64,000 nucleotides of DNA from positions 620,001 to 684,000 of the forward strand of contig RHPI01001037.1 of assembly GCA_009103225.1 (NCBI GenBank), in the 5' to 3' direction. This DNA comes from Chlorokybus atmophyticus (taxonomy: Eukaryota; Plantae; Mesostigma and Chlorokybus algae). This document shows positions 1 to 64,000 of this stretch, one piece after another (the first letter of the stretch is position 1; each line of letters begins with the position of its first letter). The notes beneath the pieces were generated by a model. It did no database searches. It had not been told where the DNA came from and was given only the letters and a program-made list of their open reading frames with translations. Both the position numbers and the translations under genes were made by a program.

Positions 1-26
1 AAACGGTGAAGTGCTCAGCTAACGGT

Positions 27-69
27 GACCTTACTAGTGTAAAGTGTCCGAAGTTAGGGCACCTTACCC
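27..69 (-). mobile_element. Terminal inverted repeat of a TA-flanked DNA transposon (Tc1/mariner-pogo-like); element body lies left of the window
   Basis: Reverse complement of 27-69 (GGGTAAGGTGCCCTAACTTCGGACAC...) matches 58617-58659 at 39/43. Both copies abut a TA (70-71 and 58615-58616) and similarity stops there. Confidence 0.55.
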
Positions 70-815
70 TAGCAGAACTTGGCTGCATTGACAGCACCTT
101 ACTACGCTGCGCTGCGCCGACAGCAGCTGCGCACCTTAATATTATTAGGTTACAGAAAGAAAAAAGAGTATGCATTTATCGAAGCAAAACATATATATAT
201 ATAAGTGTAGAGCAATGTCGTGTAGTCCATTGTTTTTTCTCTTACTGTGTCTTATTTTGCTCTTACTTTGTATACGCGTGCTCTTACTTCATCTTAATTT
301 TGAGTCTAAGCAAAAGATTACTTTAGCTACATAAAAAGCTCCTAAGCAATTTACTTAAAATCTTATAGTATGTGTACCCCAACCATTTCGAGCGCAGCTA
401 ATTATAAAAATAATTATCTCTTTAATAACACACATATTAACATGCACACGGTATGGAGTCAGGTAGGAAATGCACACACCCACGCATACAATTGGCAAGA
501 CAACAAGACAAAAGGGGCAAGCTTAATTACATTAGGGGCCTAAGTTAGGTGCTTTAATGGCTATGTGCAAATGTAAGGCGAGGCAGTGGGTATGAGCAAG
601 CAGGCACTACAATCAAATAACATGTTACAACAAAGCATGCATACATGTCTAACGAGGTAGTGGTAGTATTGTGGTAGAATAATGGTTACGATATAGCACG
701 GTAGTGATTGTGTGTAACTTTGTATACCAATGATGTAGTGTGGCTGTATGCATGTTGCATTTTTATGTGTCTGCATAACAGTACTTCACATATCTCACAA
801 TCAGCACGTACGCAC

Positions 816-1333
816 TGTCACAGCCCACTCGACCATAAAAGACTTGATGCTTTTATTGTCGATTTGTGGTCATTTAATGTACCTTCCCATTACATTCCCC
901 CCACTTAAGAACGCCGACGTCCTCGGCAGCCCATGCTCAGCTGGGGAATCAGCCCAGGGGTTTGTTAAGGTCGGTCATCGGCCCCACTGCCAAGGACCGG
1001 TCAATTTGGGCCCATACCGGTCAAGGCGCGCAAAGCGCTGCTGCCGGCCCCACACGTCGCATCGCGACATGCAGGTCGCGTCCTGCCGCGCGACTGAACG
1101 TTGGCGCAACTGCCATTAGGCCGGTCGCGATACATCGACGATGGCACATATAAGGTGACCATTTATGATGATAATGGATCGAGAAACGACGACCGCAAAA
1201 TTCGTGTGCAAGGCAGGAATCGGACCCGAGTCTCAAGCCCCGATAACCAATCTCACAGCCCACTCGACCATAGAAGACTTTGTGCATTTATTATTGATTT
1301 GTTGTATGTTATCGTTGCACGCACCCACGAACA
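816..1333 (-). mobile_element. TRIM-like miniature LTR element, family A (old copy)
   Basis: Direct repeats at 816-894 (TG...CA, 79 bp) and ~1251-1333. On the minus strand: PPT GGGGGAA just before the 3' LTR and PBS-like TGGTTATCGGGGC after the 5' LTR. 356-bp non-coding interior. TSD not recognisable and right boundary approximate. Confidence 0.7.
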
Positions 1334-1945
1334 CACAAACACAATCACGTGACTTCCCACGCTGAGAGTGGCAATTGCTGTCAAACATGGACCTGAGAGG
1401 CTGGCTAAGGGAGTGCTAGCTGCGTGCAATGCAAAGAGCAGCAATAATTGCAAGCAGGCGAGGTAGTACACGGAATATTTCCCGCAGATTAGCCCTAATC
1501 CGCATGTGCGGACCAGGGTCAAAGCACCCGATCCCGACGAGGGTCCCCCGCCTTGATCTGCACGCGGGGATTAGGGCTGGTCCCCGACATACGTAATTGT
1601 CCTACGGTCCCCCAAAAACCGAACCAGGGTTGGTGACGCCAGTTAAACATAAGGCAATTACCTTTTATCGGTTGATGGTTCGTCAAGCTTAATTTACCCC
1701 TCGCCCCATGAAAAAGTGCACAGTCTCGGATGATTCGAGCCCAAGCGCGGAGCGTCTTCACCAGCCAATTTGCCATCGGCGATACAACAACATTCGCTAC
1801 CGGTCATCGGCACGTATACATTACATATATATCTTGTACAGTATTAGAGGTAGATAACCCTACTAAAACGATTCAACACCCGATCGCAGTAGCGATCGAG
1901 CTAAATCGCAATACCGACCGCGGCTAATGATATGTATTCGCTTAC

Positions 1946-2011
1946 TTGGTCGCGGTCAAGCCCACCTTTTGCTCTTTTGCAGAGCAAAAAGGTTGGCTTG
2001 ACCGCGGCCAA
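1946..2011. repeat. ~30-bp-arm inverted repeat within a hairpin-rich non-coding stretch
   Basis: Arms 1946-1975 and 1981-2011 are reverse complements with 2 substitutions and 1 indel; 5-nt loop. Confidence 0.85.
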
Positions 2012-2942
2012 ATACCCGGCCTTCATGCTGGAGCAAAAGGTGCGGCCTAACTATGGCTAACCGACCAAATTAGGCCACGGTCAGTTAGCCGACAGCCTAG
2101 ATTCTCAAATACACCACCGCTAGCCGGTACGTGTGGCGCCCGGTTGCCGCAATATTAAAGCAGGCTTGGTTACGGCAACCGTATCTTTTTGTACCACTGA
2201 TTCATAGGTGCGCAAGCCGCAGGGGGCGCGACCAGCCCTGGTCCGCTCAATTGGACCATGCCATCCGGCTTCGGGACCGGACCACCAGTGGCCCGGTCAC
2301 GCCAAACCGATCGCGACACTGGTACGCTACATGGTACTGGACGTGGTCTGCGGGCACCGTACGGCTGGTCTGCGCGTAAAAACCCCTTTGTAGGGTGAGG
2401 CTGCAGCACATGTGATGTGTAACGATACTACTACTTACTTGCTGGTTGGGGCTTGGCAAACTTATGCACAAGCACGAAGGACTTACACCGGAAGTCCCAC
2501 CAGCACCACGGTGCAAGGGAAGTTGCAGCAGCGCACCAAGGAAGGAGAGGATGACCACCAACCTCTCCACACAGCTCCAGCCCCAGGCATTCCCACGCCC
2601 AACACACCCACACACACCACACCACACACCACAAGAGATGAGGGGGAGAGCCCCTTCAACAGCTAACAACCAGGCACCCGACGCACAAGTTGCCCTCTTG
2701 TAAGGCAAACACACATTAATGTTTTAATCACTACTAATTCCATTCCCACTCAAAGATTCAACTTAGCGTTTATTCCACATGGTGCTCTCGAGCTGGCACA
2801 CACGATGTCCAAGGCCACCTAGGCCTTGTCACTATGCGCTGACCTTGTCTTAACAGACTGCACATTGGGAGTATTGAACCATCTCAGACTATCATGAAAC
2901 AAACAATCCTACTTCGGAATCACCAACTCAGGCTCCCCTAGA

Positions 2943-3472
2943 TGTAACATCGGCGCCTTAATCACTAGGCTACGGCAGCAGAAGTCGCTGCCACAAGAGG
3001 AGCCAAATGCCGTTTAGCTATGTCCTACTATAGAATGACATTCCTCCCAACTCATTATCTGTGGGCTAGTGTTATCCCCCATGTCACCTATCGGGCTCGC
3101 CGCGACCTGCCCGCCGCCGCGCAAATCGCGCTCCGCAGCTGGCCTTCGTCCCTGTCCCTATGGGATTGGACCCTCGTCACATGGCGCGCCAACACACGTC
3201 AAATCGCGACCGCTCCGGCGGTCGTAGGCCGTGAGTACCACCGCTTCAACGGGCGCGGTGCTTTCAGTTCATTAATTTGCCAATATTTGCCTTGGATCGA
3301 ATTTCACGGCAACTAGCAGTTCTCGTCCCTATGGGTGGGATTCGCACCTGTGCCGCTCAACTCCGTCACCACTGTAACATCGACGCCTTAGCCCCTAGGC
3401 TACAGCAGCAAAAGTCGCTGCCATAGAAGGAGCCACATGCCATATAACCATGTCCCATACCATGGTGTGACA
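2943..3472 (-). mobile_element. TRIM, family B, inserted in the left LTR of the large element
   Basis: LTRs 2943-3040 and 3373-3472 (TG...CA). Minus-strand PPT TGGGAGGAA and PBS TGGTGACGGAG. Flanks CTAGA/CTATA. Absent from the paralogous LTR at ~13418-13425 (empty site). Confidence 0.9.
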
Positions 3473-3941
3473 CTATAACACATGTACTTGCGGATTGCCC
3501 ACAGGCACCACTTGCCTTGCGACTGTCACACTTATGGCAAATCGCACTACCACAGTACACATCATGTGGTTTGCCAACCTGGCTCACAAACTTGTAACTG
3601 CCACTACCTGTGGCAACTCGCAATACTCGCGATAATGAAGGCTCACATGCCCCAAGCATTGACCAGCTCTGTGCTAGCCCAGAATTAATGCCTTGTGTAG
3701 TTTATCATCATTCAAGGCCCACATAGGCTCAAGAGCGGACCGCATGAGAGCACACGCCATAAGCACTTACACTCGCTTATAAAATGGAAAATCCCACTTG
3801 ATCCCTTCTTACTTACATAAGCAAAGGGCAGAGAATGACTTTTGCCAGCCTTATAGGCGTGACATTCCTCCCCACTTGCTTTGCAACAACCGCGTTGCAA
3901 TAGATGGAACACTTGCACCAGCACAAGCCGGATGCGAGGGT

Positions 3942-4478
3942 TGTCACGATTTGGGAGAAATGATGAGAGACCCCACTCATAGTAGCCTCCTTTGCTACCA
4001 TAGCCTAGTGGTCGGAGCCCACTTGTTACAATGGTATCGGAGCTTGACGTCTCAGGTTCATTCCTGTAGGGGACTGAGGCAGATCTAAGGGCAAAAAACG
4101 TTTGGGGCGGCTTGCCCTAAACTGGGCACAGGTTCGCAACCTGCACGCCGAGCCAATTTAATTTATGGTCGCGTGAGCGGTCGCGCCGCGATGGCAGGTT
4201 GCGCGGTAAGGATGGCAGCTGCAGTTCGGTCGGTTATGATCGTTGTAGGTTAGATGCAAAAGGCCGCAAGTGGACCGGTCGTGGTATGGCCGTGACTACG
4301 TAGACGTGGGCTAGTGAGTGCTTCATTGGATAATGAGGACGTGGGTTAAAATGGGGAGGAATGTCACGATTTGGGAAAAATTCTGACAAACCTCACCCAT
4401 GGTAGCGTCTTTTGCTACGGTAGGAAAAGACGCTACCAAAAGTGAGGTTAGCCTAGTGGTTGGAGCCCATTTGTTACA
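3942..4478 (+). mobile_element. TRIM, family C
   Basis: LTRs 3942-4030 and 4362-4478. PBS TGGTATCGGAGC (initiator-Met tRNA type) at 4032-4043. PPT GGGGAGGAA at 4353-4361. Flanks AGGGT/AAGGT. Homologous over its full length to 59396-59903. Confidence 0.9.
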
Positions 4479-5263
4479 AAGGTGATCAATCCCCGATCGG
4501 AGGCTGCACTCCCTGGTGAAAGTAGTGCAAGTCGTGGCAGTGACAACCAACTGTAATACTGAGTACCAATGCGCGCGGTGTTGGTATGTCATATGAAGAG
4601 GTTGTAGGCATGTGTACATGCTCTCAGGCTCTGAACACACGATCAGAAGTGGCACCTGTGGATTCAAGCTCATTCTCAAATCCTTGAACTTTGCAGCACG
4701 GTTGTTAAGCTGACTGGCTCTCAGATGGTATGTCTCTTTGCCATAACCAAGCTAGTCGATTTGCAAGGTTTCCAAGCTTCATAAACCGGGTTGCCAACAT
4801 AGCAACAAACTCAGACATGAGATCACTCAACTCTAACAGCCATTGGCTCCTCCCCACTTTGGGTAAGAGATACCTCACTGCTTTGCCATCATTGGCACAC
4901 ACTTTTAGCCTGTTTAGCAACTTGACAAACCATGTTTTAAGTGCATAAGCACAAGGCAACTGTTCCACATCAACCGCCATAAGATCCTCCCCACTTGACT
5001 TGTGGACTCCCAGCAGTGCCTTGCCATCATCTCATTCGAGCGCATCAGACATCTTATTAATTCTGCAATTGGCCACTGGTGTCTTACTTACAGCTTTGAA
5101 AGCACAAAATTGGCAAATCGCAAGCACTGGCATAGCATTACTTACATGTGCACCTGTAACGGGAGCAATACTAATAGGGGTATTATTGCTACGTAAATGA
5201 CACATCTGGTATGAATGAGTACATTAAGTACTTATTTATACCTCTTTTCTCCGGGTTTCTCGC

Positions 5264-5314
5264 TTATCAAAGCTGATAATACTTTATCAAAGCTGATAAT
5301 ACTTTATCAAAGCT
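5264..5314. repeat. 2.5 tandem copies of a 20-bp unit TTATCAAAGCTGATAATACT in the Ty3 leader
   Basis: Read directly; the unit contains an internal inverted repeat TTATCA...TGATAA. Confidence 0.85.
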
Positions 5315-5822
5315 TTGGTAAGTCCCAATGGGAGTAGAACCGCCTATCAAGCCTATTTGGTGTCGCATTTCATATATGCGATGACTATAGCCAGATATCT
5401 ATTTGGGTACCTCGTTGCTAGGTACCTTATCGATAGGTACCTGATCTTTGAGAACCTTATCGTTTGATATCTGAGCTCTGATTGGCTCACGTGAGATCTC
5501 TAACGGCAACCCTATCTATAGGGATAACATCTACTTGTGAGTTCAATATTGAGAGACATCAATGTGATATACTCTTGATTTAAAAGGCCTCATCAACTGA
5601 TGGGATCGGATTCAGTCTTCTGCCACAGCGTCATGCTGCCGGCGGCTTGACAGGCTTGTTGTTGTGGTTAAACACAGCCTTTTGCTGTTTGGTAACACTC
5701 CGAATCCAGCCTTTCCTGTTTTGGGACTGGTTTGGACTCTGTCTAGGACTTAAGCAACTTGGGGTCAGGTTTTTATCCTCTCGTTAAACCTAGTCCATTG
5801 GTGAGGTTCTCACCATTCCATA

Positions 5823-7037
5823 TTGCCTGTTTTGCAGACAAATGGAAGAGAATTCGGTGCCCACCTCGAAGGGGAAAGCTCGCATAAGGAGCAACCTTCT
5901 CGTGAGGAGGAGTTTCCATCCATGGAGGATATTGCCAATTCAGATGATGCACCTAATGAGTCTCATGCTGCTCAGGCTGTGGATAATTCGGTGGAACCAG
6001 ACGGACCACCTCCACCACCAACAGGTCTTGAAATCATGATTCGCTTGACGAAACAAAACTTAATGGACCACTTTCTTGGCACCTATGATGAGGATCCTCG
6101 TGAGGCAATTATCTCGCTCATCAACTTCCTCTGTAAGATGGCGGAAGCGGTCTCAAAGCTCACCACCTTTATGAGGCGACATTGGGAGGGTCAGATAGGT
6201 GAAGGCAAACGTATTTTAAACATGATCGAGCGCCTTCAACGCTCTGACAATGGATCACCTGTTCAGGCCCTCGCTCGCCCTGCCGAGTTTGTTCCCAACA
6301 AGCAAGCGGCCATCTTTTATTGGCTCTTGAAGCTGAGACACTATGTCAACTCCCTTCACATTCTTGAGGAGGGGAAGTTGCGTGTAGCTGAATTGCTGAT
6401 TCCGAACGATGCTCTTGCAGAGTGGTACCGCCGTAAGCAACGTGATGCGAACCTTGGGCGAGAAATGAATCGGTTGTGCTGTTTTATGGAGCAGCGATAT
6501 GGTGGTGCAGATCCTGCCCAGGTTGCTCGCAACCAGTTGCATAATTTGCGTCAGAACAGTCGCCCGGTCCAGCAGTACATTCAGGACTTCCAGTCGCTTG
6601 TCAGCAAAATAAATGCTGGCAAGTTACCTATGAGTGACGCTGATCAGCTGGACTTGTTCAGGCGTGGCTTGGGCACAGATCTCGTGCAGCATGTGGCTGT
6701 CAACCTCGCGAGCTTGCAAGAGTGGGCCTCAAAAGATTTGCCAATGCTAATGCAGATGGTTCCTGCTGTGGACAGTGAAAAGCGCTCGCATGCGAACATG
6801 CTGACCACAACTAAAGAGGCAGCCCCCGCATCAGCTGCAAAGCGCACGGCCACTGACAACAAGTCCTTCTCCTTTGTCAAGAAGGTAAAAACATCTTAGC
6901 CTGCTGGTCCGAATGTCGCTGTCAAACCTCACAGCCATATCATTTGCAACTTTTGCAAGAAGACAGGCCACGTCGAGGCAAAGTGCTATGCCAAGCAGAA
7001 CGCAAAAAAGGCCAAGCAACAGAAGGACCAGAAATAG
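5823..7037 (+). pseudogene. gag: Ty3 gag with CCHC zinc knuckle
   Basis: ORF 5823-6899 has a retrotransposon gag-like region (LHNLRQNSRPVQQYIQDFQSL). Reading through the in-frame TAG at 6897-6899 gives CNFCKKTGHVEAKC, ending at TAG 7035-7037. Confidence 0.8.
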
Positions 7038-7455
7038 GAATTGTCCGTGGTTGGTAGTTTTAGTTGAGCACAATGACATTAGAAACTCTGTACTTTTTGA
7101 GAGACTTTCCTCTCTTTACAATGTAAAAACATTATGGAAAAATGTGAGCACACCACCCATGTTAGCAAACACAACTGGTTTTGTTTTTATCAATGTTCCA
7201 TTCTTGCTGTTGGTAATTGGTGTTAAGCAATTACGCGAGTTGCAACTACAACACGCTATCACTGCATGCGTAGTTATCCCTCAATATCATGGCCCATGGT
7301 TGCGATTGTTGAAAGGGGAGAAGTGATTATGCAACTCTCACGCAGAGTTACACGGACATCACCATTACGAGTGATCTTTATCAAGTTTGCAGCACTGCTA
7401 ATGTCGGAGTGCTAATCACGGCACTCCGACATTAGCTACATTTAATGGTCACTCA

Positions 7456-10400
7456 GTGCTACTCCAATGGAGATTGGAGAGTCAATCTATGAGCACACCA
7501 TGTACAGCATTGATCGATACTGGTGCAAACCATAACTTTGTTGAACATGCTTGGGTGAAACGTAATAACATACCTTTCATCAGTCACGTCGCATGTACGT
7601 GCTGCCGGTTCCACCCTGAATGCAATTGGGGAGGTGAAGGGGCGTTTTGTTATTAACAGCCATAAGACCTGACCAACTTTCATCGTGGTGGATAAAGGTA
7701 TCCCCGGGGTGGATGTTGTTTTGGGTAAACAGTGGCACACCAAAGCAGGTTTGCAATTAAACTCTCGAGCAAATACGTGCCATTGTAAGGGTAAACGTAA
7801 GGTGACGTTAAACGCGCCTGTACATTGTTCCGCTCTTCTCTGCTATGCTACTAAAACGTTGCATGCGTAAATGTAAGGAAGTATATTTGATGCACTTACA
7901 GCAGGTTGAGACACCTGTTGAACATGCCGTAACTGACCCTGCGGTGCAATTACTTATGGAACAATACGCAGATGTATTTCAGGATAAACTCCAAGAATTG
8001 CCTCTTGATAGAAACATACATCATACCATTCCGTTGGAAGAAGGGGCAAAGCCACTTCAGGCGCCAGTGGCGGCCTATCCATAAACTAAGTCCCGTAGAT
8101 TACGCGAAAATGGAAAAACAGCTCAAAGAGTTATTGGACAAAGGTTTGGTAACAAAAAGCATATCTCCTTTTGGAGCACTAATTTTGTTTGTGCCCAAAT
8201 TGAATGGCAAGCTACGCATGTGTGTTGATTACTGTGCATTAAACAAGGTAAATGTGAACAACAGATACCCTTTGCCTCGGATTGATGATTTGTTTGATCA
8301 GCTGTCAGGTGCAACAGTGTTCAGCACGCTGGATTTGACCAGTGGTTATCATCAAATCAGAATTCACCCGCCGGATATACGGGAAACTGCGTTTCGCACC
8401 CCAATAGGTCACTTCGCATATAAGGTGTTGCCATTTGGGTTAACAAATGCACCAGCTACATTTCAAGCAGAAATGAGTGCTGTGTTTGCTGACAAATTGT
8501 ACAAGTTTGTACTTGTATATCTTGATGACATTATTGTGTTTAGCAAAACCCGAGAAGAACACCACAAGCATAAGGAATTGGTTCCGTCCAAATTGCGTAA
8601 ACACAAATTCCATGCCAACCTGTCCAAATGCAATGTTGCAAATGACAAACTACCCTTTTTAGAGCATGTGATTGGCAAAAAAGGATTGACCACAGATCGA
8701 AAAAAGGTGTGTGCGGTGAAGGATTGGCCACCACCCAAGGATGTACATCAGTTATGTGCTTTCTTGGGACTGGCTAATTACTTCCGCAAGTTGATGCGAG
8801 CATATTCCAACATGGCAAATCCTTTGACATCTTTACTTCAACAAGATGTTAGATTCGTGTGGACGGAGGCACACCAGGTTCACAGGCACTAAAGATGCGT
8901 TAACACAAGCCCCTGTGTTGACCTTTCCCGACCATATAAAGCCTTTCGTGGTGATCAATGATGCTTCCACCATTGGGTGTGGGACAGTCCCTCTACAAAA
9001 TGACAGACCGTGTGCGTATAAAAGTAGAAGATTCAATCCTGCTGAGCATAACTACACAACCACTGAACAAGAATTGCTTGGTGTGGTGCACGCGTTGCGC
9101 ACATGGCGTTGCTATTTGGAAGGAGTGGAGTTTTTAGTAATTACTGATCACAACGCACTCACATTTTTCCATACGCAACAAAACTTGTCAAGACGGCAAG
9201 CTAGGTGGAATGAGTTCATTTTTCGTTTCACTTTCACTTGGCAATACCGTCCGGGTCGCACCAATATGGCGGATCCACTAAGTCGTAGCCCTGCTCTTTT
9301 GGCACTTACGCGCTCTCGGTATACGCGTAATGCGCAACAGTGTGAAGACCCTTTCGTAAAGGAAATATCCACAAGTTATGCCTCAGATGATTGGTTTCGC
9401 AGTCAAACCAACTTGCAATAGCTTACTGCTGTCGCAATTTGTGGTATAAAGGGGAGCAGATGACAATTCCCAACTCGGGCGACTTGCGTAGACAATGCTT
9501 ACAATCAGTGCACGACCCGCCGTATGCTGGGCATTTGAGTAAACATCAAACACTCAAAGCAGCGCAGCAATTATACTGGTGGCCATCGATGTTAACTGAT
9601 GTGGATTAGTACGTTCGCTCATGTGATGTATGTAAACGTAATAAGCCATTTTGGAAAAAACAAGCTGGATTGCTTAAGCTGTTGGCAATCCCAAAACAGA
9701 AGTGGGATAGTGTTAATAAAAATTTGACTACTGACCTAACTAAAACAGCAGATAAATACATTGCTATTGTACTGTTTTGTCGACCGTCTGACCAAAATGA
9801 TGCATTTTGCCCCGTGTTGCACAATTGTGAGTGCACGAGACTTGGCTCATTGATGTGTGTCAAATATGTTCAGAGTTCACGGTGCCTCGTGAACTCATCA
9901 CGGATCGTGATCCTCGGTTTGTCTCCAAGTTTTGAAGAGCAGTCTGTGAATTGTTGGGGTTACAACAAAACATGTGGTATGCTTTTCACCCGTAAACGGA
10001 TGGGCAAACCAAACGATCAAACCAAATACTGGAGGAAATGCTTCGCCACTATGTGGCTCATGTTCATTTTGATTGGGACAGGTACTTGCCAATGGCAGAG
10101 CTCGCCGTGAACAGTGCGTGGCAGGAAAGTGTAAAGGAAACCCCATTCTTCTTAAATTATAGGATTCGCCTGAACACACCGGTGTCATAGCGCGTACCTC
10201 GCAATGCCCTACCTGTACCAGCGGCAACGGATTTTGCCATTGCTATGCAGGAACATTTGGCTCGAGCCAAGCTATACCTGCCAGAAGCACAAGACAGGCA
10301 AAAAGCTTATGCTGATACACATAGAACAATGGCCACTTTCGATGTCGGCGATAAAGTTTTGCTGAACGCCAAAAACATAACCGTTAAGGGAACAGGTGCC

Positions 10401-10759
10401 CGCAGATTGCTGCCCCGATGGTTAGGTCCGTTCTCTATCATTATTGGAGTTAGTACGCACGCTTATCGACTGCAATTGCCCCCAATGTGCGTACACACAA
10501 CCATGTGAACTTGTTGAAACCTTACCACTTAGACGGTAAAACACAGCCTCCACCACCGCTAGTTGAGGTGGACAGCGAGCTCAAATACGAGGTGGAAGCT
10601 ATATTGGACCATAAGCTAAATAGTCGAGGACGCGCAACTCGCTATTTGGTGAAATGGAAAGGGTATGGCTCAAACCATAACAGTTGGGAGCCCGACAGGC
10701 ATCTTACGCACTGCCGCGAGTTGCTTCGAGCTTATTGGGATTCACGTCATGTCCCGTAA
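7456..10759 (+). pseudogene. pol: Ty3 pol (protease, RT, RNase H, integrase, chromodomain), frameshifted and with stops
   Basis: LIDTGANHNF (protease), LRMCVDY...YLDDII (RT), NDAS...EQELLGVVHAL (RNase H), HDPPYAGH (integrase zinc finger), YEVEAILDH...YLVKWKGY (chromodomain), spread over several frames. Confidence 0.95.
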
Positions 10760-11829
10760 ATTGTGGGCTTGGTTTCATGACAGACCGGCAGTGCAGTTTT
10801 ATTACCACACTATTTCCTGTTATCTCACGGGTATCGATTACTCAAACCCAGGTCTGATCAACTTGAGTTCAACGAAGACGTTGAAAACCTAAATGAGGGG
10901 GGATGTAACGGGAGCAATAATAATAGGGGTATTATTGCTCCCATTACAGCACCCCTGGCTTCGTGCACATACACGTGTCATCACTGCAAACAGTAATGGT
11001 AAACTGCCCAGCTTGAGGGGTCTCAAACAAAACAAAACAGGTGGGTTGTGGTTGTCACCTACACTTTCCACCCCCTCTCAATAGCAGCGTTACTCCTGTA
11101 ACATTGCAACTATCATCAACAACTCTTTCTCGGTTGCTGTGTACGCACATGCATAACCTAGCCTCACATTACTACATCACCTGAATGGTCACCTTAAAGG
11201 GAGCGCTACTTAGCCTTAATCAACCCTTTCTCAAGACCTTGTTGTGTCTCTCCATGTCCGCATATAGCTGGACTCTACCCATACATATACATAGGCATGA
11301 AGACTTGCACAACTCGAACAAGGCCTTGCGTACTACACATTGTAATCAAGTGGCAAGCAACAAGTCTAAGCAAGCTGACATACATTGCCAGAAGACTCAC
11401 AAAGTGACGGGGTTCAAGTCGCATTGGCAGTCCGCTTCATCACATGTAGCAGGGGTTGGGGTTTCTTGCCATATCGCTCTTCTCACCTGCTTAGTACCTA
11501 ATAAACACGAGACAGCTATACGAGATGCATCATACTTGACAAAGGGTACGACATTATGCCCATGTGCTCGCAAGGTCACACAACCTTACCGTGTTGCGTA
11601 CATCGCAAGTTTAAGTATGCACATGTGTACTTAACTCATTCTCCCGCACAGCAATGTTGCATGAGCGGAGAAGCTGTGACATCAAGTCACTATAAGCGAG
11701 TTGCTTATCTATATTTACAGAGCAAACGTCCTTTTGCAATCTCAGTTGCATACATGTATGGCGTAATGCTTCATGTCCCTTCCAGATGAGAGCATGAAAT
11801 CAAACACTTCTTAGCTTGAGCCTCATCGA

Positions 11830-12860
11830 GCTGCATGCTCATGCTCAGCCGTGCCTATCAAAGGTTGAACCATCACCACACAGTGCGGTCACCTAACAGA
11901 TGTATTCGCGTGCATACATGTAGCAAGTGCAGCAATAAGCCAATGCATGTGCAAAGCCGCTCACGGACAGCAAATGCACACAACTTACACAGCAATTCGC
12001 TTGTAACACAGCCTACACCTGGCATGCACGTGTGCGTGCGGCTTCAAACAACACCACTTGATGCAGTCAACAAGACAGGATGCACTCGGGCGCACACGTG
12101 TGCAGCAGGTGTAGCAACAAGTAATCATGTGTGCAAGGCTACGCACAAGCAGCATATGCACACACTCAAACATGGACCAACGTGTCAAACATCCCTTACC
12201 TAACATGGAAGTGTGCATGCAGCTGAAAACAACACCACTCGGTGCAGTCACCATGACATGCACTCATGCGCACACATGTGCAGCAATACACGCGCAGCAA
12301 CACAATGGCACAACTCAGCGTTCCAAACAACCCGTAACTAGCATGGAAATGTGCGTGCCTCTGAGACATCATCATAACGGATGCACATGCACACACACGC
12401 GCGTACATGTATGTGTATGCGCATGCGCGCAGCAAAGTGCACTAGCAAGCAATTGCATGTGCAAAGCTACGCACTCGCAACAAATGCACACCACTAAAGC
12501 ATGAAGCAGCTTCAGACATGGCTCACACCGTGCATGTAAACGTGCGTGCAGCTTAGACAGCAGCATACACATGCATGTACACGCACACGCACGCACACTC
12601 GCGCACACATGTACATCCGCGCAGTAAGTGCAGCAACAAGCATGTGCGTGTGCAAAGCCGCTCATAACAGCAAATGCACACAACTAGTGCACCAATCAGC
12701 GTGCAACATGGCCCATACTGTGCATGTAAGTGTGCACGCGGCTGAGTGTCAACAGGAACACCGCCATGTAGTGCACGCAAGCAAAGGATGCAACACATGC
12801 ACCGTCTAGCAAGTGCACAAGCTGATGGACAAGCATGCACTGCTTTGCAAGGCTTGGAAA
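11830..12860. repeat. CA/TG-rich degenerate tandem repeats in the interior of the large LTR element
   Basis: Recurrent AAACAACACCACT-GTGCAGTCA...TGCACTC blocks (~12045, ~12228) and GCAAAGC-CGC-C motifs about 180 bp apart; units are degenerate. Confidence 0.55.
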
Positions 12861-14602
12861 CAAGTTTCGATTCCGATGTAACGATACCACTGCTTACTTG
12901 CTGGTCGGGGCTCGGTAAACATATGCACAAGCATGAAGGACTTACACCGGAAGTCCCGCCAGCACCACGGTGCAAGAGAAGTTGCAGCAGCGCACCAAGG
13001 AAGGAGAAATTGACCACCAACCTCTCCACACAGCTCCAGCCCCAGGCACACCCACGCCCAACACACCCACACACACCACACCACACCCACAACTTGTTGA
13101 AGAGATGAGCGGGAGAGCCCCTTCAACACTTAACAACCAAGCACCTGACGCACAAGTTGCCCTATTGTAAGGTAAACACAGATTAATGTTTTGATCACTA
13201 TTAATCCCATTCCCACTCAAAGATGCAACTTAGCGTTTATACCACATGCTGCTCTCCCGAGCTGGCACACACGACGTCCAAGGCCACCTAGGCCTTGTCA
13301 CTATGCGCTGACCTTGTCCCAACATCGGAACCAACAAACTCCACCTCGGGAGTATTGAACCACCTCAGATTCTCATAGGAACAACAATCCTACCTCAGAA
13401 ATAGCAACTCAGGCTCCCCTAGTACACATGTATTGGCGAATTGCCCACAGGCACTACTTGCCTTGCGACTGTCACACCTATGGCAAATCGCACTACAGTA
13501 CACATCATGTGCTTTGCCAACTCACAATCTTGTAACTGCCATTATGGCAACTTGCAATACTCGTAATAACAAAGGCTCACATGGCAAAAGCATTGACCAC
13601 CTCTGTGCTAGCCCAGCATCAATGCCTTGTGTAATTTATCATCACTCGAGGTCCACATAGGCTCAAGAGCGGACCGCATGAAAGCACACGCTATAAGCAC
13701 TTGCACTCGCTTAAGAAATGGAAAATCCCACTTGGTCCCTTAGTACCAACATAAGCAAAGGATAGATTGACTTTCGCCAGCCTTATAGGCGTGACATAAT
13801 GGCAATGAGTGCTTCATTCAACATGCATTGGCCATACCACAGGGGTCTTAGTTCGTGCAGCATCACTGCTGCAGCTGCCATGCCGATGCATTGCCATTCA
13901 GTCGAGTATCCAACACTCGCCTTAACTGCACACCATTGCATAGCGGATGCAAGAGTCTACGATCCCCCCCCCCCCCTCCTCCCCCGGATGTACAACAGTT
14001 GTTACGCCTCATATGCTGTATGTTACTAAGTATACGGTATGGTAGTACAAGCAAATAGGGTACATAGATAGCAAGGCAAAAGGCAGATTTGGCCAAGGGA
14101 TATAGCTTTTTATTTCAACTACTACTACTACACCCACTTCACTAGTCTATGTGCATGCCATGTTGTGCAATGCAGCAGCGATGGGCAGGGTGCAGCAGGC
14201 CGAACAACCTGCAGGGGGAGAGGGAGGAGGAAGAGGAGGCAGAAGCTTGTAAGTCCGTGTGATTCCAGCGCGCGTGGGTAAACAGCAAACAACGGCAAAG
14301 GCAATGGTGTGTGGTGTGGTCTGCAGTGATGAGCTAAACCCCTAGGCCCCCAGTGCCGCCACCACCCCACCACTACTGGCCTGTTACAAGTATAGTATGT
14401 TGCTTGGCCCATCGCATGGCCATGAAATTGAGTAAGCAACCTGACGTGCAGTAGCGCTACAGTGTCTTGTTGTGAGCTAATGATGCATAGCAAGACCAAA
14501 CTTGCACTTGCCATGGCATTGATACCATTGCTGAGTTCGATCAGTTCGCACAGACATTGACCATGCACCACCTGCGACATGCAGACGCCTGTGATGCAAG
14601 CT

Positions 14603-17228
14603 TCACAAGTTGAAACTGAGCAGCTGTCCATGCATTGTGGAGTTCCTGGCTGTGGCAATCTGCTGCTGCCACTCCTTTGACTTGCGTTCAATGTAGCTGT
14701 CATAGCCCGCAGCCTTGTTGTCATTGGACAAACGGCTTTCATCTCTTAGCGCAGTTGCTGCTGCGAGCTGAAGCGGTGGGTCATGAAAGGCTTTGGCCAA
14801 TGTGAAAGCTGATGCAAGCAAGTTGCGCGCTGCAGACAGGTCGTGCGCTATCAACGACTCTCGCCCCAGCAGAATTAGCACCTGCGAAACTAGCTGGTGG
14901 TTTGCCATCTTGTTGTGCGCCAGATCCAAGATGCCGCTCAGCGCAGTCCTGTGAACACAACACGCATGAGTGCGCGCGCATGCGTGCGTGTGCTTGTGAC
15001 AACCATTACAAGAGCATCCCTGCCATGTTGCCAGATGTGTGCAAAGCATCACGTCATGGGGGCAAACGTTTTGACAACTTCAAGAAGCGCACGTACTTGG
15101 CCTCTTGGTGGTTGCCTTGCCGGCTGTTCACGACTGCAAGCGCATACTTGACAGCGGCTTCTTCGTACTTTGAGCTCAGCCGATCCTGCTCGCGGTGTAT
15201 GGGCTGCAGTATGTCCAGAGCATCGCTATCGGCAGTGTGACCTCCGATGCACAGAGTAGTTAGCGCCATGAACACCGCCGCAAGTACTTGCTCAGTCCGG
15301 TGGAAGCTCGTCTGCCAACACATCACCAATGTCAAGCACAAAATGTTGGCTGACATCATGTCATTGCCGGAGCAGGCCATGGCGCCAAGTGTTGCGTACT
15401 TTGCCATATGAGGCGTACTGTTTTAGAGCCTCTTTGAAGCAACAGGTCGCTACGGCATAATGAGCGCAGAGAACATGAGCTGTCGCCCGCTGGTACGCTA
15501 ACAATGTTGGGTACGCAATGACAAGTGACACAGCAGAAGCAACCTCCTGAATATGGCAACACTGAAGTGAGATGGATGCACTATGCATGCCAGCTGAGCA
15601 ATTAAACAGTCACAGCTATACCTTCTGGGCCTGTTCCAATTTCATCTGCGTGAGACTCAGCACAGCCAAATTCTCAAACGCAACGAAGCGCATAGGCAGA
15701 TAAGGCCGCACCAACTCAACAGTCTTCAGCGACAGCTTTGATTCAGTGAGCCCAGCAGAGAAATTCAGGTTAAGAAGCACTTCTTGAGACTTGCGTAGCA
15801 CAGTTTCCAAGCATCCTCTTGCCGTCTTCTGACCGTTGCCCTTTTTTCGCTGATTGATGGCTTCCAGTAGATGTCGCAGCATGTTGAGTCCGCTCGGCTG
15901 AAGCCAGTTGCAACTGGCAAAGTGTGACTTCTCAACTTTGTGGCACGCCTGACGCAGCTGTTCCAGGCCGTCATCAGGCACGCCATGGCCTGATGCCACT
16001 GAACACAAAACTTGCAGCATGAGATGCATAGCAGGTATCTGAGCAAGTGCGGTTGATACGCTTGCATCGGATGTGGCTGGCACACTCTGCAACATGGCAC
16101 ACAACATGTTTCTTGTGAGCACAGATACACCATTCAATATTGCATGCTTGCAGGCACCACAAGGCACATAGGTAAGCTGCTCATGTGTGCTTTCAAAGTT
16201 CACGCACATTTGCAGTAAACATGACCAACGATAACTTAAAGAGGTTCTAAACCATCAACAAACCTTGCTGACCTGAAACATGGATGTCTGAAGCACTGTA
16301 CTTGTGCTTAGTGCCTTCACAGCCAAGCCGTACTCTCCCTTAAGAAGACGCACATGCACCGAGGCCAACTGCAGCAGCGCCTACAGACGCAACTATTAAC
16401 TCACGTTGTGACATGCTTGACGCAAAGTCACAACCAAGTGTGCCACCTTACGAGCAAGCAGCTTAATGTCAGAGCAATCTGCCATGGTTGTGATAATGGT
16501 CTCCAACAGCTGCAGTGCTCCATCCAGATCGCCTTCTGTCTTGAGTGCATCCCCAAGCTGCAGTGCGAGATCGGCTTTCCAGCATGTCATGACCCTGCAC
16601 ATGTGGCGTTCAGCACAACTGGCCACATGCGTTGCACGCACAAGAACAGAATGCAGCGCACCAATCCTCGTCCCCAGAAGGGATGGTTGCTTCGCATATC
16701 TGCAACCCACGCCTCAGCACTTGCTTCTGCAAACGTGTGGCTCCAAGTGCTGCATAGCAGCGGCCCAGCTGACTGCACGCCAGGCATTTCAAGTTCTCTT
16801 GTCTAGGGATCTGTTGCAAGAGCACTTGCTGCGGGAACACCGTGTGTCAGCTCGGAAGGAATCTGTTATTGGCATTCCATTCCGGATGACTATCATACCG
16901 CTCGCTCCAAGTGCGCCTTCGCTTCGTGTAGGTTGTGCGTCTGGCTGTAGAGTATATCAGCCAGCTTGAGGCGCGTTTTCACCTCAATCAACGGGAGAAA
17001 CGCTCTCCTGCTTTGGCACAGAGCTTCCAAGCACTTGATGGCCTCCAAGTATGCCCCCTGTGACAGCATGGCTTTGATGCAACAAATTCACAGCAAGAGC
17101 ACACAAAAGTTGCAGAGAGCAGTGACAACTTGTTGCACTCGGAAGCAGATACGCTGTAGCACCTGCGCTTCAAACTCATCCGCAAGTCTCCAAAGCACAT
17201 CAGCAGCACCCAGCACTCCCATTGCCAT
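14603..17228 (-). CDS. MAU2: Cohesin loader subunit MAU2/SCC4 (multi-exon)
   Basis: Spliced exons give LWRLADEF...AIKCLEALCQS...LIEVKTRLKLADILYSQTHNLHEAKAHLERA and QLVSQVLILLG...ARNLLASAFTLAK...D..LQ, matching the SCC4/MAU2 N- and C-terminal motifs as I recall them. Confidence 0.85.
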
Positions 17229-18728
17229 AATTGTAGCAAAGCTGCACTTCCTACCGATCTTGTCTCCCAAACTTTTTATTGCAAGCAGTGACCGCCATAT
17301 CCATATGGTCAATCAAGCAGAGGTACTGCATGCTAGGATGGATCAAACACGCTCGTGCTCATTGCGGCTGCTGTCTCCAGTAGCCGCAAGGTCCAGCGCA
17401 CTCCTTTGACCGGTAGCTGTATACAGAACAAGTCGCAGGCAGCTCCGTGTTGGATTGTGTGAAACTCAGCAGTGTGCGCCCCTGCTAAGCAATGCAGTCG
17501 CAGTAAGTACACGGCGAGCAGAGGCAGAGGCTGATGACCAACAGGTGTTGCTTCAAGCGTGACAGCAAGTGAGTTTCCGTTTAGAGCTGTAGAGCTGAGG
17601 TGAGAGGCGACTACATGTTGTCAAGCCACACTTGTAGGTACAATAGCCTGAGCGTATGGTGTTATAAAGGGTAGGTGACTCATGCACTCAATGACATTGC
17701 ATTGCCTAGTAAGCAAACGCATGAGCCTAGCTTTGCGGTGTAGCAGGCGTCACAGCAAAAGCACCGTGCTTTTAGGTGCTTGGTATAAGTTTTAGCAATC
17801 CAAGTAGGCGAATTATTTGTTGCGTCGGGAAGCCATGCTGAACAACGGCAAGAGCAAAACTCGGAGTGCTGTGAGTGCTGACTAGTGCCTGTGTAGGTAC
17901 ATAAAGCGACAACGTTGCCGTCTCTGGTATATAACAATTCACGACAGCTCATGTGCATGGACCGTCACTGCAATTGCACGTGATACTGTGGACACACAAC
18001 AAAACAAGGCGTGCCTATTAGTCAAGGGACGTGTCCAGCTGTGTTACAGACAAGCACCAGGTTGCCGACAGCTTTGAGCGACACGCAGCGGCACTGTCGC
18101 CTCCTCCTCACATGCCAGTGCACTGCACACCCTCACCAGCGGTGAAGCCACCACCGCCGCCCCGCCTGCTGTGCGCTTAGTACTGTTGCCAAGTTGGTGC
18201 AGAAGTGGCAAGGCGGGACAATGGTCCAGTTTGCTAGCAACGGTGGCGGCGGCGGCGGTGGCGGCTCGGGGTCAGCGTGGGGGTAGGCGTGAGCGTGAGG
18301 CAACCTCATCGTGCTGACGCTGTCGTCTGTGTAGTGCGCTGCGTGAGGGTCGCCAACACGGCTGACCAGCGGTGTTCGCAGCGACGTGCGTGCATGTGCA
18401 ACCTTGATGTGATGTGAGCCGAGGTGAGAAGGCGGTAGCTTGAGGTCGGTTGGTGCGACTGCTTGTTGTCACTACTGCATGTCAACTGTAAGCCGAACCA
18501 TGTCGTCACTGAAGGAACATGTTCAATGTACTTATGTGAACAAGACGATGCTGTCACCGTGGTCTTGTGTTGTTGTTGGCATGGGCACAGGCAAGCTTGC
18601 TGTGTGTGATCAATGTGTATGTTGCTTCTTGGGTAGTGTCACTTGATGGCCCGCTGATTGTTTGGTGCTGTATTGTAATTGCCCAGTACGGCAGCCAGCA
18701 TGCTGGCCTCTGACCAAGTCCAGCTTGC

Positions 18729-19899
18729 ATGCAGGGCAATAGCATGCGTAGAGCAGCTACGCATGGGCCCTCTCAGCGTTCATCACCAAGTCAGAAAGGC
18801 TCGCTGTTGCTGGCCAAGCTCACTGTGACAAGCAGCAACGACAGACCTGAACAGAAAGCCAACGGAGAATGGCTCATCAGCTTTGTGGCTGGCGCCATTG
18901 CCGGTGCAAGCGGCGTCTTTGTGGCACATCCACTGGTGAGCAGCCTTGCTTCCACTTTTGTCGTTGTGTTGTGTCTTCCCATCAACAATACTCGGTGCTG
19001 ATAGTGACTCACCCTCACACAGGACACTGTGAAGACAAGAGTGCAAGCAGGTTGGGGCTCGCAGGAAAGAGGTGCATTGAGTGTTGCGCGAGGCATATTT
19101 CTTGAGGATGGCATGATAGGGTTCTATGCTGGCGTAGGCAGCGCCATAGCTAGCACTGCTCCTGCAGTCGCCGTGCGCATGGCCACATATGAGTCCATCC
19201 AGGTACGCCTTTGTTACTTGTCGGGTGCAGCAAGTTGAACACCATCCATGTTGGTGTTCTGTGCAGGGGCCCATTCGCGCAATGTTGCCAAAGCATCGCG
19301 CGGCTGCCAACATGCTGGCAGCTGGCATTGGTGAGGTATTATGCGTGATTGTGCGCAACCCATTTGAGCTGGTGAAGCAGCGGTTGCAGTCTGGAAGAAC
19401 GCGCGCATCCGTGGTGCAGACTGTTGTCGGCATCATTCGCGCCGAGGGCGTGCGCGGCCTCTACCAAGGCATCCAAGCCAGCATGCTTCGGGACGTCCCG
19501 CAAACTGTCCTCAACTTTGCAGTTTACAGAGCGATCAAAGACAGCAACTTCTTTCAAAACAACACCAGCACGTCATCAACACGGCGAGACACTGTTCGCC
19601 AGCTGGCAGCGGGCGCAATTGCAGGCGCCGTGTCTGCTTTTCTCACGACACCGATGGATGTGATCAAAACCAAGATGATGACTGCTGCAACCGCAGAAAG
19701 GTTGAGCGTGTCGCTGGCGGCTCGACGGATCATTGCTGAAGAGGGTGCTGCTGGATTGATGAGGGGTGCGAGTACACGTAGTTTGCTTATTGTACCGGAT
19801 ATTGCCACCATGTGGCTAGTGTACGAGTTGTTGCACCACGCGCTACAGCGCAGGACTAAAGCCAGGACGCAAGTTGTCGTCAAGTGTTCACTCATTTGA
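18729..19899 (+). CDS. Mitochondrial carrier family (SLC25) protein, SAM-carrier-like
   Basis: Three PX[DE]XX[KR]X[RK] signatures: HPL|DTVKTRVQ, NPFELVKQRLQ, TPMDVIKTKMM. Start codon uncertain. Confidence 0.9.
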
Positions 19900-20707
19900 G
19901 AAATAAGTTCAGAGTATGATTAGACGAGTTTGAGAAAGCTTACAGTAGTAGCTTGCAGTAGCTTACAGTAGTGCATGGAGGCGAGGGCAGTTTGCACATA
20001 TGTCTCATGTGCAGCGATAATGCGAACACAACGCAATGTGAACCTAGCGCACAGTCAGCGAATGGCAGGTTGTTGCAGACAATACAGCCGAGCTGGGGCG
20101 GTGAACTCAGAGTTATTGTCATGGTACTGCCGAGCAAGCTGAATATTGTTTGGGCGGATCATCCGCTGCGGATGCTTTTCAGGTACAGGTTGGTTGTGTG
20201 CACTGGCCACTTGTGCTGTGCAGTGGTTATTGGCAGTGCAATGCAAGCACTTCCAAAACCCCAGCGCAGCAGTTGGTGGTGGGGACATTGCACAATAAGG
20301 CTTGCCGGCAACGCTGGTGTGAAATTGCAAGCCTTACACGGCAAGTCTCGCGCAAATGACCAAACAACGTGGCCAAAACGAAGCAGCGGCAGTTCATCGG
20401 TCCTGGTGCAGCGGCAGTTGAGCTTCCACCACCACCACAATTTGACCTGAAGGTACGACACTGCTGCATAGCAATTTGCAGCAGCATTTTGCATTTGCAA
20501 CCCTACACGAGGTATACGAACTGTGATTCATTTGCAACATCCAATTGCACAACTGATGGGTAGCCAATAGTATATCAGTACATTGCGATCAATAAACTGT
20601 ATATAATGTTTTACGTTGTATACGACTTTGTGCATGATTGAACCCGCAATTCAGCAGCGATGTTAGCCGTCACTGAAGCCTTATCATCAACCAGTCTGCG
20701 TGTGCAA

Positions 20708-22666
20708 TCACAAGCGTGAAGACAGTCGCAATGGCGCACCACGCGACAACAGAGCCGAGATGTTGCCATGCGGCTCATCGGTGGGGATGTACACATCATT
20801 CTCAAACTGCAACCACCAACCGATCAGCGCACCAACAGTCATCTGCATGTAGCGCATCATGCATTGACACAAGTACCTTGATGTTCAGTGCAGGACTGTT
20901 CATTGGAAGAAAATGGAGGTTTGGCATTCGAAGGAACACCGTTTCAACACTTGGGCACCTGAAGAATATAATAAGTTGAATGTGATGCTGTTGGCAGGAT
21001 ACAAACTCTGGTGTTTTAAACAACTTACTCGAACTTGAACATGTACGCTACCTGTCCAGTGTGAGCTGCGCCATCACATAGAGGGTCTGCTGCACAGATG
21101 GGCTGTAAACACCCTTGTGCGGCGGGCCGTAAAACGCCTCCTTCAGCGCAGTATACACTGTCTCGCGCACATCTTCGTAACTGCTGGGCTTGGCTGCGTA
21201 ACTGCATAGGAAGGCACAGATAGATTGATGCAAACACGTGCAGACACATGCACGCAACTGCCACAGTCTGTCAGCGTCTGTATATGCATCGGTGTGTCTT
21301 CGTCTGCGCGGGGTGGCTGTGTGTGCGCACCCACACATATGCATATATGTCTCGTGTGCATGTGGGTGTGTGCGCGAATATGCCCGCTTGCACACTCACG
21401 AGCGCGTGTGCATACAAGTATACTACAGATGCATAGTATACTACAGATGCATACACAACCAAACCTAACACCACCAAAAGTGCGACAACACTTCTCAGAC
21501 ATTCCCAAACCTCCATTTGCAGGTGATGGCGGTAGCGAGGATCCTGTCACTGGTGGGTGGAAGGATTGTGAGGTCGTCCTTGTAGTACCCCTCAAACCCC
21601 GACTGCGTGGTCTTCAGGACGCGCATGTCCCGCACGCCTGCCGTCACAACTGTGGACTTGCCTCTGCTCGCCACAACACTTGCCGTCGCCTGCTGCGTGC
21701 CATTTTCAGCAAACCCTGCAGGATGATGTGATAGTATCAGTGATCATGCCATGAACAACAACTATAGTCACATGCGCACACAACAATTGCTGGTCAGCCA
21801 AAATAAACAAACCAAAACAACGTTGACTTTATTATCGTCCGACCATGATCGTGAGGCTCGCCGTCAATCGTGATGCGCGTCCAAGCCTTCTCCTCAACAT
21901 CAATACTTGCGACAGTAACCTGCCGTTGAGTGCTGTTGTTGGCATCGAGAGCAATGACATGCATACAAATGACTCGGCAACTCACATGCGGGTACTTGCG
22001 GATGAAATGCTCGGCCAGCGCGGTTGCAAACTCCTCCACAGTGCAGCGCGTCTTCTGCTGCTTGGCTATGTAATACACCTGCACGAATCGGTATTGGTAG
22101 GTACTACGACAACATCACCATGTGGAACATGACACACCAGTCACGCACGGTGTTTTTGCATGTGTCGGTGGCAACGATGGGGCCGTTGTCGCCTTCGGTG
22201 TAAGCAATAAGGCAATCACTGTCGAGGATGATTTGCGCATTCCATTCGACAAAATAGTGCTTCGGGCCCTCGCGCCATACGCGGCCTACACGCACCCGAC
22301 TCTTGCCGTGGCCCTGCGCATGCATGGCAATAGGATGTACAAGCTTTGCGTGGTTTCTAATGAAAGGAGCGCATTCTTTTGCAAGAAGAAGACATGCGCA
22401 TGCACAGACCACCGACAAGGCATGCATATACAACATGACAAAGTGTCCACTGCTGCACATGCATTGACAAGATGGTTGTAAGCAATAATGTGCGGCATGC
22501 TTGCATGCCGTTTGCTGTTTGGGTACAATGCAGGCTCTATAGCAAGGCCTGGCGCATTGTACAAATGGACTGCATTTCAACCAGTATTGCTGAAGATCGC
22601 GGAACCCTGCACGCACAAGACTGGTCATAAAAGACACACCTGACTAAGGAATTGAAGCGGCGCCAT
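20708..22666 (-). CDS. UOX: Urate oxidase (uricase), peroxisomal
   Basis: GHGKSRVRVGRVWR, IVATDTCKNTVY, YSPSVQQTLY, MPNLHF and PTDEPHGNI motifs; C-terminal PTS1 tripeptide SRL before TGA. Confidence 0.95.
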
Positions 22667-24691
22667 CGACCTCAACTTGGGACTAGAGCTTGGGCTTAAG
22701 CTTCAGCTTACTCTCTTGACGCTTGAGCTTGAGCTGAAGGTCAAGGCAGAAGCAGGCAAAACGCAGGCAAACATCTGCGACCACCACCAGGTTACATGAA
22801 GCCTACTCCACAGTTGACTTGACTAGAACGACAGTCAGGCCGTCTGCACTGGGAAACAGCGCCCTCCGCAGCAAGCAGCAACTTTGCCTTCTACTCTCGG
22901 CTAGCCGAAAGGGCATTGCCAAGTACGGGCATGCCGCATGCATATTGCGACAAGCCGGGAAGCGTCGCTGCAGCCTTCCCGCTGTATAGGCATTTGAACG
23001 CTGGCTGTTGACAAGCACATTGGAACCCGCTCACAGTCGGACCGCCCGAGGGGGTTTTCACTGCTAACCATCTTGCAAGTCCTGCGCGCGCGCGGACGAG
23101 GCGGACCCCGTTGTGTCGTGTTGAGTCCGCGAGGAGTCCACCAGAATTGTGGCCTGTCAAGTCCGAGTGGTTCTCGTTTTGTCGTGCAAGGCAGTAGGGT
23201 GAGTCGCCGAATTGTTTGCTGACCCAACCGGCCTGCTAAGTCGCGGGCTCGGTCGCGAGTCTTGCAATGTCGGTGATGTTCCTCGAAAGTCCGCATGCTG
23301 CCGACGGAAGTCGGCAGCGCGGCATTTATCACGATAATATCTGTTCTACGATTATATCGCGGCAAGTCCACACGGACCCTGTTGGGCCCTTTTGCCAGAC
23401 CAGGCCAGGGCGCCTGGCGGCCTGACGGCCTGGTAGCTAGTTCTCCCAAACGGCGCCACCAAAGCCGGCGCTGACTGGCTGGTCAGCTCCAGCGCCGCCC
23501 ATACACCCAAATCAACTTATTTTAACGTTGCCGCCGCCACTTCCTGCAACACCCAATGACGCCGCCCTCCCCGCCCAGCATGAGCAGGCGGTGGCCCAGC
23601 GCCTCCGAGCAGATCCGCGTGGACACCCCGCGAACCGGCTGGGCTAGCAGCGCCGATAAATCGCGTGGTTACCATCGGATATTTGTAATAAAGTGCATTC
23701 ACACTCAATTCAACCGAGCCAAATTCCGCACCATTTCGCAAGGACCGCTTCGACATCCGCCGACACGCCAAGTCTGGTCGCGTCACGTCTTAGCGGAATT
23801 GCGCATTTAGCGCTGCCGGTGGACCGGCCAATCCAAACGACATGACAAGCCCAAACACTGCGACTCAGAGGGAACCCCTCGGACCCACGCCCTTTCGCAC
23901 GATATCGACACGACCGTTTTGCAAGATGAAACCCCTCCGGCGGTCCGACTGCTCAGTTTCTCCTGACTCTCTCTAGGGTGCAAGTGCACCATTTTTAAGA
24001 CACTTTTTGCCGACTGAACGGTATACACCACCATTTAGGGTGCCGTCAAATGGGAAAATTATCTTCATGAAACGGCGCAGCTTCCTGTTTAATCCGTGGT
24101 TTGTTTGCAGCAGTGTAGCGCCGGCTATGGCCTGGCACAGAACGGCGACAGCACAGCCGGGCATCAGCCGTACTGTTTTTGTTTGATTCGGACACCCGAT
24201 GCCCACCTGTAAGTATAGCCGCTAGTTGCAGCGCGCGATACCACAAATGCTCTTCCCGTCAAATCTGGTACGGCGGCGTCACTTGCAGGTCACGAAAACA
24301 GTGTTGCGCACTGCTAACGGGCATGACCGAGCGCGGTCGGGCAGTATCGTCCGAAATTAATAAACGACCGAAGTTAGGAACACTTACCCTAGCCTATTGC
24401 ATTTAGCGGTCCAGCAGATTCCTCAAACACGCTTCGCGCATTTTCGCAGCAGTTCAACCATTCCCGCGACTTTTTGTATTGGTGTGTCAACTGGCGCGTT
24501 GGCAGGGGTTTTGCTAGCGGGGGCGACGGCGGCGGCGGGCGCAGGACAGCTGTGCGGCGGCGTGTGACGGTCGTCATTGAGCTTAGTGTTGTCTTAATAG
24601 ACACGTCTGGTTGGAGAAGGGTCCCAGTCTTGTGGAACGTAGTTACCTCTTGGGGCATGAGGTTGGGATTGCCTTCGCCGTTGTCGTGGAC

Positions 24692-27411
24692 ATGAACGAC
24701 GAGGACGTAGTTGTCTCGGATTCTGATGCTCCCAGCGGACTTGAGTCGCTGCGTCAATTGTTTGCTTTTTATTGCGGTAAATCAGTGCTTGGCAGTGGCT
24801 AGCATGTGAATTCTTCACGCACTCACAGCATGCTTGTTAACTGTGGATTGTCCAAGTTTTAACCTTGCGTGACTTGCTTGTGGCAATTGGTTCGCATGTC
24901 CTTCTTGTTCTGAATCAGGTTACGGCATAATTTGAGACCGCACCATGACTTTGTAGTACGCGTAATTGCTAGCTTTGACATGTGGTCGTACATGCAGCAC
25001 TTACCCTAATTCGTCTAAATCCGAAGAGATTCAACCCTGCCAGCCTAGCATGTGCGTTGGTAGCATGGTATCATGACAAGCCGCCACATGCTCATCGTCC
25101 GCGTGTGTCTCACAGTTAACTCTGTCACCTCTAAGACTCCCCCTTGTCAACTTGTCATGGATTGTGCTCACGGCTTCACACGCTTCCAACAGCAGCAACC
25201 AGCAATGAATGGCGCTGTGCCCAGCATGGTGCGTAGTCACTGGGGCCAGGACCTAGTGCCCTCTCCTGTGTCAATCTACTATTGGGTTGCAGATGCAAAA
25301 TGGGAGTGCTTGAGTTATACAATTGCAAGAAGCTTGCTTGATATTGTCGTGTTGAAACAGAATGCCCTTACGGCAGTTGCATGCGTACTAGCTGCGGGTA
25401 AAGTCATAGTTGGCTACGACAGGCGTACCGAGGACGATGCATGTCTTTGCCTTGATCAGACTTTGTTGGTGATTGACACAGCAATGGCCAAATGCAGGAA
25501 TCTTTGTCAATCCCAACTCCAAGCTCGTTCGCCACAGTCTTGCCGAGCTGTCGGCACATGCTGGTGCACATGGCTTGTTAGGGTAAGTGGTGATGTTGTT
25601 GCCCTGCGAGTGGTTGACATTGCCTACTTTGCGCGTTCACTAGTGTTGTCTGCTGTGTAAGGTTGTCGCGTTGTTGATAGTGTCGCAGCCAGAAGCATCC
25701 ATTATTCACTTGACTTGTCCAAGTTCTCGGCTGAGCCACTTTGCTTTACTGACTGTTGGCAGGCGTTGCGTGCTTCCTGGCCTCAAGCAGCTGGCAGCTG
25801 AGTTGCACGTTCAGGTAGGATATTGGACAAGGGAAAAATGTGTCTGCCTATCAGCTGCTGCTTTCAACTGAGGGTGGCCCGTTCGCAGTCTCTGGACGCC
25901 TGGCAGTTTACACAGTTCTACAGCTTTGCGCACTTTGCTCTGCGTGAATCAGGACAGAAAAGCATAAGTAAGCACCCAGAACATACAGCTTAGTGGCTAT
26001 GCGCTCTTCGTAACATCCATCTGCGTGACATTTCGGCAGCGATCATTGGTCGTTGTACGGCTGCATGTGTCAGTTGGACTGTAGTCACTCATCCTCCTGC
26101 TCGTGTTGCAGCTGTGGATGCTGCTGTGGATGCTTGGCGGTTCGTGTTGGCGGGGCGCTTTCGACTTATTAACCGCTGGTGTGCCTTTGTCAAGGTACAT
26201 AAGCGAGTGTGGGTGGTTTGACTGTATGCAGGTGGTGTGTGTTACTGGCTGAGTAGCATGTGCGACTGGCAGAGTCATCACCGGTTTGCCGTGTCTGAAG
26301 ATACATGGCGTCAAGTTTTGGACTTCAGCCGCATTGTTCATGAAGACTTGAGCAACTATGACTTTGAAGGTAGGCCTAGTACATCGTCACCGCTGGTCAG
26401 CCTCCTTTAACTTGTTTGGGTCCATGACCCATCCAAATCCTTGCTCTTAGCTTTGTCCAGCTGCCAGTTCATGCCGTTAAGCTTTGTTTCTTCCAAGGCA
26501 CTTATCAAGACTGTCATCAACTGATTAAGCTGCTGTGTGCTAGGTGCTTGGCCAGTGCTTATCGATGAGTTTGTAGAGTCGGTTGAGGGGTACGTTTTGG
26601 TGCCATTACGCTTGCTTATCTGCTTGTGGTAATCCAACTCATAGCATTGATTGAAGTTTCCAGTAGGGTGGCTGATGAAGCCGTTGGCAGCGGGTGTGGT
26701 AATTGTGGTTCGGGTGGACTTCGCAGATGCAGGAGCGAAAACTTGAGCTTGAGCAATCTCTGCTTGGGTGGAGGCAGTGCCCGACTCATGCCAACAACGC
26801 ACGGCGAGCCAACCGCAACGGTGATTGGTGGAGTGGGTAGCAAACGGCGGCTGTCGATCGCGCAGAAGAGCTCCCTAAGCACGGTCGCCGTGGACGGAAT
26901 TTCTGCAAAGTTTGCCGCGTTGTCGCCGCCCGCTCGTGGCGTGCGTCATGGCGAAGCACCTTGGCACCTTCCTCAACACCAGAAGCGCGCGCGCTACGAG
27001 CCGTCCGCGTGGACCTTCGAACGAGCAGAAGCACCGGCAACAAGCTCGGCGGCGGAGTGCATCATGAGAGAGGACGCAGAAGACTTCCCGTTTGCCACAG
27101 GTATCAGCATCGCTTCGACGTCATATGCGAATGAAGATGTGAGAAGTCTAGTGCAATCGAAGGGGTTGTCAGACGCGGCATGCAGTCCTTCTGCTGCACC
27201 CTTACATCACAAAAACTGCGACTATCATCATACGCCTCCCAGCAGCAGTCTTGGCGGCAGCCCGTCAAGCAGCTGGCAGGTTCACCATGTGCTTGATGAG
27301 TCCATGACACGTTCAGAGTTCCCTTCTGTAGGCACCAGTGTAGGCTGCACTGTAGATGATGTTAGTTTGCAACCACTGCGTCCAGCAATGTCATTTCAGT
27401 TAGCCGTTTAG
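24692..27411 (+). CDS. DCN1-like protein of the plant AAR3 type with long C-terminal extension
   Basis: Exons translate to [41 protein letters not shown] and [38 protein letters not shown] (DCUN1/PONY domain), then a ~250-aa low-complexity tail. 5' exon structure uncertain. Confidence 0.85.
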
Positions 27412-27884
27412 ATTTGTTGGCGGTCAATTTGAGCAGGCATGCGCGATTACAATGCAGTAGGGTTGTGTCCATTGATAGGTAGGTTGTGAGTTGCCGATGA
27501 TAATAGAGGTTGTCATTGCCAAGGCTTGTGAGTCACAAGTTCTGTCCATTGTTTGCTTCGCAACCCTTCGCCATGATGTTCTTCAATCGGATGTCAATGG
27601 CAGTGCTCGTGAAACCCTCAATCACATTCACACGAAAAAGCGCTGCGTTTAAGGTGTTGTTTTCAAATTACCTGTGACTGAGGAAGATGTTTGATATTCA
27701 ATCACCATTCTCGTATGCGTGCACCTACAACAGTCACAGAAGCCTTCACACAGAAACCAAGTCCGAGACACACTTAACGGGTCGTTACCAAAGGGTCGGG
27801 CGGCGAGATTGTTGGTGTGGTCGGGTTGCCGGCGGCGGCGGCGGCGACGACGTCGTCGCTGGCATTATTGTCGCTGTTCGCACA

Positions 27885-30800
27885 ATGGTGAGGCGACCGG
27901 GCGGCGCCTCTGCGCCGTCGCTGCAGCGCCTTGGGCCGGTGTGGGCAGTGGGCGGGGCGGCGCTGGTCATACTGGTGGTTATGCTGGCCGTCAACGTTGT
28001 GGCCCTGCGGATCAGGCAGGTCAACGGCAGCAGGGCGGCTGCGGCCGTGGCTGCCGCCAAAGAAGCCAACTGGGCCGTGCCAAGACAGAGCACAGGCAGG
28101 CCTGCCTTCCTCAACCCTCAGTCTGATCGCACCTCAATGGAGGTTTGCCGCCGGTGAGACGCATACCAGTATTGCCGTGACTACAGTTTGTTCTTTAGTT
28201 GCATGTTAACAAACGAATTCTCGATTAATGATAGTCAACCAATGATCGTTGCAGCAAGGATGCAAACGTGTCAGCTGCACTGTTGAGTGCATTGCGAAAA
28301 ACACGCATGCTTAGTCTGCAGTCATTGTCGGTGGATGCAAGTCGCATGTCAGCTAGTAGCGCAGTGCGTACGCTTGAAAGGTGACAGTGAAGAGATCTAA
28401 GTTGATGTATATGCGCTTGTTGTGCATGCAGCTTGCTGATTGTCGTCTTACAAGCTTGCGATTGATAGCTTCACAGCTCACAGCTTTGCACAGCTGTGCA
28501 CGCCTGTCTTCTTGTTGTCAGACAAGGCTTGCGCTAGACTGGTCACCATAGTCAATGCACAGTTTGATTAAGTTGGTGCATTCGCAACACAGTGAATTGG
28601 CCATGACCTGTGTATTAATACTCACACTCTACAACTCGTGCTTGTGTCGTCACTTGACAATCGTCACGCTAGGTGTCAAAGTGTACAACCAATTGCAACT
28701 TGTCTACGTAGTTCATACATGATTTACCTGAAGGTACACCTGCACTTCTGTTGCAGTACACAACATAGATAAGCGTGTGCACTCTGAGAATGCCTCCTGC
28801 ATTCAAATTGTCAAAGTAAATATTTAGCAACAGATGGCAACACTTATAGGATATCGAACGAGTGAGGCCGCGACACGGCTAATGTCGCAACGAGCAAAGC
28901 GAGTGCGACCTAAGCCGTTTCGCCGCCGCAACGAGTGCGATATCATACTTATGGAATGGGCCATGCAATATGGCCCTGCTAATTCTCATATCGATGCCTC
29001 CTCTGCACACAGATCGTCAGAGGAGAACTCAATACGGCCTATGTCGGTTGTAGATCGGACGGCTTAAGTTGCATTTCGGACCAGACAATTCGATGAAGGC
29101 AGCCATCATTTTGCAGTAATAGACAATACAAGCACTGATTAAATACTCGGCAGGCATTGGGCGAGAGGTTTGGATGAGAAGGTGGCCGGCAAGCTGCGCA
29201 ACATGACAATCTTCTTCGCGCTCAACCTGCACAACAACGACATGGTCGCGGGCCATCTGTTCAGCGAGCTGACGCGCCTACTTGCGCTGCTCGACATGAA
29301 GAACATCTTCGTGTCCGTGTACGAGTCCGGCAGCCAGGACATGACCACGACGTGGCTCTCGCTGTTTGACACCACCTTGACGCTGATGGGCGCCCCACAC
29401 AAAGTGAGTACTGCCAACATGTCAGTACGTGGACGCATCGACCGCCTTTGACACAACATGCTGAATCGAATACAGTTGTGTGCGGGGCCACACTGCGTGG
29501 CTGCAGGTGGTGATGAGCTCCACGGATGTGCGCGGGTCCAAGACTCGCATAGAGTTTCTCGCCGACATGCGCAACAAGGCCATGCAGCCGCTGTACGAGG
29601 GTGAGAGGCACAAGTACGAGCGCGTGCTGTTCCTCAACGACGTGTTCGTGTGCGCGGAGGACGCCATGCTGCTGCTGCTGCACGACGCGCACATTGCCTC
29701 AGGCTTTGATGTCAACTTCATGGATTGGGGCAGGCGCCGCATCCAGTTCTACGACAACTGGGTCGCCCGCGACATAAACGGCGAGTACATGGGCCTCGTC
29801 CCGCCCTTTGCACATGTCAAGTCCAACCAAGAACTCTTTGAGAAAGCCCTGCCGTTCCCGGTAAGCAACATTTGAGCGTTTATCAACACATTTATGTTGT
29901 ATGGTTGCGCTCCAGCACCACGCTTGCCATGGCCAGGTGGCTTTTGCACATTATGACACCACATTCCACACGTAGCATAAGTTAACTGCTTCACTCTGTA
30001 TTATGCCGGCAGATTGGTACTGTGAACGCAAGCTTAACAGGATGCTGCAGACAGCACAGTACATATCAACCATGACAGTGATAGTTATTTTGCCCCATGT
30101 CAACACTTCACATTTATATGCACGAGTGTACATTTTACATGTTACCTATGCAATTGCCCAAGGTTATGGCAATGCAGATAACATGGTTCAAACTGGACAG
30201 GTGCACTGCACCTGGAATGGTATGGTCAATCTGGACGCGAGCATCTTTTACGACAAGGGCATCCGCTTCCGCACGCGCAGGTGGCGCGGGGAGTGCGCAG
30301 AGTCCGAGTGCTGGCACTTCTGCAACGACGTGTGGGGTGCGTTTGGGACTGCCCGCATCGTCATTGACCCGCGCGTGTACATGTCGTACAACGGCCAGAC
30401 CTTCCAAGCCCTCGACATGGCGCGCCAGAAGAAGGTGCCCAACGGCGCGCCTTTTGATGTTGGCATCAGACCCAATCCCTTCCAGGAGCCGATGGTCCTC
30501 GAAGGGTGGCTCATCAACGACACACTGAGGCACATCGACTTCCCCATCCCGCCGCCGCTACTCAACAAGTAGGAGTTGCTTGTGTTGTGAGTCCAGGGTT
30601 AAGGAAGTGACAAAATGTTGACGGTTGTGTGTTCTCTTGTAGGTGTTGCCCGATGCAAGATGACAGAGATGATGCCAGCTGGGACCTTTGTTACTGGGAA
30701 AAGTCGGTGGGCCCAGGATCCGTGTATCATGAAGACCCCGCAGTTGGCGCTCCCACCTGCGATGCAGGGGCTCAACCCGCTGCGAGCGGCGCCTCCCACG

Positions 30801-31225
30801 TGTTTATTGCCGTCACCCTCGTGGATGGCGAGGAGGTGTCTGTCACGCTGGCGCAGGAGCTTGAAGTGTTGGTCGCCAAGCATGCGGGCCGGGTTCTGGT
30901 GTCTATACTCGCTGTCGGTGGCGGAACCGAGTGGCACGCATGGAGGTCAATGTTGATGGCACTTTTCATCAATCTTCGCGTGCTGCATGAGCACCACTGG
31001 ACCCCTAGCTTGCAAGCTTCGGGGAAGAGTGCGCACTGGGATGCTTTGTCCAGATGGAAACAGCATTCACAACTCTCTTCGGTGCCCGCTGCTGTCGTCG
31101 GAAGCCAGCCCTTCTGTGCGAAGAACGTACTCACAGCTTTGTCTGCTAGCAGCGCACGGCAGGCATGTAGTGAAGAGCTGTTAAGACAGACACCGGGTAA
31201 CGGGTTTGTAATGTGCAATGGGTGA
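27885..31225 (+). CDS. CAP59/GT69-family alpha-1,3-mannosyltransferase-like type II membrane protein
   Basis: N-terminal TM helix; IFFALNLHNN, IFVSVYESGS, RIEFLADMRNKAMQPL, VLFLNDVFVC, FYDNWVARDING, VHCTWNGMV, ESECWHFCND motifs. Confidence 0.88.
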
Positions 31226-31266
31226 TTCTGCAGTAGTAACATGGTTTTCCATACTTTTGTTGCTGT

Positions 31267-31520
31267 CTCATGCGCAGCCAGGTAGACAACACTTGCTTGA
31301 AGTGCGCACGCACACTCCATTGGTAACATGGGTTTCCATAGTCTTGTTGCTGTGCTCATGCGCAAGCTAGATAGACAAGACTTGGTTGAAGTGCGTACGC
31401 ACACTCCAGTCAATGCGCGGCCATGTGCATTAGTATTGATACCCTGTTAATGTCTTCATACTCAAGTTGTTCATGCGCAAGCTAGAAGACTGGCTGAACC
31501 AGATATGTACACTCTAGACA
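31267..31520. repeat. Three degenerate tandem repeats (TCATGCGCA-GC...GTGCG-ACGCACACTCCA)
   Basis: Copies begin at ~31268, ~31357 and ~31471; the third is the most diverged. Confidence 0.65.
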
Positions 31521-32546
31521 ATATACCAGGGTGCGATGGTTTGCCACCTGCAATATGTGTGCTGAAGAGCCGAAGAGATGTGCAGAAAGGTGCAGAGTCT
31601 CATCTGCAAATGCCGGGATGCTTGTTAAGAAAGCACACATTCCCCTGTACAGATTTATCTGTACCCTGCGTGCTGGGCGTGGCGCTAAGTTGGTAGGTGG
31701 CCAAGCGCGCAGTGGCAGGTCAGCCTGCAGCCTCCTTAAGCCTCGGTCACACACGTCCGAGTTTGGTCTGATTTCGCGTTTCGGCCGACGAAACGCGGTT
31801 AAACGCCATGTGTGACCGCCGACATCATGTGGCGTTTCCACCGCGTCAGGTTCTGTTACACGCAACGCGGGTTGAAGGTTGAAACGTACCCCCCCCCCCC
31901 CAGGGGGGTGGTAGCTAAACGTTACGAAAAGATACCCGAGAAAATGAACCCTAACGCCAACGTCACGCACTGTGGTGTAGGAATGCGGAATTCGTGCATG
32001 CAAGGTCGCATGCCATATTCACATGTGACCGGAGGTTTGTGACCGCAGTTGGCGGATCGTGAATTCCTTACAGCCACGTTTTATCTGGCAGTGCTCGTGA
32101 CTCGTGATTGATCTGTATCTGGTATACTGACATGCTGCTATTTGGTGGAGTGGTTGATCTTCTACCAGGAAGTTGCAGTGACTGTGTAAATTGCAACCAA
32201 TTGTGGTTGCTATAACAGAGATTGGCACGCTGTGTTGTGCGGGCGCGTGCTGTGCTTTATTCGATATTATTGTGGGCTGACTAGTCGCTGGAAACAATGC
32301 AATTGTGGTTGGATAAAACCCCGTCAAACACCATGCATTGTCGCACACCAACGGACTGCCCACTATAAGGTTTTAACTCGTACTGCACACAATGCTGGAT
32401 GCAGCGTCAACAGCCAGCGCTGCAGCTGTCATTACTTTCAGATACAAGTAGAGCTTCTAGAGATGACGGGAGTCATTGCAAACTCCTTCAATGCAATTCC
32501 TCAAGGCGTCCAATCGGCTATTGCACGGGCATGCAGAATAACAGCT

Positions 32547-34280
<1,734 letters not shown>

Positions 34281-35685
34281 GGCGGCGGAAGCTCCCCGGC
34301 AGCGCTCTCTCCCGGCACCGGCGCCGGGCAAGGTCAAAGAGGCCCACGACGCCGCCGCGGCTGCTATGAGACGGCTGGATCGACGGAGGAGAGGGCCCGC
34401 CTTCTTATCGACGGCTGTTGTCGCGTGCGCGAGCTGGAACCTTCGGACCTGCGTGGCGTACCACGCACGCACCACGTACGTACCAATAGCGTACCCGCCG
34501 GGAGGATTGGCCTCAATTAGGGAATCTGCTTGACATCACATTGATGACGCGTAATGTTAAACGCGGATTGAGGGCCTTACTAAGCAATCTCCGTATGGCT
34601 CGCGCGTTGTCATGAGAAAATTAACCCTAGGCACAGCCTGACTGTACTGTGACTGCAACGCAGCCACAGCGACCAAGGCTTCACCGAGCCCGTCCACGGC
34701 GGCAGCGGCGGCGGTGGCGGTGGCGGTGGCGGCAGGCAAGAGAAGAACGGGAGGAGCTGCGGGTGCAGTGCAGGCTGGAAAGGGCATTCTGAACGGCGTT
34801 GTGTACCCCAGGTGCCTCGTCGTTGCTTGTTGTGTGACTTGTGCGGGCTGTCAAGCCGTTTTTCGCGCACCTCCCTCACCCCAGGCTCGAGCACGGTTAT
34901 TGTTTGGTTGGTTGTGGTTCAGTGAACTCCTCCAACCAAGCGCGTGCAGGTGTTGCTCCAGTCCGATCGTTGTATATCGCAGACATACGCAAAAGTGACA
35001 CTCACACACAGTCATCATCGCACTCACGCAGGTAGCTTGAAAGCACATTGTGAGTCACGTATGCATTGACAATGGCGTCAGTTTCTGTGCTACACGCGCA
35101 TGCATGCATTAGATGCAGTCACCAACGTCTGCACACACACAGTCACAACCAGTCACATGCATGCATGCACGCACGCATGCTCTCAATTGCACTGTCATTC
35201 ACGTCACAAGCTCCCACACAGGTAGAGCTGCAGGCGGCGAGCTAATCCTGGGTTCTCCCGTCTTCGATGGCGAGTGCGGCGTCCCTCTAGAGGTGATGTC
35301 ATCACATGCGTGCGTGTGCAGGTGCTGCCACATCTACAGCATGCACGCGCGTGCGCGCAAGCACACATATGAGACACGAATATGGCGCCTATGCATACAC
35401 ATCCATGCATTTATATGTACGCCTACATCAAACACACATGCGCTTGGGTGTGCACACGCAAGAGCAAGTGTTGTAGTTGTACATGTATGCAGCACGCATT
35501 TTGCACACATGCACACATGCCAGCAGCTTCGCTCTCTTGCACGCCTTTTGCAGGCACAAATACGTACACAGGCACGCCTGCAGCCACGCACTCATGCCCG
35601 TGCATCTCGCAGATGCCAGAGTACAAGGTTGATTATTCGTGAGGTGGTAGTGCTGCCTGTCTGACCCGCTGCCCCTGCTGCTGAC

Positions 35686-36193
35686 ATGAAGGGAGAAAAG
35701 CTGGCCGACAATGCGTATAGCAGCTTCAACTATGACGGCGGCGCTGCGTATGGGAACGAGAAGGAAGCTTCACAAGCAGCGCATCCTAATGGTCAGACAG
35801 CTTGCCCCCAACCATTGTTACATAAATGCAATGATTTTGTTGTGCTTATGCTTATGTTGTGGTTATGGTTGTTTCCTGCCAAGAGCAACTTGCTTGTATG
35901 CAGCAGCATACAAACTGTAAGAGTGCTGCGTCCATTAACCAGTATTTGTTCTGAGCAGGCTTGAGTGATGAGTTTCAGCGTCAGACCCCTGCTCCTGAAG
36001 GCAGGGACTGGTTTTGCCGAATGTGAGTGCATTTGCGCCATATGCATAGATTGGCGCGAGTCGCCAGTGCTGTTAGTATGAGATCGGGTTGGGAGCAGTG
36101 TCATGTCAATCTATGCTTCAGGTGCAACAACGTGAATGAGGCTCGTGCTGGGGTGTGTACAGTATGCGGGTCACCACACCGCGGGAACAAGTA
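35686..36193 (+). CDS. Small protein with C-terminal RanBP2-type zinc finger
   Basis: Joining ...TGCCGAAT|gtgagt to cttcag|GTGC gives DWFCRMCNNVNEARAGVCTVCG (W-x-C-x2-C-x3-N-x6-C-x2-C). Upstream exon structure and start unresolved. Confidence 0.55.
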
Positions 36194-37540
36194 AGCATGC
36201 CTGCTGAAAGTGAGCATCTCAGCCGACTGCAGAGTTGCACTACTTAGTAGCTCATCTCATGCATTGAATAGCAATTGTACATTGCGTTGCTCATCGAGTG
36301 TTTTTGTTTCCCAGCGGGGTTGAGAAGCAGAGCACAGCTGAACAGGTAACGCATACATAGCAAGCTGAACCAAGAGATGTCAACAGGCCATCATGTTGCA
36401 TCACTTTAGGAGTGTTTCTCAATGCAGGTCGCTGTTCTGATGAGCGCTGTGGTTGTGCAGGACGACGAGGTGCGCAAGTGGGTCAAGGAGGACGGCAAGA
36501 CAAAAGAAGGCTTGTGGGCCGCCTGTTGCTGCGCTATGTGCCTTCCATGGTGATTGCATGCACACGAGCTTGGCCCATTCGTGGTGGGTGAAGCGGTGCA
36601 TCAGCATGCCAGTGTGAAATTGGAAACGAAAAGTTTAGCCCTGATGGTTTGTATGGCATCGTAGTTGCACTACTACTCTTACGTGCATACGGGCTGCAAT
36701 CAATAAAGTAGGGCTTTTCGGCAGCTCAAGGATGCAGTAAGGACAACCAACCTTGTTACATATGCACAGTAAGTTTTGTAATGCCACCTGCCTTGCCTAT
36801 TGGCCCATGTGTCGTACCTTATGCAACATGCGGTGCTGATCAGATAACTTAAGGATCGTTACATCTTTCTCTTGAATCTGTGGGATCTGTTCACTTTTGC
36901 AACTCGACCTGTTTGGTCATGTTGCCAGCATCAGTGCCACACATGTGCCGCACGTTGTATTTGATCCCTTTGTCATGTGGTGGCATCTAACGCGCCCTAC
37001 ATACTGATAGGGAAAGGTAGGGGACCTGGAATGCAAGAAGACACTTCTCAGCACATACCACAAGGCAGCCACGGGTACATCAATTACAACAATGTGTGCC
37101 ACATGCGACAGGTTTGCAGGCTGAATAAAGGTATGTGTCCTGTGGCATGTTGTCAAATGACTCAAAGATGATGTTAAGGGTGCAAGACCATGCCTGCCTC
37201 TGTGTACTGCCTGTCTTCCAGTTTACAGGTTCAAGAATTGCAGATCATGTATCGATGTGTTTCCAGCTAACAGAACTTTGTACAGAACTTCTGAGCCTAC
37301 CTGGCACAGCAAATCGGTTACCCACCAAATTCATCAATGTCTTGGACATTACATTCGAAAAATAATCAGGCCGGTCACTGGACACATTTTTCTGAATGTC
37401 AATGCGACATCATCCTATGCACTTCACGGCACTATTCGTGAGCAAAACTACCCTAACCTGCCTGTACACAGCTTTGCAAACTGCTGTGACGCAAGCATGG
37501 CACTCTCAACAAGTAAAACAAGATGTCTGCATAAGTTGTG

Positions 37541-39831
37541 CTACTTGGCTGCTTGAAGCAGCTGGCTTCTTGTGCGCACCCAGTCTACAAGGTTATGTCC
37601 GTCTGAGCTGGGAAGCTTTGAAAACGGTACAGCGCTTGCAGCGAACCCGAACAGTGCCTGAGGCCTGTACGACTCTGCAAAGTGGCCCACAGCTGCGCGT
37701 GCAGCAGTTACAGTGCGTATGAACACCCCTTGACTTGAAGCCCACTTCTGTGAGAACGGGAACTCATCGTCCAGGTCTGCTTCCTCTGATGCAACAAGGA
37801 AGGCCTGCTCTGGTTGTTGTTCAACAAGGCCCTCCTTGTGCTCCAACTCCAGCTTTAAGGCAGACAAGGCTTCGCCCACACGGAAAGCGATTGCAGTGTA
37901 CAACTCCTTGTCTGACAACTTGTTGTTCCTGAAGTCCTCCACAAGGTCCTCCACTGGCACTGGGTCACCAATGAGCACAGAAACCTGTGCCAAAGCAGCA
38001 TGTTACTGCGCCAATTGCAGAGCACTCCGACAGCACACACTGATCGTAACTGGTACCTGTTGGCCCACTGCAGGCAGCTTCTTGCCTACAGGTATCACGC
38101 GCTCCATGCCCGTGTGCACCAGAGGGACGACCAGCGGGACTTGGTCACCGCCCTCAGCCACCAACTTTCCAACGCCCCTGCGCATGGGACCCAGAACCCG
38201 ACCGCCATTGCGTGAACGAGAGCCCTCAGGAAATATGTGCACCCACTCACCCCTGCACAAAATGCGGCAAGTTGCTACATCAGCTCGCGCACACAATTGC
38301 TGAAAGCTGGGACATGGACTGTACAGGACAAGGTACAATACCTGCGCAGCTTGTCAGTGGCAACCTGCATGCCTTGCTGATTTATACCCGCTCCTCTTTC
38401 AACAGGCAACACCTTGCCGGCGCGAAAAAATGCAGACATGACAGGGTTTTTGAAACACCTGCGCATTGTGCGTACGAGTCACAAACCATGGCAGGCCGCA
38501 GATACTGCACAGCTGCTTCTAGAACAAGAAAGCAGGCGCTATGCTTCACTGAAGGTTAAGTAGCTGTGCATAGTCACCATCGCAATTGCAGGACACAAAA
38601 GCAAAGAGCTCATTTAACAATCACCTGTCTGTGGCGCAAAGTGTCCACCTCACAAGATGCCTGTCGAGCAACACTGACGCAGGGAGTGCAGAAGCCAGGA
38701 CGAGGGGGTCATCCATGGATGCCACATGGTTGCTGACCGTCACCAAACCCTGCCCTTCTTTGCGATGCCGCACCTGGGAAAGAGAAGCAGTTCATCGGTG
38801 TGTTGTTCCCCACATACACTCTACTCTACTCTACTCTACTCTACTCTACTCTACTGCTGTGCACATACACTCAAGTCTTGCTCGAAACACAGCGAGCAAG
38901 ACTTGAGTGTATATGTGTAAAGCTGAGCTACCACTCACCACAGCCTCCAGCTTCTCAGCAGCGTACACGCGTGTGTCGTTCAACCCATGCATGAACAGGC
39001 GAGAAGCGGTGCCAACCACAGCTAGCGTCACTGTCTGTGCGGCGTGCGTCAACAGACTTTCACCATCCGCACTTTGACCAGATACCATTGCTCCATCCGA
39101 TTCCACCAACCTCACCTCTACATACGCAAAGCACAACTCACCCTAGTTACACGCGGCAAGGAACATCATTTCAATGGTTGTGACTAGTGATTGCTGACAC
39201 ATAAGCAACACTGCAACACAGCTGACCGTCAGCATGGTCTTTCACATGAATTGCCCTCTTGGCGCTCACCCAAGCTAGGAAGAGGTTGCACGCTAAGCTG
39301 TTTCGCTGAACTGGTCGCTGCTGCCAGTGTGGGAGCGAGACTTCCGCTGAACAAAGCCGCCACGCGTGGTAAATCCAGACGGTCCAGTGTTTTCAACCAC
39401 CGCGCTGCAACAACGTTGCCTTTGAAGCGAGCATGCGCAGCGGCAGCTACAGCCATTCGCCTCGCCGCTCTGCGCCTGATTTGCTGCTGAACCGACGGAA
39501 GAGCCACAATCTGTGCACAAAGAGTAACAGCAATCACTTGACATGCTTACACAGCGAATAATGTTAAAACCAACTCACACAGCAGCAGCGTGAGCAATGA
39601 TGGTACAGCCAATCAACTAAAAACCTAGAAACCTAGAAAATTGCAAGCTCCACAGCATGATGTGCAACAAACGGTAAACATCCTCCGTAAACACGACCGA
39701 CTGTGCACAATCCCACAGGCACTGACCTGCCCCCTCGCCAGTGCCCATCGGCGGTGCATGCGCTGTTTCAGCTCCAACACGTACTTCTGCGCCGTCTCGC
39801 CCATCGCAACGCTGGCTAGCTCTTCGCCCAT
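37541..39831 (-). CDS. TAZ: Tafazzin-family phospholipid acyltransferase
   Basis: TVSNHVASMDDP (HX4D), RCFKNPVMSAFFRAGKVLPVERGAGI, WVHIFPEGSRS, RGVGKLV motifs. Start codon approximate. Confidence 0.92.
38819..38856. repeat. (CTCTA)n microsatellite in a tafazzin intron
   Basis: About 7 perfect pentamer units. Confidence 0.9.
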
Positions 39832-40486
39832 CGTGTGCTGTGTCCGCCCCCTCACTGCGGCTACCGCCCCGCCCGCGCGGCAATTCGGGCTATGCTCGAG
39901 CCATGTGCCATGCAGGGACGTTGAGCGGCGTCAAGTGTCACACACAATGACAATGACGCCGTAGACAGACACCACACCGCCGCCACCGCCCCCGCCGCGC
40001 CGCGTCCGTGACGGTTCGCGAGAGAGAACACCCTATGGATCTGATGTGGCACTGAACGTGACAATTACAGCCGGGTCATTGATACGCGTGCATTTGTACC
40101 GTCGCCGTCGGATTTTGCAACGATCAGACGGCAATGGTATAGTTCCGCGTATTGCAACTTCTGTACACACGCAAGTTTCTTACCGGCATATTTTGTTTTT
40201 TGTGTAGAAGCATAGGATACGGCTAAAGCTCACAACGCTTTATTGGTGTTTGCGTACAGATGTGAGTTTATTGCCTTGCAGAAGTTGAGTAATGCAGCAT
40301 CCTCATGTGCCTAATGGCAAACGTTGTTGACGGGTTTAGCAAGTAGTTTATTGATGGCTTGCGTGTTCAAGTTGTGCATGTTTGTTATACCAAATCTCTC
40401 GCTGACATTGCGTGCGAAAGTGACACGTGTGCTCATATACGTGTTTTGCATGCCGATGCACTTTCAACACCCCCCCCCCCCCCCCC

Positions 40487-40564
40487 NNNNNNNNNNNNNN
40501 NNNNNNNNNNNNNNNNNNNNNNNNNNNNNNNNNNNNNNNNNNNNNNNNNNNNNNNNNNNNNNNN
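40487..40564. other. Assembly gap flanked by poly-C
   Basis: N run. Confidence 1.
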
Positions 40565-41438
40565 CCCCCCCCCCCCCCCCCCCCCTCTTCACACACACAT
40601 TGTATACAAATATGTCTTGATGAAAAGACACATAAAGGCAAGGCCAGAGTCAGTTGATCAGTAATTGACAGTCTCGTGTGGGACGTCAACACCGATAGAT
40701 AGGATCATTGAGACCACTGTGATTGGTTGGCAAGGCCGGGTCATAGTTGCGATGCAAAACCAACTTGCACCGCAAATGTTGAGTATGCTCCATATCTTCG
40801 GAATTGGAGTCTATGCAAATTGACAATGTGGTAGCAAACACCCGTGCAAGCAAGTTGCTGTAGGCTAGCAACACCAGTAAGCACACCGAACTCTATTATT
40901 CCATATGTACATGTCTCATTGCAACATACAATGACACGCGCGCGCACAATGCCTACACTGTGGCACGCACTTTGGCTCACGCGTAGTTTTATGCTACAGC
41001 AACTTGCTTATAAGCAAGTTGGCAAGTTGTGCCCGATGATGTTGAATGTCGGATTTGCATAGGTTTTCGTTGCGTTGAGTACTCATGCATCGTAGTGTAA
41101 ACACGTTATACATTATGCTACGCACTTGTGGCAGGTGGTGTAGTGTAATTGACTTTTGTACACATACTATCTAGTGTACACGCCGACAACTTGCATTCGT
41201 GCCCAACATGTATGGGGAGCAAGGGGGGGAGCAAATGGGCACGCTGGTGGCTTAAAACGGTCGAGTTGAAGCCAGCAGGAGCTTAGAAGGAGCCTAGCCA
41301 GTGTAGCAGCAAAGTACACTGGTAAGATGGTGCAGCATCAGGCAGCCGGCTGAGCTGCAAAGCTGAGGTCGAGTTGCCCATCTGGTCTGGTGCACAGTGC
41401 ACTGCAGTGAGGCAGGTTTGGCGGCGGCCGAGGCGGCG

Positions 41439-44422
41439 ATGACGGGGATGCGGCTGGCGCCGTGGGCGTCGTGGGCGGAGTGGGAGCAGGTGCGGGCGTG
41501 GTTGCGTGCTGCGGCAACGCACGCCGACGTCCGACGGGGCCTGCAGAGGGTGCGTGAGAAGACTGTGCTGATACTCCCTTCTCTCGTCCTGTTATGCCTG
41601 CTGTTGATTGATCGGTGTCACTACGTATAGTTCAGTAAGTCTGCCGGTTACTATGTGCTCGCTTTGAAGACAACGTTACTACTGCATGTGTGTATTCAGC
41701 ACGCCAGCTGTTATTAAACTCACGACAGCATGCAGTGATGGTTTTTTCATGCGAAGCAGTCACCAGGTGTGCCTGCTCTGCACTTGAACAGGAATCTACA
41801 ATGTACAAGATCTGCAATGTTACGCAACTGTAGATGAAGCATGCATGTTCATGCGTGTATAGATTGCTTGCGATCCTTGAGTTTATCGTTGGCATGCAAT
41901 GTTCATTCGCAACGGTGATGAAGCATGCATGTACCAGCTCAGTGCGAGAGGTAGTGCAAATCTAGCAGAGTATCATGTTGCATGCCTGTATGGATAGGCA
42001 AAGAGATTTGCTGCTTACATTTGCAGGTGGCAGCATGGCGTTGTCGGGGCCGGGTGCCGCTAGCCGTAGAGGTCACAGCTGCCTTGATGGAGGCACGTTC
42101 GCACGATCCTGGTGTCAGGTAGCGACAAGTTGGATGCAGTTAACCAATGCAGTGGAAGCAATGCCATTGCGTGATTGGTTCAAGTTCAAAAGTTTACGCA
42201 CATGAATGAGCGCGTTGTCATGTCCTGTGCACTGGTGTGAGCTTGTCATGCAATTGAATAACCGTCTTAATCACGTCTTTCTGTCAATTGAAGCCCAGAT
42301 TGTGAGGAAGCCTATTCGGAAGAGATTTTGCGGCTTACTTACGCGATGACAATTATAAGGTAAGGTAGTCACTTCTTGACCCCAGCTTGCTAGTTGTGTG
42401 TACACTTGTTTGACAACTCTTTGCTGCAACAGGCTTGTCAACGGTATTGCTGACCAATCGCAAAAGAACAAGTTTGCAGCTTCCGTCGCCTTGCTTGCGG
42501 CTAATGCCGGTTTACCACAGCTGCTTGTGGACGCCCGGCATGGTGAAGTGCACATCGCTCCTTGTTTATAGCACTACATGCATTTGGTACCAGCAAGTAA
42601 GCACACATCAGCTGAAACACTTTGGCCGCCAGATGCTGCCCACAATGCGCTCCCATCACTGCCAAACTTGCGTGTTGCTGTCAATGAGGTACAGTTCAAG
42701 ACAGCATGGTTCGTCTGCAACCTGTCCAGTGTCTAGCGTGACGCAGCTGTGGTTCGCAGGCACTGGCCTGGCTAGAGGCCTACTACTGGCAGCAGCAAGA
42801 AGGTGCTCTAACTGACATCAATAAAACAGTTGAGGGAGCTTTGCAAGACTTCTGCAACGCCTTCCACAGAACCTCAATGGAGGATTCTCAGGATTCTCAG
42901 CATCAGGAGGAGGTTGGTGGAGACTCGGGTAATTTTTGAGCCATTCAGGCTTGGGCTGCACCACATGCTTTTACACATGTGACTTTGCTTGCGACCAGTG
43001 AGAACCCATTGACAGGTGTATTGACGCAGATGCAAAGACCATGCGCATGGCATTGAGCATTTGCAAGCTTCATGGCGCTCAGCTGGGACGGACAGAGCAG
43101 TTTGCTGCAATGGCGGCCGACTTCATTTTGCATGACGCAAAAGGTTGATCAAAGTCCTGACCTTCAATGTTCTGCTCACATTGTGCGCACGGATCGCTCT
43201 TTCTTCAACACAACGTACACAAATGGTTGAGTTTGCGTTCTGTAGGTGACACCAGCCTTGCAGTAGCGGAGATGTTTCGCCGACTTGAGCAAGACAACAG
43301 ACGCGAGCTGCCAAGCGCATTCTGCGGTCAGCTACTGCATCGGATGCTTGCAGCCATTTCGAAGCAGCATTCCACTGAAGCAGCTGACTGTCAGCGCGTT
43401 TCACACCAGTTGCTCAGAGCCGCTGTGAGCACTTTGTCTTCAGGCGCCGAGGTAGCATACCCGCTGCAGCTTGACATTCTCAAGACCGCTTTGCAGCTTC
43501 GCAACATGCAATGGTACATGGCATCGTGCGTATATTGCAACAGCACGTGAAGATGCACTGCTTCCTTCACATGTATCAAGTAGGGTGACAAAACTGTTGT
43601 GTGTTTCGCAGGATTCCTTCTGAGCTAGTCGAGGAACTTGTGACGGTGGTGGCTGGGCCGGCTGCAATCAAGCATCGTGTAGTGTCTCTATGCCGCCTGT
43701 CAAGTCTACAACCTAACGCAGAGGACCACACGCTCAATACAACTGCTGCCAGCACTGACGCAGGTGAGAATCAGTTTAGCAATTACTCAATGTTGACGGT
43801 TGCAACATGCAAAGGGAGTCCTAAACCTGTCAAGAAGCAACATTGGTTGGCTATGGTAGCCTGCCAATGTATACGCAAGCACATTCTGCTCAGTGCATAG
43901 GCGTGTCTAATGCAGCCGTTGTGAATAGAGGCGGCCTTGGAGGCAGCTAAGGCGGTGCACACACAGCTGCTCGACAGCGCGCGAGCCAATCAGAAGGCAC
44001 AACAGCAAGAAGTGGCTACAACAACAAGCTCAGAAACATGCGTGCCATGGCGGTTGAGCAAACTCTGGCGGCCTTGTGCGATTGGCATGCTCCCATCTCC
44101 CTACACCTACAACGGCACGCTGCCAGACTTTGGTGATGAGGACGATGGGGCTGAACTGGGCGATGGTGGTGCGGAGCACGTAACGATTGATGCGAATGTC
44201 TCTGTCGTGGCACAACTCCAACAGGCGCAGACAGTGATGGAGTGCGATGCAGAAATGGCAGTGTGTGACCCAAGAGCTGCTGAAGTGCGGCAGAATGACA
44301 TTTTGTGTGATGAGGCTGTTGGCACGCCGGGCATGCGGCTGTTTCTGGGCACCGCCTGGTGCCAGCTGTCACCTGCCGACATCAAGCGCATCCAGCAGGC
44401 GGTGACACGAACAATATGTTGA
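41439..44422 (+). CDS. LAS1: LAS1-like pre-rRNA processing nuclease
   Basis: APWASWAEWEQVRAWL...|VAAWRCRGRVPLAVEVTAAL, RLVNGIAD, GLPQLLVDARH|...AAHNALPSL (the RxxxxH motif spans an intron). Confidence 0.88.
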
Positions 44423-45385
44423 TTGGTGCATTTGTGTGCACAGGGAAGGTTGCCACCAGTTTGCACATGGGTAAATGTCAGTTTCGCAGGGTTGTTGTCA
44501 TGCACACGCAGCAACACGTTAGTTCATGCAGTCAAGCTGAGTGGAATTGTCTTGATGAACGGTGGGTCAGTGTGTAAAGATCTAAGACACTACTCGACAC
44601 ATGGCAGTGTGGTTGTGTTGCGATGGTTTGACATTCAACCTTTTTGCCCATGTATTATGAGAGTCTCTTGGAATAGTTTGTAGTCAAATCACAGACATCC
44701 TGCCGATGGTGACGTTAGGACTTGCAACATTTTTCATAGCATTAGTAAGTGCGCCTTAACTTGCTTGCAACAATTTTAATGGATGTACGTTGGTTTGCAT
44801 AGGTGTTATTGCGGTTATGTCTACGGTAGACAAACCTTTGCCCATACGCACTCGTATGATCTGTCGATAAAGACTTTCTCGCCACACTTCAATGTGGACA
44901 AAACATAGCAAAACAAACTAGGTACCATGATGATAAGCGTCTTCATTGACCCACGGTCTGAAGTGGGTCGGTCAATGTGATTGTCTTGCAGTATTCTGCA
45001 TCAAATTGGCATTTGCGTATGTAATTGCTGTCACAATCACCACCTTAGTGTATAACAAAAGGAATGCGGAATTCGTGCATGCAAAGTTACACATGCCATG
45101 TTCACATGTTAGCCGACAGCAGCACAGTCGCCACACTCACCAACCACGCAGTCAAACACAAACCACGCTAGTTGGTAACTATTTCATTGTTCCACCTATC
45201 GCTCACCCACCTACTAACCATCCCCGTTAGTCATGCATGCACAGCCATCAATTGTATCACTATGCATGCTCACTGAGAAAACTGACTGGCAGTCAGTCTG
45301 TTTTACTTGCCCACATGGGCGCTGTTAGTCGGTGTTGCAGGCTCAGCAGCAGCAAGACAATTCCCTTCCTCTCCGCTCTGCCCCC

Positions 45386-45719
45386 NNNNNNNNNNNNNNN
45401 NNNNNNNNNNNNNNNNNNNNNNNNNNNNNNNNNNNNNNNNNNNNNNNNNNNNNNNNNNNNNNNNNNNNNNNNNNNNNNNNNNNNNNNNNNNNNNNNNNNN
45501 NNNNNNNNNNNNNNNNNNNNNNNNNNNNNNNNNNNNNNNNNNNNNNNNNNNNNNNNNNNNNNNNNNNNNNNNNNNNNNNNNNNNNNNNNNNNNNNNNNNN
45601 NNNNNNNNNNNNNNNNNNNNNNNNNNNNNNNNNNNNNNNNNNNNNNNNNNNNNNNNNNNNNNNNNNNNNNNNNNNNNNNNNNNNNNNNNNNNNNNNNNNN
45701 NNNNNNNNNNNNNNNNNNN
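45386..45719. other. Assembly gap
   Basis: N run. Confidence 1.
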
Positions 45720-46399
45720 TTGCAAACTGTTATTCTGTGCCCCCCCACTTCTCCTTCACTCTGCGCTCAACTCTAGCGGTGTAACCCTTGCATTGCGTTT
45801 GGTTGCCGCGGACAAGTTTTGCTACGATGTTGTCAGTGTACCGGCCCCGCGCGGTCTGTCGGCGTTAAACACGACACGCCGACAGTGGTTTTGGTTCGCG
45901 CCGGCGCAAATCCGCGGCACAGCGCAGCACTCGCGCGGTACTGCGCTGTGCCGCGGCGCTGCAGTGACACTGTACTCACTGTGACAACGTAGGCCACGTG
46001 TTCTGTAGTCTTGACCGCGGCCTCTGCCTTATTCTCTTCGTGCCGTCGGTTAAGGATTTGTAGCCATCAATAATTGTTGATCGACGGCCCTGCGCGCTCA
46101 ACAGCTTTGGTATAGCGCCTTTCACGCCTGTCAAGTGAAAATGCGGCCGGTAATTCGTCCTGCGGCAATCGACTGCCATGGTGATGGCGGGCAGGGCCCC
46201 TCTGCCCCGCCCCTCTGCCTTGCCCGTCAACCAGCGACTGTCCGGTCTGACCAGTCGGAGAGCCAAGGCCGTTTTCCTTGTTGCCTGGCAATCGCGGTAT
46301 GTCGCCCGATGCGACGCGGTGACAGTTGTACTCACGAGATTGCCATGCATGTCGACGTTGACACGCGCGTTGTGACCGAATTTAGTTGTTGTATGTCAT

Positions 46400-47421
46400 T
46401 TGACCGGCGTGGAAACGCGTTGTCTGTCGACCAATTGCACATCGAACGCAGCCAACGTGCGAGAAGCTGGAGGCCTGCTGGAAGACCGCTCACTCAAACG
46501 CAGTTTGTGCAGACTCATCAGAAAAGAGCTGTCAAGAATAGCAGCACTCTACTTGCGTGAGGGTCAACAGTTAGTGCTTGCTGGAGGCAGCGACCTCAAC
46601 CACCTGAAGGACAAAGCGATAGTGGTAAGGAGAGAAGCAAAGGTGACATTTAATTTTGTGGATGACTACGCATGCAATTATGCGCATGCAGACTCACGAG
46701 TCTGGTTGCACGCCGTTACATGCCAGCAGCAAGCCGTGCTGAAGTTCTCGCCAAACACCGACACCAGCCTCATAGGGATGGGTGCTATCGAGCAAAAGGC
46801 CAATGCTATGCAAAAGAGAGTTTACATGCAGTTGACTTCCAGCGGCAGCAGCAGCAACAGGACTCCTTACCTAGACATCACTAGTGTGTACGCACACTCT
46901 CAGCAGAGTATCTCAATTGAGGCTCGTAGCAGTTGATCAGCATATTAAAGTTTTTGTTGGGCTTTTACGTTAGAACTGGAAGCGATTACACATTATACTT
47001 TGCTAGCATCTCCAAGCACTACTTCTAAACAAAAATCATGGCCAACGAATTAACATTCATCACACGTGTGCAGCAAGCATGCAATGATGATCTCACACCA
47101 ACCTACCTTGGGTTGATAGGCTGCGCTTACATCATGAAGCACAAAAATTGCTTCCTTTCCACCAGCAGCGCCACAGCCCGCTTCCATGACACATGCGGTG
47201 CAAACGCTGTGCCTGACTCTATCTGCAGCCTCACACCATGGCTGCAAAAGATTACACAGCAGATTTGGGATAAGACAGCGGACAACAAGGATGACATGCC
47301 GTCTGTCACAGCGTTACTGCAACATTGCAAACGCTCGTCGTGGGTAGCAGGTATGGGGTGGAAAATGTGCCAGCACACCATCACAGTTCCCCCATTTGAG
47401 GAACACGGATGCACTCATTAG
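46400..47421 (+). pseudogene. Decayed ORF resembling an uncharacterised transposon-like protein family with a FEN/XPG-type PIN-like motif set
   Basis: Intronless, broken frames with KRSLCRLIRKEL...QQLVLAGG, CNYAHADSRVWLHA, FSPNTDTSLIG, LIGCAYIMKH, QQIWDK...MPSVTALLQHCKRSSWV. Family match is from memory, not from a search. Confidence 0.5.
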
Positions 47422-49020
47422 GTTGGAGTTATCAAGGCGGTTATGGACACACCGGACGCTATGGCAGCAGCACGTTAAAGGGCATCCATGATCCTTCATT
47501 GATGCTTATGTAAGCAGACACAATGCAGAGGCAAATAATGCAAGTGCAAAAAAAGTGGCTAGACATGCACAGCAGCATGCTCATGCGTATGATGCGAGTA
47601 CATTAGCACACCATAAAGCACCAAGGCTGGCGTGGACCCAGCAACATTTGCAGCCGCCAACACTGAATTGGACACAGCGCATGGTCAGAGCACGTCACCG
47701 ATCTGCCCTCAAGTGACTCAGAGCTGCATGTACTGTGCAGGAGGACACTGCATGGCTTGACCACCTCTCCGATACAGACCTCATTCTATAAACATTCCAG
47801 TCATTGAGTATCACAGATGAACAGTGAGACCACACTTTTTTTCAAAGCGGAAGAAGCCGCAGCGTCGTCGCTGAAGTCACCACAGAGGGTGGGCATGCCA
47901 CTCTTTGTTGTGGCCGCCAAGCCATCTACATATGGCTCACACTATTCAAAAGCACCGTAACGCCGACGCAAATGTTAACCACAGAGGGTGGGCAAGCCAC
48001 TCTCTGCTATGGTAATAAAGCCATCTACAAGTGTCGCAAATAATGCACGCAACAACAGATATAGCTAGTGACATGCATAGGCCTTAATTGTACATAGTCA
48101 TGCGCTGGTTCACTCTGTATACATGTTCAACTTTGCATAGCCCTTTTGCACACACAAAGATGCATGTGCGCATGCGTTAGCAACAGAGTGAATCAATCAG
48201 CCCAACTTAATTTCGCATGTACACAAGCGTATGCAGCAACAAAGTAAAATTGAATCCCGTATGACAGATTAGCAAACGGTTTGTAATACCTTGTGCTTGA
48301 ATGGCCCTAGCTGAGTGCGTTAGACACCATTCTGCCTCCGCCATCAACTCTTGTTTATGCACAAGCACTCAGTGGCCGGCTTCATGCCCATCATTCTGCA
48401 ATTTATACAAGCGCAAAACAGGGGAACGACCAAGGCCAGTGTGTTCCACAACACCTTACATGCCTTCAGCACATGTATACTCTAGGGCTTGACTGCCATC
48501 CATATACACCTGCTGCAGATTATCAATTCAACACCGCCAGCCTACGGTCCCGCCAGCCATACCGCCGCCCTCCTCGCTACCCATATCGCCGCTTACGTCG
48601 CTGGCACATGGACAACAACGGACCCGCCAGTACGAAACCCTAACACTTGCGCTTTGGCGATGGCGGAAATGCACGTAAACACGCGTCTCAAAAGGTCAAC
48701 ATACGCCGACATAAAATATTCCAGATGCGACGACTAACGGCTTGTTAACGTCGCAGATCGCTGTCAGCCGTTTCAAGCAACCGACATGAAAGCCCTTCAA
48801 AGTCGAAATCAACGGCGAGAGACCACACGTCACCGTCGATTGACATCGATGTGACCCGACGTTCAAGCAGCAAGGATAGCAGGGGCAAGTTGCGTTGGCT
48901 GTCCGACTGTGAAAGTCGTGAGCGCTGTGCTGTAAGTAGTGTCGTGTTGGCGGTTCGGTTCAATTCAAGTGTGTATGTATGAACATGTTATATTGCGTGC
49001 TGTTGTATCTGGTGCTTTTT

Positions 49021-49320
49021 CACCTCCGAATCCGTACTACCAAAAAAGCCTTTGTGAATGAGGCTTGATTTGCAATAGATTGTATGTACGAGCCTTCACC
49101 CCCGCCCAAACACTTAGTTAGAGCACTTAGCCCATCATGCCCGTGCTCTTGTCTTTATACAGCTTGTGCTTGTGTACCTTCTGATTTCACCTCCTGATCC
49201 GTACTCCCGGCAAGCCTCTATAAATGAGGCTTGTTTTGCGACAAATTTTTTATATGCGCCTTCACCCCCGTCCAAGCCTTAGACTTAGCTAGAGCACGTA
49301 GCCAAGCATGCCCGTGCCCT
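49021..49320. repeat. Two diverged direct copies of a ~125-bp unit, ~170 bp apart
   Basis: CACCTCC-GA-TCCGTACT...AATGAGGCTTG...GCCTTCACCCCG...TAGAGCAC-TAGCC...CATGCCCGTGC at ~49021 and ~49190. Confidence 0.75.
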
Positions 49321-49521
49321 TAAAATTAATAATTCTTTTTGTTCGCCTACCGCTACCGCTTGTGCTTGTGCTTGTGCTTGTGCTTGTGCTTGTGGTGTGC
49401 TTGCACTCTTGCATCTGTATACATGTATTGGAAAGCCCATGTCCCGGTGCCACCCAACCCATGGTAGACCAAAAGGCGCATAAAGCGCAGCCTTTGCAGA
49501 AAGGCTGCGCTATGACCAAAA

Positions 49522-49594
49522 CGATTCCACTGGGGATCGAACCCAGAATCTCCAGCTCCGTAGGCTGGCGCCTTATCCATTGGGCCATGGAACC
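49522..49594 (-). tRNA. tRNA-Arg(ACG)
   Basis: GGTTCCA-TGGCCCAATGGATAAGGCG-CCAGC-CTACGGA-GCTGG-AGATT-CTGGG-TTCGATC-CCCAG-TGGAATC-G folds as a 73-nt cloverleaf, followed by TTTT. Confidence 0.97.
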
Positions 49595-50165
49595 TTTTCG
49601 ACTGAATGTTGTAATTATTATTATAATACATAGTATACAGACCTTAAAGCATGCTGCATGCGTAACGTCAAGTGCCGCCGCAAGCTCATTTGTATGCTTG
49701 TCCGTTGCGCGCGATGATGTATAACACATCTCTGTGTATGCTGTGGCCACTGAATAAACATAGCACCGCGCCGCGACTGTCTGACTGAGTGTTGCATTGC
49801 CATCTTGGTGACTTCGCCACGCCAAGTCTTCGTCCTTGGAACCACACATGTGACGAGAGCCTCCTCATCCCAAAGGTCAACCCGCACACAACATCCTCTT
49901 GCGCCAGCAGGTTGCCACCTTACGCTGCAGACTGGTGTTTTTCCCTTCCGTGCCTTCATTGCGCAAAGTAACAAATAAAAGAGTAATGTTGACCTGGGAA
50001 CCGTTTTTATATCGCTTTCAAAAAGGGTTGTAGACAGCTGAAGCTTGTATATACCCTTGTAACTACCCAAGTGGCTCTTAACATACGTGGTGTGTTAGTT
50101 TGTTGCATTGACGAGCAAGGTTGTTGTGTTTGCTTCATCCTGTGTGTGTGTTTGATGTTTCAGCC

Positions 50166-51590
50166 ATGGGGAAGCAAATCATGTGTCAGCGCATTGGCTG
50201 CGATGCCCTGTTCGACCCGACAGGCGAGAACCCCACAGACGCATGCCAATATCATCCTGGGGTTAGCGAGCTATTCATGTTGTTTATGCTTGAATCAAGC
50301 GCCAGCACTTGCACAGTCACTCACCGCGCGTTACATGTGTGCATTTGCGCGTGTTGGCGATGCTGTACGACAGCCGGTAAGCAGATGGCTGTCTGGAGGT
50401 TGTTTGAGTCGGGGATGCCTGTCTTACCTATGCTCTTCCTGCATACGCACAGCCTCTGTTTCACGATGGTAACAAGGAGTGGAGCTGCTGCAAGCAAAAA
50501 AGCTATGACTTCAGTCTGTTCATGCAGTTGCCGGGGTAAGACATGGCAGATTGATGGTTGCTGCACACACACATAGCCGCGTGCAAGCATTGATATGGCT
50601 TCATACGCATGCGATTGTACGCACGCAAATGTCAAGTTGTAAGCTCTTTATCGTTCTTGATGGCATACATGCACTAGTTAGGTGTTCAGTCCAGCAGTGT
50701 TGCAAACTGTTATTCTGTGTTTCTGCCTTGTGCATATGTGCCGCCTACACGATGAAGGCTGCTCAAAAGTGATGTGTTGTTCAACTTCCAGTTGTCAGAA
50801 GGGTCCGCACTCGGCAGAGAAGCCACCGAAGCCGGAGCCGAAGCCCGTTTCCATGGACAGCAAACTGGCGGCTGTGCGGTTGAACGACAGCAGCAGCAAG
50901 CCTGCTCAATTGCCAGCTAGCAAGCCTTCTTCCTCGAGTTTGGACAAGAGCCAATGCCAGCGCTGCCGGCAAGGCTTCTACTGCTCAGAACACGCCGCTG
51001 TACCAGGTACATCGTCATGTGCGACAGTTGAAAGCTGTTCAGTAGCGTTGAGATCAGTGATGTGAACATGGTAGTTATACATAAGAGTGTGTGTGTGTGT
51101 CATAGGGGTAACATCTGCAGGTACAGAAGCATCCACGACTGGCGTGTCCCTGAGGGTATCAACTACACCTTTGCCGTCATTATTCAGTAGCCACAATGAT
51201 TTTTGTGAAGGCAGTGCTGGTTTAGTTGAGCCTAAAGCGAAGAAAGAAGGACAGCCCGTTGTTGCCACTAATCAAGGTGGTCATAGTGCCTCATCAGAGG
51301 TGGACTTGGATGCGCAGCGGGTGTGCCGAAATAAAGGCTGCGGTGCAAGCTTTACCGAGCGTGAGAACAGCGACACCACTTGCAAGTATCACCCGGGGCC
51401 CGCAGTGTTTCACGACCGCAAGAAAGGGGTAAGTGAATGGGGTTGGAGTGCAAGGAGGTGTTGTGATCTGCTGAGGCTATTAATTCTTGATTTCGTGCTG
51501 CAGTGGGCGTGCTGCAATGTGCATGTTAACGACTTTGACGAGTTCATGACCATCGCACCGTGCACAGTCGGCCGCCACAGCGCTGGCTAG
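50166..51590 (+). CDS. RAR1: RAR1-type CHORD protein (CHORD-I, CCCH linker, CHORD-II; no CS domain)
   Basis: CQRIGCDALF...CQYHPG|..FHDGNKEWSCC; linker CQRCRQGFYCSEH; CRNKGCGASF...CKYHPGPAVFHDRKKG|WACC...CTVGRH then stop. Confidence 0.88.
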
Positions 51591-51744
51591 GCCTGCAGGA
51601 AGGACAACTTGTACTGGTTAAGGCTGGTGCGGTTGCAACCATCATCCACATGTGGCACTACGCATGTAGAATATTGGTTTTACTGTGCAATGGTGGTGTT
51701 CTGCCGAATTGAGTAGTACAATAACAACCGTAATGTTGCCCCCC

Positions 51745-52458
51745 NNNNNNNNNNNNNNNNNNNNNNNNNNNNNNNNNNNNNNNNNNNNNNNNNNNNNNNN
51801 NNNNNNNNNNNNNNNNNNNNNNNNNNNNNNNNNNNNNNNNNNNNNNNNNNNNNNNNNNNNNNNNNNNNNNNNNNNNNNNNNNNNNNNNNNNNNNNNNNNN
51901 NNNNNNNNNNNNNNNNNNNNNNNNNNNNNNNNNNNNNNNNNNNNNNNNNNNNNNNNNNNNNNNNNNNNNNNNNNNNNNNNNNNNNNNNNNNNNNNNNNNN
52001 NNNNNNNNNNNNNNNNNNNNNNNNNNNNNNNNNNNNNNNNNNNNNNNNNNNNNNNNNNNNNNNNNNNNNNNNNNNNNNNNNNNNNNNNNNNNNNNNNNNN
52101 NNNNNNNNNNNNNNNNNNNNNNNNNNNNNNNNNNNNNNNNNNNNNNNNNNNNNNNNNNNNNNNNNNNNNNNNNNNNNNNNNNNNNNNNNNNNNNNNNNNN
52201 NNNNNNNNNNNNNNNNNNNNNNNNNNNNNNNNNNNNNNNNNNNNNNNNNNNNNNNNNNNNNNNNNNNNNNNNNNNNNNNNNNNNNNNNNNNNNNNNNNNN
52301 NNNNNNNNNNNNNNNNNNNNNNNNNNNNNNNNNNNNNNNNNNNNNNNNNNNNNNNNNNNNNNNNNNNNNNNNNNNNNNNNNNNNNNNNNNNNNNNNNNNN
52401 NNNNNNNNNNNNNNNNNNNNNNNNNNNNNNNNNNNNNNNNNNNNNNNNNNNNNNNNNN
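51745..52458. other. Assembly gap followed by (CT)n
   Basis: N run, then ~18 CT units. Confidence 1.
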
Positions 52459-52494
<36 letters not shown>

Positions 52495-52501
<7 letters not shown>

Positions 52502-52750
52502 CCGTATCGGTATTGGAATACTATCATACTGGTTTTGGTAAACAGTGCTGATACAAAGCAACCATTCTTCACGCGGTTCGGCAAGGTACACGCATCCTAT
52601 CCCCAACAGCAGGCTCCACAACCTGAGGTCCGTATCGGTATTGGAATACTACCATGCTGGTTTTGGTAAACAGTGCTGATACAAAGCAACCATCCTTCAC
52701 GCGGTTCGGCAAGGTACACGCATCCTATCCCCAACAGCAGGCTCCACAAC
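52495..52750. repeat. Tandem duplication, 2 x 128 bp
   Basis: Copies at 52495-52622 and 52623-52750 differ at only a few positions. Confidence 0.9.
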
Positions 52751-53134
52751 CTGTTGGTATAGTTGGTGCGGTTTTCTTAATGAAGATTGTGGTCAGATTG
52801 ACATCAGACTACCTGTAACACAATCTACAAGGCTGTTCGCAAAATGACCCGAGTCAGAGGCCAGCGATACCTATCAGGTCGAACCATGTGAGAGCATCCA
52901 GGCGCACTGCTCTGCTTTCCTGCGATTGCTCATGACTTGTGCATAAGGACATAACTAAGCACAAGACATTTACTTGACAGCCCTGGATTCGCGCATCTCG
53001 ATGTCCAGAGGCAACACAGCAGCAAGGCAAGAGCATACTGAACGTCGCCGGACATTCATTGCCAACCACTAATGGGGTTTGTGAAATACGCAACAACTTG
53101 GTCTGAAGGCAAGTCTACTGGTCACAGATTTGAA

Positions 53135-56100
53135 TCATGGCGAGGATGATACCGACCGCAAACTAAGCTGAGATATGGCGCGCTGCAAGTTGGTGTTTAT
53201 CGTCAACTGCTTGTGCGGCATGCGTTCGCCTGTCATCGGAGAAACTTCATTCTGCACAAACCACTGCTCTATTGCAACCTTCTCGTATGAGTAACCATCA
53301 GCGGCGACCACGGGGTCCTGCAAGTACCCGTCACAGTGAGTGCCACATCAGGTGTCAAAGCAACCCAATATGCACACATGGGACAACTAGCCATGACAAG
53401 GAAACGAACCCTGTTTGCATCAGCAACTTACTGTCATGATTTGAGAAGTGATTGGACAGAAGAAACAGTCAATGTCGGGCGACTGGTCCACGTCAGGCCT
53501 GGCTCTTGAGCGGCATGCCACGCCTTCACGATTGAGGCGCTCTAGCGTGGGAAGCACCTGCAATGCCGAGTTAAGTCCGCCGATTGCAATCCTGCCATAC
53601 TGCATGCATGTCGCGCAAACAAACAGTACCTCTTGCGCCAGGTCAGGGCGACAGTGGCGATCTAATGATGCGCATTTAATAGCCAGGTCGGCCAGCTCTT
53701 CGGCAATACGTTCCGGCCAGGGCTCAGGCTTTGAATCCGCAATCTTGTAGAGCTGCCCTTCTCTTAGCGCATCAGATACGAGCCCATACAGGTTTAGCGG
53801 CGGCTTTCCAGTAAGCATCTCCAGCAACACTGCCAGGGAGTGGATTGCACGGAATTGAGCACAACCTGCAACAGTACCAGCAGATGACACACACCAGCAA
53901 GGCTTACCAATCCCAAAACTATATACATCCGACTTGGGCCCAAGCTGGCCAGAGCGGTAGTACTCAGGATCCACATAGAGGAGGGTCCCACCAGGGGATG
54001 AATCCATCAACACGGACATCTTCATGGTTCGTGCTCCGAAGGCAAGTTCGGGTGCGAGGCGGGCAAGCCCAAAATCGCCCACTTTTGCGTTGAAATTCGT
54101 ATCCAAAAGAACGTTGGCAGTCTTGAAGTCCCTGCAGAACAGACGTGTCAATTGAACCTCGTGCATAAAAACACACTTGCCGGTAGTGTGAAGGCCAGTG
54201 CTTGGCCAGCAGCCTGCTGATATGAGGCAGGCAGTGCTTTAATCGCGGGAGTCATACCTGTGAATAATTGGTGTGGGAAGTGAATGCAAAAACAACAGAC
54301 CACGCGCCGCTTGAACGGCAATGGCCAAGCGCTTGTCCCAAGGCAAAGGAGGCGTATTTCCACGGCAAAGCAAGCGATCTTCTAGGCTGCCCTGCTCGCA
54401 GAACTCGTACACCAGGGACTGTTGTCCTGGAACTGAGTGATGTCCCATCAGGGCAACAATGTGTGGATGCCTCACGTACCCCAGCACCTGTTCGCAACAA
54501 CCATGACAACCAGCACTTGCATGCTGCAAGTTGATGCGCAACAGTCATCATCATGACCAATGACTGGTACAGTTTGCAGACCAGCAAGTAACGCGGGTGC
54601 ACTTACTGGATTCCAGTATGAAGTTGACAAATTCTCGTGCACAGTGCAAAACTGGTACCAAATGACAGAGATATGCATTTGCTTGTGGACACGATGGCCA
54701 AAGCAAACTTGAACTGCACCTGTAGCTCCTTATCAAACTCAGTCGTTCCCTGCTGCCCGTGTTGGTTGAGACGTTTGATAGCCACAGGGGTGCCTGCTAC
54801 AGTGCCAAAGTATACAGGACCAAACGCTCCTTCACCGATCTTATTTTTTGCGTTGAAATTGCCAGTGGCTATCTTAAGCTCCTCCCACTCAAACTGCGAA
54901 GCATCCAGTACTTTAAGCCGCAATGACAGCAACGAACCAACATGACCACTTGAACACTGTGTATGGAACCAACCTGCCGCAGCTTAGCTTGTGACATTTG
55001 TAAGTTTTTCAAGAAGTCATTCAACTGGGCCTGCATGTCGGTGACTTTTCTGTCAATCGCATCCACTTTGGGGGCCATCTTCCGAATGTCCCCTAGAAGT
55101 TGCATCAACTCCGAGTCCCTTTCACCACCATTCTTGGCAACGATCATTGGCAACTCCTCATGATCCTTTACAGCGCCTTGTTGCAGTTCACGCACCCAAT
55201 ACTGCACGTCACATGCATGCATTGGTTACAGAGACAATATGTATACACACCTGAGTCCACAACAGCAGTGACAAGCTCACCTTCTCAGCATTGTCTGGCT
55301 TCTGCATCTTCACATATACTCGCAAAAGAATGTCTGTGCGCAATGCTGTCAATGCATCTCGCATATTTTCAGCCACCAGTATAAACTTCCGTTCATACAC
55401 ATCCCCTCGCAGAAAGCGCTTGAGTTCAAACAGCAATTCGCCTTCTTTGCGAGTCCACTTCTCCACCATCTCCTTGGCTGTTGCAAGCGTATCCTGCAAT
55501 GCAATGCAAAGATGAGGGTAGCTGCCAACAATCTGGCAACGCGACAACAGGGGACAGAGTTGCACACCTGGACGTACTGCAACCGGCTCACTGTAGTATG
55601 GACATCTGCCTCGTTGCCCAGCTGTATGTGCCTTGCGGACGACTGATCTGTCAACAATGGTTCCACAAGGCTCCTTATCTCTCTGGCTTGCCGCGCTAAA
55701 CTTGCACACCGCGCCTGCAACACAGCACCATTGCTGCCGCTTCTGGTACTAACAAGCTGGACATGCTAACTCCAGCAAAAACAACATTTTTTGCATGCAA
55801 TCTTACAAGAATAGACTGATGCAACTAATAGACAGCCAAAGTGTGCACTCTGTATCCGACCTTATTGGCGTTGCAAATGTCGTTCAACCTGTCCAGTTCC
55901 GCTGCCAAGAACACTATGCCGCGAATGCATCCAGCAAAAGGCATGACAGCTGTCGCTACTTGTACACCAGCTTCAAGCAAGCCTGCAGCCACGACACCAG
56001 CGGCGAGAATTCCACCACCGACAACGGCAGCACCACCCGCTGCAGCAACAGCCCTAGCAACGGCATGACCTGTAGATGCGGCAGAGAGTCAGCAGCAGCG

Positions 56101-57933
56101 CCCTGAGCCCGAGCCATTAAGCTGTTAGGCACGGTGGCATGGACTCACAGGCACACAAATTGCAAGCAAGCCACAACCACCACAGTCACAATTACACTGT
56201 GACGTAATTGTGAGCAGTTACAGTGTAATTGCTCACAATTACAGTGACACCTTGTTAACCTCAAGGAGGCTTACGGTGTGATGCCGGGTTCAACACGTTG
56301 CGCATGGATTCATTCTCAGCCTTTTCGCTGGCAGTTTTGCCATCAATATTTCTGAGAGTGGGGTCTCCACCACCTTCGAGCAGCACCTTCGCTATCTCCC
56401 CTTTTGATAGCACAGCGGCTTCATGTAAAGGGGTGTCCCCTCTCTAAGACAGCATCATGTTGGCATTTGCAACACTTTGTGAGGTGTGCACATGCAAATG
56501 AGGACAACCAAGCCAGTAGCCATACCGCATTACAAGCGTTGGGGTTCGCCCTGTGGTTGAGCAATTCCAGGACAGCAGATGTCTCCTCGTGTCCAGCAGC
56601 CCAGTGAAGCGGTGTAGAGTTTTGCTGAGCGCAGCATTCATGTCAAATACAGGTGAGCACAAGGTAGGATCAGCCAGATATATCTAAACAACTTCTCAAA
56701 TGCGTGCCTGTCAGACATCGCACAATGTGAAAGTTGCCGCTTGAACAATATTGCATTCTCATAACCATAAGTGCATGACGGCATAGCATGACAGCCATCT
56801 GGTGTATGAACGACAGCAGGCCAACAACGACTGGTGCAATGCATGACAGTTGTTCAACGATATGTTGCGAGGATGCACTTCTTACTTTGTTGACGGCATT
56901 CACGTCTGCACCTCCGTCACACAAGGCCCTAATGGTTGAACAACTTCCGGACAGGGCAGCGTTATGCAGCGGAGTCGTCCCGTCACGATTTGAGGCCGAT
57001 GGTTTGGCTCCATGCTGGATCAGCACCTGCAGAAACCAAGCACACCTACATCAGCACTAGTGGTGACCACAGGCCTAGTTGTCTTCCTGCGAGGCCGCTA
57101 ACTACGACTAATAAACCCTGAATTTCAACACACCACAGCCTGTTCATATCCCTTCCAAAGATGCGCACATCATACAGCACTACATTGTGCCAGTTTGTAG
57201 TGATAGATGCAATTCTTTGTGAGATTGTGACGAGTCCAACCACTGACGACACTCTGTATGTTGCTGACATCGAAAATATACAAGGACACACTGTCTCAAT
57301 GCCAGAAGACTTGCAAGATCACGACTGACAATTACGCAATGGTTGTGCAACAAACCACTGACCTTGACCATCTCCGCCTTGCCAAGCAAAGCCGCTTCGT
57401 GCAAAGGCGTGCTGCCCTCGTTGTTCTGTGCATTCACGTCCGCACCCCTGGCGATGAGCACCTCTGCCTCACGGGGCTGTCCATTCTTGACAACCCTGTG
57501 CAGAAGGGTGTTGCCGTCCTGTCCAACAAAACGCTGTAAACTTGAGAGCATCCACATCCGCGCTGCTGTACATACAAGCACAGCTGCGGTCAAGATGACG
57601 CAACACTGGACTCAGGATGTCTCTCGCCACCTGTACAGAACTACTCACCGTGCGAGATACCTGAGTGCGGGCATTGGGGTCTGCGTCTGCCGGCAGTGCG
57701 TGCCGGAAGTTTGGGGCAGATGCATAGTGGGTGTGTGGTTGTTGAAAATTATTAGGTGACCGCGGCGCCATTGGAGAAAAGGACTCCGTCCGTGCGCCTG
57801 TCGACGAGGGCAATGACGGGGACGAGTGCAAGGCACTGTAAACTGTCCCACTGGCGCTGCCATTGCCGTAAGGAGGCGGCTGAGGAGGGAGGTGTTCTTT
57901 TACCTTCTTGCTCCTGCCAAACAGCTGCTTCAT
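53135..57933 (-). CDS. Ankyrin repeat / MLKL-like four-helix bundle / IRAK-Pelle (RLCK-type) kinase / U-box protein
   Basis: ANK: [36 protein letters not shown]. Kinase: [45 protein letters not shown]-box: [10 protein letters not shown]|[21 protein letters not shown]...SPMT. Confidence 0.88.
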
Positions 57934-58616
57934 TCTGTGAGCGCCCTAGAGCAGGCCTCCCCTTTCTTGTTTAGCTCCAGGAACCACGCCGCCGCCGCCA
58001 CATCCGCCCTTCCCACTCGACCATGATGGCCACTGTTAGGCCTCGACACACAAACCCTAACTAGCTCACTAGCTCCTTGCCAACAGCGCCTCAAGAGCAA
58101 CGCGTCCGTCAGCTGTCCTGGGCGTACATACACTGCGCCTCAAGCAAGCCCCGAACACGTACCAAAGCAAACAACAGTGTCACAGCTGCGACGCAGCACA
58201 AGTAGGCCTAGCCGCAGCCTGGTCTTCCACAAGAGAAGCTTGCTCCTGTTGGGTTTAAGGCTTCGTAGAGGAGGTCTTGGGCAACAAGCACCCGCTCACT
58301 GAACCACTCCTCATCCGCCGCCGCCGCCGCCGGCACAGCAGAGATGGAGTCGGGCGCGCATGCAATGTCGCCTGCTGGCAGGATTGCGCGCCACACAATA
58401 ATTACGTGACGTATTTGCCATGTTGCGTCGTAATGTCCAAGTTTCTTCCAAGTTGGGTCTACACTACAGTAACTGTAGGTTTAGGGACCTGGCCTAGTAG
58501 GGGCCCTAGGCAGAGCTGTAGCGTTACTCTGGTACACGGTGCATAATTCTTAGCTGGGATGGAGGCTGAGTCGGTCTGTGTGCGGCGGTGAATTGGTAAA
58601 TTTGTGTATCTGAGTA

Positions 58617-60817
58617 GGGTAAGGTGCCCTTACTTCGGACACTTTTTACTAATAAGGTCGAACCTGATGTAATTTTAAGCCGTTTTGAGCTCTTAATAAC
58701 TCATCTGAAAGCTCATTTGATGGCCTATCGGCTGGCCTCGTCCTCGGATTTTTCTCCAATGGCATGCTCTCATGAGCAGCAGGGTAAGACCACCAAAACT
58801 TGCAGCCGATCTAATGTGGCTGATCCTAACTTTGGACCAGCTTGAATCGCATGTAGGTTGTAAGGCCGACGGTGGTTGTGGCGGCGCAACGGCGATAAAG
58901 TGCCAGGCAGTGCCGCTAGGTTGGTGGCGCACTGGTGGCGTGGCTTACGCCAAAGAGCGGCAGGTACAACGAGCCTGCAGGTGAGCTCAAGTGTTGGTTG
59001 GACTGCATTGTGTGTATGGCCTCCTTGTAAGCTCAAGCGTTGGTTGGACTATCTAAGTGTATGCACGTCTTGTGAGCTCAAGTAGTGGTTGGACTGCCTA
59101 CATGTATGCACGCCTTGTGTGTTTGCATCTTTGTGTGTTTGTTGGTTGATAACCACACACGTTTGCACAGCATGTACACACAGCAAGCACACCGATTCAC
59201 ACATGATGTACAGCGAATGGTGTATGCAGAGTTGCATGTATCAGTTGTGAGGCGTAAGCAGGTTTATATGTACAAGTGAACAAGCGCTATTTACATGTGG
59301 TCCAAGCTGTGCTAAGGCTAAGACTAGTAAAGGATCTTGGTGAGGCGCAAGCCGCCTCTCTTGCATGCCCATGCACGATTTTTCGCCGGTGTGATTGTAA
59401 CTATTGGGGCCCGACCACTAGGCTATGGTAGTAAAAGACACTACCATGAGTGAGGTCTGTCACAATTTATCCCAATTCGTGACATTCCTCCCCAAATTAA
59501 CCCATGAGTTCCTCATAATCCAATGAGGCACTAGCCCACGTCGCCGTTTTCGCGGCCGTACCACAATCGGTCTGCCCACAGCCTGTTGGATCCGGCCAAC
59601 GAACGGTCCTGACCGACCGAACGGCCATCCTCACCGCGCGACCTGCCATCGCAGCGCGACCGCTCACGCGGCCTTAGGTTGAACTGGCTCGGCGCGCAGG
59701 TCGTGATCCCGCGCCCAGCCTAGGGCAAGCCGCCCCAAATGTTTTTGTTTTTGCCTTGGATCCGCCTCAGTCCCCTACGGGAATTGAACCTGAGACGTCA
59801 AGCTCCGAAACCGTTGTAACAATTGGGGCCCGACCACTAGGCTATGGTAGTAAAAGACACTACCATGAGTGAGGTCTGCCACAATTTATCCCAATTCGTG
59901 ACAGCCGGTGTTGCCTCGAGTAGAGCAGGTCTTGCGACACTAGCACATGTGAGGTCTTGCCCCTTTATGTTAGCCATGGGCCTGCTTCTGCTTGCTCCTC
60001 ATCCTCAGTAATGCTACTGACTACCTCCTTGTTGCGCAGGGAGGCAGCGAGCACTGCAGCTTTTTCAGCTGTGGCTGCCTCGCGTGCTTCGCGTGCTTTC
60101 TTCTGTTGCTTGGCCGCCGCTGCGGCATCTTTCTCCTCAGTCTTCTCCCTCAGCTGCTGTGCCTTCTCCTGCGCCTTGGCCTCCTCATCTGCTACTGCCT
60201 CCAGCCTCTTCCTCCTCATGTCTTTCCTCCTTGCTACCCGTGCTGCCACCAGACGTTGTTTCTCCTCAGCCTGGTCGCGCAGGTGTTGAATGATTTCCGG
60301 GCTAGTGAGGATGGTGGTTGAACGCGGATAGGATCTGCCTGGTCGGAGCTTGAAGCTGATATATTCGGGCAGCACCTCCTCTGTGCCCAACTCCTGCTCC
60401 TCTTTCGGACAGTCACATACTTGTGTGTTGTCCGTATTTGCCTCCGGTCTTCATCAGCACCAAACTCTGCACTGATCAGGGCCTCCAAGAGTGTGGAACT
60501 GATGCCTGGCTCTGCTGTCTGTGGTTGCGCCGCTGGCTCATCCTCGGGTCATGCAGTCTATCGTCCAAGGCGTGGTGGTCTATTGGCGACAGTCCTGCCA
60601 AGTACTGCTTGCAGTGTGTGCATGCTCTGGCTTGATAATGCACAGGTGTTTGGACAGTGCTGTTGTCAGGAGAGAGGGTGTGCCCCTCCTCCCTTTAATC
60701 CCCTACCCCAACACCACCACCAGCCTCGCCGCCGCCGCCGCCACTGCCGGGGCAGTTGCCAGAGCAAAAGATGCTCTGGCTATGGCGGCCGCTGCGTTAG
60801 CAGCGCCGCCATGCAGC
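58617..60817 (-). mobile_element. Probable DNA-transposon remnant: TA-flanked terminus plus decayed charged C-terminal coding segment, interrupted by a TRIM and an LTR element
   Basis: Terminus matches 27-69. Minus-strand frames at 59965-60490 give RSTTILTSPEIIQHLRDQAEEKQR...K/E-rich coil, reminiscent of pogo/DDE_1 transposase tails. No catalytic DDE region is visible. Confidence 0.4.
59396..59903 (-). mobile_element. TRIM, family C, second and younger copy
   Basis: 89-bp LTRs (59396-59484, 59815-59903) differ at 2 positions. PPT TGGGAGGAA. Degenerate PBS CGGTTTCGGAGC. 330-bp interior aligns with 4031-4361. No clean 5-bp TSD. Confidence 0.92.
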
Positions 60818-60849
60818 TGATATCAACATGAGACTCATGTCGATATCAG

Positions 60850-60995
60850 TGTTATAGTTAAGTAACACTACATTAAGGCCTTAACACTAGGTTAACGGCC
60901 CTAATAAGGCTTAATAGGCTGTATAATCCCGTTGGGACCCTTATTTAATCCTAAATAAGGGCGGGGAACCTCTATGGAGGTAGCACACCGTTACA
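60850..60995 (-). repeat. 3' LTR of the right-hand Ty3 element (left boundary approximate)
   Basis: Begins TGTAACGG directly after PPT GGGGGGGAA (complement at 60996-61004). Distal end could be at 60818, 60850 or 60861. Confidence 0.65.
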
Positions 60996-61117
60996 TTCCC
61001 CCCCACTTAGGTTTCAATGTCCTCATTGAAGGGTTAGCAAAGCCCCATCACGAGTCACAAAACGAAAGCAGTGAGAGAACCAGGGCCGAAGCGGTAAAGA
61101 TGTCTGCCAGCACCCTT

Positions 61118-64000
61118 TTACCGTTCGCGTGTGGACACAGTACTCCAGTACCCCCGAAGAACCTCTTGGCAGTTGGTAAGATTCCTTTCGGGCTCCCATG
61201 TATTGTGTTCAACACCATACCCTTTCCATTTCACCAAGTAGGACGGCGCGCGTCCGCGTCGAGGCTTACGGTGACTTAGGATTGCTTCCACCTCATACTC
61301 AAATGTATTGTCACCATCCACTGCGACTGGGGGTGGAGGAGGTTGAACCCGACCGTCTGATCGGTACGGTTTCAGTACACTCACATGAAACACATTGTGA
61401 ATTCGTATCGACATTGGTAAATCCAAACGATACGCGTGAGTGCCGACCCGATCAATCACTTTGAAAGGGCCTATCCAACGAGGGAAAAATTTACGGGTAC
61501 CCACTCCCTTGATGGATATATTTTTGGTACTCAAAAGTACTGAACAGCCCACATCGTAGCTGGCCTCCCTACGATGCGCATCAGCATGGGCTTTTTGTCT
61601 ATCTTGCGCTGCGCGCAGACAGTGCTTTGCCAACGCTAACCTATCCTGCATGGCCGAAGCCATCTCGCGCGCTGCAGGTACGCGAGTTATATCGGTTGCG
61701 GGCAATTTTAAATTCGCAGGACTCAGTGGATGCACGCCGTAATTTAAAAAGAACGGCGTTTCCTGCACACTCTCTTGCCAAGCATTGTTGATCGCAAACT
61801 CAGCCATTGGAAGATAAATATCCCAATCAGACTGATTTGGACTCACATAATGCCGAATGGTTTCTTCAATCACTTGATTGGCGCGTTCTGTTTGCCCATC
61901 CGTTTGTGGATGATAAGCTGTGCTCATATTCTGCTGAATGCGTAAGAAGCTGCATAGCGACTTCCAGAATTGAGCTACAAATCGCGGATCGCGATCAGAC
62001 ACAAAGTTGCGCGGCAGGCCGTGCAACTTAAAAACAGACGCGACAAAAACCATTGCTAAATCGCGGGAGCCTATCTCCGTGCAACAAGGGATAATATGAA
62101 CCATTTTTGTCAATTGGTCCACAAAAACTGCAACCGCAGTGTGGCCTAATTGTGTCTTAGGGAGCTCAGTAATAAGGTCCATACTCACCCTTTCCCATTT
62201 GCCATCAGGAACAGGCAAAGGTCGCAGCAACCCAGCGGGATTCTGACGTAACGGCTTGTCACGCTGACATTTGTCACAGGTGTCAACATAACGCTTTACG
62301 TCAACAGGCAACGATGGCCACCAGTACAGCTGTTGCGCTGCCTTGGTAGTCTTGCGATTTCCAAAGTGCCCAGCGTACGGTGGGTCGTGTACATCAGCTA
62401 TGCATTGCATGCGTAGCCCAGCATGGTCAGGTATCACCAAGCTAGCACCCATATAATACAAGTTGTCTCGTGCTTCAAGCTGTTGTATATTCTCTTGCCG
62501 TGAGAACCATGGGTCTAAGGAATACCCATGCAAAACAGATTGCACAAATGCATCATTAGCGGGCAATGTAACTTGCGTCGCAAGCAATTGCGCACGCATA
62601 ACTGCCAATAATGACGGACAGCGATTTAAGGGATCTGCCACATTAGTTCTGCCAGGCCGATATACCCATTCAAAAGTAAATCGCGACAGAAACTCATTCC
62701 AGCGAGCTTGCCTACGTGACAAGGTCAGCTGCGTTGAGAAGTATACTAATGGGTTGTGATCAGTCACCACTGTGAACTGAACTCCCTCTAAGTAACATCG
62801 CCAAGTTTCGAGAGCATGTACGACACCAAGCAACTCTTGCTCAGTAGTAGTGTAGTTTACCTCCGCTGGGATAAACTTCCTACTTTCATAAGCACATGGT
62901 CTGCCGTCTTGCAGTAGTACTGCACCACACCCAAGGGTGGAAGCATCACTGACCACAGTGAAATGTTTATCCCAATTTGGCAATGCCAATACTGGAGCTG
63001 AAGTTAATGCTAACTTCACTTGTTGCATAGCAGCTTCTTGGTCTGACGTCCAAGAAAATGGCGCGTCCTTTCGCAACAATTTAGTCAAGGGCATTACAAC
63101 TGTAGAATAACCCATCATAAATTTGCGAAAATAATTTGCCAATCCCAAAAATGATCTCAGTTGATGAATATTTTTGGGTTGAGGCCAATTCTTGACAACT
63201 TGCACCTTGCGAGGGTCAGGCTTTACACCCGCACCACTCACAACATGTCCCAAGAATGGTAACTCCGATTTGCAAAAGTCACATTTTGCAAGGCTGGCAA
63301 ATAAATGATGCTTCCGCAACAAAGTAAACACCGCTTCTAAGTGTTGCTTATGTTCCTCTTTGGTTTTACTAAAGACAATAATGTCATCCAAGTAAACCAT
63401 AACATACTTGCCAAGTATATTACCGAAAATTTTATTCATTTCCTTCTGAAACACAGCAGGCGCATTCGTCAATCCAAAGGGTAGCACTTTGTATTGATAA
63501 TGGCCCGAAGGTGTTCTGAAAGCTGTCTTATAGACATCAGCGGAATGAATTCGGATCTGATGATATCCACTTGTCAGGTCTAATGTACTGAAGTATGCAT
63601 TACCTGATAGTTTATCAAACACGTCATCAATCCGTGGCAACGGGTATCGATTTTTCACCGTGATTTTGTTTAAAGCACGATAGTCCACACACATGCGCAA
63701 TTTTCCATTCTTTTTCATCACAAATAGGATGGGTGCGCCAAAGGGTGAAGAACTTGGTTCAATCAATCCTTTTTCCAATAACTCCTTGATTTGTGTTTCC
63801 ATTTCCCCCCTTTCTCTAGGGCTTAGCCTATATATTGGCCGAAAAGGAGGATCACTATCAGGAATTAATGGTATAGTGTGTCCGACACCTCGGTCAGGAG
63901 GCAAGCCCGGCAACTCATCTGAGAACACATCTTGATATTCCTCAATGAGGTCTGCCACACCTTCAGTACTACCCGGCGCAATGTCATCTGATGAAGACAA
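61118..64000 (-). CDS. pol: Intact Ty3/gypsy chromovirus pol (RT, RNase H, integrase, chromodomain), truncated by the window edge
   Basis: 960-aa uninterrupted ORF: LRMCVDY, YLDDII, SDAS...EQELLGVVHAL, HDPPYAGH...CDKC, VSMDLI...VSDRD...ERAN, GPF, YEVEAIL...YLVKWKGY. Confidence 0.97.
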   Translation of the reverse strand: MSSSDDIAPGSTEGVADLIEEYQDVFSDELPGLPPDRGVGHTIPLIPDSDPPFRPIYRLSPRERGEMETQIKELLEKGLIEPSSSPFGAPILFVMKKNGKLRMCVDYRALNKITVKNRYPLPRIDDVFDKLSGNAYFSTLDLTSGYHQIRIHSADVYKTAFRTPSGHYQYKVLPFGLTNAPAVFQKEMNKIFGNILGKYVMVYLDDIIVFSKTKEEHKQHLEAVFTLLRKHHLFASLAKCDFCKSELPFLGHVVSGAGVKPDPRKVQVVKNWPQPKNIHQLRSFLGLANYFRKFMMGYSTVVMPLTKLLRKDAPFSWTSDQEAAMQQVKLALTSAPVLALPNWDKHFTVVSDASTLGCGAVLLQDGRPCAYESRKFIPAEVNYTTTEQELLGVVHALETWRCYLEGVQFTVVTDHNPLVYFSTQLTLSRRQARWNEFLSRFTFEWVYRPGRTNVADPLNRCPSLLAVMRAQLLATQVTLPANDAFVQSVLHGYSLDPWFSRQENIQQLEARDNLYYMGASLVIPDHAGLRMQCIADVHDPPYAGHFGNRKTTKAAQQLYWWPSLPVDVKRYVDTCDKCQRDKPLRQNPAGLLRPLPVPDGKWERVSMDLITELPKTQLGHTAVAVFVDQLTKMVHIIPCCTEIGSRDLAMVFVASVFKLHGLPRNFVSDRDPRFVAQFWKSLCSFLRIQQNMSTAYHPQTDGQTERANQVIEETIRHYVSPNQSDWDIYLPMAEFAINNAWQESVQETPFFLNYGVHPLSPANLKLPATDITRVPAAREMASAMQDRLALAKHCLRAAQDRQKAHADAHRREASYDVGCSVLLSTKNISIKGVGTRKFFPRWIGPFKVIDRVGTHAYRLDLPMSIRIHNVFHVSVLKPYRSDGRVQPPPPPVAVDGDNTFEYEVEAILSHRKPRRGRAPSYLVKWKGYGVEHNTWEPERNLTNCQEVLRGYWSTVSTRER

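Follow-up and report, generated by a model that had tools for sequence, protein, structure and literature searches.

Among LTR elements, transcription by Pol III has been validated in a single case, Cassandra, and was recently proposed for one group, Helenus/Ajax. Helenus is a tRNA-derived TRIM of the proposed TRIMp3 group, with Helenus-1_SMo of Selaginella as its only plant member, and its small-RNA part lies within the LTR, both boxes included, as the preliminary description of the present DNA had stated (Kojima 2024, PMC10886601). Cassandra, a 5S rRNA-bearing TRIM of vascular plants, is described as the sole validated TRIMp3 lineage; its type 1 (5S) promoter is contained wholly in each of its LTRs, which are a few hundred bp long. 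We know of no explanation so far for how a Pol III unit, with its internal promoter and T-run terminator, could yield the terminal redundancy that LTR replication needs.

The elements described here were found in a 64,000-nucleotide stretch of DNA from Chlorokybus atmophyticus (the whole stretch analysed, hereafter the window). They resemble Helenus in being small non-coding LTR elements with a PBS, a PPT, 5-bp duplications and tRNA-type A and B boxes, and in both cases Pol III promoter function is read from conservation; moreover, the PBS of Helenus-1_SMo is identical to that of one algal copy. The layout is different, however. In Helenus the tRNA-like part, both boxes and (in Helenus-1_SMo) a TTTT all lie inside the LTR, upstream of its end, whereas in the algal elements the B box is found past the LTR and the PBS, the T4 run lies upstream of the A box, the LTR of two families appears to run tail to head, and the junctions are called neither by the Rfam tRNA model nor by ARAGORN with default settings. 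In none of the four copies are both boxes within the LTR. The likeness to Cassandra is that of a TRIM with a (here putative) internal Pol III promoter, but the algal boxes are of type 2 and are split by the end of LTRs of only 69-117 bp.

Two further comparisons are useful. Like tRNA-derived SINEs (SINE2), the algal elements have a degenerate tRNA head that retains mainly the boxes and their spacing, in a short unit of Pol III size without internal T4; SINEs, however, are copied by the machinery of LINEs and have no LTRs, PBS or PPT, whereas the algal elements have all three, together with 5-bp duplications. With classical TRIMs (Katydid, Wukong, SMART and others) they share size, LTR-PBS-PPT-LTR anatomy, an iMet-type PBS and nested or tandem arrangements. 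We found no paper describing a box pair split by the LTR end and the PBS. To speak of a new class, in line with the earlier suggestion of a possibly undescribed one, is too strong, and we prefer to speak of a variant of the TRIMp3 idea.

Four short LTR elements and their boxes

The window contains four copies (A, B, C1 and C2, the only ones seen directly) of non-coding LTR elements of about 500 bp. These are genuine LTR elements, with TG..CA ends, PPTs resembling GGGAGGAA and PBS-type sites that start 1 nt past the LTR. Their LTRs measure 69-117 nt and the complete elements 504-537 bp, and no ORF of at least 200 aa lies inside them. Target duplications of 5 bp flank A (GTGCG/GTGCG), B (TATAG/TCTAG) and C1 (AGGGT/AAGGT); C2 is the exception, with an 8-nt flank repeat plus a 3-nt filler and no clean 5-bp duplication. 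The LTR opens with a short U3 (about 45-55 nt) bearing a TATA-like AT-rich motif.

The family A element occupies 816-1319 on the minus strand (504 bp; duplications at 1320-1324 and 811-815), with a 69-nt 5' LTR at 1251-1319 and a 79-nt 3' LTR at 816-894. Its A box, TGGTCGAGTGG, is at 1260-1270, with a second copy in the 3' LTR (825-835), and 1 nt upstream of it is a T-run motif (1272-1278) reading GTCTTCT in the 5' LTR and GTCTTTT in the 3' LTR (837-843). Beyond the LTR follow a PBS-type site at 1237-1249 (TGGTTATCGGGGC; TGGTCATCGGAGC in other genomic copies) and the B box GGTCCGATTCC at 1216-1226, and the PPT AAGTGGGGGGAA at 895-906 adjoins the LTR start TGTAA. Family B, also on the minus strand, spans 2943-3472 (530 bp; 5' LTR 3373-3472, 3' LTR 2943-3040, PPT 3041-3050), with the A box TAGCCTAGGGG at 3392-3402 enclosed in a D-arm-like GCCT-8 nt-AGGC, a PBS-type site TGGTGACGGAG at 3361-3371 and the B box GGTGCGAATCC at 3338-3348; the A-box copy in its 3' LTR, TAGCCTAGTGA, has one mismatch.

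Family C is represented by two copies. C1 lies on the plus strand at 3942-4478 (537 bp; 5' LTR 3942-4030, 3' LTR 4362-4478, PPT 4351-4361), and its 3' LTR carries a 28-nt inverted duplication. Its A box TAGCCTAGTGG is at 4001-4011 (a second one is at 4449-4459 in the 3' LTR), and at 4032-4043 is the PBS that it has in common with Selaginella Helenus-1_SMo, TGGTATCGGAGC; the B box at 4055-4064, GGTTCATTCC, is one base short. C2, on the minus strand at 59396-59903 (508 bp), is the youngest copy, with LTRs 98% identical. It has A boxes at 59834-59844 and 59415-59425, a B box without mismatch at 59780-59790, a PBS-like site at 59802-59813 and a PPT at 59485-59495. The textbook boxes of this young copy (TAGCCTAGTGG and GGTTCAATTCC) are accompanied by a poor PBS, CGGTTTCGGAGC, and PBS positions 5-6 are variable among families and copies.

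The motifs of the preliminary description proved accurate when compared with the type 2 Pol III consensus (A box TRGYNNARNGG, B box GGTTCRANTCC). The three A boxes quoted are exact, as are the second A boxes of A and C1 and the two of C2; the B boxes of A and B have one mismatch, that of C1 is the box minus one base, the gaps of 33 (A), 43 (B) and 43 nt (C) were reproduced, and the D stem of family B (GCCT-8 nt-AGGC) was located as quoted. The split layout was likewise borne out: in every copy the B box is outside the LTR, 11 nt past a PBS of 12-13 nt, and the two boxes occur together only where a 5' LTR meets the interior, with the LTR end and the PBS between them. The B box lies 24 nt past the LTR end in 4/4 copies, and none follows a 3' LTR.

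The pairing of boxes is genuine and much too frequent for chance. The window has four exact A boxes with a B box (at most one mismatch) 25-60 nt further on, three in TRIMs and one in the true tRNA-Arg gene at 49522-49594, against 0.01 expected (mean of 200 first-order Markov simulations of the window); the 33-nt box spacing of family A is also that of this tRNA-Arg. The A-box consensus by itself is common in the window (24 matches versus 14 expected), and a family-A-like TGGTCGAGTGG motif at 58013-58023, which has no LTR context, was taken as chance.

Kinship of the families and conservation of the boxes

The three families had been called unrelated, and their possession of the same boxes had been used as an argument for function. 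They are indeed only 51-58% identical in global alignments, but they have in common the PPT/LTR start GGGAGGAATGTCA, the G[TA]CTTTT motif that shortly precedes the A box, the A box itself, and a colinear block running from the PBS through CGGAGCTTGA to the B box, with identical PBS-to-B-box spacing in A, B and C. To judge from these blocks, A, B and C are diverged relatives belonging to one old lineage. The sharing of the boxes is therefore conservation inside one old lineage and not three independent inventions.

The Pol III promoter motifs are both present and conserved. A and C1 are older copies, and each departs from the B box by a change peculiar to that copy: the other genomic copies read a perfect GGTTCGATTCC in family A (1223 G>A) and GGTTCAATTCC in family C (an A inserted after 4059). 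These bases are majority bases from the contigs of a sequencing run (355 M letters, depth about 3 on a unique identical piece) that probably represents DNA of this organism sequenced at low coverage; two other runs contained nothing of this DNA. The B-box 11-mer has been retained while the flanking would-be T stem has not (it is only 2 bp in B), and a DNA-binding site therefore fits better than an RNA hairpin.

The LTR hairpin and its likeness to a tRNA gene

In families B and C the LTR contains a covarying hairpin, 8 bp long in B and C2; two of its base pairs differ between these two copies with full compensation. In B it lies at 3402-3424 (ATGGCAGC-GACTTTT-GCTGCTGT, with a 7-nt loop that includes T4) and again in the 3' LTR at 2972-2994; in C1 it lies at 3979-4001, with a 3' LTR copy at 4399-4421 (ATGGTAGC-GTCTTTT-GCTACGGT), and in C2 at 59844-59866 and 59425-59447. 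Its 3' arm coincides exactly with the 7 nt that precede the A box, corresponding to tRNA positions 1-7 before T8 (the 5' strand of the acceptor), and its 5' arm followed by G-NN-TTTT resembles the 3' end of a tRNA gene with its terminator (compare TGGAATC-G-TTTT at the end of the real tRNA-Arg). The B and C LTRs thus look like the tail of a tRNA-type gene fused to its head, and R of a retroelement must lie just there. Family A has no acceptor-like spacer, the T run abutting the A box, so that this permuted-tRNA reading suits B and C better than A.

Sense-strand runs of at least four T occur only at the G[TA]CTTTT site of the LTR. The interiors are free of them, except for a single run in A that is specific to this copy and missing from others; by comparison, there are six A runs in the C1 and C2 interiors. 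The RNA predicted for C2, from the G of G-NN-TTTT to the T4 of the 3' LTR, folds with its ends paired (z = -4.0), whereas that predicted for the old copy B folds without closed ends.

The junctions do not amount to a tRNA-gene cloverleaf. They have no anticodon stem, and the 3' strand of the acceptor does not follow the T arm. The Rfam tRNA model gave no match at E<=10 on the junctions, even with stretches of 121 and 131 nt, and a search of all Rfam families (positions 1-8000 and two junctions alone) gave no meaningful family, only sub-threshold miRNA-like matches on unrelated hairpins. ARAGORN with default settings called the true tRNA-Arg in the window and no TRIM junction; with relaxed settings it drew a weak cloverleaf in 3/5 junctions at ps80 (3.5% background) and in 5/5 at ps70 (24% background). 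A comparison of family A with tRNA-Gly was not counted as evidence.

A candidate Pol III transcription unit and the alternatives

On balance we lean towards the view that these elements are one old TRIM lineage built around a Pol III transcription unit derived from a tRNA gene, and probably mobilised by chromoviruses. The sequence itself shows the anatomy, its non-random character, the kinship of the families, the hairpin covariation and the map of T runs; Pol III use, the ends of the transcript and the partner are what we infer from it. The element would begin with the short U3 and its TATA-like motif, followed (in B and C) by the 3' strand of an acceptor stem (7 nt), G, two more nucleotides and TTTT, and directly afterwards by the 5' strand complementary to it (7 nt), T8 and the A box with its D arm, that is, the 5' end of a tRNA gene. 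The LTR end would take the position of the anticodon loop and the PBS that of the remaining anticodon arm, the T-arm/B box following in the interior. Binding of TFIIIC to the two boxes would require a 5' (or tandem-internal) LTR with a PBS and a B box behind it. From a start within or close to the conserved G[TA]CTTTT, Pol III would cross the T4-free interior and stop at the same T4 in the 3' LTR, yielding an RNA of about 430 nt with 7-9 nt of terminal redundancy and ends able to pair like an acceptor stem, to be copied and inserted by a chromovirus reverse transcriptase and integrase. 3' and solo LTRs, which have no B box, would be silent. Cassandra and Helenus/TRIMp3 support this model as precedents.

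A candidate for the type of autonomous partner is the 3' part of a chromovirus (reverse transcriptase, RNase H, integrase and chromodomain) at 60991-64000 on the minus strand, which extends past the window end, its PBS region lying outside. The PPT and LTR start TGTAA of family A are nearly those of this chromovirus (60991-61010). A protein search with it gave no near-identical protein (the best match had 62% identity across roughly half of the query, and 57% was reached with nearly the whole query aligned). Contigs of seven chromovirus relatives were read instead, a weak control given that these come from other organisms; three of the seven have an iMet-type PBS, with neither an A nor a B box at the corresponding positions, none has the box pair, and the box module therefore appears to be TRIM-specific. 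Two pattern scans of metagenome contigs for the split layout gave no match, which carries little weight for exact-match patterns.

Several points count against the model. If transcription starts upstream of the T4, Pol III must pass a TTTT within about the first 10 nt of its transcript, and if it starts downstream, no R is left. The missing spacer of family A, the poor PBS and duplication of C2, the variation at PBS positions 5-6, the unclosed fold of B and the failure to match a tRNA model have to be set beside this.

The alternative that survives best, although we regard it as rather unlikely, is that the elements are transcribed by Pol II or by read-through, as is mostly assumed for described TRIMs, and that their tRNA-like pieces are mimics at the RNA level, serving for end trimming of RNase P/RNase Z type or as an aid to packaging or priming for chromovirus proteins. 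Hairpin covariation indeed shows selection on pairing and not on a promoter, the predicted C2 RNA is more structured than its shuffles, and the TATA-like motif, about 30 nt upstream of G[TA]CTTTT, is equally usable by Pol II. The cloverleaf, however, is not preserved (no anticodon stem, a 2-bp T stem in B, no match to the covariance model), and what has been retained is the 11-mer box sequence and a tRNA-like spacing; the U3 is only about 45-55 nt, past a start site there is no space for a poly(A) signal of its own, and the interiors avoid sense-strand T4 runs.

It is less probable still that the boxes are a functionless relic, persisting by descent from an ancestral TRIM that captured a fragment of a tRNA or of a tRNA-derived SINE. 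Repbase has many LTRs with tRNA fragments, according to Kojima (PMC10886601), and sharing among related families is by itself no proof of selection; yet the boxes stand at consensus amid near-random surrounding identity, the youngest copy has them perfect, and the decayed copies depart from the majority base of their family exactly in the box.

We consider it very doubtful that the boxes are contact sites of the primer tRNA, aiding the initiation of reverse transcription as an extended PBS (compare box 0/1/2.1 of Ty1 and the bipartite PBS of Ty3). The PBS does lie between the two motifs, there is partial self-complementarity in the T-arm sequence, and in L002, an autonomous relative, a small hairpin (GAGG-TTAATT-CCTC) comes right after the PBS, but this hairpin is missing in L001 and L005, and the motif is in the sense (tRNA-like) and not the antisense orientation, 11 nt from the PBS and so too distant to extend primer pairing. 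An extended PBS was ruled out on this spacing and orientation; we also know of no complementarity to the plant initiator tRNA (that of the host lies outside the window). Finally, chance likeness to degenerate consensus motifs, for which the frequency of the A box alone might speak, is effectively refuted by a pair that recurs at tRNA spacing, and in the same relative place, in every TRIM copy.

Returning to the Pol III unit, we would propose, tentatively and as a reading that may well prove wrong, that the genomic RNA is a Pol III transcript with the shape of a giant opened-up pre-tRNA, in which G[TA]CTTTT would be 5' leader, 3' trailer and the 7-9-nt R together, the ends pairing as an acceptor stem so that the 3' end is held beside the 5' end for first strand transfer. 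(The LTR hairpin as a mediator of this transfer by cDNA annealing was rejected, since the cDNA end and the 3' arm region are of one sense.) If this were true, the LTR would be the tail of a Pol III RNA joined to its head, with a promoter complete only at 5' junctions, and there would be a self-consistent route from a tRNA-type gene to an LTR retrotransposon, one that resolves the terminator problem of Helenus-type layouts, in which TTTT separates the tRNA-like part from the PBS.

In the algal layout, promoter, terminator, R region and LTR boundaries would make joint sense, and it predicts defined transcript ends, an uncapped oligo-U RNA of about 430 nt and silent solo LTRs. For annotation there is a risk that such split-promoter junctions are mistaken for tRNA pseudogenes or SINEs. 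Finally, these elements extend tRNA-type TRIMs to an early-branching streptophyte alga, and the PBS that C1 has in common with Helenus of Selaginella hints that the two are linked within the plant lineage.

Miniature elements with a common design

Positions 816-4478 hold three small LTR elements, and a fourth lies elsewhere in the window. Family A (816-1319, minus strand) is flanked by the perfect 5-bp duplication GTGCG and has one LTR of 69 nt and one of 79 nt; family B (2943-3472, minus) has LTRs of 100 and 98 nt and flanks TATAG/TCTAG; family C is represented by C1 (3942-4478, plus), with LTRs of 89 and 117 nt and flanks AGGGT/AAGGT, and by C2 (59396-59903, minus), which matches C1 at about 80% identity and has LTRs 98% identical to each other. 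All four have LTR ends of the form TG..CA, a purine tract preceding the 3' LTR and a PBS-type site beginning 1 nt past the 5' LTR (TGGTATCGGAGC in C1; the other elements have variant forms, and positions 5-6 differ among families and copies), and none contains an ORF of at least 200 aa. These elements are TRIMs.

The three families had been described as unrelated, a view that we do not retain. Their global identity to one another is 51-58%, and they have in common the PPT/LTR start GGGAGGAATGTCA (GGGGGGAATGTAA in A), the motif G[TA]CTTTT directly upstream of the A box, and a colinear block, TGGT..CGGAG(C)TTGA..(8-9 nt)..GGT.C.A.TCC, with equal spacing from PBS to B box. The promoter-like design that they have in common is therefore inherited. 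The conserved blocks have held their position while the remaining sequence diverged almost to randomness.

Several details of individual copies deserve mention. C2, the youngest copy, has a poor PBS (CGGTTTCGGAGC, opening with CGG and not TGG), and in place of a clean 5-bp duplication its flanks (59383-59915) both carry the 8-nt ACACCGGC, shifted by 3 nt, with three extra bases (ATC) between the end of the 3' LTR and this repeat; C2 could have inserted in a non-canonical way or have been rearranged later. In the 117-nt second LTR of C1 the hairpin region has been duplicated in inverted orientation over 28 nt (4389-4449), forming a 30-nt near-perfect palindrome that resembles a product of template switching at this hairpin. 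The 94 nt past the 3' LTR of B (2849-2942) open with what resembles a PBS and B box in decayed form (..GGGGAGCCTGAG..GGTGATTCC), and contigs of related copies connect 2848/2849 with 3480/3486, omitting both B and these 94 nt; B may be what is left of a tandem TRIM (LTR-interior-LTR-partial interior). A further PPT/LTR start, AAGTGGGGAGGAATGTCA, lies directly left of C1 (3860-3877, minus) and repeated AAGTGGGGAGGA motifs lie to its right (4848-4860 and 4985-5000); C1 and B appear to be nested inside a larger, ill-defined LTR-type element without an A box. Two long near-perfect hairpins (1480-1587 and 1949-2008), which gave sub-threshold matches to miRNA families in Rfam, are probably inverted-repeat transposon remnants and not miRNA genes.

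A box pair spanning the LTR/PBS junction

All the A- and B-box motifs of the preliminary description, the two halves of a putative tRNA-type Pol III promoter, were found at the positions quoted. By itself the A-box consensus is no rarity (24 matches in the window against 14 expected), but the combination of an exact A box and, 25-60 nt downstream, a B box with no more than one mismatch occurs four times (in A, B, C2 and the tRNA-Arg gene at 49522-49594, the window's only genuine tRNA gene) against a simulated mean of 0.01, and C1, whose B box is one base short, is a fifth case. The gap between the boxes is 33 nt in family A, the same as in the window's genuine tRNA-Arg, and 43 nt in B and C, as in tRNAs whose variable arm is long. 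The B box of each copy is beyond the LTR, 11 nt past the PBS.

The boxes of C2 are of textbook form (TAGCCTAGTGG and GGTTCAATTCC). For the old copies A and C1 we read the corresponding bases in contigs of one public run with related DNA, a run of unknown kind that is probably low-coverage DNA of the same organism. In these contigs, other copies of family A carry the consensus base (1223 G>A, giving GGTTCGATTCC), at the C1 position other copies have an A inserted after 4059, which gives GGTTCAATTCC, and the TTTT downstream of the B box of family A is private to the window's copy (1197/1198 A>G elsewhere). These observations argue for selection on the boxes in active copies. The B-box 11-mer is kept while the flanking would-be T stem is not (just two pairs are left in B), which favours a protein-binding DNA site; such a site would fit the pattern of conservation better than an RNA hairpin.

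That the junction is itself a tRNA can be rejected: Rfam covariance models gave no tRNA match at E<=10, either in 8 kb of sequence or in searches confined to the junctions (121 and 131 nt), and the sole default ARAGORN call in the window is the genuine tRNA-Arg. At relaxed thresholds ARAGORN does draw cloverleaves on the junction sequences (three of five at 80%, against 3.5% of control segments, and all five at 70%, against 24%), a result that is not independent of the B box because ARAGORN keys on the T loop. The junctions lack an anticodon stem, and what they resemble is the head of a SINE: the boxes and their spacing are present, the D arm of B is good and the T arm is partial.

A possible tail-to-head reading of the LTR

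Both LTRs of B, C1 and C2 contain a hairpin with an 8-bp stem and a 7-nt loop, G[AT]CTTTT; in C1 one mismatch interrupts the stem in both LTRs, and the loop of the 5' LTR has decayed to CTCCTTT. Between B and C2 two pairs are changed on both sides (C-G to T-A), and the pairing is therefore under selection. The 3' arm is exactly the seven positions preceding the T that opens the A box. In a tRNA the 5' strand of the acceptor (positions 1-7) precedes U8, and the window's tRNA-Arg has the same register. After the 5' arm come G, two bases and TTTT; the tRNA-Arg gene ends with TGGAATC-G-TTTT, that is, acceptor 3' strand, discriminator and terminator. This gene (tRNA-Arg(ACG), minus strand) is genuine, and its terminator, exactly TTTT directly after the discriminator base, suggests from one example that four T are able to end a Pol III gene in Chlorokybus.

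In B and C, the LTR thus looks like the tail of a tRNA-type gene joined to its head: U3 would end as the 3' end of such a gene and U5 would open as its 5' end. R is where the 3' and 5' ends of the RNA of an LTR element always meet, and a Pol III start is expected 8-16 nt upstream of the A box; terminator and start zone would coincide at the R point. With a start upstream of the T run, Pol III would have to pass TTTT in the first ~10 nt of the transcript, and a start downstream of it would leave no R. Family A suits this reading less, its T run abutting the A box and, in the 3' LTR, belonging to the 3' arm of another hairpin, of 7 bp.

Sense-strand runs of at least four T occur only at the LTR G[TA]CTTTT site, bar the copy-specific run in A, which is the only one in the four interiors (together roughly 1.3-1.4 kb), while six A runs of at least four are present in the interiors of C1 and C2; this asymmetry is a weak indication, in the direction expected of a Pol III unit. 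The predicted C2 RNA from the loop G to the T run of the 3' LTR (426 nt) has its ends paired in both the minimum-energy and centroid folds (z = -4.0), and that of the old copy B does not (z = -0.1). An AT-rich TATA-like motif, read by eye in A, B and C2 at ~30 nt upstream of the loop G, would suit Pol III (TFIIIB) or Pol II alike.

A likely chromovirus partner and the relation to known TRIMs

A chromovirus pol (61118-64000, minus, open to the window edge, the element's 5' end falling beyond it) encodes RT, RNase H, integrase, SH3 and a chromodomain; its best named protein matches are from green algae, and its PPT/LTR start, CTAAGTGGGGGGGAATGTAA, is nearly identical to that of family A. It is a likely partner of the TRIMs. 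Three related autonomous chromoviruses from public assemblies (53-55% protein identity to the window element) have LTRs ending in ..TTACA or ..TTTCA and the PBS TGGTATCAGAG(C/G), matching the canonical plant initiator-tRNA form, TGGTATCAGAGC. In all three, the LTR end lacks a nearby A box and the PBS is not followed by a B box, so that the box pair seems specific to the miniature elements, the control being chromoviruses of other organisms. Another retroelement (5823-8892, plus) has a gag ORF (5823-6899) and an RT ORF (7972-8892), and no recognisable paired LTRs were found for it within 4400-16000.

Helenus elements are defined as TRIMs whose LTRs hold tRNA-derived sequence, and TRIMp3 has been proposed as a name for TRIMs with Pol III promoters (Kojima 2024, PMC10886601). 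The sole plant Helenus, Helenus-1_SMo of Selaginella (PMC10886601), has in its published consensus a PBS identical to that of C1, TGGTATCGGAGC (supplement of PMC10886601). Its LTR contains the complete tRNA-like sequence, the two boxes and a TTTT, and no box-like motif follows its PBS, whereas the B box of the Chlorokybus TRIMs is outside the LTR, which places them beyond the Helenus definition. The PBS common to Helenus-1_SMo and C1 differs from TGGTATCAGAGC at one position, which would form a G-U pair. No description of the split layout was found in the literature on TRIMp3, Pol III/box B TRIMs or Chlorokybus TRIMs, and exact-pattern scans of metagenome contigs gave no relatives.

Of the preliminary interpretation, the identification as TRIMs, the occurrence of the box pair far above chance and the placement of the B box beyond the LTR all stand; the families are not unrelated, and their design is inherited. 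If the promoter works, these TRIMs would fit the wider TRIMp3 idea. We think it somewhat probable that they form a chromovirus-dependent lineage driven by a tRNA-derived Pol III promoter straddling the LTR/PBS junction, this being the most likely reading, and the split layout in Chlorokybus would then be a previously undescribed variation on the Helenus/TRIMp3 theme.

What the first reader, a model, noticed from the sequence alone, without database searches (positions are those of the whole stretch)
55270..56070. MLKL-like four-helix bundle fused between ankyrin repeats and an active Pelle kinase plus U-box
Three exons give ...[28 protein letters not shown]|[21 protein letters not shown]...VSRLQYVQ|[17 protein letters not shown]...[32 protein letters not shown], followed by a coiled brace-like region and the kinase. 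This matches the pattern of the MLKL N-terminal/MCAfunc-type domain (N-K-x-x-C-x-x-L; K-R-F-L...Y...F). Established: these domains form membrane pores or channels in animal and plant MLKL and in fungal HeLo-like proteins, and MLKL has a pseudokinase. Here VAIK, HRD and DFG are intact, and plant U-box kinases (RLCK-IX) usually have a USP-like N-terminus instead. Inference: a single-chain sensor (ANK), executioner (4HB), kinase and E3 ligase, a candidate algal immune or cell-death protein with an architecture I do not recognise.
Basis: partly seen in the sequence, partly recalled or inferred. Interest (0 to 1): 0.78.

Follow-up and report, generated by a model that had tools for sequence, protein, structure and literature searches.

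The report
Algal ankyrin–MLKL-bundle–kinase–U-box protein
An early-branching green alga (Chlorokybus) expresses one 923/927-residue protein that joins ankyrin repeats, a greasy Gly/Ala stretch, a helical domain of the MLKL "cell-death bundle" family, an apparently active kinase and a U-box ubiquitin ligase; the parts and their pairings are known in plants, but I found this full combination nowhere else.

Summary
The three exons at 55270-56070 belong to a 15-exon minus-strand gene (CDS 53135-57933). Intron-free contigs from two studies run across all 14 GT-AG introns, so ankyrin repeats, helical domain, kinase and U-box are one transcript. The product is database protein P0001 (Chlorokybus atmophyticus, jgi/Chlat1/4379).

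**MLKL reading.** The helical region is the only Pfam match there. MLKL_N (PF22215) scores 28.7 bits against a cut-off of 27 when the domain is cut out, and 23.5 bits on the whole protein. Language-model neighbours are MLKL_N/MCAfunc/RPW8 clusters. A 95-99% variant differs in this region by 11 silent changes and 1 replacement. The fold test failed: with no relatives to align, both AlphaFold models had pLDDT of 51-55.

**Kinase and U-box.** This half is 43-48% identical to land-plant PUB35-type U-box kinases and branches at their base, but ankyrin replaces the usual USP domain.

**Novelty.** It is less than claimed. MLKL-bundle plus active kinase (wheat Pm13, R3AK) and bundle plus U-box (PUB13/45) are published. 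The full combination matched only itself.

Two other first-reader notes of this scan cover the same stretch, and a third reports a second bundle-plus-U-box gene elsewhere in this genome. Killing activity is untested.

The parts
53135..57933 (-). Whole coding region: 15 exons, 14 GT-AG introns, 927 aa (923 aa with the alternative exon-1 donor). It equals database protein P0001 (jgi/Chlat1/4379).
   Evidence: Spliced contigs from two studies; exon table and open frame; P0001 is 100% identical to exon 8 and reads like the spliced model printed, apart from the four residues of the alternative donor (read by eye, no alignment run)
57649..57933 (-). Exon 1: Pro/Ser-rich N-terminal 95 aa with no domain. 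Alternative donors 57649/57661 give or remove four residues (VSRT).
   Evidence: No Pfam family; X1 and X2 pieces end 12 nt apart
56275..57518 (-). Exons 2-5: five ankyrin repeats plus a partial cap (P0001 92-275).
   Evidence: Pfam Ank_2 9.4e-46, Ank with 5 stretches
55945..56064 (-). Hydrophobic Gly/Ala-rich stretch (P0001 282-321) that runs on into the first bundle helix (to about 336). Candidate membrane-inserting segment.
   Evidence: Kyte-Doolittle 19-residue means of 1.5-2.2 over about 50 residues, the highest in the protein; many small-xxx-small spacings; no Pfam family
55160..55905 (-). MLKL_N-type helical domain (P0001 335-483), spread over exons 6-9.
   Evidence: PF22215 at 27.1-28.7 bits against a cut-off of 27 on cut-outs, profile 7-141/142; exon 8 alone E=0.0045; Atlas neighbours MLKL_N/MCAfunc/RPW8; 11 silent to 1 replacement change against variant X4
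54974..55159 (-). Coiled, brace-like helix between bundle and kinase (P0001 about 484-545).
   Evidence: One long predicted helix; weak coiled-coil-type Pfam hits to NPV_P10 and CLZ. 'Brace' is inferred from its position.
53633..54854 (-). RLK/Pelle-type Ser/Thr kinase (P0001 559-820) with intact catalytic motifs.
   Evidence: Pkinase 2.4e-41; best solved relatives PBL2, BIK1, FERONIA and IRAK4; motifs located
53171..53470 (-). C-terminal U-box (P0001 851-912).
   Evidence: PF04564 6.2e-14; colinear with PUB35-type proteins to the end

Best explanation
**Shown.** This is a real, expressed, selectively constrained Chlorokybus gene for a single 923/927-aa protein. Its order is: disordered N-terminus, five ankyrin repeats, a roughly 50-residue hydrophobic Gly/Ala stretch, an MLKL_N-family helical domain, a coiled connector, an RLK/Pelle kinase with all catalytic residues, and a U-box. 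The kinase and U-box half belongs to the lineage of land-plant PUB32-35/50-53 U-box kinases.

**Inferred mechanism** (about 0.35 as a whole). It works like the grass MLKL_NTD-kinases:
- At rest, the bundle is held by the connector and the kinase.
- A partner bound by the ankyrin repeats, or clustering through the coil, lets the kinase phosphorylate in cis or in trans.
- The bundle, with the greasy Gly/Ala helix ahead of it, then engages or perturbs a membrane. The outcome could be ion leak or cell death.
- The U-box marks the protein itself or bound targets for turnover.

Because the bundle is not at the free N-terminus, the hydrophobic stretch may instead be a permanent hairpin anchor that keeps the whole enzyme at a membrane.
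For: - One transcript, two studies, 14 canonical introns; open frame.
- MLKL_N is the only family matched in 318-490, colinear over almost the whole profile and at the curated cut-off. The next best family is five orders of magnitude weaker.
- An independent language-model search gives only MLKL_N/MCAfunc/DUF7792/RPW8 clusters among its family-annotated neighbours, sharing 176-194 features.
- Purifying selection: 31 silent to 9 replacement differences overall, and 11 to 1 in the bundle.
- Kinase motifs are intact. Kinase plus U-box is 43-48% identical to PUB35-type proteins over 97-99% of its length. The clade has support 97 against RLK outgroups.
- Published precedent: bundle-brace-active kinase proteins that confer resistance or kill cells (PMC10951266; 10.64898/2026.08.07.743466), and a hydrophobic or glycine-zipper helix ahead of HeLo-like domains (10.1101/839308; PMC12881547).
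Against: - The Pfam score is marginal (23.5 bits on the full protein). The N-terminal half of the domain gives no hit on its own.
- No solved MLKL or RPW8 chain is found by sequence.
- The fold is unconfirmed.
- No relative of the bundle was found in 1.84 billion representatives or by word search, so nothing shows conservation beyond Chlorokybus.
- Executioner bundles known so far sit at a free N-terminus; this one has about 320 residues in front of it.
- In PUB13/45-type ligases, a bundle of the same clan is not known to kill.
- No functional data of any kind exist.
Confidence: 0.6

Rival explanations
1. The bundle is a true member of the MLKL_N/MCAfunc clan, but it acts as in PUB13/45-type ligases. 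It would be a regulatory or docking domain of a membrane-anchored kinase-E3 signalling enzyme, with no pore or death function. The Gly/Ala stretch would be a plain hairpin anchor and the ankyrin repeats would recruit substrates.
For: MCAfunc + U-box (+Arm) is reported as the oldest and most widespread pairing of this domain in streptophytes, charophytes included (PMC8049495). The bundle here is internal, not N-terminal. A related metagenomic protein, P0029, has ankyrin-kinase-U-box with no bundle at all, so the enzyme core works without it. AtMLKL immunity can be separated from cell death (10.1101/681015).
Against: Pfam matches MLKL_N, not MCAfunc, at E up to 10. The order bundle-coil-kinase is that of MLKL proteins, not of UND-U-box ligases. 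A strongly hydrophobic helix directly ahead of the bundle fits the membrane-acting members (10.1101/839308).
Confidence: 0.3
2. The region is only a lineage-specific helical spacer or coiled coil. The MLKL_N match and the language-model neighbours would reflect general helical composition, not common descent.
For: The score sits at the threshold. The N-terminal half is not significant alone. There are no sequence relatives anywhere. AlphaFold gives long loose helices, and Foldseek returns only generic coiled coils.
Against: The match is colinear over 135 of 142 profile positions. No other helical family comes within five orders of magnitude. All ten best family-annotated Atlas neighbours fall in one clan. 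Strong purifying selection argues against a mere spacer.
Confidence: 0.1

Closest known systems
Grass MLKL_NTD-kinase fusion proteins (wheat Pm13, R3AK)
   Same: MLKL_N-type bundle, helical brace, then an RLK/Pelle-type kinase that keeps its catalytic residues (PMC10951266; 10.64898/2026.08.07.743466).
   Different: In those proteins the bundle is at the free N-terminus, there are no ankyrin repeats, no hydrophobic Gly/Ala stretch and no U-box, and the kinase is of the LRR_8B subfamily, not the PUB-kinase lineage. No detectable sequence similarity to the bundle here was found by the searches run.
Land-plant U-box kinases (PUB32-35, PUB50-53; 'U-box domain-containing protein 35')
   Same: Kinase plus C-terminal U-box, colinear, 43-48% identical over 97-99% of 378 residues. 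They form one clade in the tree.
   Different: Their N-terminus is a USP domain followed by a long linker. Here it is ankyrin repeats, a hydrophobic stretch and an MLKL_N bundle.
MCAfunc/UND + U-box (+Arm) ligases (PUB13, PUB45) and MCA channels
   Same: A helical bundle of the same clan on one chain with a U-box; the pairing is old in streptophytes (PMC8049495). MCAfunc clusters are among the Atlas neighbours.
   Different: In those ligases the bundle directly precedes the U-box and Arm repeats follow. There is no kinase. The PF19584 profile does not match here at E up to 10.
Vertebrate MLKL and seed-plant AtMLKL1-3
   Same: Bundle-brace-kinase fold order, and a Pfam MLKL_N match.
   Different: Those have pseudokinases, an N-terminal bundle and no E3 domain. 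AtMLKLs were reported from seed plants only (10.1101/681015).
P0029, a metagenomic ankyrin-kinase-U-box protein (JGI)
   Same: Ankyrin repeats ahead of the same kinase-U-box core (48% identical). It branches next to P0001 at the base of the tree.
   Different: Its 150-residue linker has no MLKL_N match and no hydrophobic stretch.

Membership tests
MLKL_N / HeLo-like four-helix-bundle superfamily (Pfam PF22215) | Sequence match to the family profile at or above the curated cut-off | tested here: met
   28.7 bits (P0001:330-490), 27.5 (318-475) and 27.1 (276-550) against a cut-off of 27; profile positions 7-141 of 142. The result is marginal: 23.5 bits on the whole protein.
MLKL_N / HeLo-like four-helix-bundle superfamily (Pfam PF22215) | Compact four-helix-bundle fold that superposes on MLKL, AtMLKL or RPW8-type domains | tested here: inconclusive
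   Two single-sequence AlphaFold2 runs gave pLDDT 54.7 and 51.4. They were all-helical but not packed. Foldseek against the PDB gave no hit with E<=0.001. No alignment could be built because no relatives were found.
MLKL_N / HeLo-like four-helix-bundle superfamily (Pfam PF22215) | Hydrophobic or glycine-zipper helix at the start of the domain, used for membrane targeting | tested here: inconclusive
   A strongly hydrophobic Gly/Ala stretch (282-336) with many small-xxx-small spacings and one GxxxG lies directly ahead of the bundle. Whether it corresponds to the published motif (10.1101/839308) was not aligned.
MLKL_N / HeLo-like four-helix-bundle superfamily (Pfam PF22215) | Membrane permeabilisation or cell death on activation | not testable with these tools
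   Needs expression assays.
MLKL-type proteins (bundle-brace-kinase or pseudokinase) | Domain order: bundle, helical brace, kinase fold | tested here: met
   MLKL_N 335-483, coil about 486-545, kinase 559-820.
MLKL-type proteins (bundle-brace-kinase or pseudokinase) | Bundle at the free N-terminus | tested here: not met
   About 320 residues (disordered region, ankyrin repeats, hydrophobic stretch) precede it.
MLKL-type proteins (bundle-brace-kinase or pseudokinase) | Catalytically dead kinase (vertebrate MLKL, AtMLKL) | tested here: not met
   GxGxxG, VAIK, HRD, DFG and DPE are all present. In this it resembles Pm13-type proteins (PMC10951266).
Plant U-box kinases (PUB32-35/50-53) | RLK/Pelle kinase followed by a C-terminal U-box, with family-level similarity | tested here: met
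   43-48% identity over 97-99% of residues 546-923. The clade is supported at 97 against RLK outgroups, on a quick tree with long branches.
Plant U-box kinases (PUB32-35/50-53) | N-terminal USP (universal stress protein-like) domain | tested here: not met
   No Usp hit in P0001. Seven of the ten relatives checked have a Usp hit, most of them below Pfam's cut-off of 24 bits.
MCAfunc/UND-U-box ligases (PUB13/45 type) | Match to PF19584, with the bundle directly ahead of the U-box and Arm repeats | tested here: not met
   No PF19584 hit at E up to 10. A kinase lies between bundle and U-box, and there are no Arm repeats. The only link is the Atlas neighbours.

The most novel reading that the evidence does not exclude
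The protein preserves an ancestral streptophyte single-chain death or ion-channel switch. In this reading a glycine-rich membrane helix plus MLKL bundle is controlled in cis by its own active kinase and E3 ligase and is armed through ankyrin repeats. It would be a one-protein counterpart of the RIPK3-MLKL-ubiquitin circuit, and land-plant U-box kinases would be descendants that swapped this front end for a USP domain.
Probability: 0.1. Interest if true: 0.8.

Novelty: new variant of a known kind. Interest (0 to 1): 0.5.

Why it matters
If the bundle is functional, MLKL-type modules coupled to an active kinase would reach back to the earliest-branching streptophyte algae. Plant MLKLs were first described from seed plants, and the active-kinase versions from grasses. 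It would also offer a natural protein in which phosphorylation, ubiquitination and a membrane-acting bundle can be studied on one chain. It further hints that the U-box kinase family of land plants once had a different front end. As it stands, it is a single-lineage protein with a marginal domain call and no functional data.

Tried and rejected
- **Exon 8 against 1.84 billion representatives (phmmer).** It found only itself. The second hit, P0002, is a repeat-rich CheA/CheW-like protein scored over 6 stretches and is spurious.
- **Word searches of the bundle region.** In the full-length context (318-548) only the protein itself was found. As a stand-alone 173-aa query at E up to 10, nothing was found.
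- **JGI/TARA metagenome scan.** One locus, L001, came back. It is an AT-rich contig of short ORFs that shares only a short coil motif by chance.
- **PDB by sequence.** Only weak NUP133-type chance hits, no MLKL.
- **AlphaFold2, twice, single sequence.** Confidence was too low to use, and the Foldseek hits on that model are meaningless.
- **Atlas search with exon 8 alone.** It gave unrelated bacterial families at low recognition.
- **The look-up of encoding contigs for P0001.** Not on record.
- **Not run.** No complex prediction was sent, because oligomerisation through the coil is only an inference here.
- **Joined model.** My own joined exon model was built only inside a script, to check the reading frame, and was never sent to a search tool. 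First searches went exon by exon by reference. Full-length searches used P0001, the database's own copy.
- **Chimeric gene model.** Considered and rejected, because two independent spliced contigs span it.

Full report
**Gene and transcript.** The finding lies on the minus strand. Stop-free segments and splice signals gave a provisional 15-exon model.

Laying public contigs on 53100-58000 settled it.
- Two intron-free contigs, X1 (3245 nt, 2013 study) and X2 (3170 nt, 2021 study), are both 100% identical to the window.
- They cross 13 listed joints. Each joint has exactly one CT..AC (GT-AG on the minus strand) placement.
- A 14th intron (57519-57648) follows from the piece ends and the GT-AG search.
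- The contigs are labelled 'RNA?', but the absence of all introns is itself evidence that they are transcripts.

The joined frame is open for 927 aa, from the ATG at 57933 to the stop at 53135-53137. X2 uses an in-frame donor 12 nt upstream, which gives 923 aa. A third contig, X4 (95-99% alike, same organism label), has the same joins and no indels across exons 2-10.

**How the searches were run.** The phmmer search of exon 8 against 1.84 billion representatives returned P0001. P0001 is a 923-aa protein that is 100% identical over the exon, and a source names it jgi/Chlat1/4379/Chrsp29S04519, that is Chlorokybus atmophyticus. It reads like the spliced model printed with X2's donor; I compared the two by eye and ran no alignment. 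All full-length work used P0001 as the reference. My own joined model was made only in a script, to check the frame, and was not sent to any search.

**Domains** (P0001 numbering).

| Residues | Feature | Evidence |
|---|---|---|
| 1-91 | Pro/Ser-rich, no family | |
| 92-275 | Five ankyrin repeats | Ank_2 9.4e-46 |
| 282-336 | Hydrophobic Gly/Ala stretch | |
| 335-483 | MLKL_N | see next section |
| about 486-545 | One long predicted helix | weak coiled-coil-type hits |
| 559-820 | Protein kinase | 2.4e-41 |
| 851-912 | U-box | 6.2e-14 |

- Kinase motifs: GEGAFG 565-570, VAIK 582-585, HRD 679-681 within HRDFKTAN, DFG 699-701 and DPEY 734-737.
- The best solved relatives of the kinase are PBL2, BIK1, RIPK, FERONIA and IRAK4, so the 'Pelle/RLCK' reading holds.
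- The hydrophobic stretch has 19-residue Kyte-Doolittle means of 1.5-2.2, the highest in the protein, in two peaks (about 288-311 and 317-335). It is rich in small-xxx-small spacings.

**Is the helical domain MLKL-like?**

For:
- PF22215 is the only family matched in this region at E up to 10 with any weight.
- Scores are 28.7 bits on 330-490, 27.5 on 318-475 and 27.1 on 276-550, against a curated cut-off of 27. The match is colinear over profile positions 7-141 of 142, with E about 1e-6.
- The next family is at E 0.05-0.2.
- Exon 8 alone gives E=0.0045 at positions 64-109. The C-terminal half gives 19.3 bits at positions 64-141.
- The language-model search of 318-490 gives hypothetical-protein clusters plus MLKL_N, MCAfunc, DUF7792 and RPW8 clusters at 0.90-0.93, with 176-194 shared features. 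All ten best family-annotated hits fall in one clan. This is a lead, but it is independent of HMMER.

Against:
- On the whole protein the score is 23.5 bits, below the cut-off.
- The N-terminal half alone gives nothing.
- No solved MLKL chain is found by sequence.
- The fold test failed for lack of an alignment. Two single-sequence AlphaFold2 runs gave pLDDT 54.7 and 51.4, with long unpacked helices, and Foldseek returned only generic coiled coils at E>0.2.

I put the homology at about 0.85 and treat the fold as untested.

**Constraint.** I mapped the 40 listed differences between the window and X4 onto codons. They give 31 silent and 9 replacement changes overall. In the bundle the split is 11 to 1, in the Gly/Ala stretch 3 to 2 (both conservative), and in the coil 4 to 2. 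Six further differences were not listed by the tool. The bundle is therefore under strong purifying selection within Chlorokybus.

**Relatives.**
- The bundle-coil region has no detectable relative. Only P0001 itself was found among 1.84 billion representatives with exon 8, and only itself in both word searches. The single metagenome hit is a chance coil motif on an AT-rich contig.
- The kinase and U-box half is 43-48% identical over 97-99% of its length to 'U-box domain-containing protein 35'-type proteins of angiosperms, ferns, lycophytes and Closterium.
- Seven of ten checked relatives have a Usp hit at the N-terminus, most of them below Pfam's cut-off of 24 bits. None has MLKL_N.
- One JGI metagenomic protein, P0029, has ankyrin-linker-kinase-U-box without a bundle.
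- A quick maximum-likelihood tree puts all kinase-U-box proteins in one clade against RLK outgroups (SH-aLRT 97). P0001 branches first, P0029 next, and the USP types lie within. The branches of P0001 and P0029 are long, so the order at the base is unsure.

**What is known.**
- Plant MLKLs with pseudokinases were described from seed plants (10.1101/681015).
- Wheat Pm13 is an MLKL_NTD-brace-kinase protein that keeps the catalytic residues and belongs to a large grass family (PMC10951266).
- R3AK is a similar 'helper MLKL' whose bundle executes cell death (10.64898/2026.08.07.743466).
- The MCAfunc domain, whose clusters appear among the Atlas neighbours here, is reported to have U-box and Arm as its original partners from charophytes onward (PUB13, PUB45), and kinases as partners in monocots (PMC8049495).
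- A glycine-zipper or hydrophobic first helix is reported as needed for membrane targeting in HELLP, and as shared with MLKL and RPW8 (10.1101/839308; PMC12881547).

Each pairwise fusion seen here has a precedent. The five-part combination, the internal position of the bundle and the algal host do not.

**Mechanism.** My preferred reading is an MLKL-kinase-like switch with built-in E3 control, at or near a membrane. It is an inference from the anatomy.

The main rival is that the bundle is a docking or regulatory domain, as in UND-type ligases, and that the hydrophobic stretch is a plain hairpin anchor. Two hydrophobic peaks, with cytosolic-type domains on both sides, fit a hairpin.

**Surroundings**.
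- A CHORD-domain gene lies on the plus strand at about 50112-51587, convergent with this gene. It is cut by an assembly gap at 51745-52458.
- A Ty3/gypsy chromovirus pol frame lies at 61121-64000 on the minus strand.
- Neither bears on the function of this gene.

**Earlier scan notes.** Two first-reader notes cover this same stretch. Another (s1-192703) reports a second bundle + U-box + WD40 gene elsewhere in this genome; I could not reach it. Other notes named the organism, which P0001's source name confirms.

**Verdict.** This is a new variant of known kinds, of moderate interest.

Noticed in passing
window 57649-57661 (minus strand): Exon 1 has two in-frame donors 12 nt apart. X1 uses ACG|GTGAGT and X2 uses CAG|GTATCT, so the protein has or lacks four residues (VSRT). 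The database model uses the shorter form.
   Followed up: partly
window 50112-51587 (+ strand): Neighbouring convergent gene with CHORD domains (PF04968, 7.6e-20), RAR1/CHP-like. It runs into an assembly gap of 714 N at 51745-52458, which is followed by a (TC)n run.
   Followed up: partly
window 61121-64000 (minus strand): A 960-aa stop-free Ty3/gypsy chromovirus pol frame (RT, RNase H, integrase, SH3_Tf2-1, chromodomain) that runs off the window's end.
   Followed up: partly
window 54716-57508 (contig X4): A 95-99% identical spliced variant from a run of the same organism label keeps every splice join and the reading frame. Listed differences are 31 silent to 9 replacement. It may be a cryptic sister species, an allele or a recent paralogue.
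   Followed up: partly
P0029 (JGI metagenome protein, 684 aa): Ankyrin repeats, a 150-aa linker, then kinase and U-box, 48% identical to the core here but with no MLKL_N bundle. It suggests an ankyrin-type front end in more than one early-branching lineage.
   Followed up: partly
L001 1561-1878 (TARA scaffold): A small ORF on an AT-rich marine contig shares the coil motif [10 protein letters not shown] with residues 523-532 of the protein. The same stretch weakly matches baculovirus P10. I take it as a chance coiled-coil resemblance.
   Followed up: yes
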